Counted from the first letter of the stretch, positions 1 through 42,308 are shown. The stretch: 42,308 nt of DNA from Gemmatimonadota bacterium (GCA_036679605.1 JAZDCZ010000068.1:1-42308), one strand, 5' to 3'. Made by a program: numbers and translations. Notes: generated by a model not told the origin, from the sequence alone.

Positions 1-149
1 TCTGGCCGCCGCAGCCTCCTTTTGTCCCCAGGGCGACGAACTCAGGGGAACGGCGGCACAGCTGGAAGCCCGGCGTACCGCTGACAGACAGATTACGAAG
101 GGGGCTCTGAATCTAGGGGCCCGGTAGCACTCAAACACAGGAGGCAGGC

Positions 150-410
150 ATGCAGCATCAAGCAATGAATCGGGCACACGCAATCTGCGTCAACTATGCG
201 AATGCGCAGTTGCAGCTGGATGCCGGCGTCAACGATGCCGATCTGGATCTCGCCATCTCGGTCCAAGAAGCAAAGTGGTTGGGACTGAGCGCACCAGATG
301 CTGGCATGCCGGCTGAGTTTGCTGACAAGCCGGACTTGGCTGATGCATGGAGCGATGGTGTCAGCTTCGCAGTTGCAGCGGCAATGGAAAAGGCGCACGC
401 ATCATGCTGA
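150..410 (+). CDS. hypothetical leading-region protein (86 aa, acidic/Ala-rich)
   Basis: ORF with strong SD AGGAGG just upstream of the ATG; overlaps the next ORF start. Confidence 0.65.
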   Translation: MQHQAMNRAHAICVNYANAQLQLDAGVNDADLDLAISVQEAKWLGLSAPDAGMPAEFADKPDLADAWSDGVSFAVAAAMEKAHASC

Positions 411-745
411 CATCAACGGCGGTTTCGACACAAGTCGACGTGGGCAAACTGTCGGAGCGTGCGCTTCGCCGACTGCGGATTACTGCCCGTGTGCTTCAAC
501 AGCGCGGGATGCGGTTCAGTGCCGACCGCAAGAAGGCGGTGGGCGAAGTTCTCGATGCCGCAAGGCAGCAGGCAGACGCCCAGGAACTCAAAAGCATTGT
601 CGACTGGCTGGAGGCTTTCGAGTCTACCCCGCCCACACGAACAGTCGACGATGCGCAACGGTGGTGGCAACGATCCGCTGAAGCGCTCAGAGCACAAGGG
701 ACGTATGAGCTGATCGCAAGCGGCGCAAGGTGGGGCCAACCATGA
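404..745 (+). CDS. hypothetical helical protein (113 aa)
   Basis: Internal ATG at 404 of ORF 347..745 overlaps the previous stop; ATGA coupling to the next gene. Confidence 0.6.
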   Translation: MLTSTAVSTQVDVGKLSERALRRLRITARVLQQRGMRFSADRKKAVGEVLDAARQQADAQELKSIVDWLEAFESTPPTRTVDDAQRWWQRSAEALRAQGTYELIASGARWGQP

Positions 746-1062
746 CTTCCTTGTCTCCCTTCACCCTCTCGCTTTGCGAATGGACCGGCACCGGTTTTGG
801 CTTGGTTGGTGCGGCGCTATTGGCAGCACACATCCGGGTGTCTCGGTACGGCTGGCTTGCGCTCTTGTTGGCCAACTTCGCCATCATTGGGTTGGCACTG
901 GGCATCGAGCGAAACGGGTTGCTTCTGCAGCAAGTTGGCTATGCGATGACCAGCGTCGTTGGAATCTGGCGAGCAGGATTGTGGCCGTCACGGCGTGCCA
1001 GGACCACGGGACAGTTCGCACAATTTGAGGCGAATGACGAAACGGAGCGGAGTGGGCATTGA
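742..1062 (+). CDS. small integral membrane protein (about 3 TM; loosely PnuC-like small membrane family)
   Basis: ATGA overlap at 742-745; hydrophobic segments EWTGTGFGLVGAALLA, GWLALLLANFAIIGLAL and GLLLQQVGYAMTSVVGIWR. Confidence 0.65.
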   Translation: MTSLSPFTLSLCEWTGTGFGLVGAALLAAHIRVSRYGWLALLLANFAIIGLALGIERNGLLLQQVGYAMTSVVGIWRAGLWPSRRARTTGQFAQFEANDETERSGH

Positions 1063-1424
1063 CGGAGGCGGCAAACAGCGAATTCTGGTCGACGGGGGTC
1101 GAGCTGGCACGACTGCTCGACGGAGTGACGAGAGCTTTGCACTCGCGGGAGGTAGCTGCAGGTCCGCTCACTGCAGGCACCGTTTTGCGTCTGGCGAGGC
1201 TGGCCGACCACGCCATGTCAATCAACTTCAATGCTACGGCGGGAGGCGATGCAGTGATGCGCGCCGTGAGCAAGGCGCCTGAGCCCCATCACCTGGCCGC
1301 CTTCAGTTTGGCACGTGAGGTCGCGGCGCATGTCGGTGATTATGTGGGGAACCCGTTCACGAATGATCGACTCCGGTTGGTTTTCGCACGGGAAGCAGTG
1401 TTTCTGAGGGCGGGGGGTTGTTAG
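1059..1424 (+). CDS. hypothetical protein (121 aa)
   Basis: TTG start overlapping the previous stop (TTGA), GGAG upstream; last gene of a coupled run. Confidence 0.55.
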   Translation: MTEAANSEFWSTGVELARLLDGVTRALHSREVAAGPLTAGTVLRLARLADHAMSINFNATAGGDAVMRAVSKAPEPHHLAAFSLAREVAAHVGDYVGNPFTNDRLRLVFAREAVFLRAGGC

Positions 1425-1454
1425 GTGTTTTTCGCAATTTGATTAATGATCGTA

Positions 1455-1472
1455 TTCAATTAATTAATTGAA
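1455..1472. promoter_or_regulatory. perfect 18-bp AT-rich palindrome TTCAATTAATTAATTGAA (candidate operator)
   Basis: Self-complementary sequence read directly in the intergenic region. Confidence 0.4.
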
Positions 1473-1946
1473 CGATGATGCGCGCAGGGTGCGCCTGTGC
1501 CTTCGATTTGAAATGGTAATCGTGTCGTTTGTTGGTTTTATCTGATGCTTATTTTCTGACGCCAAGCATGATGTTTCTGGTTGGCTTGTCTTTTTGAAAG
1601 GCTGGCTTGCAAGAGAGGGGGTGATCTCAGGTAGCGCCCTGGCAGGCCATGCCAGTCGTACTCGCTACTCGGTCCCGCGGGTCGCGCTGGTCGCGCGTCA
1701 TCCGCCCGGGCGCTGGTCAAAGCACCACTTCCCCGCTAGCGGGGCCCCCTGAACTCTTCGTTTGGGGCGCGGACACTCCTAACGCTGGATGCACTCACCT
1801 TTTTATTTCCTGCTATTTAATTAATAGTTTGTGAATCCATTCTTTTAAGATGGTATCCAATTTGAAACCTTGATTGGATGGCCAATCAGGCTTCTTCATT
1901 GCTATTATCTATTGACGCCTATTAATAAATTCAATCATTAAAAAGA

Positions 1947-1975
1947 TAGACGTTTTGAATTACCGTGCGTATAAT
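1947..1975 (+). promoter_or_regulatory. sigma70-type promoter TAGACG-N17-TATAAT
   Basis: -35 at 1947-1952, perfect -10 at 1970-1975, AT-rich upstream, about 30 nt before ATG 2008; AATTCAA/TTGAATT inverted repeat flanks the -35. Confidence 0.65.
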
Positions 1976-2007
1976 TATAATCATCAACAAAACAGGGGGC
2001 CAACATC

Positions 2008-2235
2008 ATGAAACTGATTGCTATCTTCTCTGAATCGCGTAACGCTCTGCAACGCGCAATTGATCAAGAAGCTGTTAATAGCCAAGCCATGTTTAATCGC
2101 CCGGAGATTTCCGAGGCCTCCTCTGGTAACAACGCGATCTACGGTGCACCCGCTGCAGTCATGGCTGTGATTGGCCGCCTGGCCAACTCAGGCCACAAGG
2201 GATTGCTGCACGTTGCGCAGTCGACGGTGCACTGA
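2008..2235 (+). CDS. small hypothetical protein (75 aa)
   Basis: Follows a near-consensus promoter and a G-rich RBS (CAGGGGG). Confidence 0.7.
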   Translation: MKLIAIFSESRNALQRAIDQEAVNSQAMFNRPEISEASSGNNAIYGAPAAVMAVIGRLANSGHKGLLHVAQSTVH

Positions 2236-2334
2236 GCGGCGATCTGCCTGATAAGGGTGCCTGGAGAAGCTCGAACGGGACGAGCTCGGGTGGCGCTACC
2301 AGGAGAAGCAGTCTTGCAATCCTCATGTTGAGGG

Positions 2335-2415
2335 CGTTTAGGCGGGTTCGTCGTCCAGTCATGGTTGATTAACCAACGCTCCCCCGGTGTTATGGGCGGC
2401 GAACCCACCTAAGCG
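2335..2415. repeat. 23-bp imperfect inverted repeat / long hairpin
   Basis: CGTTTAGGCGGGTTCGTCGTCCA (2335-2357) pairs with TGGGCGGCGAACCCACCTAAGCG (2393-2415), 19/23 Watson-Crick. Confidence 0.6.
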
Positions 2416-2437
2416 AAATCAGGACGGATGAGCAGTT

Positions 2438-2659
2438 ATGCGACCAGACGACCGAGTTACTTGGCGCTTCGAGCCCCGGGGAGGCTACGGGTACGTGGTC
2501 CCTGTGGCCGGCATTGTGCGAAAAGTAACGGCTTCCCGTGTGACGATCGAGGTTGCGCGCAAGGTTGATGGGGCATGGGTGCGGGAATTCAAATCGGTGA
2601 AGCCGGAGACTCTTTCGCCGCGAACTGAGGCGGTGTTAGCGCTTGGTGAATCGAACTAG
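2438..2659 (+). CDS. small beta-rich hypothetical protein (73 aa, SH3/KOW-like pattern)
   Basis: ORF with pattern PDDRVTW...AGIVRKVT..RVTIEV; purine-rich RBS. Confidence 0.65.
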   Translation: MRPDDRVTWRFEPRGGYGYVVPVAGIVRKVTASRVTIEVARKVDGAWVREFKSVKPETLSPRTEAVLALGESN

Positions 2660-2668
2660 GGAGAGGAC

Positions 2669-3367
2669 ATGTTCGGCGTGATTCGTGGTGCCTTGTACGG
2701 CGGTTCACCTTGCATGCGGCTGTATCTGGCTGGCTATTCAGGTGTGTGTCTGCCGCGCTGGATGCGAAGCATCCTTGCTGGAAGCGAATGGCATCGAGCA
2801 TGGCTGGCAGGCTATATGGGGCTCTACGAGGAGGGCGACAAGCGCGTTGGCGTCTGCGACCGTGAGGGCTATTGCTACCGGAAGGGTAAGAGCGTGCGGG
2901 GGCCCCATGGCCTACTGCAGATTGCGCATGCCGTCCTGTGGCGCCGGCCGGCTGCCGGCATCACAGATCGGTGCGCCAAGGGTCCAAACCAACCCGGCTA
3001 CGACATGTACGACGCACCCCAAACGGCACTAGATAACTGGTCTGGACAGACCGTTAATGACCTCCCGTTGGACTCGCTGCAGGACTATCCAGAGCTTGCC
3101 GACTCGGACCGATTGCGCGCCACGGTGCCGGCAGTTTTCCGTGGCGAAGTGAGAGGTCCAGCATTGCCCGTCAGCGAGACCAACTCTCTGGAATGCGTGC
3201 GTGAGTCGTTTGAGGTTTTGGCGATCGATGTTGCCGGGAATGCCCTCACGCGTACGACCTTCACCAACACCTATACCGGCGCAGATGGCTGGCGCTACGC
3301 GGTCATCCCAAAGGAGGACGCGTTCGCACAACTAGTGGCGTTTCGTGGGTCAGCGGCGGAAGCTTGA
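2669..3367 (+). CDS. hypothetical protein (232 aa; possibly two fused small domains)
   Basis: Strong SD GGAGAGGA before the ATG; long ORF; a second possible start at MYDAP. Confidence 0.55.
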   Translation: MFGVIRGALYGGSPCMRLYLAGYSGVCLPRWMRSILAGSEWHRAWLAGYMGLYEEGDKRVGVCDREGYCYRKGKSVRGPHGLLQIAHAVLWRRPAAGITDRCAKGPNQPGYDMYDAPQTALDNWSGQTVNDLPLDSLQDYPELADSDRLRATVPAVFRGEVRGPALPVSETNSLECVRESFEVLAIDVAGNALTRTTFTNTYTGADGWRYAVIPKEDAFAQLVAFRGSAAEA

Positions 3368-3398
3368 GCGCATGTAAATCATTTGGCAGGGGGGCAAG

Positions 3399-3593
3399 GT
3401 GGAAAGCATGACTGCTGAGCAATTGGCCAGGTGGATCGACAAGCATCACCCGGCAGAGCCGACGTTGGTAAATGAAGACGGCACATTGACGGTTAGTGTG
3501 GAGTGCTTTCATTCTCCAACTGGGAAACGTTCGGTTGAGCGTAGCGTCATCCCTGCGACTCTCATCGCGGCACGGGATTGGCTGGGGTACTGA
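3399..3593 (+). CDS. small hypothetical protein (64 aa)
   Basis: GTG start after AGGGGGG; ends 1 nt before the next ATG. Confidence 0.6.
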   Translation: MESMTAEQLARWIDKHHPAEPTLVNEDGTLTVSVECFHSPTGKRSVERSVIPATLIAARDWLGY

Positions 3594-3594
3594 C

Positions 3595-3816
3595 ATGGCG
3601 GAAAAAAGCCTGTTTGACCAGCTTCCGCCAGACGACCTTTGTGAGGTCGCGTGGCTTTTGGGGATGAGCGAACCTGACCCCGGCTTTATCTGCTATATGC
3701 GGATGACGCCAGCCCTTCCTGTGCCATTCAGCATGGCTGACGCCGTGCGTGCTTACATGGATTGCATACGCGGAATGCTTTACAACGGAGAGGAGCGTGA
3801 ACTCCGAGCAGTTTGA
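3595..3816 (+). CDS. small hypothetical protein (73 aa, MAEKSLFDQ...)
   Basis: ATG at 3595 directly after the previous stop; overlaps the next gene. Confidence 0.55.
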   Translation: MAEKSLFDQLPPDDLCEVAWLLGMSEPDPGFICYMRMTPALPVPFSMADAVRAYMDCIRGMLYNGEERELRAV

Positions 3817-4330
3817 GCAGCTTGTCGCGAAATCAAAGACCAAAGCGGTCGCGAGATCAATCGCTCGCGCAGTCCTGGTGGACGGCCGCAGCTATACAGA
3901 GGCCGCTCGCGCATTCGGCAGAGGACGCCAGTTCGCTTACCAGGCGTGTCGTCGCCTGCTTGAGAAGCAAAAGGAGGCCGACCAGGTCTATATGTACTCC
4001 GCCGATGCCGCCCGCTTTTGTGCCGTCGCAAGCATCGTCAGGAAAAATGGCGGCCGTGACATGCTGACCGGCCCGCAGTTCGACGTCTTGTTGGTCAAAT
4101 CCAGGCAGTACCCGCGCTCCGTCACTTTGGCAAGAAGCGTGCTTGTGGAGGGGCACGAGATCATGGAGGTGGCCAAGCGATATGCGGTTTCAAGGCATTT
4201 GGTTTGGCAGGCCTGCAATCGTCTGATGAAACGATTTGATCCGTCTGCCGAATCGATCCGCGTATTCAAGGGGCCAGCTGCAATGTTCGTCGAGATCGAC
4301 AGAATTTTGCAGATTTCTGCCGAACAGTAG
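3797..4330 (+). CDS. TrfB/KorA-like HTH transcriptional regulator with two tandem domains
   Basis: GTG after GGAGAGGAG; two repeats of QF..L......AR.VLV(D/E)G....E.A..(F/Y)...R....QAC.RL, the TrfB-type HTH pattern. Confidence 0.75.
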   Translation: MNSEQFEQLVAKSKTKAVARSIARAVLVDGRSYTEAARAFGRGRQFAYQACRRLLEKQKEADQVYMYSADAARFCAVASIVRKNGGRDMLTGPQFDVLLVKSRQYPRSVTLARSVLVEGHEIMEVAKRYAVSRHLVWQACNRLMKRFDPSAESIRVFKGPAAMFVEIDRILQISAEQ

Positions 4331-4682
4331 TCCCGCTCGGCCAGGCCGCCTCATGCCGCATCCCACTCGCCTAGCGTCACAAGAGCCTTGCATGTATCCA
4401 TGCGGGCGACGACGGCGGTCACGTCCCCTGCTTTCGTAACTTCCAACGTACTTCAGCGAACTGGAGCCATGTGCTGGACGCAGATGGCCATGGAAAATTG
4501 CGCATGCGAAAATCCGCACCATTCGTCGGGCGTGGCGCTGAATTCAGTTTCTGGCGGACGACGACCGAGGCTTGATGGCTGTGATGTTGTCGATCTGCCG
4601 ACGTGATACAGGCAGGCGCGGTGGGTGAATCCTTTTCGCGTTGCGCCAAAGGCTCAACCACGGCGCCGACCTTGGTGAAGTG

Positions 4683-4708
4683 ATTTTGAGCAAAGACTTG
4701 CTCAAAAT
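4683..4708. promoter_or_regulatory. 11-bp perfect inverted repeat ATTTTGAGCAA-N4-TTGCTCAAAAT (candidate operator or hairpin)
   Basis: Read directly. Confidence 0.45.
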
Positions 4709-4962
4709 AGGATCGTTCGACTTGTCGCCCGCCGCTTGCGCGACGTGTGACAAATCTCCCGCACAACCGTCCAGGCAATCGGCCATTGCTACGCAATGAC
4801 CGCTCACCCGGACTCAGACTCAAAAGCGCGGTTGCGCTTTCTCGCCCGGCGGGCCAGTTGCCCCGCTATCCAAATTTCCGGCTGTGCCAGCCGGAAATAG
4901 ACCGGTAATCAGCTTTCGCTCCGGCTCCGTTGTCGCCTGCACTCAAGAGGGGACGTATAAAA

Positions 4963-5021
4963 CGCCGATGGCGGGGAAACGCTTCGGGGCGATGCCCCTG
5001 CGCATTTCCCCGCCATCGGCG
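4963..5021. repeat. 17-bp perfect inverted repeat forming a long GC-rich hairpin
   Basis: CGCCGATGGCGGGGAAA (4963-4979) / TTTCCCCGCCATCGGCG (5005-5021), inner GGGGC-GAT-GCCCC. Confidence 0.7.
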
Positions 5022-5055
5022 AAGCGCAACACCACGCGTGGCGTTCTAACACGGC

Positions 5056-5201
5056 GCATTGTCCACAAGCTCCACCGCTCCCCGCTTTCCCCGAGTTGCC
5101 CACAATACACACCATTGTGGACAACTCCAGCGGCGGCCGCCTCTTGCGATTCTCAGTGAATCGCGGTCGGCCGTACGGAGCCGTGGATTTGTGGGCAATG
5201 C
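5056..5201. other. branched hairpin with four DnaA-box-like 9-mers; candidate single-strand initiation (ssi) site
   Basis: TTGTCCACA 5059, TTGCCCACA 5096, TGTGGACAA 5116 and TGTGGGCAA 5190 lie in nested inverted repeats. Confidence 0.5.
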
Positions 5202-5530
5202 TATGCGGTCGCTTCCTCTTGGCGCGGTGAATCTGAAGCGCTTTTTCCGCCAGCCGGCTTCTCGCTAACGCTCGCATCCGTCAGGCCAAAAAGCGCCTTG
5301 ATCTTCGGCATGTGCTTCTTCCAGTCTTCTACGTCGACGCTGTCGAGGCGTTCGCCTTTGAGCAGTTCGCCGATCGCCTTTCTGTTCTTCTCGGCGTTGG
5401 CTCTCTCCTCCTGACGTTTGCGGTCTTTTAGCTCCTGCAGTTTCTTCTCCGCATCGGCGATCTGCTCATCGATACCAACTGCCGGACGACGGCCACGACG
5501 TACCGCCTTGGTTTGATTATTTTCAGTCAT
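5201..5530 (-). CDS. small coiled-coil protein next to oriT (first gene transferred; mobilization-associated type)
   Basis: 109 aa from ATG 5530; basic N-terminus then heptad coil IDEQIADAEKKLQELKDRKRQEER; divergent from trwA across oriT. Confidence 0.7.
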   Translation of the reverse strand: MTENNQTKAVRRGRRPAVGIDEQIADAEKKLQELKDRKRQEERANAEKNRKAIGELLKGERLDSVDVEDWKKHMPKIKALFGLTDASVSEKPAGGKSASDSPRQEEATA

Positions 5531-5557
5531 TGGGGGTTGTCCCATAGTGATGGTGGA

Positions 5558-5638
5558 GTCGGGGAATTCCGATTTCCGTGCGCCGGTGAATCATGGCTTG
5601 CTCACGTGGAAATTGCAATTGCATCGGGATTCCCCGAC
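5558..5638. repeat. 16-bp inverted repeat (15/16) between oriT and the first leading gene
   Basis: GTCGGGGAATTCCGAT (5558-5573) / ATCGGGATTCCCCGAC (5623-5638). Confidence 0.6.
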
Positions 5639-5663
5639 AAGGGGGGGATATGCGTTTTTCCCT

Positions 5664-5790
5664 TTGATTCCGTGAATCAATGGTTCAAACTCTCCCCTGG
5701 GAAAAGGACACACACTACGCACGTAGCGTGCAACACAAAAAACCGTCGCAAGTTCTTGATTTTGCGACAAGTTTTTACGCTAGCGCGCTA
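5664..5790 (-). other. oriT: origin of transfer (MOBF oriT); predicted nic between 5710 and 5709 on the minus strand
   Basis: Minus strand reads GCACG-CTA-CGTGC-GTAGTGTGT^GTCC: a short hairpin followed by TGCGTAGTGTGT, as in R100/F/R388 nic sites; lies upstream of trwABC; other IRs at 5664-5680 and 5745-5768. Confidence 0.8.
5749..5761. promoter_or_regulatory. IHF consensus site in oriT
   Basis: CAAGTTCTTGATT matches YAANNNNTTGATW exactly; IHF is a known component of the F and R388 relaxosomes. Confidence 0.6.
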
Positions 5791-5856
5791 CAATTCAGTG
5801 TGGCTTGCGAGGTGCCCGAGTTTCTACATAAAACGGTTTAAAAACAAATAGTTAGA

Positions 5857-5884
5857 TTGCCTAGCAATTGCTAGCTTTTATCTT
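5857..5884 (+). promoter_or_regulatory. putative trwA promoter TTGCCT-N16-TATCTT containing palindrome CTAGCAATTGCTAG (5861-5874)
   Basis: Promoter-like hexamers about 30 nt upstream of ATG 5917; perfect 14-bp palindrome in the spacer (possible autorepression site). Confidence 0.5.
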
Positions 5885-5916
5885 AAATTTGCCGCCTGGA
5901 TGGGCTGGGAGTTCAA

Positions 5917-6321
5917 ATGCGCGATAGGCAAGTGAATGTGCGATTTAGCGACGATGAGCACGAACAGCTGATGGGGATTGCGAAGTCGCGCGGTGTCAAA
6001 GTGCCAGCAGTTGTCTACGCATTCACGATTGAGGCATTAGCGAAATATGACCGGCAGCACGGTGAAGTGATGGATCGCCTTGATCGTGCATTGGAGTTGC
6101 TTGGAAAGAACAACGTACTGGCCGCCGCCGCCGTGGTTTCAGCTTCCTTGCCGGTCGGAATTGATCCGCTTGCGGACCCTACGTTGCGATCCCAGATGAA
6201 AGGGCATATCAGGATGGCCATTGATCTTGGTGCCAATGTCAGTGAGACCTATGACAAGGGAACGTTCCAGACCGAAACAAGCAATTCCCAAGCAAATGGG
6301 GCTACATCAAGCGAGCGATGA
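5917..6321 (+). CDS. ribbon-helix-helix relaxosome accessory protein (TrwA-like)
   Basis: N-terminal RQVNVRFSDDEHEQLMGIAKSRG RHH pattern; position between oriT and T4CP/relaxase. Confidence 0.75.
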   Translation: MRDRQVNVRFSDDEHEQLMGIAKSRGVKVPAVVYAFTIEALAKYDRQHGEVMDRLDRALELLGKNNVLAAAAVVSASLPVGIDPLADPTLRSQMKGHIRMAIDLGANVSETYDKGTFQTETSNSQANGATSSER

Positions 6322-6322
6322 A

Positions 6323-6673
6323 ATGCTGATTCCTGTTGATCTTGCTTCCGTCAATTCAGTGGCTGATATGCCTGTTGGCGCCTATGCCGCCCGTTGCTTG
6401 GTCTACTCGCCCCAAGGGGGAGATTCCCAGGCCATGTTGTTCGAGTATTCGCATCTGGAATCCGGACAGGTGCGGGGTTGTGATCTGGTGATCATTGATG
6501 CCGATGCAGTTGTTCGCGCCTCCGACTTCGTGCTGCTGCGCGACATGAGCTGGCGTGACAGCTTTGGAGAGAAGGCTGGCAATTTGTTGGAACTTTTCCC
6601 TTCCGGACTAGCGAATTGGACGCTGGTTGAGGAGCGAGACCTGTCGACAATACAGGTCGAGGAGACGCAATGA
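6323..6673 (+). CDS. acidic cytoplasmic hypothetical protein (116 aa) within the Dtr operon
   Basis: ATG 1 nt after the trwA stop; ATGA overlap with the coupling-protein gene. Confidence 0.65.
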   Translation: MLIPVDLASVNSVADMPVGAYAARCLVYSPQGGDSQAMLFEYSHLESGQVRGCDLVIIDADAVVRASDFVLLRDMSWRDSFGEKAGNLLELFPSGLANWTLVEERDLSTIQVEETQ

Positions 6674-8709
6674 CGGACAAGATCATCTCTGACGCGGGTG
6701 CTGGGCGCGCGTTATTCCTCACGCGAGTAAAGCTGACCCTGCATGCGGTTTCGATGGCGATGTGGGCCGGCGCATTGCCCGGCTTCTTGTTGCCTCTAGT
6801 GCTGTGGATCAGCAGCTTGGCACCACACGATGTGGATCTGCTCAAAGCACGGGTTATGTCCCATGTAGTTAGCACGACGACAGCTAGGAAATGGGACATT
6901 CGGGACGAGGACGGTGTTCGGCGAGTGCTCACCGTTGTCCGTGATGATGGCGTTCCTGTGCAATTGTTGACGCCACATCAATTCCGCGTTGTGTCGGCGA
7001 ACCTGTCGCCACGTGTCGCGATGTTCGGTCGGGTTCTGCTGGTTTGTTGTGCTTGCGCCGTGGTTGGCTATGCACTGGTCTGGTGGTCGCTGAGCCGATT
7101 GGGCCGGAAGGCGCGCGAAAACAAGCGCCTCGATGGTGGCTTGGATGTGGTGACGCCTACCGAACTGGCAAAGCTCGTGAAGAAGGAAGGACCCGGCCCC
7201 TACAAGATTCTCGATATTCCGCTACCAAAGCAGGCACCTATGCAGGGCATTTTGTTTGCGGGCGCGCCAGGGACCGGGAAATCGCTCGGGCAACATGATC
7301 TGATGCAGCAGGTGTTTGCACGTCGCAAGAAATGCGTGATCTACGATCCAACCGGCGAGTACTTCAAGGCGTATTTCCGACCTGAGAAAGACATCTTCTT
7401 TAATCCGGCAATCAAAGGAACGGTGCCATGGTCGCTCTTTGCTGAACTGGAGAATACGTACGATTCGAACACGCTGGCCGAGGCATTCTTACCGAAGAAG
7501 GGTGGGGTGGTGCACGGTGCAAGCGCGTTCTTCGAAGATGCAGCGCGGGCGCTTTTCTCGGTCATTCTTCTGCGTCTCGCCCAGCGTGGCGCGCAGTACA
7601 CCCGCATCATTGCGGAAGCGATTCTGGACATGCCCGAAGACGAACTGGAACTGTTGATCCAGAAGTCTGTGGCCAGCTCTGCAGTTGGCGGTGACTCCAA
7701 AGGGCAACGCCAGGGCGTCATCAGCTCGATCTCCATTTATCTGGACGGCATTGCAGCCGTTCCGGACGGAAATTGGTCGTTGCGTGAGTTTTACGAGCGG
7801 GATGACGACACTCGTTTCTTCATTGTTGGGACGGATGACACCCAGGCAATGTTCTTGCCTCTGTTCCGACTGATCCTGACCGTTGCGTTCGGCATCATTG
7901 CCGCCAAACAGGAGGTTGTGCACGAAGACAAGTATTGGTTCTTCTTGGATGAAGTCGCCAAACTCGGCGATATCAAACTCGACGAGGTGCAGGCGCAGTT
8001 GCGGAAATATGGCGTCTGCGTTGCTGCCGCCATTCAGGCCGATAAACAGTTTGTGACGTCGATGGGGCCAGATCGAGGCGCCACGGTGATGAACTGTTTT
8101 GGTACGGCAGCGCTGCTCCGTGCCGTGGAGCCGGATCTGGCAGAGCGCATTGCAAAGCGGTTGGGGCGCCAGGAGGTGGCCGTTGTCAGCAAAGGCCAGG
8201 CGCTGGCAGTCACCGATTGGCGTGACGGCGGGTCACTGAACCAGGGCGAGCAAGAGAGGTGGGTGGTCATGCCCACCAACATCACGCGTATGAAAGACTG
8301 CACGGCGTATGTTCGCTTGCCTGGCGACTACCCTCCCGCCTTCGTGGATTATCGCAATTGGCTGCCGAAATGGTATCGGCCCTGGGCGCGGGCGGACCGA
8401 TTTAAGCCCAAACAAGACATGCCGCCGCGCGACGATCGATTCAAGGTCATCCGGGCGCAGGATCAGGACGCACTGGCCAGCGTGCGTGCCGAAGCGGAAG
8501 CCGCGCGCCAAGCTGCAGCAAAGGCAGCCGAAGAAGCGAAAGCGGCTGTTGAGAAGACGGGAGTCTGGGTCGTCAAGGACCTGGAAACCGGCGAATTGGT
8601 GCCGGCAGAGGCGTCGGAATCCGCACCTTCCACTGCACCCAAGTCGTCGGCCCAGGAGAATCAAGTTGTTTCAGCCGAAGCATCTTCAGCAGGGGGGTTG
8701 TTCCCATGA
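6670..8709 (+). CDS. trwB: type IV coupling protein (TrwB/TraD family)
   Basis: Two N-terminal TM segments, Walker A GAPGTGKS, IYDPTGEY, Walker B FFLDE, LRKYG..Q motif; low-complexity C-terminal tail. Confidence 0.95.
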   Translation: MTDKIISDAGAGRALFLTRVKLTLHAVSMAMWAGALPGFLLPLVLWISSLAPHDVDLLKARVMSHVVSTTTARKWDIRDEDGVRRVLTVVRDDGVPVQLLTPHQFRVVSANLSPRVAMFGRVLLVCCACAVVGYALVWWSLSRLGRKARENKRLDGGLDVVTPTELAKLVKKEGPGPYKILDIPLPKQAPMQGILFAGAPGTGKSLGQHDLMQQVFARRKKCVIYDPTGEYFKAYFRPEKDIFFNPAIKGTVPWSLFAELENTYDSNTLAEAFLPKKGGVVHGASAFFEDAARALFSVILLRLAQRGAQYTRIIAEAILDMPEDELELLIQKSVASSAVGGDSKGQRQGVISSISIYLDGIAAVPDGNWSLREFYERDDDTRFFIVGTDDTQAMFLPLFRLILTVAFGIIAAKQEVVHEDKYWFFLDEVAKLGDIKLDEVQAQLRKYGVCVAAAIQADKQFVTSMGPDRGATVMNCFGTAALLRAVEPDLAERIAKRLGRQEVAVVSKGQALAVTDWRDGGSLNQGEQERWVVMPTNITRMKDCTAYVRLPGDYPPAFVDYRNWLPKWYRPWARADRFKPKQDMPPRDDRFKVIRAQDQDALASVRAEAEAARQAAAKAAEEAKAAVEKTGVWVVKDLETGELVPAEASESAPSTAPKSSAQENQVVSAEASSAGGLFP

Positions 8710-9185
8710 AATCATTGTTTCTTCGTTGGGCGCTGATTGGTGGTGGCCTCGCTATTGCCGTGATTTGCTTTTTCTTTCACCAGCTATGGACGGCCGGGGT
8801 GGCATGGGTCGCGAGCGACTATGAGGGACAGCCCGTGCTGGCAGATGCTGACTTGAAGTCGCTCCGGGGAGTGAAATTCGTGTCCGAGGCGGCAATGCTG
8901 GCCCAAGTATCTGTGGATCATCTGGCCGTCCTGGCGCATGAGGGTAGCCGGGCGACCGTCAGCATGCAGCTGACGAGCTCGTATCCGGTGACGGTCTATC
9001 CGACTTTACGTGTCTTCTTGAAGGCCGGTGAGCGCACGGTTCGTACGCTGGAGCTCGGACCGACCGAATACGCTCATGCGAGCCGACTGCAGAGCGAGCA
9101 GGTCCGGGTGCCGATTGATTTGCGGCCTGGTGAAACCGGCTTTACTGCCAAGGCCTATTACCCGGATGCGGAGCCCAGCAAATGA
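8706..9185 (+). CDS. membrane-anchored beta-sandwich-like hypothetical protein (159 aa)
   Basis: N-terminal TM helix then beta-rich domain; ATGA-coupled on both sides. Confidence 0.7.
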   Translation: MKSLFLRWALIGGGLAIAVICFFFHQLWTAGVAWVASDYEGQPVLADADLKSLRGVKFVSEAAMLAQVSVDHLAVLAHEGSRATVSMQLTSSYPVTVYPTLRVFLKAGERTVRTLELGPTEYAHASRLQSEQVRVPIDLRPGETGFTAKAYYPDAEPSK

Positions 9186-12100
9186 TCTCGATGCAGCATA
9201 TCTCTGGCGCAGGCGTCGGCGACGCGGCGCGCTATCACGACAAGTCATTCAGCCAGAACGCAGGGCAGAAGGCGGATAACTACTACGTCAACGAGAAGGC
9301 GTCGGCCAGGTGGGAGGGGCGTGGCGCCGAGATTCTGGGCATCCAAGGCAAGGAAGTCGAGCGGGAAGCCTTCATCGACCTGCTCAACGGCAAGCTATTC
9401 AATCCGGCCACGGGTGAGGTACAGGATCTGGCGGAGAACAGCAAGGGAGAAGACCGCCGCGCCGGCATGGACTTCACCATCTCACCAGCGAAGAGCGTTT
9501 CCATTGCCGGCCTGGTGGGCAAGGACGAGCGCATCGTCGATGCGCACCTCGCGGCCAATCAACGGGCCATGGAATGGCTGGAGAAGCACGGCGCGATTGT
9601 GCGGGTGAAGGACGAGAACGGCCGCAACCGGTCGGTGGGCAAGCAGAACCTTGTTTATGCCACGGTGATGCACGAGACCAATCGGGAGAACGAGCCGCAG
9701 ATCCACAGCCACAACGTCATTGTGTCAGCCGTCTATGATGAGACCGACCAGAAGTGGCGCAGTCTGACGAACGATCAGATGTTGAAGCTGCGGGCCAAGG
9801 CCGACGTCATCTACAAGGCGGAACTCGCGCAAGGCCTCAAGCGTGCCGGCTACGAGCTGGAGTATGCCGACAACGGCGTCGATTTTGAGATCAAGGGGTT
9901 CAGTCCGGAGCACATCGAGCTGTACGCAACCCGGAAGAACCAGATTAAGGCGGCGCTGCTGGCGCGTGGCATCGAGCCCGGCAGTGCCAGTTTTGATGCG
10001 CGTCAGACGGCGGCGCTGGACAGCCGGTCGCGCAAGCAGGAGCTGCCTCGGGACGCCTTGCAGCAGATTTGGCAGGACGCCGGCCGCGATGCGGGTCTGA
10101 GCGTCGCGTCCATCGTGTCGCGTGCACGTGAGCGCGCTAAGGGCGTCGAGCAGGCTGTTCAGACGCGGGAGCGTGCAGACCGATTGCCGGGGAACGCCGG
10201 CGCCAGGCAAGTTGACGCTGTTGCCCAGAAAGCCGCCGTACGGGCCGTGTCTTGGGCCGTCGAACACTTATCCGAGCGTGAGCAGGCCTTCAGCCTGGTC
10301 GACGTCGAGCTGGCAGCTGTGAAGTTCAGCCGTGGTGGCATCGATGACGTGGACTGGGCCATCCAGCAACACATCAAAAACCATCTTCTGGTCGCACGTG
10401 GCACCGACACCGATGGGGCCATGATGTACACCACCCACCGCGCGATTGAAACCGAGATGCGGCTGAGTGAGCATATCCGTGCCGGCATGGGGGAGAACCG
10501 CGTGGTTCTCACAGGGCAGGCGGAATTCGATGCAGCGGTGCAGACGTTCGAAGCCAGGAAGGGGGCGGAACTTGGGGCGCCCTTCAAGCTGTCAGGCGAA
10601 CAATTGGAAGCCGCACGCAACTTGCTGATGCATCCGGATAGCTTTCAGGGCGTCCAGGGCGATGCCGGTACCGGTAAGACTGCCGCCCTGGAGATGGTGA
10701 ACGATGTGGCGAAGGCGCGCGGCTGGCGCGTGAGCGGGGTGGCGACTTCTGCGGCCGCAGCGAAGCAGTTGGAAGGTGACAGCGGCATCGAAAGCGATAC
10801 CGTGGCTGGTTATCTTTCGAAACGCGACAACCGCATCAAGGCGACCGAGCTGCGCCTTGCCGAGCTCCGCTCTGCCATGACGAGCCACGCCGCGCTTCGC
10901 AAGACCGCAAGTGCCCGCTTGGAAACCCACCGCTTGGCGGTCGCAGCAGAGGACGTGCGGTTTGGTACCCACCGCTACACGTTCGATCACCAGCGTGGCG
11001 AAGTCTTCCGATCCCGCGACAGTTTTGTGACCACCATCGGTGTCGTGTTGACCGATGTGGCAAACCGTCACCACGACGCCGCGGCTGCCGCACGCGAAAC
11101 GGCTACGACGCTAGGCGAGCGACTTCGCGCTCGCGCCTATGGCTTGGCGGTGAGCGCTTCGGACTCTCTGGGGCGGCGTATGGCGTCGTACGAGCAGGTC
11201 GGTACCGTGGAAGCGGTGGCGGCACGGACCACGCTCTACCTCACGCAAAGCGAGAAGACGGATTTGCAGCGCGAGATCGCTGTTAAGGAAGCTGAGTTGG
11301 CCAATCTGCGGCGCTGGGGCAATGCAGAGGGGCAGCGCACGCTCCTGGTGATGGACGAGTCGTCGCTGACGGGCGCGGCGGATACCGAGAAGATTGCGTC
11401 ACTGGCGCGTCAGATCGGCGCACGGGTGGTGTTGCAGGGCGACGTCAGGCAGCACGGTTCCGTGGCTTCCGGCCGAGCATTCGAGCAAGCGCAAGATGCT
11501 GGGATGCACGTGTCCTATCTGCAGGAGACACGGCGCTTCGTCGATGCCACCCCGCAGACCAAGCAGGCCTTGCTCGACATGAAGGCTGGCGAGTATGCGA
11601 AGGCGATCGGCCGGCTCGACACATTGGAAGTGGACAATTTAGATCTGGCCAGCACGGTGGCGACGCGCTACCTGACAAACCTGGAAGAACTGCGTGCGCG
11701 AGGGGTCGACAACCCCCGGGTCGGTGTTGTGGCAATCACTAATGCCGATCGCAAGAAGATCAACGCCGCGATTCACCGGCAACTGGCCGAGCATGGTGAG
11801 ATCTCCTCGGCGTCGTTCATCAAACCACACCTCGACGACCCCAAGATGACCAAGGCCGAGCAGACACAGGCAGTGATGTTGCGGCAGCACGGAGTCGACA
11901 CCCTGGTCTTCCGTAAGAGCTACCGGGAGATTGGCGTGGCCAAGGGTGACGTGCTTCAAGTCGTCGGCTATGACGTACCGGCCAACCGCATCCTCGCGAC
12001 CAACGCCCGGGGTAAGCGCATCGAGATCAACCCGCAGCGCCAGGATCTGTTCTCGCCAGCCAAGCGGGAGGAGCGTGCCTACGCCGTGGGGGACCGCGTC

Positions 12101-12628
12101 GAGGCCCGCGCCATCCTACATTTGCAGGGGCCGGACAAGGAGCCGGTGCGCATCGCTAACGGCACGGCCGGTGTAATTACGGCGATCGATGAGCATGGCG
12201 CCAAGGTGCAGTGGTCGCGGGTCAAGCACGCTTCTGATCTGAAGAATGACGATCTGCGCTACGTGGACCACGCCTATGCCCACACGTCTTACAAGGAGCA
12301 GGGGGCGACAAACCACCGCGAGATCGTTGCAGTGAGTGTCGTTGGCGCCAAGGTGTTCAATCGGCTGGCGGCCTACGTGGCAGCGTCGCGGGCCAAAGAC
12401 AACACCGAGGTGGTCACGGCTGATCGGGAGACCATGCTGCAGAATGCCGGCGCCGAAGTGAAGAAGACGACGGCCGTCGACATGAAAGAGGAACGCAAGC
12501 GCGCACAAACCAAGGACGTCGCGCAGCGCCAAGAGGCGGTTCAGACCCTGCAGCCCGCGCGAGCCGGCGCAGAGAAGGGGCGCGAAGCGGCAAAGGTCCG
12601 TGATCATGGCCAACTGCTTGAATGGTAG
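9182..12628 (+). CDS. trwC: MOBF relaxase-helicase (TrwC family)
   Basis: ARY...DNYY tyrosines, DFTISPAKSVS, HETNRENEPQIHSH (HUH); helicase GDAGTGKT, MDES, GDVRQH, HAYAHTSYKEQGAT, YVAASRAK. Confidence 0.97.
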   Translation: MISMQHISGAGVGDAARYHDKSFSQNAGQKADNYYVNEKASARWEGRGAEILGIQGKEVEREAFIDLLNGKLFNPATGEVQDLAENSKGEDRRAGMDFTISPAKSVSIAGLVGKDERIVDAHLAANQRAMEWLEKHGAIVRVKDENGRNRSVGKQNLVYATVMHETNRENEPQIHSHNVIVSAVYDETDQKWRSLTNDQMLKLRAKADVIYKAELAQGLKRAGYELEYADNGVDFEIKGFSPEHIELYATRKNQIKAALLARGIEPGSASFDARQTAALDSRSRKQELPRDALQQIWQDAGRDAGLSVASIVSRARERAKGVEQAVQTRERADRLPGNAGARQVDAVAQKAAVRAVSWAVEHLSEREQAFSLVDVELAAVKFSRGGIDDVDWAIQQHIKNHLLVARGTDTDGAMMYTTHRAIETEMRLSEHIRAGMGENRVVLTGQAEFDAAVQTFEARKGAELGAPFKLSGEQLEAARNLLMHPDSFQGVQGDAGTGKTAALEMVNDVAKARGWRVSGVATSAAAAKQLEGDSGIESDTVAGYLSKRDNRIKATELRLAELRSAMTSHAALRKTASARLETHRLAVAAEDVRFGTHRYTFDHQRGEVFRSRDSFVTTIGVVLTDVANRHHDAAAAARETATTLGERLRARAYGLAVSASDSLGRRMASYEQVGTVEAVAARTTLYLTQSEKTDLQREIAVKEAELANLRRWGNAEGQRTLLVMDESSLTGAADTEKIASLARQIGARVVLQGDVRQHGSVASGRAFEQAQDAGMHVSYLQETRRFVDATPQTKQALLDMKAGEYAKAIGRLDTLEVDNLDLASTVATRYLTNLEELRARGVDNPRVGVVAITNADRKKINAAIHRQLAEHGEISSASFIKPHLDDPKMTKAEQTQAVMLRQHGVDTLVFRKSYREIGVAKGDVLQVVGYDVPANRILATNARGKRIEINPQRQDLFSPAKREERAYAVGDRVEARAILHLQGPDKEPVRIANGTAGVITAIDEHGAKVQWSRVKHASDLKNDDLRYVDHAYAHTSYKEQGATNHREIVAVSVVGAKVFNRLAAYVAASRAKDNTEVVTADRETMLQNAGAEVKKTTAVDMKEERKRAQTKDVAQRQEAVQTLQPARAGAEKGREAAKVRDHGQLLEW

Positions 12629-12650
12629 TGTCGAGCACGGCAGCCATAAC

Positions 12651-12681
12651 GCAAAAGGCCCGAAATCTCGGGCCTTTTTGC
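12651..12681. terminator. bidirectional intrinsic terminator
   Basis: AAAAGGCCCGA-AATC-TCGGGCCTTTTT between convergent operons. Confidence 0.85.
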
Positions 12682-12698
12682 ATTTGGAGGTCTGCTAT

Positions 12699-12827
12699 TC
12701 AGTGTCGGAGGACACTGGCCAGCCCTGCCAGCGCCAGCAGGGCAAAGGCGAGCCAAGTAATCCACTGCGTTTTCTTGGCGAACTTCTGCCGGCGGCTGAG
12801 TTCGACTTTAGGGGCGTCTTGGCTCAC
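12699..12827 (-). CDS. 42-aa single-TM microprotein (absent from the ORF track)
   Basis: GTG overlaps the upstream TGA (GTGA), SD AGGAGG upstream; MSQDAPKVELSRRQKFAKKTQWITWLAFALLALAGLASVLRH; ends just before the terminator. Confidence 0.65.
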   Translation of the reverse strand: MSQDAPKVELSRRQKFAKKTQWITWLAFALLALAGLASVLRH

Positions 12828-13726
12828 TGGTCGCCCTCCTTTTTGCACTTGCCATCGGCCACACAGGCGTCCCAGAGCAGCAGGCGTTGCTGATAGTCGG
12901 CCTCGCGTGACTGTGCTACGGCCTCCGCCGTGGTGTCGGCGCCCGTGGCGGTCACAATGGCACGAATGAGCGCGTCGCGCTCGATGTCCGGTGTTTTGTC
13001 TACCTTGTAGGCGATCAGAATCTGACCAGTGGTGTCGCGGTTGAACTCGATGCGACGCACATCGATGGCCTTGTAGGCAGCTGGGTCGAGCGGCGGCAGG
13101 GGCGACGGCGCCATGGCGGCCATGGCCTGGCGCGGCAGGTTGCCGATTCCTTCCGCCAATCCAGAATTCGCCATCACCTGCACGCCGGTCGACGCGCCGA
13201 GCGCGCCAGATGGCAAGAAAAGCGCCCCCACCGACAGGGCATTGCCCAAGAGGTTGCGGGCGCGCATGTGGCCGGGCAGTGTGCGCGGATCACCCTGGCG
13301 TAGCACGAAGCGCTGGTAGTACGTGTCCTGCAGCTTGGCCAATCGCGGATAGTCCGACGGGGCCAGCGGCGTGCTGTCGGTGACATGGAAGTTGTAGGCG
13401 TCTTGGCGCACCAGCCGTGTGTTCAGGGATTTGAGTTCCGCCTCGACTCCGAGGGTGACCGGGTGGTCGCTGATGCCCTGAAACACCAGCGGACTGCCGC
13501 GGTAGCGGGTACCGTCGACGAAGACGTCATAGGAAACGCGGCGTTCGGTCACCGATTTCATCGTGTCTTCGAGCGCCGAGGTATCCCCGGACCAAAGGTC
13601 GATCGGGCGCACTACGATGATGTGCGCGCTGTCGGTATCTATCTCGACAGGTTTGGCGTGCGCAAGCGTCACGCAGCAGGCGGCGGCAGCAAAGATCAGA
13701 TAACTCAGAGAACGGGTTGGCAACAT
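12824..13726 (-). CDS. exported hypothetical protein (300 aa) with a central Gly-rich hydrophobic segment
   Basis: Signal peptide ending AHA-K from ATG 13726 (GAGG upstream); C-terminal Cys pair. Confidence 0.75.
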   Translation of the reverse strand: MLPTRSLSYLIFAAAACCVTLAHAKPVEIDTDSAHIIVVRPIDLWSGDTSALEDTMKSVTERRVSYDVFVDGTRYRGSPLVFQGISDHPVTLGVEAELKSLNTRLVRQDAYNFHVTDSTPLAPSDYPRLAKLQDTYYQRFVLRQGDPRTLPGHMRARNLLGNALSVGALFLPSGALGASTGVQVMANSGLAEGIGNLPRQAMAAMAPSPLPPLDPAAYKAIDVRRIEFNRDTTGQILIAYKVDKTPDIERDALIRAIVTATGADTTAEAVAQSREADYQQRLLLWDACVADGKCKKEGDQ

Positions 13727-13737
13727 GCGAGGGTTCC

Positions 13738-14070
13738 TCAGCTCTTGATGTTCAACGTCTTTTTCAGGGTATCGCAAGTGGCCGCTTGGGTCGCAAACGC
13801 ACCCACGCTTTCCTTGAGCGAGGTGTTCTCTGGCGACAGCTCCTGGACTTGCCGTTCGAGGGCGACGATGCGTGTGTCGCGCTCGCCCTTGTCTTTGGCG
13901 AGTTGCCCGTTTTCTTTGGTCAGGTCGGCAATCTTGCGCGTTTGCTCGGCCTTGGATTTTTCCAACTGTTGATTGGCTACGTACAGCGTGCCGGCGGCCC
14001 CAAGGGATGCAACTACGGCGACGGTTCCGAGGGTTGCGATGGCGAAGGTGCGGATTTTGGCCTTGTTCAT
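13738..14070 (-). CDS. membrane-anchored coiled-coil protein (110 aa)
   Basis: Basic N-terminus, one TM, heptad coil, single C-terminal Cys. Confidence 0.7.
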   Translation of the reverse strand: MNKAKIRTFAIATLGTVAVVASLGAAGTLYVANQQLEKSKAEQTRKIADLTKENGQLAKDKGERDTRIVALERQVQELSPENTSLKESVGAFATQAATCDTLKKTLNIKS

Positions 14071-14089
14071 GTTGTTTAGTGAGCTTGGG

Positions 14090-15481
14090 TCAGTAGGAGG
14101 GGAGCACTGCATTCGTGCCCGATTGCGCACTACCGCTGTGGGCGTTTTGCTGAATCGGTTGGTAGTTGCCGCCAATGTTGGTGGGCACATGCGAGATGGC
14201 CTGTTGTGTCATCTCGTCGGTGAACTCACTGAAGTCGACCTTGGTAAAGTCGATCGCGCTGATCTGATCTACCGTGAGTCCCGCGCATCCTTCCAGCGGC
14301 AGGCCTAGCTGAGTCTTGCCCTGAATGTTGACAATCTTGGCCAAAATCGAGTTGAACGAGCAGAATTCGTCTACATACTGGACGCAGCTGCCGAACGCCT
14401 TCTTGGAACACGACTCTTTGATGAACACACTTAGGTTGGCGCCTCTGTGCATCGCGAGCATCTGTTCTGCCTCTGAGCATTTGGACAGCGCTTGGTAGAC
14501 CTGCATCGCCACCATGATGGCGAACACATAGGGATTGAAGGCTAGGTAGCCGTTCGAACCAAATGATGCCAGCTGCATGTTGCCGCCTAAAAGGCCTGCC
14601 GACATCGTGCCTGTGCCGACAGTGAAACCATAGGCACCGACTGACAGTCCTCCCGCAGAAAGGGCGGTCCCCAACGAACCGTCGGCGAGCGAGAAGTTGC
14701 TGGCCAGCGCCTCACTAAAAATCCCATTCGAATACATCGCGTCAAACACATATGGCGATGCCATGTCGACGAGCTTCTCGCCCGCATACTTGGCCACCGA
14801 GGCTCCGGCGCCGACTACCGTAGTCAAGACCTGAGAATTAGTCTGCGCGCCGGGCATGCTCTTGCAGCAGTTCTGCACGCCCCCATAGCCCTTGCGGCAA
14901 CTCTCCGGCACGCCCCAGAAGATGCCGTTCTGACTGTCGCGGTAGCGCGCCGCCTCGCCGAGAATCTCCAACCCAACTGCGCCGTTGGTGAAGGTGCCTT
15001 TGCCGGGGGGGGGCGTAGGAAACCCACCGTTGTCGAACAAGCCGTCGGTGCAGGTGGTTTGCTGACCGGTTTCCTGCGCCTTGGTCAAGCACTTGTAGGT
15101 GTACTGCCATTCATTGCATTGCCCGGTTTCCGCTGTGGTGTCCATGCACTGGCTCTTGGTTACACCACAGGCTGGATTGTTGCGGTACTGCGCGCACGTG
15201 TCGGTTGTCCCACCGTCACAGGCGTAGTGGTACGTGTATTGCCAGCAACTGTATGGGACCTGTAGGGCTCCCGATGGTGGGGTCGCTGTCGACAAACAAA
15301 TTTGTTGGCCACTGCCGCTGGTCTTGCAGGGCGTCGCGTCAGCACAGCTCTGTGAGCCGGGTATCAGCTTGCAAGCACCTGGAGCAGGCGTGGTCTGAGC
15401 GAGTGCCGCGGTGGAACAGATGAGCCAGAGCGCGTGCACAAACGTGGCAAGCAGTCGCCATTGACGAAATGCGTGGAGCAC
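14090..15481 (-). CDS. traN: mating-pair stabilization protein TraN, C-terminal part (own signal peptide)
   Basis: NCCK, KCSEAEQML, CSKK, FCSFNSILAKIVNIQGKTQLG, CAGLTVDQISAIDFTKVDFSEF; GTG 15481 with GAGGG SD. Confidence 0.9.
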   Translation of the reverse strand: MLHAFRQWRLLATFVHALWLICSTAALAQTTPAPGACKLIPGSQSCADATPCKTSGSGQQICLSTATPPSGALQVPYSCWQYTYHYACDGGTTDTCAQYRNNPACGVTKSQCMDTTAETGQCNEWQYTYKCLTKAQETGQQTTCTDGLFDNGGFPTPPPGKGTFTNGAVGLEILGEAARYRDSQNGIFWGVPESCRKGYGGVQNCCKSMPGAQTNSQVLTTVVGAGASVAKYAGEKLVDMASPYVFDAMYSNGIFSEALASNFSLADGSLGTALSAGGLSVGAYGFTVGTGTMSAGLLGGNMQLASFGSNGYLAFNPYVFAIMVAMQVYQALSKCSEAEQMLAMHRGANLSVFIKESCSKKAFGSCVQYVDEFCSFNSILAKIVNIQGKTQLGLPLEGCAGLTVDQISAIDFTKVDFSEFTDEMTQQAISHVPTNIGGNYQPIQQNAHSGSAQSGTNAVLPSY

Positions 15482-15491
15482 GAGTAAGCCC

Positions 15492-16832
15492 TCAGTTGAT
15501 AGGTGCTGGGAGAGCGACTCCAGCACTTTGTTCGTAGGCGGTGCAACCGTCAGACCAGGATGTCGAGACGGTTTGCTTCACACAATTGGTACCGTTCAAC
15601 GTTTGCCCTGCTGGGCAGCTGTACGTCACGGTAGGCGGTGAAGTGACGGTGTGTGAGCACTGCATGCCTTGCACTTGATCGCCGGCGTTGCAGTTTGCTG
15701 TCCCGCCAATCGTGGTGGTCATGGTGCACTGCGTGCCGTCGAAGGTGTATCCATCGGGGCACGACTGCAAAGGCACGTACCACGGCATGTAGCACGAGCC
15801 CGTGCCCCAGCAGCTACCGGGCGCCCAAAGACGCATGCCGTTGTACACAGGTGGGGGCGGATCGGGCATCTCTCCCAGAGGTGTTCCTGGACCATAGCCG
15901 CCGAGAAAAACGCAATAGGGACGGCCAGCGGGGTCAGAGATGCTGAGCCAACCGTCACTAGGGCAATAGGGAGTTCCCTGAATCGATGACGTTTGCACGC
16001 AAGAATAGCCAGCCTGAATGTAACCGCTTGGGCATGTCACCCAAGCCGGATAATCGGTGTGGCTGGTACACCAATTGTTGTTGAGCGTCTGGCCTGCGGG
16101 ACAGGTGGTACTTGAATAGGCTCCGGTCAGCGTATTGACAATGGTCGCACTTAAGGTCTGAGAGCAGGCATTGTCTGAAGTGTCTGTTGAAACGATGCAA
16201 GTGTTGTACTCGTACTGAGCCGGCTTGGTTACTACCGTGCTTGTAGTGCAGGTCTGCCCTTGGTTCTTCGTAGTCTCGGGGAGTTTGAGCGTGCCCTGAA
16301 ACATCGGGTCGTTGATGGTGACCTGGTCGCGATAACCGAATTGCGACTGGCCGGCGCCGAATGTGCCTGCGCAGTTGGGAGAGTTGGCTTGCGAGAAGCC
16401 CGCGTTGCCCAACACTTGTCGCTGACTGTTGCTGGGCTGGAAGCACTGGTTGTTGAGGAAGTTGACGGCTGCGCAGTCCTGGTTGCGGTATTGGTCGCTG
16501 CCCGGCACATAGTTTGCGCAATCAGACATGGCCTTGTTACCCAGGCCAGTCAAACTGCCCGCTTTGGCGGCGCTTAAGATCGAGCCGTCGGTGTTGGGGT
16601 TCGAGAACCCTGCCAAACCTCCTGGCACGTTGGTAGGCATGGCCGTTTGGCCCGACCAGGTGCCGCCATTGACGCCGGCTGGGTTCACGATCTGACTCGG
16701 TGAGGTGGGCGCCAGGGTGCGGGCAAAGGCCGTGCCGTTGGCCACTTGGGCTGGGCTCTGGGCAAAGGCCGCACCCGCGCACAGCAGCAACGGCAACAAG
16801 AAAATGCGGGAGTTGAGCATGTCGGCCCTCAT
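15492..16832 (-). CDS. traN: TraN N-terminal part; Cys-rich exported adhesin-like protein
   Basis: Signal peptide AFA-Q, repeated CP.G.TL.G..C units, WSDGCTAYEQ end typical of the TraN N-terminal half; start may be 16820. Confidence 0.7.
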   Translation of the reverse strand: MRADMLNSRIFLLPLLLCAGAAFAQSPAQVANGTAFARTLAPTSPSQIVNPAGVNGGTWSGQTAMPTNVPGGLAGFSNPNTDGSILSAAKAGSLTGLGNKAMSDCANYVPGSDQYRNQDCAAVNFLNNQCFQPSNSQRQVLGNAGFSQANSPNCAGTFGAGQSQFGYRDQVTINDPMFQGTLKLPETTKNQGQTCTTSTVVTKPAQYEYNTCIVSTDTSDNACSQTLSATIVNTLTGAYSSTTCPAGQTLNNNWCTSHTDYPAWVTCPSGYIQAGYSCVQTSSIQGTPYCPSDGWLSISDPAGRPYCVFLGGYGPGTPLGEMPDPPPPVYNGMRLWAPGSCWGTGSCYMPWYVPLQSCPDGYTFDGTQCTMTTTIGGTANCNAGDQVQGMQCSHTVTSPPTVTYSCPAGQTLNGTNCVKQTVSTSWSDGCTAYEQSAGVALPAPIN

Positions 16833-17365
16833 CAGCGTCGCGCTGGGCGATTCGACGGTTGCTGCATCAGTTTGGCGGCGTCCTCCGGCTTCATGCTGCC
16901 GGCGGCCACCGCAGCGTCGATCGCTTGCTTGACTTCCGGCGTATCGATCGGGGTGGTTCCGTCAGAGCACCGTGCGTTGGCCAGCACCAATTTGCCTGGC
17001 GCGTTGCGGCATACCCGTTGTGGCGGATCGCCGTTCTCGCAGATGTTGAGCTGCCCGCCGAGCTCCGGCCAAACCTGGTGTGCGCTGGGCTGGCCGACCA
17101 CGAACAGGACGCGGCCACAGCGCGGCTGGTCTTTGAACATCTGCAGGCGCTGGGTGTAAAGCACGACGGGACCTGCGTCGTTGGTGCTGGCTCGGATCGC
17201 AGTAACGGCGCGGCCGAACATGCCGTCCGCATCCAGCGGCATCTGCGCCGAACCGTGGACTAGCGCTTCAATCATGAGATCGCGGGCCGAATCATCAAGC
17301 GCGTAGCTGGCCGTCGGCAGAGCGAGGAGGAGGGAGCTGACCAGGAGGGGAAGCCGAATGTGCAT
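16832..17365 (-). CDS. exported hypothetical protein (177 aa, 4 Cys)
   Basis: Signal peptide; TGATG coupling to traN-N. Confidence 0.75.
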   Translation of the reverse strand: MHIRLPLLVSSLLLALPTASYALDDSARDLMIEALVHGSAQMPLDADGMFGRAVTAIRASTNDAGPVVLYTQRLQMFKDQPRCGRVLFVVGQPSAHQVWPELGGQLNICENGDPPQRVCRNAPGKLVLANARCSDGTTPIDTPEVKQAIDAAVAAGSMKPEDAAKLMQQPSNRPARR

Positions 17366-17374
17366 AGGGGTGGG

Positions 17375-18541
17375 TTATCGTTTTGCAGGTGCCACGAGCG
17401 CAGTAAACAGATCGACGTCCTGTTGGCGGAATGGCAGGTACGGCACGCTCCAGCCATAGTGAAAGCGATTGGATGCGCGCAGCCGTTCGAGCTCCCGGAT
17501 CTCGGTGGGCACGAAGCCGACGATGCCCGGCACCACCGTGCTGGCGCGGATTTCAGCTTCTTTCGGATCCTTCGGCGTGATCGACGACGCGCGATAGCAG
17601 CGCTGAGCATCGTCCTTAAGCGCGGCGGCATTGAGTGCACGGCGCTGCCGGTTGAGTAGTGCGTACTTGCAGGCAAGGTATTGCGGCTCCGGCGCTGCTT
17701 CGCGCGTCACCTGTTCGAGCAGCGCGTAGCCATCGTCGACGCCGGTGCCGATCGAATGGCGCAGCAAGGTGACCTTCTGTGTCAGCGTGACCCGGTTGTC
17801 ATAGAGCGCTTTCGGCAGTCCCGCGAGATCCGACCAGCAGCCCTGCGCATACTGTGCAGCCTGCGCGCGATCGCCTCGCCGGTAGGCGATGAAGGCACCG
17901 AAGCCGCACACCCGATAAGACGCCTCGGGCGCGATCTGGGCCGCTTGCGCGACCAAGGCCCCGGCGGTGTTCAGGTCGGCGGCTTGGCCTTTTCCATAGG
18001 CAGCGGCGAGCGCAAGGTTGTACAGCGCCGGCTGATAGTTCATCGCTGCGGCGGCCCGGTACCAGTCCAGAGCGCGTGCCACATTGCGGGGCGCGCCGAA
18101 GAGGCCGTATTCGGCAATGAAGCCTTGGAACGTCATGGCTTCAGGGCTCCTGCGGGCAGCCAGATCCGTCAGCTTGCCGAGCAAGGCCTGGCGCTCGGCG
18201 GGCTTGGCGCTGGCCGCCTCGATCATCCACGTGACGTAGGTCTCACCATCGCTGGAGACGACATTGTGCGTGCCGTACTTGAGCTGCGTGCCGACCTCTG
18301 TCGCCTTGGGTAGCGCTGACTTGGCCTGCGCGACAGCGGCGGCGTCGATGCTGTTGACCACACCGACATTTTGCTGCCGGTAGCTCTTCACGAAGCCCTT
18401 GAAGACATCGGAATTGAACGTGGACTCGGCGAAGTTGCGGACACTGTCCGGGGTGACTGCTTCACCTTGTGCAAAAGCACTGTGCATTCCCCCCATTAGC
18501 AGGGTCGCAATGAATTGAGGAATCCAACGTTGTATCCGCAT
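17375..18541 (-). CDS. exported Sel1-repeat (TPR-like) protein
   Basis: Signal peptide AFA-Q; Sel1 motifs YGLFGAPRNVARALDWYRAAAAMNYQPALYNLALAAAYGKG. Confidence 0.85.
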   Translation of the reverse strand: MRIQRWIPQFIATLLMGGMHSAFAQGEAVTPDSVRNFAESTFNSDVFKGFVKSYRQQNVGVVNSIDAAAVAQAKSALPKATEVGTQLKYGTHNVVSSDGETYVTWMIEAASAKPAERQALLGKLTDLAARRSPEAMTFQGFIAEYGLFGAPRNVARALDWYRAAAAMNYQPALYNLALAAAYGKGQAADLNTAGALVAQAAQIAPEASYRVCGFGAFIAYRRGDRAQAAQYAQGCWSDLAGLPKALYDNRVTLTQKVTLLRHSIGTGVDDGYALLEQVTREAAPEPQYLACKYALLNRQRRALNAAALKDDAQRCYRASSITPKDPKEAEIRASTVVPGIVGFVPTEIRELERLRASNRFHYGWSVPYLPFRQQDVDLFTALVAPAKR

Positions 18542-18563
18542 TGATTTGATCGGCAATGAATAA

Positions 18564-18612
18564 TTGAGGGCGACACCGGGTTTAATTATAATCAGTTCAG
18601 AAACCGATACAA
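18564..18612. promoter_or_regulatory. overlapping divergent promoters: (+) TTGAGG-N17-TATAAT and (-) TTGTAT-N16-TATAAT
   Basis: + strand -35 18564-18569 and -10 18587-18592; - strand -35 18612-18607 and -10 18590-18585, sharing ATTATAAT. Confidence 0.55.
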
Positions 18613-18675
18613 ATTAATATCGTGATCGGTGCCGCAATCACAACAGCGATGTTGTTTAACCCGATAGGGGGGGGA

Positions 18676-20205
18676 ATGAGCGAATCAAACGTGCCGGAAG
18701 TGGGGGGGCTAGCCGCGCTGTCCACTGAGGAGCGCCGGGCCATCATGCTCATCAACGATGGAAACACCGATGAAGCCCGGATCGAGCAGGTGATACGCGA
18801 TCTCTTCGTGTGGGGGGTCGTGACGAAATCCTCCGACCTGCACCTTAGCGGGAGGGGCGACCGCGAGAGCCCAGTGATTGTGGCCAACGTGCGCACACCC
18901 AGCGGATTTCGGAATTTCCTGTTTCGCTATCCGACCTCCAAAGGCAGGCATTGGCAAACCAAGTTATTTAGCCTCACAGGTACACCGCAAGGCGCGTCGA
19001 CACCGGATATCTCCTCGACTCGTTTTGAAATGGTGTTGCCGGCTAAGTTCGCGCTGGCACATGGACTTAAGCCGTTTGAAGGTGAAGACACGTACCCGGT
19101 CGATGTGCGGGTCGAGTACACCAAGACCTTTAACGGGTTCTCCTTTGTGTGCCGTTTGCTGGACTCACAGCGGGCCCCCAAGCTGCATGAATTGGGCTTG
19201 TCCTACACCATGCACAGGGTCATCCTGCGCGCGCTCGCGGAGCCGAGTGGTCTAATCCTGGTGACTGGGCCGACGGGTTCCGGCAAGACCACCTTGCTCA
19301 ACGCGATGCTGGGCGTGCTCAACGATGGCACGCGTGCCATCCATACGATCGAGCACCCGGTCGAAATTGCGTTGCGCGGTTGGGGGCCGATCAAGCAGGT
19401 GCAGATCGGCGGCAACATCACCTTCCCGCGCGCATTGCGCTCCGCGTTGAGGCAGGATCCCGACGTCATCATGATCGGTGAGATTCGCGACGCAGAAACC
19501 ATGGAAATCGCCCTGCAGGCCGCACAGACCGGCCATTTGGTACTTGCCACATTGCACACCAACAACAGCGCGGAAACCTATACCCGGGCCATCGACCTGA
19601 CCATGGACAAGGAGCGCGATGCGTATCGGCTGGCGCAGTCGGTAAAGCTGGTGACGGCGCAGCGCCTACTCGACCGCTACGAAGGCGAGGCGAGCACGCG
19701 GGCCTTGTCCCGGGATGAGCGGGAGTGGCTTTCGGCCAACGGCATGCATCTCGGCGCACAAATCACGGAGACGGTGCCAGTGGTGGAGGCGGGGCGGCCC
19801 AAGCGCGCCGGCAAGGTGGCGCTGCTGGAGACCATCGTCACCACGCACGAGATCAAACAGCTGCTGCGTAGTGCGCGGGTCAACACCTCCGACATTTACA
19901 AGGCGGCCTGCAATCAGGACCAGTTCGAGCCGCTGGCCATGGGCGGGGTGCGGGCGATGCAGGGCTTGGGTGCGCGTTTGCAGGACTGTGTCGAGCAGCT
20001 CGAAAGCATGACCGACGCCGAGCAGACGCCGTGCTTGCGTCTGCAACTGGCGGAGCGCTATCGACTGAACTATGTGGAAGTGGCCGAAGCGATTGATGCC
20101 TATCATCGGGCAGCGGACGCCGGCAGCCACCAGACGCTGGAAGCGTTCTTTGCGCAGCGGTGCGGCGCGCCTCATGGCGCCAACCTGGAAGAGGAGGTGG
20201 TCTGA
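18676..20205 (+). CDS. GspE/PulE/PilB-family secretion ATPase
   Basis: SSDLHL, VTGPTGSGKTT, TIEHPVE (Asp box), LRQDPDVIMIGEIRD, AAQTGHLVLATLH (His box). Confidence 0.93.
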   Translation: MSESNVPEVGGLAALSTEERRAIMLINDGNTDEARIEQVIRDLFVWGVVTKSSDLHLSGRGDRESPVIVANVRTPSGFRNFLFRYPTSKGRHWQTKLFSLTGTPQGASTPDISSTRFEMVLPAKFALAHGLKPFEGEDTYPVDVRVEYTKTFNGFSFVCRLLDSQRAPKLHELGLSYTMHRVILRALAEPSGLILVTGPTGSGKTTLLNAMLGVLNDGTRAIHTIEHPVEIALRGWGPIKQVQIGGNITFPRALRSALRQDPDVIMIGEIRDAETMEIALQAAQTGHLVLATLHTNNSAETYTRAIDLTMDKERDAYRLAQSVKLVTAQRLLDRYEGEASTRALSRDEREWLSANGMHLGAQITETVPVVEAGRPKRAGKVALLETIVTTHEIKQLLRSARVNTSDIYKAACNQDQFEPLAMGGVRAMQGLGARLQDCVEQLESMTDAEQTPCLRLQLAERYRLNYVEVAEAIDAYHRAADAGSHQTLEAFFAQRCGAPHGANLEEEVV

Positions 20206-20206
20206 G

Positions 20207-20833
20207 ATGAAACGCCGTGCAATGGTCACGTGGTTGGGGGCGCTGTGCGTCTCTCGGTCGGTTTGGGCGCAGGCACCGGCCGGCATGGAGCAGTTCAAGC
20301 CCTACCTTCAGGTCAAGCCAGTGGCGGGCGACGAGGAGACTGTGCGGGTCTTCTTCTCCCCTGGCTGCCCATTCTCCCGGTCCTATTTCCAGTTCTTCAA
20401 GAATCTGGAAGCGACCCTGCCCAAGGACAAGAAGTTCGCCTTCACGCCGCTGGTGAACAAGGCGGACGGCATCCAATTCGCGCTGAGCTTTCTGGCCGTT
20501 CAAAAATATCACCCGGCCTACGTCCACAACTTTATGGAGGCAGCCTTTATCGGCGTCCAGGACAAGGGGCTGGCCACGCGGAACTGGGCAGGCATTGAGC
20601 GCATTGGCCAAGCCGCCCATGTGCCCGTGTCGGTGCCGGCACTGGTGCAAGCTCACAGCGAGACGCTGCGCACGGCGCTGCAGGCCTTGTTGGTTACGCA
20701 GAAAGGGTTGCAGGTGACTAATACGCCGGCGGTAACGGTGGCCGGCACCTTCATCGTGACCCCGGAATTCACCAACGGGGACACCGCTTTGTTCAGCCAA
20801 CTGGTCAACGGTGTCATCTCGATGGCGCGCTAA
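20207..20833 (+). CDS. DsbA-like thioredoxin-fold exported protein with CxxS (CPFS)
   Basis: FFSPGCPFSRSY active-site region, VTNTPAVTVAG cis-Pro loop, signal peptide MKRRAMV...VWA. Confidence 0.8.
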   Translation: MKRRAMVTWLGALCVSRSVWAQAPAGMEQFKPYLQVKPVAGDEETVRVFFSPGCPFSRSYFQFFKNLEATLPKDKKFAFTPLVNKADGIQFALSFLAVQKYHPAYVHNFMEAAFIGVQDKGLATRNWAGIERIGQAAHVPVSVPALVQAHSETLRTALQALLVTQKGLQVTNTPAVTVAGTFIVTPEFTNGDTALFSQLVNGVISMAR

Positions 20834-20946
20834 CCGCCGCCGTCCCGCACGGGGGAATACCTGCCTCCCCCCCAATTTCCGGGCGCCGACGCTCGCCGTT
20901 GTAAAATTCGGGCTGCCCAAGAAAGTCACTTCCGCACCATGTCTCC

Positions 20947-21468
20947 ATGTTGACTGAGAACCAAAAAGTACTCATTGCCAAGGGCCTCAACAGAGGGCTC
21001 ATGGATACGCTCATTGCGCATCGGCTGGGTGTCTCGCATATGGCGGTGTACCTTTACCGCAAGCAGCTCGGTATCCGCTCCGAGCAGGTGCGGGAAACCC
21101 GCTACGACACATGGATCCGGCTGCTGGAGGAGGGGCGATCCGTGGAGGCCGTGGCGAGCCTCTACGAAGTCAAGCCCGATACCATCCTGACGACGCTGTA
21201 CCGGACGCGCGAATTCTCCTATCCGGAAGTCAAAGAGCGTGCGCGCTTGGCCAAGGAAGAAGATATGCGCCGGGCGCTTGGCGTGACCGTGCGCGATCTG
21301 CAAGCGCAGCGAATGCAGGCTTGGGTGAAACTCGGGCAGGCCGGGATGACAGTGGAACAGATCGCTGAGACCTACGACGTCGATCCCAAGGAGGTGACGG
21401 CCGTGCTGCGCAAGCACAAGGTCAGCGTGGTCAAGCCGAAAGTCGAAGAGGCGTCGTTTGACTGGTAG
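20947..21468 (+). CDS. putative DNA-binding protein with three HTH motifs
   Basis: IAHRLGVSHMAVY, SVEAVASLYEVKPDTI, TVEQIAETYDVDPKEV. Confidence 0.75.
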   Translation: MLTENQKVLIAKGLNRGLMDTLIAHRLGVSHMAVYLYRKQLGIRSEQVRETRYDTWIRLLEEGRSVEAVASLYEVKPDTILTTLYRTREFSYPEVKERARLAKEEDMRRALGVTVRDLQAQRMQAWVKLGQAGMTVEQIAETYDVDPKEVTAVLRKHKVSVVKPKVEEASFDW

Positions 21469-21473
21469 CATGC

Positions 21474-21487
21474 TTTCGCATGCGAAA
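21474..21487. promoter_or_regulatory. 14-bp palindrome TTTCGCATGCGAAA (parS/KorB-operator-like)
   Basis: Perfect palindrome; a 1-mismatch copy lies at 4498-4511. Confidence 0.4.
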
Positions 21488-21502
21488 CGATCTTAGATGC
21501 AC

Positions 21503-21528
21503 AAAAGCCCGCATTGAGCGGGCTTTTT
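21503..21528 (+). terminator. intrinsic terminator (potentially bidirectional)
   Basis: AAAAGCCCGC-ATTGA-GCGGGCTTTTT after the HTH gene. Confidence 0.85.
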
Positions 21529-21775
21529 AAACAGAATTCGGTTCGCTATCCACTGCGCTGGTTGTCCACCAGCAGGAACCACTTCCGGCCAAATTCGTTA
21601 CCCTCAGAATGCGCGACGGACGGAGGTGGCGCCGCGTCTTTGGCATTTACCATAAATCCGATTATGCGTTGAAATCGCCCATGCCGTCAGCGGGGCGCTG
21701 CACCGTACCGGTGATCGGGGCATACGGCCACCACGGTATCCCGAGCGCCACGGTTAGCAACGCTTCCAGCATAGT

Positions 21776-21800
21776 AAAAATCGGCCGCTCTGGCCGATTT
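21776..21800 (-). terminator. intrinsic terminator after the cationic small gene
   Basis: Minus strand AAATCGGCC-AGAGC-GGCCGATTTTT. Confidence 0.65.
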
Positions 21801-21829
21801 CTTTGCGCTGCGCACGTCGGAGCCGCGGG

Positions 21830-22030
21830 TCAGAAGCCCGGGCCACCTCGCGTGCCGAAGCCGTTGCGGCGCCCAGGCGTACCCGCACCGATCCCCTGCC
21901 AGTTGAAGCGCTTGATGTGCGCCGGCTTGCCGCCAGCGGCGCGCAGATGACGCCCGCGCTTGCCGCTCGCCGGTTTTACTGCGAACGCAGCCGCCAACAG
22001 GGCGCTGATTTTCTTGATGAGAGTGCTCAT
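21830..22030 (-). CDS. 66-aa highly cationic Gly-rich small protein
   Basis: Very strong SD GGAGGTG, AT-rich upstream region, downstream terminator; 13 K/R and no D/E. Confidence 0.65.
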   Translation of the reverse strand: MSTLIKKISALLAAAFAVKPASGKRGRHLRAAGGKPAHIKRFNWQGIGAGTPGRRNGFGTRGGPGF

Positions 22031-22191
22031 AATCACCTCCACAATTATGTGGACTATAAAATCACATTAACACGAATACCCTACTGGGTAAATGGTGCTG
22101 TTTCGCGTTAACAACGCCTGCACGCGGGCAAAAGAAAACCCGCGCCGCAGCGCGGGCATGGGCGCGCAAGCCGCGCACCAGGTTGCCTGCG

Positions 22192-25100
22192 CTAGTCGCC
22201 GCCATCACCAGGCACGGCTCCAGCCCGGCCGGGCCACGGCGAGGGGGTTGGGGTCGGCACAGGTGGTGCGGGGGTAGCGGCCGGCGCGCGTGCGGGGGCC
22301 GGTGCGGGGGCGGACGCAGCTCCATCGACCAAAGTGGTGCGGCTGGGGCTGCCGGCCTTGCGGCCCAGATCGACGACGTTGTCGGCCACGTTGGCGGCCA
22401 TGCGCCGCACCGTACCGGCACCCTTGTCGTCCAGGCCGGCATTGGAGGCCTGCTCCTGGGCACTGCCGACCTTGCCGTCTACCGTGCGCTGGCCATGGCT
22501 GACATTGCCTTCCACCATGCGCTTGAATTCCGGATCGAGGTCCGGCGCGCCTTGCGCACGCAGGTGGGCGGCGTCGGCTGGCGGCGTAGCCTGCGACGGG
22601 CGGCCGATGTCGCGCTGGGGCGTGTGGCCACCAGCCGCGTGGTGGGTGGTGGGTCCTGCAGGACGATGAGCGGGCATTGCGGTGGCGGCAGCGGTCGCCA
22701 ATGTCGCAGCTGGCAAGGCCGGCGTCGCTCGCTGGACGGCTTTCTGCAGACCCGAGGTATTCACCCCGGTGTGGTCCGACGGGCTGCCCAGCTCGAAGCT
22801 CTTCATGGAGGTATCACCCGGCGTGAAGCGCATGTGCTGCATCGCCTGGCCTTCTTGCGTGAGGTAGTTCAAGGCCATGGCGCGGTCGGCCGCTGGTGCG
22901 CTCTGGTCCTGAGCCATCAGCACAGCGGCCCGATGGCGGTTGACCAGTTGCTGACCTTCGGGGCTGTTGACCACCCGGTCGGTTGCGCCGTGCGAGGCGT
23001 CGGCCTGTGCCAGCTGCAAATACGGCTTGGCCGCCGCACTCTCGTCGAACTTGCGCCCCTCCAGTGCAGAGAAAGCCGCGAACTCGGGGTTCGCGCGGCT
23101 TTGCCAGAGCAGCTCGGGCGCTTTGATCTGGGCCGAGGCCTGCACGAAGTTGGAGCTCTCATGCAGAGCGCTCGCCGTCGCATCCGACACCGACTTCACC
23201 TCGCTCAATGTTTGCTGGTACGACTCTTGGGTCTGCAGCGTCTGCGTGAGGTCCTTGGCGGCCTGTTGACCGGCACTGGTGTGTCGCGTGGCGGACAGGG
23301 TGTCGTGAATTGAATCGGACAGTGCCTTCGAGTCGTCGTAGGAGGCGTTGGTGCCGGCGTCCCGCGTCGCCTGCAGGCGATCAGAGGCAGTGGTCGAGGT
23401 CTCCATGTTGCCACCTGCTGACAGCGAGAATCCAAAACCTTCCCCAGAAGAGATGCCTGCACTTGCCCCCGCATGCATGCCACCACTGGTGGTGTTTTCG
23501 TTGGCACGAGCACCCGTGACGCCGGTTCCCGAGTGCTGATTCCGGCTGGCGTTACGCCGGGCTTCCCAGCCCTTGACGATCTGTTCGCCGATCGAGTTGT
23601 CAATGCCGAAGCCGCTGAAGTCGTGTTTCTGGGCAGCGGCTGCCCATTGGCGCATGTTGCTCTGTCCTGCCTCGATGCTGGCACTCTGCGTCTGGGCCTT
23701 GGTCAGAACCCGGCTCGCGTCGCGGGACAGGTTGCCGAAGGTGGCACTACTGGAGACCGCTTCCAGCGCGCCATTCATCGCCAGATTGGCTTGGCCATTG
23801 GGTAGTTGAGTCGCGCGTCCCACCGAGCTGTTCTCAAACATCGGCCGTGTGACCGACGGTGCCGGCGCCACGTTGTCGGCCGTTTCGTGGCTCTTGGGGG
23901 CAATGGTCGTGGCCACGCTGGTCATCGCAGACGACTCGCCCAGGCCGAAGATCAGGCTCATCAGCACCGGCAGGCTGGCCATGATGTGCGAGCCCACACC
24001 GATCTGCAGGCTGAGCTGCTTGTAGGCCGCCAGGGTCGACGCTTGGGAGATCCAACCGCCTTGGCGCAGCGACTGCAGGAAATTGGCCACGTCGATCGAA
24101 AGCATGGCGTTAACCAGTTCCGCGCCGACGTTCACCACCAGCAGTGGCCACACCATGATGTGCGCGGCTGTCTTGACGCTCTTCCCCGCTTCGACGCCCA
24201 GGAACATCATGAACATCAGGATCACGGGGCCAAGCCCGATGATGAGCGCGATCAGGTAATTCCCGAAGTTGCCCGCGTAGCGCAGCATCGGAACCTCTGC
24301 CGCAGCCTGCTGCATGTTGTTTCGCTCGATCTCGGCCGCCTGGAGCGCTGTGGCCTGGCAGTTTGTCAGCATGTCGCCACTGGCCTTCAGGCAGTTCAAG
24401 TCGCTCTGCACGAGCTCGGCGAACAGCAGATTCATAAACTCGGCGTTGGCTTGCGCCGCGCCGCCGGTGAACACCCCGCCCAGCGTATTGGCGGTGGCGA
24501 CCGCGTTGTACTTGGCCGCCACGCTATTGAAGCTGTAGTCGGCGCCAGGTACGGGTTGATCCATGCCGTTGACCGCGCCTTGAATGACGCGTGTGAACTC
24601 GACCGAGTTGAGGGCGTTGGTGATGTCGTCCGCCACCTTGTTGGCCGCGTCGTTGCACGACAGGATATTGGTACCGCTCAGGCCCGGATCGTTGACCATG
24701 CCGTTGGTATTGGACGCCGCCTGAAACAGCAAGGCGCCCAGTGCCGTTGGATTCACGCCGTTGATGGCGATTGACCTGGCCGCGGTGGCTCCGGTGTTGC
24801 CGGCGTTCATCACCAACTGGTGCACATTGGCATAGTTGACCCCCGAATCCGGGCCCAGGCATGCAGCCAGCACGGTTTTGATCTCTGAGTCGACACCGCC
24901 CAGGCGCACCATGGCCGAGCGCGACGACAGCAGGACCTTCAGCGGGTTGAGGAAGCCATTGGTGGTGGCCGAGATCGTCGGATACTCCATGTTGACCGAC
25001 TGGAACGCGGTCGAAATCACCGCATTGAGATCCTGAGACAACATGCTTGCGGAGGCCGGAATCACCGAGATGGCCAGCGGGACGTTGTCCACCTGGGTCA

Positions 25101-25407
25101 GCGCGCCATTAATGGTCGATTCAACCTGGACAGTACCTTTGAGGCCGGGATTGGTCAGCACCATGGCCAGAATGAACGGCATGAGGGCGCCCATTGGGCC
25201 GGCGGCCAGCACGGCCGCGCCCTGCCCTGTCGGGCTGCGCAACGCGCCCATGGTGGCCGTGGCGAGCAGGCGCCAGATCGCCACCATCACCGCGAAGCCC
25301 CAGATCATCGCATCCTGCTTACAGATCATCGCGACGCCGTTGAGGATGGCGCTCAGCGTCGTGAGATCGGCGCTCACCGAATAGTAGGTTAGGGTTGGAA
25401 TCGCCAT
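22192..25407 (-). CDS. traG: F-type conjugal transfer protein TraG
   Basis: ILNGVAMI, VDNVPLA motifs, multi-TM N-terminal half, long polar C-terminal half; follows traH. Confidence 0.9.
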   Translation of the reverse strand: MAIPTLTYYSVSADLTTLSAILNGVAMICKQDAMIWGFAVMVAIWRLLATATMGALRSPTGQGAAVLAAGPMGALMPFILAMVLTNPGLKGTVQVESTINGALTQVDNVPLAISVIPASASMLSQDLNAVISTAFQSVNMEYPTISATTNGFLNPLKVLLSSRSAMVRLGGVDSEIKTVLAACLGPDSGVNYANVHQLVMNAGNTGATAARSIAINGVNPTALGALLFQAASNTNGMVNDPGLSGTNILSCNDAANKVADDITNALNSVEFTRVIQGAVNGMDQPVPGADYSFNSVAAKYNAVATANTLGGVFTGGAAQANAEFMNLLFAELVQSDLNCLKASGDMLTNCQATALQAAEIERNNMQQAAAEVPMLRYAGNFGNYLIALIIGLGPVILMFMMFLGVEAGKSVKTAAHIMVWPLLVVNVGAELVNAMLSIDVANFLQSLRQGGWISQASTLAAYKQLSLQIGVGSHIMASLPVLMSLIFGLGESSAMTSVATTIAPKSHETADNVAPAPSVTRPMFENSSVGRATQLPNGQANLAMNGALEAVSSSATFGNLSRDASRVLTKAQTQSASIEAGQSNMRQWAAAAQKHDFSGFGIDNSIGEQIVKGWEARRNASRNQHSGTGVTGARANENTTSGGMHAGASAGISSGEGFGFSLSAGGNMETSTTASDRLQATRDAGTNASYDDSKALSDSIHDTLSATRHTSAGQQAAKDLTQTLQTQESYQQTLSEVKSVSDATASALHESSNFVQASAQIKAPELLWQSRANPEFAAFSALEGRKFDESAAAKPYLQLAQADASHGATDRVVNSPEGQQLVNRHRAAVLMAQDQSAPAADRAMALNYLTQEGQAMQHMRFTPGDTSMKSFELGSPSDHTGVNTSGLQKAVQRATPALPAATLATAAATAMPAHRPAGPTTHHAAGGHTPQRDIGRPSQATPPADAAHLRAQGAPDLDPEFKRMVEGNVSHGQRTVDGKVGSAQEQASNAGLDDKGAGTVRRMAANVADNVVDLGRKAGSPSRTTLVDGAASAPAPAPARAPAATPAPPVPTPTPSPWPGRAGAVPGDGGD

Positions 25408-25419
25408 GAGTTTCCTCGC

Positions 25420-26901
25420 TTACTTGATGCTGGAGGCGGTGAACTTCGTGCCCTCGTTGATTTCGGTGACGATCTTGAGCATGACGTCGCTGTTGTCGCA
25501 CGCCGTGCGCTTGTCCAGGAAGTCGGCGCGCAGCTGCTTGATGTGCGACTTCTGATCTTCGTTCAGGTCATAGCCTGTGGAGGTCTGGATCAGGTTTGCG
25601 CCCTTGTAGAGCGCCTCGCCGACGCGCGACGCGACGCAATCGACAATATGCGGCACCAACCGCTGCGCGATGGCCACACGGGTGTTGGGGTTCGATGTCT
25701 TGGTGAGCAACGCTGACAGCGGCACCCCGGCTTGTTGCATGAACTGGATCTGCGATGCCGAGAAGGCCGTCGACGCACCACTGTTGACCTGTCCAATGAT
25801 CGAGGTGCTGGTGATCGCCAGCGCGGGATCGGCAGAGCCGAACAGCATCGAGTTCACCCAGCCCCGGATGCCGGGGTAGTTGAAATTCACCTGCTGCATT
25901 TGCGTACAGATCTGGTTATCCACTCCGCCCGAGACGCTGCCGTTGGGGTTCATGCACTGGTACAGCTGCAGCGGCATGTCGGGCCGAACCGAGCCCGTTC
26001 CGCCCCCTTCAATCAGGTCGTGCAGCGTCACCAGGGCCGGACCGGAGCAGGTCACCAGGCCGATGGAGTTGTTCGCGGGCGAAGTTGATTGCACGCCTTG
26101 GCCATTGGCATTCAGGCTGTTGCAGGGAATCGCGTCGATGTTGTAGCCGAGCAGCGCATAGAGCAGCTTGTTGTTCAAGCTGTTCGGATTGGTCGGATCA
26201 TCGCTGCTGCCATCCAGATTGCCGAGCCCTGCGAGGCCCATGATGCTCGAACCGCCGGAGGCCACCGCCATTTTTGTCAGAGCGTTGCCGCTCTTCGGAT
26301 TGTTGGCCGACTGTTGCTGCAGATACGAGTTGGCTTGCGAGAGGTAGTTTGTCAGACCACCGAAGACATCGGAGAACATGTTGGACTGCGTGCCGCCCAC
26401 GTTGCCATCGCCGTTCACCGCATTGGACAGCGCCGAAGCCGCCGGGTCGACCACCAGGTGGGCGAGCTGGCAGGAATTCTTGGCCAGGTTGTTCATGTTC
26501 TGCAGCAGCGTCTGGAACTCGGTGATGAGCGCGTCCAGCGAGGGCGAGATGGCCTTGATAGCGGCCTTGAACGCCAGACCCGCCGCATTGGCGGCCACCT
26601 GCCGGAAGATTTGGATCAGCTGCTGGCTGTTGATGAAACTGAACGAACCGCCGAACAGGTCAATGCCGCCACAGCCCGCATCAATGCGGGGCGGGTCGAA
26701 GGTGATCAAGTTGACCGACTTGATCGGAGTGCGCATAGCAAAGCCGCCCATGAACACCCCCACCCGATCCTTGGTGCTCATGGTGCCGGGCGCCGTGGTG
26801 TTGCTCATCACCATCGAGTTGAGGTCGGTCAGAATGCCCGCCGACGCAGCGATCGACATCGTCGCCAGTGCGGCGGCTACCAGCAAGGTCTTCACACGCA
26901 T
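25420..26901 (-). CDS. traH: conjugal transfer protein TraH
   Basis: PPRIDAGCGGIDLFGGSFSFIN signature; NSCQLA. Confidence 0.95.
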   Translation of the reverse strand: MRVKTLLVAAALATMSIAASAGILTDLNSMVMSNTTAPGTMSTKDRVGVFMGGFAMRTPIKSVNLITFDPPRIDAGCGGIDLFGGSFSFINSQQLIQIFRQVAANAAGLAFKAAIKAISPSLDALITEFQTLLQNMNNLAKNSCQLAHLVVDPAASALSNAVNGDGNVGGTQSNMFSDVFGGLTNYLSQANSYLQQQSANNPKSGNALTKMAVASGGSSIMGLAGLGNLDGSSDDPTNPNSLNNKLLYALLGYNIDAIPCNSLNANGQGVQSTSPANNSIGLVTCSGPALVTLHDLIEGGGTGSVRPDMPLQLYQCMNPNGSVSGGVDNQICTQMQQVNFNYPGIRGWVNSMLFGSADPALAITSTSIIGQVNSGASTAFSASQIQFMQQAGVPLSALLTKTSNPNTRVAIAQRLVPHIVDCVASRVGEALYKGANLIQTSTGYDLNEDQKSHIKQLRADFLDKRTACDNSDVMLKIVTEINEGTKFTASSIK

Positions 26902-26910
26902 GTGGCGCTC

Positions 26911-27897
26911 CTAGTATTGCTTCAGTAGATAGGGTTGAAGGGCTTCCCGGAAGGAGCCGGGGCGGTTCGGGTCGAGCTTGAGCTGCTGCAGATCCGTGGT
27001 GCTGGCCACGCCTCGATCCCATACATCTAGGTCGCGCATAACGGCAGCGCTGAGCAGTTTGGTGTTGTGGCCGGCGTAGGCGATCTGCTTGACCAGTTCG
27101 TCTTGCGCGTAGAAGCCCTGGGCCACCACCAGATACCGGTTCGGATCGGCGTCGCCCGCATAGCCCTGAGGTTTCGGTACGTAGACAATGGAAGGCGTGA
27201 GCTTGAGGCCGAGCTTGTTGAAGAGACCGTTGTCCTTGATCACGGCGCCCTTAAAGTCCCGCGGCTTGCTCCCATCGAGGGAGATCACGACGTATTCAAG
27301 GTTGTAACCATTTTTGAGCATTCCCAGCACAGGCAGCTGCATGGCGCAGAAGCGGCAGGTGCTGTCGACAAAGATGACCAGCCCACCCACGCGCGCCAGT
27401 TCCCGCACCGCCTTCTGCTGGGCCTGGTAGTTGGCATTGCGGACCGACAGTGCACCTGTGGAGGCGTACGGCACTCGATTGTTCTCGTCGAGCAGCGGAT
27501 CCTCGCGTACCACCTTGGTCACCATCTCGCTGAAGCGCTGCGCCTTGTCCATGACCACGCGCTTGGCATACATGTAATCCGATACGTTTTCCCGTGTCGG
27601 GTTGTCGATCGCGCGTTCTTCCAGCTTCGGGTACATCTTGCGCAGAAATTCGACACTGGCGGTTTGCGGGCCTTCAGTTTTGGCGTTGGCGCGTGCTGCA
27701 GCCGGGGCCGCAGAAGGCGCCGAGGCTGGGCCGGCGGGTTCCTTGGGTTCCCCCGGTACCACGTAGGGTAGGTAGTTGACGAAGGCGTCCCCGTAGTCGT
27801 CACCGCGTGGCCGTACCGGCTCGGCCAATGCTTGCGAGGTGAACACTGCGGCTACAAGGGCGGTCAGCAGCGGGCGTCGAGACAATGTGTGGCGCAT
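26911..27897 (-). CDS. traF: F-type TraF (thioredoxin fold, CRFC)
   Basis: AIDNPTRENV, DKAQRF, CRFC, ISLDG, TPS motifs; upstream of traH. Confidence 0.9.
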   Translation of the reverse strand: MRHTLSRRPLLTALVAAVFTSQALAEPVRPRGDDYGDAFVNYLPYVVPGEPKEPAGPASAPSAAPAAARANAKTEGPQTASVEFLRKMYPKLEERAIDNPTRENVSDYMYAKRVVMDKAQRFSEMVTKVVREDPLLDENNRVPYASTGALSVRNANYQAQQKAVRELARVGGLVIFVDSTCRFCAMQLPVLGMLKNGYNLEYVVISLDGSKPRDFKGAVIKDNGLFNKLGLKLTPSIVYVPKPQGYAGDADPNRYLVVAQGFYAQDELVKQIAYAGHNTKLLSAAVMRDLDVWDRGVASTTDLQQLKLDPNRPGSFREALQPYLLKQY

Positions 27898-27907
27898 ACC
27901 GTGGCTC

Positions 27908-28432
27908 TTAGAAAACTTTGTAGGCGAAGCCCTCGATCTGTCCCGCATCGAGATAGCCCCAATAGCGCGAGTCGTTCGAGTCGGGGTGTAGGCCTACCAG
28001 AAAGTACTTGCCCGGGGGGATCACCTCGTCGCGTTCAAAGTCCTGCTCGGTGTGCTGGTAGGCGCCGGCCAGTGGTAGACCCTGCACCACCTGGGCACCG
28101 TTAATCCGAACCACACCGTGGTGGATCGACAGGTGATCGCCCGGCACGCCGGCGGCGAGCTTCAAGATGAACGACTCCTTGAAGCCAACCAGTGCGCCGC
28201 TGGGCTTCCAGAACAACAGGTCACCCGAGCGCACGACCTTCGGAGCGTGGTGCACCATGAGGGCGAGGTGCAGATCCGGCAAGCATTTCTCGTCCTGCGG
28301 ATCGAACCCGAAGGTGATGATTGGCTTGTGCCAGAAGCAGGCCACCAGGAGGAGCACCGAGAGGAAAACCGCGAAGAACGGGCTGCGCTGGCCCGATGTG
28401 CCGGAGCTCGCCAGCGGCGCGATCCTACTCAT
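27908..28432 (-). CDS. trhF: S26 signal-peptidase-like pilin maturase (TrhF type)
   Basis: DPQDEKCLP, KLAAGVPGD, SNDSRYWG. Confidence 0.85.
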   Translation of the reverse strand: MSRIAPLASSGTSGQRSPFFAVFLSVLLLVACFWHKPIITFGFDPQDEKCLPDLHLALMVHHAPKVVRSGDLLFWKPSGALVGFKESFILKLAAGVPGDHLSIHHGVVRINGAQVVQGLPLAGAYQHTEQDFERDEVIPPGKYFLVGLHPDSNDSRYWGYLDAGQIEGFAYKVF

Positions 28433-28838
28433 GGCCGGTAGCGCGAGGCGCATTGTTGGCTGGGGCCAAAGCTGGCGCAGGTTGTTGTGCAGGTAGGTTC
28501 ACCGCGGCGCGCAGTTCGTTGGTGATGTCGAGCGTGTTGGTCGGCAGCGCCGCCACCGTCATGTCTCCCTGTTCATTACGGCTGGTGTCGATCACCATGT
28601 AGCCGCGCTCCTGGTAGCGGCGCAAGATGGCCAGGATCGGTTCGGCGACCTGGGCCTTCATCTGCGCTTCGGTTACGCCGGGGCGACTCAGGGCGGCTTC
28701 CAACACCACCGCACCTTTTTCCGCCACGGCAATGTTCTTGGCCGGAGCGGCGGTCTGGTGGCCCACCAGATAGGCAATCACGCATAGCAAGATGACCACT
28801 GAGTACGGCAAACGGTTTGCGGGCACAGTCGCGCTCAT
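28425..28838 (-). CDS. TrbI-like bitopic pilus-dynamics protein
   Basis: N-terminal TM, helical domain ending LDITNEL (TrbI DIT motif); directly after traC as in F. Confidence 0.6.
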   Translation of the reverse strand: MSATVPANRLPYSVVILLCVIAYLVGHQTAAPAKNIAVAEKGAVVLEAALSRPGVTEAQMKAQVAEPILAILRRYQERGYMVIDTSRNEQGDMTVAALPTNTLDITNELRAAVNLPAQQPAPALAPANNAPRATGHE

Positions 28839-31408
28839 TTGATCAGTTCCTTGAGTTCCTTCACGATTTCTTGGCCGCTCAGGCCATCATGTTCGGTGCA
28901 CATTTGCAGGAAACGCTTCATCCATTCGGTACGTCGCGTCTTGGTATCGCCCATGATCTTGTTGACAGCGTCGATCACGTTCCAGCCCTCTTCCATGAGC
29001 GCAAATACGCCGGTGCGCTCGGCACCTTCCGAGCTGAACAACGTTGCAGTGAAACGGTCCACATACAGCCGGCACACCTCATAGGTGTTGTCCCCCATGA
29101 TCAACTTCTCGCTCCAAAAGCCTTTTCTGGACTCGACACTGCGCAGCAGTCGGTTGAAATAAGCATCATTGGAGAAGGCGGAGAGGATCTTTTTGTCGAC
29201 GACCGCATCGATCTCTTCCGCTTCTTGAGCCATGACCACTTTCCAGGCGGACTGGCGCAAAATGACCTGGCCGGCCGGGTACTCGGCCAGCTTGAGCAGA
29301 GATTGGACGATCAGCCATACCGCGATCTCGTCCTTACGCCCCTTCAGGTACAGACCTTCCAAAGCATCAGCCGCTGCGGGAACCTTGATCAGGTCCTGCG
29401 CCTCATCGACGTAGATGCGCTTGCGCCCCTTGATGCTCTTCACGCGGGTCATCAAGGTGTTGAGACAGCAGAACACCACGCAGCGCTTCAGATGCGCGTC
29501 GTCGCCCAGCTTGCCGATCTCGAATACCGTGAGCTGCTTGGTTGGGTCCAGCGAGCTGGGGCCGCGAAAGTACACTCCGCGCGTCGGTGATTCGATGAAG
29601 GCCTTGAGGCGGGGGATCAAGTTGACGGCGGCGATTTCCACCTGGCTCTTGATCTCGTTCTCGATCGAGGCCTGCACAGTCGACTCCAGTGCATAGATGA
29701 CTGTGGAAATCTCAGCCTTATCACCCGCCTTGCCCCACGCGGCTTTGACCGCCTCATTGGCGGCGATGCGCGCCCCAGGATCCGGCGTTTCATTGTCATA
29801 GGCCATCAGCAGCATCAGAGAGGTGATGGTTTCCTGCTGCTCATTGAACTCGTCGGACGTGAGGCCAGTGAATGGTGTCAATGACGGGTGATAGCCGTTG
29901 CCGCCAAATTCGTTGTACTCCCCACCCACCGCGTGGCAATACTTCTTGTTGCTGCCGCCGTTGTCGAACAGAACCACCCATGAGCCATCGGCCAGATCAC
30001 AGTTGATCTGGTATTGCAGGTCAAACGACTTGCCGGAACCCGACATGGCGGCTTGGACGCCGCAGAAATTGGAGTTGCTGACAAAGGGATCGAAGTGGAA
30101 GCCACTCCCGCGGCGCGTCAAATAGGTGGCGCCCGTGGTGGGGAACTTCTTGTTCACATTGCCCAAAAAGTCGCCGTAGACCGCCAGCAGGCATCCGACG
30201 TCAGACGCGGCCATGACCGCTTCGCCCTTCAGCTTGTCTGCGATGGTCGAGGCGAAGTTCATCGGCAAGGCCTGGGCCCAGCGTACCAGGCCGGTACCGA
30301 GCACGTCTCGGCCGTCGAAGCCAAGCTTGTCCAGCGTGTTCTTGACGGTGGATGTCCCCGAGGTCACTTCATCTCGGGTGCGGCCGAACACGAAGATGTT
30401 GGTGGAGGCAAAGACGTACTTGTTGCCGTCCTCGCCGACCTTCTTGTTGAGGGCTTCAAGATCGTTAAGCTTGGCGATCGGATCTTCCGAGCCAAGCTTG
30501 ATGGGCAGGTTCTGATTGGTTTTGCGTGAGCGGATCGCACTATCCATGCGGGTCTGCTCGCGGCGCTGATTCGCCACTCTCACGGTGGTAGTGATCAGGA
30601 ACGGCGTTCCAAGGCGCTGGCCACCGCCCTCGGCCGTAGGTCCTTTGTTGAACGGGGCCCCGCTAACGAGGTTCATGATGCCGTGGAACGGCTCTACGGG
30701 ATACGACTTGGTGGTGACCACTCCGCAGTAGGTATTGTCGCTGAGGGTGCCGATGCGCTTGTCTGAGAAATCGAACTCTTCATCCGTGCCATAGATCTGC
30801 AGTCGAAGATCCAACACCTGATCGAGGTCGACCTCTTCGTACGGCTGGTAGACGCGGGCAAACTGGCGGTAGACCCCAGCCAGCTGACCGGCATTCATTC
30901 GATAGGCATCGTGAAAGCCGCAATCTTTCAGATTGGTCAGGAACTCATTCTGCAAGTGGTCGGCGCTGTCAAGCGCTTCGTCATCGACCTTGCGATTAGG
31001 CACCGCCAGCGACATGAACACTCGCCGGCAGTTGATCAGCGGCATGTCGACCAGAGTCCCCGTGGACAAAGCTTGCGTCAACAGGGTCTTTTGCCGGGCA
31101 ATCAACTCCTGCACCACGGGTCCGCCATGCACCTTGCCCTTCGCAAACGCCTCCGGCACGTCGTGATCCGGTGACACCAGCAGGCTCACCTGGATCACCG
31201 AGTCGTCGGGAACCGCCTTAAAGACGTTCTGGACCACCGTACTGAATTCGCCACCGCCGCCCGAGAGTGGGCTCATCGAGTACACGGCGCCGACATAGGG
31301 GCGGTCAGTGTGAAACTTGCTGACCATCAGGTTGGTGTCTTCCGTGTAGGTCTCAAGATTGACCACACTGCTGGCGGGCACCGTGCGTTTGCTTTTGAAC
31401 AGGGACAT
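28835..31408 (-). CDS. traC: VirB4-family ATPase TraC
   Basis: AMSGSGKS Walker A, FDNGGS, YVDEA Walker B, GRK..IVQS. Confidence 0.95.
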   Translation of the reverse strand: MSLFKSKRTVPASSVVNLETYTEDTNLMVSKFHTDRPYVGAVYSMSPLSGGGGEFSTVVQNVFKAVPDDSVIQVSLLVSPDHDVPEAFAKGKVHGGPVVQELIARQKTLLTQALSTGTLVDMPLINCRRVFMSLAVPNRKVDDEALDSADHLQNEFLTNLKDCGFHDAYRMNAGQLAGVYRQFARVYQPYEEVDLDQVLDLRLQIYGTDEEFDFSDKRIGTLSDNTYCGVVTTKSYPVEPFHGIMNLVSGAPFNKGPTAEGGGQRLGTPFLITTTVRVANQRREQTRMDSAIRSRKTNQNLPIKLGSEDPIAKLNDLEALNKKVGEDGNKYVFASTNIFVFGRTRDEVTSGTSTVKNTLDKLGFDGRDVLGTGLVRWAQALPMNFASTIADKLKGEAVMAASDVGCLLAVYGDFLGNVNKKFPTTGATYLTRRGSGFHFDPFVSNSNFCGVQAAMSGSGKSFDLQYQINCDLADGSWVVLFDNGGSNKKYCHAVGGEYNEFGGNGYHPSLTPFTGLTSDEFNEQQETITSLMLLMAYDNETPDPGARIAANEAVKAAWGKAGDKAEISTVIYALESTVQASIENEIKSQVEIAAVNLIPRLKAFIESPTRGVYFRGPSSLDPTKQLTVFEIGKLGDDAHLKRCVVFCCLNTLMTRVKSIKGRKRIYVDEAQDLIKVPAAADALEGLYLKGRKDEIAVWLIVQSLLKLAEYPAGQVILRQSAWKVVMAQEAEEIDAVVDKKILSAFSNDAYFNRLLRSVESRKGFWSEKLIMGDNTYEVCRLYVDRFTATLFSSEGAERTGVFALMEEGWNVIDAVNKIMGDTKTRRTEWMKRFLQMCTEHDGLSGQEIVKELKELIK

Positions 31409-31439
31409 CAGAGGAATCTCTCGCGCGGTAGAACAAGAC

Positions 31440-31460
31440 GGCGTGCCGTAGAGGCACGCC
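31440..31460 (-). terminator. hairpin downstream of the pilin gene (attenuator or mRNA stabilizer)
   Basis: GGCGTGCC-N5-GGCACGCC followed on the minus strand by GTCTTGTTCT. Confidence 0.45.
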
Positions 31461-31481
31461 GGATCGGGGCATGTCCGCAGC

Positions 31482-31886
31482 TCAGGATCGCAGCGGCGGC
31501 ACGACGCTTGCCGGCAACTTCTTGGGCGTCGAGATCCCAGTCGGCACGCCGGTGGCGGTGGCGATCGTCTGGACCAGCGAAGGCCCGATCAGTGCAACGG
31601 CCAGGATGCCGAGCACCACGACAAGATTGCGATAGCCTTGGCCGTGCGCGAGTTGCCAGATGGTGACGATCAGCACGAGCATGATCAGTGCCATTACCAG
31701 CGTGCTGCTGAGCATCGACTCAATCGTTGCCTTGAGCGAGTCCCAAGCACTCGCAGCCAGGGCGGTGCCGCCATTGAGCGCCCCGACCGAGATGAGCATG
31801 GCGCCCATGACGACACAGATGGCCAATACGGGCCCGACACTGCGGTACGGCTTGCTTTCCAGAGTTGCTGCAGACAGTTGCTTCAT
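31482..31886 (-). CDS. traA: conjugative pilin precursor (TraA/TrhA type)
   Basis: Long leader ending ALA-A, two hydrophobic helices, GPSLV motif; between traV and traC. Confidence 0.8.
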   Translation of the reverse strand: MKQLSAATLESKPYRSVGPVLAICVVMGAMLISVGALNGGTALAASAWDSLKATIESMLSSTLVMALIMLVLIVTIWQLAHGQGYRNLVVVLGILAVALIGPSLVQTIATATGVPTGISTPKKLPASVVPPLRS

Positions 31887-31900
31887 AGGATCCTCTTTTG

Positions 31901-32623
31901 TTACTGGGGCATGGTTGAAGTGGGCGGAGTGCCCGGGCTATTTTCAGCAGCCACGGGAGCGTCCCCCGGCTGGATGAAATCGGTGCGTGACGCGGAGTCG
32001 GCCGTTGTCTTGTTGGCCGTGGCCGGTTTGGCATCGGCCAGGCGGTGGGGGTACACACCGCGTTGGGCTGTCGCGGGATTGCCGCCATCGAAGCCTGCCC
32101 AACGGGTCGAGATGATTTCCTTGTAGACCATGGTGTCGCCCGTCAACATGTCATTGCCGTCCACGAAGTGCTTGATCCAGACCCGTTGCACGACGGGGCC
32201 CTCCCGCACGGGCATGCCTGCAAGGGGGCCCGCTTCACGCATGGCGGCATGCGGCAAAGGCATCCTCTCGGCACGGCCGGTGCCGCTGCCCTCGCCTGCC
32301 GTGCGGATTGCTTCGCCGCTACCGGACACCAGGCGGTTACCCGAATCGACGCGACGGCCCTCGCCGACCGGTGCAATCTCGGTCGCCTTGTCGTACTGGC
32401 TGAACTTCAGTTCACGGTCGAACCGACTGTCCGGCAGTTCGCCGTGCGTTGAGGCCTCTACCGCGCGGAAGCTATGGCAGTAGATGCTGCTGGGGTCCTG
32501 CTTGCGGTTGCAGTCGTAGGTGTTGGTGCCGATCGGGTTGAACGCGTTGGAGCACCCACTCAAGGTCCCGACCAGCATGGTCGGCAGGAGCGCGAGGAAT
32601 AGTCGAGCGGTCACGGGCGTCAT
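31901..32623 (-). CDS. traV: lipoprotein TraV
   Basis: Lipobox LSGC, Cys pair YDC...YCHS, PVREGPVVQRVWI..FVD motif. Confidence 0.9.
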   Translation of the reverse strand: MTPVTARLFLALLPTMLVGTLSGCSNAFNPIGTNTYDCNRKQDPSSIYCHSFRAVEASTHGELPDSRFDRELKFSQYDKATEIAPVGEGRRVDSGNRLVSGSGEAIRTAGEGSGTGRAERMPLPHAAMREAGPLAGMPVREGPVVQRVWIKHFVDGNDMLTGDTMVYKEIISTRWAGFDGGNPATAQRGVYPHRLADAKPATANKTTADSASRTDFIQPGDAPVAAENSPGTPPTSTMPQ

Positions 32624-33978
32624 TGGTCACTGTCCTTCTTGAAATTGCGCTTCTTCAGCACGATGGCTTGCTTGAGGATCCAAGTCACTCGGGTACCGGC
32701 CGTCACTTCGACCACCGGGAACGTCTCCTTGGCGAAGTTCAGGTAGAACTGCGAGAGTTGCGTGGCAGCATGGTTGATCCCCTGCCCCACCGCCGTCCCG
32801 GCCAAAAAGCCGGGGCTGGGGACAGTCCACCCTTGTTGCTGGCCGCTGCCGACATTGGTGTTGTAGGACGGCACGGCACTCGGGGCGAGCGCAGAGCCGA
32901 GGCCTGCTGCCATGCCTGTCAGGGCGGCCTGCATCAGCATTGCGCCCTGTTTGTTCACCACTTTCCCCGCCAGGCCGAGGGTGCCGTCCACATCAAGGGC
33001 ATAGGCGCTGATCGCTGCCTCGTAAACCTCGCCTTCTTTGGAGATGCAGCTGATGTGGTCGGCAATCGCGTAGGCGCGCTCCGCGCTCAAGACGGCGGTC
33101 GCTGAGCCCCCCACGAAGCAATTGGCCAAATCCGCCGCCTTCCATGAATTCGGCATGATGGCCAAGCCCTTCACCCGCGATACGAACGGCGCGCCGACGT
33201 TGACGGCCGACATTGCTGTGCCCGCTGCGCCGCCAGCGGAGCCGCTCGGACGGGCATTGACGCCTGACAGCATCACCGCTTCGAGCCCGGTGTACATAGG
33301 CAACACCAAATCCGGCCGCGTCGGTTCTTCGTCGGCGGCGTCCTTGGTAACGGGATCCGCTTGCAGAACGGGCCGTGATGGCTTCATCGGTGCGACTGGT
33401 GCGATTTCGCTCGGTGCCGGCGCCGCGCTGGATGGAGCCGCGTCGCCGGTCTTTGCCGAGCGCGTTCCCGGCTGATCAAAGCTGACCGCATCAGGCAGGT
33501 CCTTGCTCGTCGAGCTGGCGGCCGTGGCGGAGGGGCCAGCTGCCGCCGTTGCGGTGCTGGCACCCGGAACCGCCCCATCGCCGCGATTCAGCACTGTGAT
33601 GTTGGATCCGGGTACTCCACCGGTGGCACGGTCGCGCTGGATATCATCGATTCGCTTGCCAAGCGCCTTGATCTCCGTGGTCAGGTCTTCCAACCCCTGA
33701 TTGCGCGGTGAACTGGGCAGGACATTGTTGACGTTCTGCGTAAATGCAGCAGGCGCTGCTTGGCCAGCGGCACCCGCGGGCGCGGCAACTGAACCAGCCG
33801 GGGCGGCCGGAAGTGCGGCTGCGGAGCTGGGTTGGGCTGGCTGCTGCGTCACGGACCTGTAGGCAATAAAACCTGTGCCGACCACCACGACGGCAATGAT
33901 CAGATTGCGGAACTTCGGGTCCATGTCCCGCCACTCCTGGACCTTATTCTCGATGAACGATGGCAGTTCCATGCTCAT
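32620..33978 (-). CDS. traB: VirB10-like TraB
   Basis: TM, coiled coil, Pro/Ala linker, NCFV..A...LSAERA, ISC, DVDGTLGLAGKVV, FPVVEV.AG. Confidence 0.93.
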   Translation of the reverse strand: MSMELPSFIENKVQEWRDMDPKFRNLIIAVVVVGTGFIAYRSVTQQPAQPSSAAALPAAPAGSVAAPAGAAGQAAPAAFTQNVNNVLPSSPRNQGLEDLTTEIKALGKRIDDIQRDRATGGVPGSNITVLNRGDGAVPGASTATAAAGPSATAASSTSKDLPDAVSFDQPGTRSAKTGDAAPSSAAPAPSEIAPVAPMKPSRPVLQADPVTKDAADEEPTRPDLVLPMYTGLEAVMLSGVNARPSGSAGGAAGTAMSAVNVGAPFVSRVKGLAIMPNSWKAADLANCFVGGSATAVLSAERAYAIADHISCISKEGEVYEAAISAYALDVDGTLGLAGKVVNKQGAMLMQAALTGMAAGLGSALAPSAVPSYNTNVGSGQQQGWTVPSPGFLAGTAVGQGINHAATQLSQFYLNFAKETFPVVEVTAGTRVTWILKQAIVLKKRNFKKDSDQ

Positions 33979-34925
33979 TGGCCCTCGCGTTTGCGGGCGA
34001 GCACGATCACGCGCGTTGCTTCACCGGGCTGAAGGAGCGGACTGGGGAAGATGGAGACTGCCTGGACATTGGGGCCGTCAAACTCTTCTTCACGCAACAG
34101 GGCTCGGGCTTGGCCAGGATTTCGCACCGTGTACACATACAGGTCACCCTCGCGGTCGCTGTAGCGTGCATTCACCGTCACCGCGAGGCCGTTCATCGCG
34201 ATGGGAGGCAGATCAATGTCGACTTGCGAGTATCCGTCCGGGGTGCGATTCAGCGCGATCGCCTCCATCACACTCTGCACCCGCGTGACGTAGTCGTTGC
34301 TGGCACCCTTGGGCTTCTGCCGCCCAGACACCGAGCCGGTGTCATCGGTGACGATGATGCTTTGTGCTGGGATCTGCTTGGGCACGAGCTGCAGGCCGAG
34401 GGCGGGCCCCCCGCCCGGGGGCTCGATGAAGATCTGCCGCGCTTGTGCCGGCAGCGAAGGCCAGTAGACGTAGATGTTGTTGCTCGCCGGCCGACGTTCG
34501 ATCTTGATGTCGCTGGTTTGCACGATGTAGGGATTCTTGAACGGCAGTTGCACCAAGTTGGGCTCATCCACACTCATGTAGACCGTTTTCGAGCCCCCAT
34601 TGGCCCAGCTGACTTTCTGCACGCGGCTGGGGTCTGTGAAGTTGAGGCTTTCTCCCGGCACTTTCAGAACTCCGGGCACGTCGATCTCTTTCGGCGTCGA
34701 CGCCTTGACTGCCACGGTTGGATCCACAGCCAGTGGATCGCGTGTCCTGGCATGGCCATGCCGCGTGGCGCGCGCCTTTGGCGCGGCCGGAGAAGTGGCC
34801 GGTGCAGTTGCCTCCGGCGGTGTAAATCCGACCGTTGCGGGGGCATCGGCCAAGACTGCGCCAGCGACGCAGCTCATTGCAACGCCCAGCAGACCGGCCA
34901 GGTATCGGTGATGTGGTTGCGTCAT
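33975..34925 (-). CDS. traK: TraK outer-membrane core complex protein
   Basis: Signal peptide, PNLVQLPFKNP, LQLVPKQIP, LLQPGEATRVIV; ATGA-coupled to traE. Confidence 0.88.
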   Translation of the reverse strand: MTQPHHRYLAGLLGVAMSCVAGAVLADAPATVGFTPPEATAPATSPAAPKARATRHGHARTRDPLAVDPTVAVKASTPKEIDVPGVLKVPGESLNFTDPSRVQKVSWANGGSKTVYMSVDEPNLVQLPFKNPYIVQTSDIKIERRPASNNIYVYWPSLPAQARQIFIEPPGGGPALGLQLVPKQIPAQSIIVTDDTGSVSGRQKPKGASNDYVTRVQSVMEAIALNRTPDGYSQVDIDLPPIAMNGLAVTVNARYSDREGDLYVYTVRNPGQARALLREEEFDGPNVQAVSIFPSPLLQPGEATRVIVLARKREGQ

Positions 34926-35521
34926 TTCTTCTTCTGAGCCTCGATCCACTGGGAGTTGTGTGCCTTGTCGCCGGGATACGCGATGACGTCGTCGAAGATC
35001 ATCTTGTAGTCGGCAAAGCGCACGGGGTACTCGAAGACATAGAGCTCCGAGGTGTCCTTTGCAGCATTTACGGTGTGCAACTCACCCTTCACAAAAACGC
35101 GACCGAGCTTGTCGTCAGCCTCAAAGCCGCGCAGCACGAAGTAGTAGCTGCCCAGCTCGCGCTGTGCCTTGAGGGTGGCGACCTTCAGGTCAATGGCCTG
35201 GGTTACCTTGGTGTAGGCGTCGGATGACAGAAACGGCTGCAGGAAGGATTTGACGCTGTCTCCGTTGCTCGGATTCAACGAGGCAATCGCATTGGTGACC
35301 GCATAGGCGGTCGCCTGCTTGGCGCCCACGTCCATGCCGTTCCTTTCAATGCGGGCACCGTCCGGCATGCCGGGTACGCGATTGATAATGGCCACATTGG
35401 TGAACATCATCTTGATGGCCAGCAGCAACATTGCGGCGCCAATACAAGCCACACCAAGTGTCAGGCGGCGATTTGATTTGCGGAGATCGGCGACCGACTG
35501 ACTGAGGTTGTCGATGTTCAT
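34922..35521 (-). CDS. traE: TraE
   Basis: N-terminal TM after RKSNRR, SLNPSN, VFVKGEL; L-E-K-B synteny. Confidence 0.85.
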   Translation of the reverse strand: MNIDNLSQSVADLRKSNRRLTLGVACIGAAMLLLAIKMMFTNVAIINRVPGMPDGARIERNGMDVGAKQATAYAVTNAIASLNPSNGDSVKSFLQPFLSSDAYTKVTQAIDLKVATLKAQRELGSYYFVLRGFEADDKLGRVFVKGELHTVNAAKDTSELYVFEYPVRFADYKMIFDDVIAYPGDKAHNSQWIEAQKKK

Positions 35522-35895
35522 GTAAGGTCCTGAGAAGCAGAGCGTGCCGCCTGCGCTTGCACCAGTCGGCGCGAGCCACGGTTGATAATTGCCGCGTCCC
35601 CGACATAGCGGGTCCGCTGCGAAGGAAAGGCGCCGGAGTACCCACGAATGCCAAAGCGGAACAGCCACGCCTGCACGAAGCCGGGCAGCAGGTCATCGCG
35701 CCAATCGATGTAAAGCTTGTTCAGGTGGTAGCCGCCAAAGGGAATGACCAAGTACGCCCAAGTCCCCCAGAGCTTGCCTGCGACGATGGCGACAAGGACG
35801 CTGATGATGAGGATGTAGGTGTCCTGAAACTCGACCCCCAGGAATGCGCTCTCCGCGCCCCCGTGCTTTGGGATGTGAAACCTCTTACTCGACAC
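35518..35895 (-). CDS. traL: TraL
   Basis: GTG after AGGAGG; IPKH...FLG....D, two TMs, PGFVQAWLFRFG pattern. Confidence 0.8.
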   Translation of the reverse strand: MSSKRFHIPKHGGAESAFLGVEFQDTYILIISVLVAIVAGKLWGTWAYLVIPFGGYHLNKLYIDWRDDLLPGFVQAWLFRFGIRGYSGAFPSQRTRYVGDAAIINRGSRRLVQAQAARSASQDLT

Positions 35896-36346
35896 GATTC
35901 GCCTCCTGGTTCCAACACACCAAGTGCTCCTGCCAATCCGTTGCACCAGCAAACGGCAGGCGGGGAACGCAAATCTTCTGGCCAGCAACGACCACTTTTG
36001 GCCAGTTCAGCACCCGGTGCGGACGTGCGTGAGGACGCGTGGTACGTGCGGGAACTTGATTGAGCGCAGCGAGTTGGTTCTGGCGCATGTGCCAAAGGGC
36101 GGCCTCTTCTTGTGCGCTGAAGAAGTCATAGGACTGGCGCGATGGCTTGCCGAGCATGAAGCGTTGCGCGGGGCGACCGTCGCTCGGTTCAGCGCCATAG
36201 ACGTATTCACCGCCCTGCGTTGAGCGCACGGCTGCGGCTCCTGCTACGTAGGTTCCGCTCTTGACATAGCTGATGTCAGCGTCGGCGGCAGTTCCAAGCG
36301 ACGAAGTCAGCAGCAGGGCAAAGAATGCACAGTAACGAAGGTTCAT
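35885..36346 (-). CDS. exported hypothetical protein (153 aa) preceding traL
   Basis: Signal peptide, C-terminal Cys pair, overlaps the traL start. Confidence 0.7.
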   Translation of the reverse strand: MNLRYCAFFALLLTSSLGTAADADISYVKSGTYVAGAAAVRSTQGGEYVYGAEPSDGRPAQRFMLGKPSRQSYDFFSAQEEAALWHMRQNQLAALNQVPARTTRPHARPHRVLNWPKVVVAGQKICVPRLPFAGATDWQEHLVCWNQEANRVE

Positions 36347-36352
36347 AAATTA

Positions 36353-36381
36353 ATTTTACTCAGTAGCAATACAGAGTGCAA
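36353..36381 (-). promoter_or_regulatory. internal promoter TTGCAC-N17-TAAAAT (predicted leaderless transcript)
   Basis: Fills the 35-nt intergenic gap; the ATG lies 7 nt after the -10. Confidence 0.55.
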
Positions 36382-36882
36382 TTAAAAGCGTTCGCCGTAT
36401 GTCGAGGTGTAGACACGCTTGGCAAACTCGCTGGCTGCGGTCACACGGGAGCCCTGCGCAATGAGCTTCAATGCCTGCGCAAGGCTGAATTCGCCTGCCA
36501 CCTTTGAGAATTCGTTGGGGCTATCGCTCTTGCCGTGACCGACGACAAAGGTGGGGGCGCCGACCACCTTGTATCGGCGCGTGAGGACGGGATCCACGAT
36601 CCAGCGGGCGGGTTTCTGTTGGCAACAGATGTTGTTGATCTCGGCGGCGAAGGTCTGGGTAGAAACCAGCGTGTCCTCAGTGCCACCAAATCCTGTGAGC
36701 ACAATGACGGCCTGTGCCTGACTTGCTTCGCGTGCCAACTCGACCAGCGACTGACGAGGCATCTTCGTCGACACGAAGATGAAGGTGTTCCAGCGAGCTG
36801 TCATCGCGTCCAGGAGTGGCGTCTGCGCAGTGGCGCACAGCGACGGGGCAGCCAGAGTAATGAGTGCGATTAAACGTTTCAT
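36382..36882 (-). CDS. trbC: F-type pilus assembly protein TrbC
   Basis: FVSTKMP..SL, VLTGF, VDPVL.RRY.V..APTFV, V.GEFSL..AL. Confidence 0.88.
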   Translation of the reverse strand: MKRLIALITLAAPSLCATAQTPLLDAMTARWNTFIFVSTKMPRQSLVELAREASQAQAVIVLTGFGGTEDTLVSTQTFAAEINNICCQQKPARWIVDPVLTRRYKVVGAPTFVVGHGKSDSPNEFSKVAGEFSLAQALKLIAQGSRVTAASEFAKRVYTSTYGERF

Positions 36883-36891
36883 CGTGAACCC

Positions 36892-37920
36892 TCAGTTCGC
36901 CAACGACATCGTTGCGCAGCAGTCCTTGCGCTGGAAGATGAAGTAGCCATAGTCCTTGTCCTGCGGACGCGAAGCGCCTGTCTCCTGGAAGGCAAGAGGC
37001 CGACCAATGGGTGTGCAGAGGTTGTCGGGGAATGGGAAGATGCGATTCGTCTTGTACTGACGTTTGTCCATCACAAGCTGTGGAAGCCCTAGTGCCCCGC
37101 ACGAACCCAGGGCCTCCTGGCCGGCGGTGGACTGCTGAGTGCCCGCCGCATGCAACTTGGCGAACAGGCGGGCGATCATCAGGTGTGACACCTGCTCCTG
37201 CGAGTTGGCCACCGCGACATTGCCGGTCAGTGGATACATTGGCCCCCAAGCGCCAGCGACCCAGAACAGCGTCGCATAGGGGAAACTGAAGGTTGCGGCG
37301 ATGGCGTCCGGCAGTTCGGCGGCAACGCTTGCAACTCCGGCAAATGGATAGGCATACGGAGTCAGGATGAGTGACAGCGCGTCGTCGTTCCAGGTCGGAT
37401 CGGCCCAGCTGAGGAACGGCACATCGAACGAGCGATTGTCCAAGCACGGATTGGCCACGACAGCGCCAATCGCGGACATCACGGGGTTGATGTACTCGTT
37501 CACGTGCATGAAAGCTGACTTTCGACGGCCGCCAATATGCGCGTTGGTCGTATTGAAGCCACCGTATTCAGCCGCGTTATATGGCGTGTTGATGTCCACC
37601 CCCGCCAGGAGGGGCATGCAGCCGGGCTTGGTCGTGGTGTCGACCATGTAGCGCGGCTCCCAGAATGAAACCGGCGTTCCGATACCAAGGTTGTTGACGC
37701 AGACACAGATGGGCGTCTTGCTTGCGCCGGTGTCGTAGTCGTCGCCTGAGACGCCCAGGTTGAGCAGGCCGCCCATGATTCCAATCGGGAAGATGCAGTC
37801 GTAGCAAACGTCAGTGATCAAGTTCGGGAACTTGCCGTTGCAGATCTGCTGGGCATTTGAGGTGGCCGGCAACCACAGTGCTGATGCCAGCACCAGGACG
37901 AGACGGAACAGGACCTTCAT
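36892..37920 (-). CDS. traU: TraU
   Basis: NLITDVCYDCIFPI, FWEP, WGPMYPLTG, RKDCC. Confidence 0.95.
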   Translation of the reverse strand: MKVLFRLVLVLASALWLPATSNAQQICNGKFPNLITDVCYDCIFPIGIMGGLLNLGVSGDDYDTGASKTPICVCVNNLGIGTPVSFWEPRYMVDTTTKPGCMPLLAGVDINTPYNAAEYGGFNTTNAHIGGRRKSAFMHVNEYINPVMSAIGAVVANPCLDNRSFDVPFLSWADPTWNDDALSLILTPYAYPFAGVASVAAELPDAIAATFSFPYATLFWVAGAWGPMYPLTGNVAVANSQEQVSHLMIARLFAKLHAAGTQQSTAGQEALGSCGALGLPQLVMDKRQYKTNRIFPFPDNLCTPIGRPLAFQETGASRPQDKDYGYFIFQRKDCCATMSLAN

Positions 37921-38579
37921 TGCACACCTCCCATGCCGAACTCGATGGCGAGCTTATCGCCCTGTTGATAGAGGGCGGCGGGCACACTGGACACGTCAAT
38001 GCCGTATAGGCGGGACAGGCTGCTGATGATCATCTTTCTTTGGTCGAGATAGAACGGCACGCCCTTGCCACCACGCCAAGGGGTGTCGCGGTACTTGAGC
38101 CGCATCAGGTAGGCCGAACCTGCTGTCAGAACGATCTTCAGCGGCTCGGCTTGCGAGCGCTTCACCGCATAGGCCACCTGCTGTGGATCGGTCCCATCGA
38201 TAAACAGCAAGCCGTTGGTCAATGGCATCTGCTTCAGTGGCTCCACTACGGTGCCCCGCTTGACGATGACGCGCCCGTCCTGGTCCTTGTAGTCGCTGGG
38301 CACCACAAAGCGGAGAGCACGCAGCTCAGTGCGTACGCGGTAGTCCGTGCGAATGCCCAGCGACGGTGGGTTCTTGATGGTGTCCAGGGTGCGCTCGCGG
38401 TAGTTGCGCCAGAACTGGTCAAGTTCGCCCGTCGCCTCCTTCTTTCGCAAGACATCTTTGAACTGCTCAGCTGCGTCGCGGTCGAGCCGGTAGGTTTGCG
38501 CGCGGGTGCCGAGGTCCTCTGCGCACGCCACGCCGGTGGCGAAGATCGCTGCGGCAACGAGGGGGATGAGGAGATTCAT
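37917..38579 (-). CDS. traW: TraW
   Basis: EDLG..AQTY, LLFIDG.DPQQV, FYLDQ, VPA. Confidence 0.9.
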   Translation of the reverse strand: MNLLIPLVAAAIFATGVACAEDLGTRAQTYRLDRDAAEQFKDVLRKKEATGELDQFWRNYRERTLDTIKNPPSLGIRTDYRVRTELRALRFVVPSDYKDQDGRVIVKRGTVVEPLKQMPLTNGLLFIDGTDPQQVAYAVKRSQAEPLKIVLTAGSAYLMRLKYRDTPWRGGKGVPFYLDQRKMIISSLSRLYGIDVSSVPAALYQQGDKLAIEFGMGGVQ

Positions 38580-39151
38580 TGCTGGATCACCAGTTGGGGC
38601 CGGCTGGCAGCGACCGGCTGGGAAACGGGGGGGGTGGCAGTGCCGTTGCTCACCTGCGCGGGCTGTTGCGTGAGGCGTTGGTACACATCGCGGACGAGCT
38701 GTGCGTAGGCAACACGCGCCCTTTCCTTCTCTGGCTTAATTCCGGCACCGTAGGCACCCACTGCGCGCCAGGTGTCACCGCCATACATGCGCATGAAGTC
38801 GGCGAGCAGAGCACTTCCGACATTGATGTTGGTGCAGGCGTCGTACAGATCCCGCTCATAAATGCCGTACTTCTTCAGCCAACCAAGATGGAACGGCATG
38901 ATCTGCATGACACCGATGGCGCTCGAACGCTCGTTCGTGACTTCAGCGCGATAGTTCGATTCGACCTTGCCGATCGCCAGCAACAGGTTCAGATCCAGCT
39001 TGCGCCGGTTCGAGGCATGCTGAAAGCACGCATGGGTGAGCGCCGGAACCCGGACGTGCGGCCGGGTGGGCAGCGGTTCGCCGTTCGCGGCGGGGCTCAA
39101 CAGCAAGCAAGCGGCGACGGGGAGGAGCAAGCGCAACGCGGCCGGTACCAT
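38576..39151 (-). CDS. lytic transglycosylase (VirB1/SLT family)
   Basis: AIGKVES, GVMQI, DACTNI.VG, AVGAY motifs. Confidence 0.92.
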   Translation of the reverse strand: MVPAALRLLLPVAACLLLSPAANGEPLPTRPHVRVPALTHACFQHASNRRKLDLNLLLAIGKVESNYRAEVTNERSSAIGVMQIMPFHLGWLKKYGIYERDLYDACTNINVGSALLADFMRMYGGDTWRAVGAYGAGIKPEKERARVAYAQLVRDVYQRLTQQPAQVSNGTATPPVSQPVAASRPQLVIQQ

Positions 39152-39157
39152 TCGGGG

Positions 39158-39415
39158 TCAGTCGAGATGGCGTTGAAGTCGCTGAGCAGCCACGCGCGTC
39201 AAAGCAAACAGGCCCAATGCGACCTCCACGCTCATTGCCGCGAACGCCAAATAGAACGCTGCAGCGACGATCAGCGGACCGAGCGGCCCCAGTTCTGATG
39301 CTGTGGCGAGCATCAAAAGGACAGTGCAGACCGTGGCTAGTACGCAGGCGTGCAGCACGCTGTAGCGGCCTTGCGAAGCAACGATTGCAGCGAACTTGGC
39401 AAGCTGCTTCTTCAT
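39158..39415 (-). CDS. small inner-membrane protein (85 aa)
   Basis: Two hydrophobic segments; ATGA-coupled to dsbC. Confidence 0.65.
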   Translation of the reverse strand: MKKQLAKFAAIVASQGRYSVLHACVLATVCTVLLMLATASELGPLGPLIVAAAFYLAFAAMSVEVALGLFALTRVAAQRLQRHLD

Positions 39416-40188
39416 TTGGCGGCGCTCCGGGTTGTGCTATGGGACGAAGTGAGTTGAGCCTCGATCCGCTCTGCTGAAATGGCACCCGGAACCACCGTGC
39501 CGTCTTCAAACACGAGCGCTGGAGTGCCCGCAATGTTCCACTTCTCGCCAAAGGCCAAATTGCGTGCGATTGGGTTCGGGCAGGTCGGTTGCTCCGGTTG
39601 GCCGTGCTTGCGTAGGTAGTCGCGCCAAGCCGGGACCAGAGCGTTCGCTGGCACTTGGTGCGCGATGTTCTGGTAGTCGCGCCAGGCCTGTGCTCGATCG
39701 GCTTGACACCAGATCGCCTCCGAGACGCCCGGCGCGTTCGGGTGCAGCTGCGCAAGCGGGAACGGGAAGACATAGATCGTCACATCGGTCAGCTTCACCA
39801 AGCTGTCTTCCAGCATGCGGCAGTAAGGGCAGTCCGGATCCGAGAACACGTAGAGACGTCGGGCCCCGTTGCCGAACTTAATGGCGTCCTTCAACGCCAG
39901 TTGGGCCACGTCGATCTTGGGCCGGTTAGCTTCCTCAAGGGCGGCTGTCAGGGACCGGTTGGTCTTGAGGTCAATCACGTTGCCCGATACAAGCACCGAG
40001 AAATCGTCGCGTATGAAGAAGATCTCCTTGCCTTTGACTACGGAATGAAATCCCGGGAAGGCCGCTTCCACCTTGGCGCCTTGAGCCGAAGGAAAGCGTT
40101 TGAAGAACTCTTCGTTGAAGCCGGCGTAGCTTGCTGCAGCGTGTGTGGCGCAAATCAGCGCCAAGGTGGCGGTTCGGAACAAACGCAT
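39412..40188 (-). CDS. dsbC: disulfide isomerase DsbC family
   Basis: Signal peptide, dimerization domain, FSDPDCPYC, HP, IWC, GTP. Confidence 0.92.
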   Translation of the reverse strand: MRLFRTATLALICATHAAASYAGFNEEFFKRFPSAQGAKVEAAFPGFHSVVKGKEIFFIRDDFSVLVSGNVIDLKTNRSLTAALEEANRPKIDVAQLALKDAIKFGNGARRLYVFSDPDCPYCRMLEDSLVKLTDVTIYVFPFPLAQLHPNAPGVSEAIWCQADRAQAWRDYQNIAHQVPANALVPAWRDYLRKHGQPEQPTCPNPIARNLAFGEKWNIAGTPALVFEDGTVVPGAISAERIEAQLTSSHSTTRSAAK

Positions 40189-40284
40189 AGATCCTCTACT
40201 AGGTGGTTGGCAGCGGGTGCAACTGCACGGCGGAAACCGTCGACAGACGCGACCCAACTGTTCAGGACGGAAAGGCGAGCACGC

Positions 40285-40614
40285 CTAAGGCAGGTAGTTG
40301 TTGAACACCACGGCCCCGTACACCAGAGCTACGGTGGAAAGGCAGACCACGAATTCGGTGTCGTAGATGCCCTTGTGCTTGCGCCAGTAAAGGAAGCCGG
40401 CCAGCAAGCTGACGATCAGAATGGACTTGATCGAGGAAAGGGCCGCCGAGAAGCCGATCCACTGCCCGAGCCAGTTGATGAGCTTGTTGGTTTCGAGACG
40501 ATTCTCTGCGGCGCTGAGTGTGCTGTGCCAATCGAGCATCTGGAGCACGCCAACGACGGCAAGCAGTGCTGGCACACGGTTGGCTGTGGTGCATTTCGCG
40601 GCGGTGTTCTTCAA
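40285..40614 (-). CDS. small 3-TM membrane protein (DUF5658-like)
   Basis: LQMLDWHST...ETN.LI.WL...K pattern; TTG start after GAGGGG. Confidence 0.6.
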   Translation of the reverse strand: MKNTAAKCTTANRVPALLAVVGVLQMLDWHSTLSAAENRLETNKLINWLGQWIGFSAALSSIKSILIVSLLAGFLYWRKHKGIYDTEFVVCLSTVALVYGAVVFNNYLP

Positions 40615-40666
40615 GGAATTCCCCTCATCTCGGGAGCTGGCCGTTTCTTCCCGCTGGCCAGCGCTA

Positions 40667-40697
40667 AACTTGAATCAAGTTCGGGGGTGAGTATAAT
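40667..40697 (+). promoter_or_regulatory. promoter TTGAAT-N16-TATAAT overlapped by inverted repeat AACTTGA-A-TCAAGTT; overlapping minus-strand -10 TATACT
   Basis: Read directly in the AT-rich divergent region between the tra operon and the zeta-like gene. Confidence 0.55.
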
Positions 40698-40930
40698 TTA
40701 TTTTCAAAGGAAAGGAATTCTAGTTGCCGCATTACAACCGTTGATTTAATCATCTCCCTCCTTTAGTGGGGCCATCCATTGGCAGGGTGCATTGCCGATG
40801 CCCACAATCAATTCAATTAAATTATGTGAAACGTAGCTGTCGTACCTCATCTGGTCGGCAGCGCACTGCCGTGCAAGCGATGCAAACAGTTGCCGTAAAC
40901 CACCCGAAAACCTAAGCCACGAGGGGCTTC

Positions 40931-42184
40931 ATGAGGCTTGAGAACATCCGCTACAAGCATTTCGAGGAACCTGATCGCATGGAGGTACAGCGCCACGCGA
41001 TCGAGGCCGCTACGCAGGATCCAGGGAGGATCATCGGCGAGTACCGACAGGATCCGCGGTCTTTTGATGGGCGGTATGTCGCCGCAGATTTATTCAAGGA
41101 GATGTTCGCGGAGTACAGAGAATCAGCAGAAAGTCGGAATCGATACAACAATGCAGTTCACAATTCCGCCGCTGTTCTGGCATCTGCACTCTATGGCGAA
41201 AACCTCTCCGCCCCACGAGAGGAGGGGCGCGGAACGGTCTACCTGCTGAGTGGCTCTCCGGGAGCTGGCAAGACGTCGATGGTCTTGAAGCAGAACGTCC
41301 TGCCAGCGGACGCACTCATGGTGTACGAAGGGCAACTGTCCAACTTTGACACCAGTCGGGAAAAGATCGAAAGAGCGATCGCAGCCGGCGCTCGTCCACA
41401 CATCATCGTTGTCCATGCGCGGTCTGAGGAAGCCCTGGACAACACTCTGCGTAGGTACTACGAGGAAGGAAGAGGCTCAAGCATCGCCACCATCGCGCAG
41501 ATTCAAGGGGGACTGCCCGACAGCATCCAGCAGCTCGCAACCCAGTTTGGCAATGCCCTGATGCTGGATATCATAGATGTCCGGGATCGGGCCAACCCCG
41601 TTCACCTGCGGGGTTTCGACAATATCGACGTCCTTAGATCGGAAGGCACAAATGAGCACATCAAACAACGACTCCAAGCCCGCATCGACGAACTCCGAGA
41701 CGGTAACCGGATCTCAGACGGAGCCTACCGGCAAGCGGCAGGACAAGCCCCAGGACAGCGCGTCAACGTGGATCGGGAACGCGATCCGCGGAATCCAGGA
41801 AATGAACGAGAGCGAGTCAGCGCGCAAGGAAGTCGCGAATCGGCTGTTCTGAGTGCGGATGGAGCTTCATCGGTGCGGGGCGTGCAGCGACAGCAAAGCG
41901 CACTTCGCATCACAGATTCCAAGCTCGCGCAGGGAAAGGTAGCCGGCCAGGTCATCGAGATCACCGACACCCATGTGTTGGTCCAAACAGGTCGCAATGA
42001 TGCAGTCCGGTTCGCGCGCAGCGAACTGAGCGGGGCAGTCCGCAACGGACAGCGTATCGAGCTCGAATTCAAGGCTGCAGATCAGCAGCACGCCCACCAA
42101 CAAAGCAAGCAGTCTGTTGACCAATCGCGCCAGCGCGAGATCCAGCAGGTGCGCTCGCACAAGCAGGGCTTCGATGGGCCATAG
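40931..42184 (+). CDS. zeta-toxin-like P-loop kinase with C-terminal KfrB/OB-like domain
   Basis: YVAADLFKE, VHNSAAVLA, GSPGAGKT, YEGQL, RRY.EEGR; C-terminal GQVIEI...HVLVQTGRNDAVRF.RS.L; GAGGGG SD. Confidence 0.8.
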   Translation: MRLENIRYKHFEEPDRMEVQRHAIEAATQDPGRIIGEYRQDPRSFDGRYVAADLFKEMFAEYRESAESRNRYNNAVHNSAAVLASALYGENLSAPREEGRGTVYLLSGSPGAGKTSMVLKQNVLPADALMVYEGQLSNFDTSREKIERAIAAGARPHIIVVHARSEEALDNTLRRYYEEGRGSSIATIAQIQGGLPDSIQQLATQFGNALMLDIIDVRDRANPVHLRGFDNIDVLRSEGTNEHIKQRLQARIDELRDGNRISDGAYRQAAGQAPGQRVNVDRERDPRNPGNERERVSAQGSRESAVLSADGASSVRGVQRQQSALRITDSKLAQGKVAGQVIEITDTHVLVQTGRNDAVRFARSELSGAVRNGQRIELEFKAADQQHAHQQSKQSVDQSRQREIQQVRSHKQGFDGP

Positions 42185-42308
42185 CACGCGCTATGGGGTA
42201 GTCGTCCTTTTCGTGCATTTTCTTACGGTTTCCCCGCAAAGCCTTTGCTGATAAGGCATCCCAGGCAATGCCGACAATTGTCTGCTGCCATCAAGTGACT
42301 TCGGGAGT

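Follow-up and report, generated by a model that had tools for sequence, protein, structure and literature searches.

A PilB/GspE-fold ATPase as a backbone gene, and candidate third motor, of an F-type conjugation group

The window analysed here, the whole stretch of 42,308 nucleotides, is a complete F-type (MOBF) transfer region, and the PilB/GspE-fold ATPase within it is a fixed backbone gene rather than a one-off orphan. We judge it somewhat probable that this conserved gene of one F-type group encodes a dedicated third conjugation motor, stacking under TraC. The F plasmid T4SS is described in reviews as working without VirB11 (PMC12857230, PMC12624023), and how TraC can power F-type pili on its own is a question in the field. 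Naturally occurring F-type systems that either have or lack a third ATPase offer a way to test it.

Results

Transfer region and gene neighbourhood

6670..12628, plus strand: TrwB-like coupling protein, 159-aa ORF and TrwC-like MOBF relaxase (Pfam TrwB_AAD_bind 1.9e-69, TrwC 1.1e-66)
14090..16832, minus strand: TraN, split into two ORFs (C-terminal half by NCBIfam, the other by position)
16832..17365, minus strand: 177-aa secreted Cys-rich protein between Sel1 and traN (no Pfam match)
17375..18541, minus strand: Sel1/TPR-repeat protein (Pfam Sel1 9e-4, below cut-off)
18564..18592, plus strand: sigma70-like promoter for ATPase-dsbA, TTGAGG-17-TATAAT (promoter scan)
18676..20205, plus strand: PilB/GspE-fold traffic ATPase, 509 aa (Pfam T2SSE 1.6e-65)
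20207..20833, plus strand: DsbA-like periplasmic thioredoxin-fold protein, CxxS (profile against DsbA structures, best E 3.8e-17)
20947..21468, plus strand: triple-HTH protein (three weak HTH stretches, residues 10-40, 50-80 and 121-147)
21503..21527, no strand: GC hairpin flanked by A and T runs (seen in the sequence, not listed by the scan)
22192..28838, minus strand: traG, traH, traF, S26 peptidase (trhF) and a small ORF (Pfam TraG_N, TraH, TraF, Peptidase_S26)
28835..31408, minus strand: traC, VirB4 ATPase (Pfam TraC_F_IV, P-loop_TraG)
31482..40257, minus strand: likely traA, traV, traB, traK, traE, likely traL, trbC, traU, traW, SLT and dsbC (Pfam, NCBIfam)

The MPF_F gene set is present (TraE, K, B, V, C, W, U, TrbC, N, F, H and G, with coupling protein and relaxase), the TraW match lying below its cut-off, and plasmids syntenic with the window are typed MPF_F. 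The traA pilin gene is likely 31482-31886; traA and traL are assigned by synteny or position only. The C-terminal half of TraN (14090-15526) scores above the cut-off of NCBIfam NF009018, the likely N-terminal half (15492-16832) has no family match and is placed by position, and relatives show the same two traN ORFs. Counterparts of the 177-aa Cys-rich protein occur in pBMUL01, Massilia and Herbaspirillum at 41-52% identity. Contigs of 4 of 4 sequencing runs compared agree with the window letter for letter; one of them spans the whole stretch and may be its source. Contig cover of the locus in one RNA library is patchy and has no bearing on transcription.

The preliminary description had placed an intact ATPase gene between traG and traN beside a CxxS DsbA-like gene, and gene order and motifs bear this out. 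The pair lies between the Sel1-orf-traN operon and traG, and the DsbA-like gene begins one base past the ATPase stop, a spacing that suggests co-transcription. The DsbA-like family profile shows the DsbA fold with its cis-Pro (TP is invariant), with an active site that is CxxS in 4/4 members of the window's clade and CxxC in 8/9 distant relatives. The DsbA-like search matched 57 plasmid records, and the gene is a constant neighbour of the ATPase. Divergently placed, here as in relatives' loci, is the Sel1 gene, which likely encodes a signal peptide and opens the operon toward traN; its start is probably ATG 18541, the longest ORF extending to 18556, and its product matches Atlas Sel1 clusters at 0.94.

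Overlapping divergent promoters had been proposed between these operons, and the plus-strand half of that proposal stands. The promoter scan found two sites, against 1.4 expected by chance, and both hexamers of the plus-strand promoter are retained in pBMUL01 with a different spacer. The minus-strand candidate, a palindromic ATTATAAT with a 3-of-6 -35, was not called by the scan, so that the claim is partly supported; the palindromic -10 could also drive the Sel1-traN operon. Downstream, the triple-HTH gene, likely a plasmid regulator, does follow dsbA as described, but it falls outside the conserved module. It is limited to the window's sub-lineage (14 plasmid records only), and we rejected it as a module member. 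The two Massilia plasmids have it close to traG/traH, ~75-90 kb off the ATPase. The hairpin that follows it is likely, from its sequence, to be a bidirectional terminator.

The ATPase protein

The start at ATG 18676 is preceded by a G-rich RBS and agrees with the 509-aa homolog P0002; the longest ORF begins at GTG 18622. The protein consists of an N2D and a RecA-like CTD, with its catalytic motifs intact (Walker A GPTGSGKTT, Asp box EHPVE, Walker B MIGEIRD, His box TGHLVLATLH). A zinc knuckle and N1D are lacking, with ~30 residues ahead of the first N2D helix; the N1 domain is what ties PilB and GspE to their usual platform. The AF2 model (pLDDT 94.4) has three additional C-terminal helices, in agreement with the helical extension reported earlier, and a fold search returned PilF/PilB as best (E 5e-31). 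Where PilT-type sequences have an AIRNLIRE-type helix, the window ATPase has EIKQLLRS. It falls below every NCBIfam cut-off, including those for PilB/GspE (TIGR02538, 222 of 676; TIGR02533, 214 of 630), PilT/PilU (TIGR01420, 179 of 319 bits), VirB11/TrbB (TIGR02788, 63 of 250; TIGR02782, 60 of 305) and DotB/TraJ (82 of 463 and 110 of 368 bits), and its context is F-type, not I-type.

Two peculiarities had been singled out in the preliminary description, and both are present, but neither is diagnostic. The tetracysteine zinc motif of PilB/GspE is usual, not universal. Its site reads AQRLLDRYEG in the window, without CxxC; it is absent there in 84/84 clade ATPases and retained in 6 distant tra-linked ATPases, and the two CxxC are also missing in 17/161 ordinary PilB/GspE/PilT ORFs. 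The Asp box is ENPVE in 42 of the 84 clade sequences, EDPVE in 30 and EHPVE, a minority form, in 7. On these counts we rejected EHPVE and zinc-motif loss as marks of a new family. Catalytic residues are invariant or nearly so throughout the 84 sequences, at identities down to 40%.

Pilus partners and linkage to tra genes

No gspF/pilR, secretin or pilN probe matched in the window, and none of its 406 reading frames has a prepilin motif, so the reported absence of platform, pilins and secretin from these 42 kb holds. PF00482 (PilC/GspF) is absent in 11/13 carrier plasmids; in the other two a pilus cluster stands apart, with a second ATPase of its own beside the PF00482 gene. Among nine carriers scanned, seven lack a secretin and eight the pilin motif. 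A pil/gsp cluster using this ATPase would have spoken against the proposal, and the carrier plasmids hold no such cluster without an ATPase of its own.

Of the 38 plasmids with a window-related TraH, 36 carry the ATPase, many of the plasmids counted being near-copies of one another. In the one non-carrier examined, the gene was lost in a deletion that also cut traG. Among 18 hand-picked plasmid ATPase matches, 13 lie beside a DsbA-like gene on plasmids that also have F-type tra genes. The remaining five, from Sulfitobacter, Methylomonas, Nitratiruptor, Aliarcobacter and L. adelaidensis, are ordinary T2SS/MSHA clusters and were rejected. When genome matches were picked by score, 7/8 had tra genes and a DsbA-like gene within 10 kb and no gspF or secretin probe match; the eighth is a 1.8-kb contig. 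As a control, 159 generic PilB/GspE loci, drawn through generic Walker patterns from 1/64 of each collection and serving as outgroup and control only, gave a tra probe match at none and a platform or secretin match at 129. A related-locus search with the single window ATPase gave no match.

This linkage is conserved across Beta- and Gammaproteobacteria, so the synteny check proposed earlier did not refute the association. In EbN1, Acinetobacter, P. fungorum, C. malaysiensis and L213 the ATPase heads an slt-(orf)-ATPase-dsbA-...-traLEKB run. It is 11-35 kb from tra genes in Allochromatium, Simplicispira and Delftia plasmids, and in the window's clade its strand is opposite to that of the tra operons; in Massilia, ~75-90 kb separate it from traGH. 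A PF00437 gene is absent from F, R27, pSEA2 and Ptw, and F-type machines can therefore dispense with such an ATPase. Vibrio pSEA2, found by its DsbA match, was accordingly rejected as a carrier, and Ptw, whose shared genes have only 28-38% identity, as a model.

Phylogeny and co-descent

Trees were built with FastTree and on smaller sets. In one of them, 23 tra-type rows split from 17 canonical PilB/GspE/MshE rows with support of 100/100, and the window ATPase lies outside the 17 sampled rows rather than nested among them, which shows an ancestry separate from these sampled rows. Rooted on PilT, the tra-linked ATPases are a grade rather than a clade; a single origin is not rejected (p-AU 0.50). 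The point at which PilT joins, next to the long branch of the window, may reflect long-branch attraction. ATPase and TraC distances correlate closely (rho 0.93, n=25), and the trees share 12/15 supported splits, the other three supported ATPase splits conflicting with TraC. Groups cut across hosts: Pseudomonas pSTY falls with betaproteobacterial RPME01, and Allochromatium with Delftia and Simplicispira. Such co-descent shows a common backbone, not contact.

The C-terminal tail

A tandem MshEN motif has been defined as RLGxxLLxxGxxxxxxLxxxLxxQ (PMC5013675). The ATPases of pSTY, RPME01, EbN1, Acinetobacter and the L209-L214 relatives have a C-terminal MshEN-like (c-di-GMP receptor) domain. A profile from eight relatives' tails matches PilF (3e-14) and MshE 5HTL (2.6e-7); motif 1 ends in Gln in 8/8, motif 2 lacks Gln in 6/6 matched, the linker is ~10 residues rather than 5, and Pfam makes no MshEN call on these tails. 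As a sequence prediction, the MshEN-like C-terminal domain of tra-linked relatives is a new observation.

The RLG-type motif is absent in 84/84 tails of the window's clade (profile probability 2.5%). The window's tail is modelled as three helices versus the four-helix MshEN fold, and its best structural match (Z 4.3) singles out no family. An MshEN assignment for it gained no support from profile, Atlas, Foldseek or VIA-align, though it could still be a decayed homolog.

Discussion

A VirB11-like role is the best supported reading of the ATPase, since its tra linkage is conserved and its carriers hold no ATPase-less pil/gsp cluster. The preliminary description had suggested such a co-opted motor, and the suggestion gains from the linkage while remaining inferential. 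In our model the ATPase would form a cytoplasmic hexamer that docks beneath TraC, as VirB11 and DotB do beneath VirB4. There it may serve pilin extraction and pilus extension, or the switch to DNA transfer, and the DsbA-like and Sel1 proteins may aid periplasmic folding of Cys-rich TraN, TraU and TraH parts. A counterpoint to docking on TraC is that the fixed neighbours of the ATPase are periplasmic proteins, not TraC. Also weighing against the model are the F-type machines that lack such a gene, its opposite strand and its distance from tra genes in several plasmids, the three splits in conflict with TraC, and the grade obtained with PilT as root.

It is tempting to speculate further, and more tentatively, that a broad, unnamed F-type subclass (MOBF, MOBH and MOBP; Beta- and Gammaproteobacteria; IncpSTY carbapenemase plasmids and probably Acidithiobacillus ICEs) drew a third motor of its own from the PilB/GspE side, in an event independent of VirB11 and DotB/TraJ. 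This motor would be TraC-docked and drive pilus extension or retraction, with one branch under direct c-di-GMP control via its C-terminal MshEN. The relatives' domain could couple motor to c-di-GMP, and the window's clade may since have lost the motif.

The ATPase could also serve the transfer system through another partner, an accessory envelope module of Sel1, SLT, a small membrane protein, DsbA and OmpA whose task would be to export or assemble TraN or a different surface component, with docking on TraG, TraD, TraB or the small membrane protein. Its steadiest neighbours (dsbA, sel1, slt, ompA and a membrane-anchored ORF of ~90-140 aa) and the divergent promoter region common to ATPase and Sel1-orf-traN suggest as much. 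The module is not constant, however, because no homolog of the small membrane ORF was detectable in the window, in pBMUL01 or in the Massilia and Herbaspirillum loci, and slt is 18 kb off in the window; only dsbA is constant, and its product is periplasmic. We regard this explanation as rather unlikely.

Plugging into a host T4P/T2SS platform (PilC/GspF), whether to promote contact between mating cells or to jam twitching, competence or the entry of pilus phages, had also been raised. The retained PilB core fold, the want of a platform on most carrier plasmids and the MshEN-like domain of some relatives, as in host PilB/MshE, are consistent with it. It is weakened because the ATPase phylogeny tracks TraC and not the host. 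Absence of N1D also argues against it, as does the position inside core traLEKB operons in five elements, and a plain jammer would not need fully kept catalytic residues. We therefore find it improbable. Least probable of all is a relic of a lost pil/gsp cluster, carried along with the backbone with little present role: long branches in the window's clade, the missing zinc site and MshEN motif, and the existence of F-type systems without the gene would suit it, but the near-invariant catalytic motifs of 84 sequences, retention through several tra-region rearrangements and a single examined loss that coincided with traG truncation do not.

If a third motor under TraC is correct, T4SSs would have recruited a pilus/T2SS-type motor independently one more time. 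From the relatives' MshEN-like tail one would predict that the biofilm signal c-di-GMP acts directly on plasmid transfer, also in IncpSTY plasmids with blaVIM. A solitary 'GspE/PilB' on such plasmids would then be annotated as a transfer gene, not as a broken T2SS.

Comparison with known systems

PilB, GspE and MshE share with the window ATPase the N2D and CTD, Walker A/B, Asp and His boxes and arginine fingers, and with some tra-linked relatives an MshEN-type domain, which is N-terminal in PilB/GspE/MshE and C-terminal in those relatives. They differ in that the window ATPase has no N1D, platform, pilin or secretin and belongs to a separate branch. As described in passages of the cited papers, VirB11 and DotB are located beneath the VirB4 hexamer (PMC12857230, PMC12624023), and VirB11/TrwD/TrbB and ComB11, like the role proposed here, act as a third ATPase on the VirB4 C-terminal domain (PMC13395361). 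H. pylori ComB11 illustrates that a gene of this kind can be located away from its operon and escape notice (PMC13395361). Unlike the VirB11 subfamily, the window ATPase has ~500 aa and PilB-type C-terminal helices. DotB, nearer PilT/EpsE than VirB11 (PMC6153414, in part), and TraJ of IncI1 R64 offer the parallel of a PilT/EpsE-like ATPase serving a T4SS, Dot/Icm in the case of DotB, under a VirB4 homolog (passages of PMC6153414, PMC12857230), but theirs is an I-type T4SS and the window protein is closest in fold to PilB/PilF.

Among plasmids, Ptw pBCJ2315 resembles the window in its F-type T4SS and TrwB/TrwC-like design (PMC4853378, in part) but has no PilB-like ATPase. The tra regions of pBMUL01 and pOLGA2 are gene-for-gene syntenic with the window, and IncpSTY plasmids have the same module, with transfer reported in a passage of PMC8905914. 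The passages of PMC8905914 and PMC4853378 concerned do not discuss the ATPase for pBMUL01/pOLGA2-type, IncpSTY or Ptw plasmids. The idea of such an ATPase as a VirB11 equivalent in an F-type T4SS is not wholly unprinted: Table 1 of PMC6370655, in the part cited, enters 'pilB' AFE1087 of ICEAfe1 from Acidithiobacillus ferrooxidans as the VirB11 equivalent, a table entry without analysis or test that we liken to ours by description, not sequence. Like the window ATPase, it is a COG2804 ATPase (396 aa) set within an F-type T4SS, between traA and traC, and the same passage names dsbA/dsbG as accessory genes, much as the window has its DsbA-like neighbour (PMC6370655).

Results

Re-examination of 17375-21468, previously described as an orphan PilB/GspE ATPase module embedded in a type IV secretion system (T4SS) of the F type, bore out the genes, spacing and motifs of that preliminary description. 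The AlphaFold2 model of the 509-aa ATPase (18676-20205, + strand), made from an 84-sequence alignment (pLDDT 94.4), shows the PilB core but no N1D, the domain that binds PilM/GspL. Foldseek matched the model best to PilF and PilB (E 5e-31), with GspE, PilT and DotB next, and the protein fell under the cut-off of every NCBIfam model among the 25 listed. By sequence, it is cytoplasmic. A protein search in which 8000 candidates were scored yielded 404 proteins. A score gap sets off the top 109, which share 41-100% identity and include the window's own protein. In an alignment of 83 of these with the window ATPase, K204, E226, P228, E230, E269, H287, H294 and R330 are invariant, as are the N2D arginines R145 and R160. 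High family-profile scores were also obtained by P0132-P0148, proteins of ~1000 aa with at least two ATPase stretches, probably tandem-ATPase fusions.

Linkage to tra genes recurs beyond the window. In 13 of 18 hand-picked plasmid regions fetched around ATPase matches, a DsbA-like gene adjoins the ATPase and F-type tra genes are on the plasmid (pBMUL01, pOLGA2, Massilia, Herbaspirillum, Aromatoleum EbN1, pSTY, RPME01, Acinetobacter TGL-Y2, P. fungorum, C. malaysiensis, Allochromatium, Simplicispira and Delftia); the remaining 5 are ordinary T2SS/MSHA clusters. In two overlapping searches of 401 Burkholderiales-group genomes each, which scored 3 candidates from every genome, 8 ATPase matches emerged at E 1e-80; four are close kin and one (L208) may repeat a plasmid already counted. 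Seven have tra and DsbA-like genes nearby and no match to a platform (PilC/GspF) or secretin gene; the eighth is a 1.8-kb contig. Among control loci with generic PilB/GspE genes, tra matches numbered 0/159 and platform or secretin matches 129/159 (one locus excluded).

Plasmids matched by the window's TraH, many of them near-copies, also appear in the ATPase match lists in 36 of 38 cases. The other two are both from Stenotrophomonas. The one examined, an IncpSTY-type plasmid of Stenotrophomonas rhizophila, has no PF00437 (T2SSE ATPase family) gene; in it an in-frame fusion joins the 5' portion of traG to the 3' portion of sel1 (L199:16383-18881), so that the ATPase module was lost in a deletion that also cut traG. 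MOB-suite types this plasmid as conjugative despite the cut traG. Transfer of IncpSTY plasmids is reported in PMC8905914.

Two MOBH elements (L183:3845-6717 and L184:3004-6533) have the ATPase-dsbA pair near mobH and a FlhC-family activator gene, apart from the main tra cluster and with the zinc motif kept. Several lineages encode, directly upstream of the ATPase, an unannotated 90-140-aa protein with a single N-terminal membrane segment and, in most, two Cys.

Small membrane ORF upstream of the ATPase
L174:14425-14703
L175:14328-14708
L004:19585-19974
L209:8907-9182

Two of these were scanned without a Pfam match, and the window holds no homolog; a weak one (E 6e-4) lies within the tra cluster of Allochromatium, at L190:7268-7711.

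In whole-plasmid scans, whose positive controls both gave signal, PilC/GspF turned up on 2 of 13 carriers; of 9 carriers scanned for the other partners, the same two have a secretin and 1 has a pilin motif. Both PilC/GspF-positive carriers have a second PF00437 ATPase adjoining the platform gene. No PF00437 gene is present on F, R27, pSEA2 or Ptw. As far as is known, F-type system models usually come without an ATPase profile.

A tree without outgroup compared 23 tra-type rows, of which 13 were seen in their gene context and 10 are database proteins alone, with 17 rows of canonical PilB/GspE/MshE. The two sets part with 100/100 support, and the branch between them measures 0.58. With PilT, TraJ (the I-type T4SS ATPase) and PilQ as outgroup, or PilT alone, the root of the unconstrained trees falls beside the window's long branch and the tra-linked ATPases form a grade, with a single origin not rejected (p-AU 0.50). 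Members keeping the zinc motif are nearest to the canonical group. ATPase trees agree with those of TraC, the VirB4-type ATPase of the F-type system, over 25 pairs (rho 0.93, Mantel p 1e-4), 16 of them matched by equal contig size; the 19 pairs that belong to the window's clade give rho 0.90. Of the 15 supported splits, 12 are common and 3 conflict. The TraC tree sets 15 ATPase-type systems on one side and F, R27 and Ptw (described in PMC4853378) on the other, with weak support (76/72) and a partial Simplicispira row. This agreement shows that the ATPase and the T4SS have long been inherited together, through different hosts and relaxase types, which does not imply contact.

The 42.3-kb contig carries a complete F-type transfer region whose coupling protein is TrwB-like and whose MOBF relaxase is TrwC-like. 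It is syntenic gene for gene with Burkholderia multivorans pBMUL01 (shared tra-region proteins 49-79% identical) and with Paraburkholderia pOLGA2. Because its tetranucleotide use is the most deviant among the assembly's 51 contigs of at least 30 kb and its genes resemble those of Burkholderiales plasmids, we infer that it is a plasmid fragment binned with an unrelated genome. The pilB-pilT-pilC cluster on another contig of the assembly is thus uninformative on partners of the ATPase. Among the matches listed, 17375-21468 occurs wholly or partly in 18 runs, which come from 8 studies whose labels are unrelated, as expected of a widespread or reagent-borne plasmid.

Other features of the window and of pBMUL01
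3749-4330, KorA/TrfB-like HTH regulator
4330-5900, stretch of lower GC, upstream of small ORFs preceding the coupling protein; by analogy with Ptw, a likely oriT region
14090-16832, TraN, seemingly split in two ORFs; Cys-rich N-terminal half ~430-720 aa among relatives
40931-42184, ORF at the tra region edge; weak domains of the zeta-toxin-like P-loop and KfrB kinds; pBCJ2315 likewise has a zeta-family gene, there adjoining traG
pBMUL01 L001:3487-11959, VgrG-DUF1795-RHS-immunity cassette between relaxase and traN operon, beside IS408

The ATPase tails of pSTY, RPME01, EbN1, Acinetobacter and L209-L214 carry a tandem RLG motif resembling MshEN, a c-di-GMP receptor domain.

C-terminal MshEN-like tandem motif
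L174:15910-16122
L175:15895-16107
L004:21180-21392
L177:15856-16068
L209-L214 (four genome loci)

A profile of 8 tails matches PilF (3e-14), Geobacter PilB (1e-7) and V. cholerae MshEN 5HTL (2.6e-7); the 98% match given by hhalign is in part circular, both sets having been chosen by motif. Against the motif definition in PMC5013675, motif 1 ends in Gln in 8/8 tails, motif 2 is without Gln in the 6/6 matched, and the linker is longer. Since motif 2 is without its final Gln and the linker is longer, c-di-GMP binding by these tails is a prediction. At the same position, the window's tail has no tandem RLG motif and no significant fold match.

Discussion

The tra-linked ATPase is a real, conserved and largely unstudied feature. 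Within open-access papers and preprints, the sole direct statement found is a table entry in PMC6370655, which gives the 'pilB' AFE1087 of ICEAfe1, an F-type system, as a VirB11 equivalent; the passages retrieved from this literature contain neither a family-level analysis or test of such an ATPase nor any reference to an MshEN at the C-terminus in conjugation.

For a cytoplasmic ATPase that has no N1D, and no platform on its element, the inner-membrane complex of the T4SS makes the simplest target, where the protein would act by docking on TraC, a contact that we regard as somewhat better than an even bet. Action through another T4SS partner is unlikely. Service to a host pilus, suggested by the PilB-like fold, is improbable for a protein without N1D. 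A relic is very improbable.

Our verdict is that the tra-linked ATPase is probably a T4SS traffic ATPase from a separate recruitment. VirB11 and DotB hexamers lie beneath the central VirB4 hexamer and are required for pilus biogenesis, and the F plasmid is without a protein of this type, according to PMC12857230 and PMC12624023; DotB is itself PilT/EpsE-like (PMC6153414). For the H. pylori ComB system, PMC13395361 describes an overlooked, unlinked VirB11 that binds the VirB4 C-terminal domain. PilB and MshE carry their MshEN domain N-terminally, whereas some tra-linked relatives carry an MshEN-like domain at the C-terminus.
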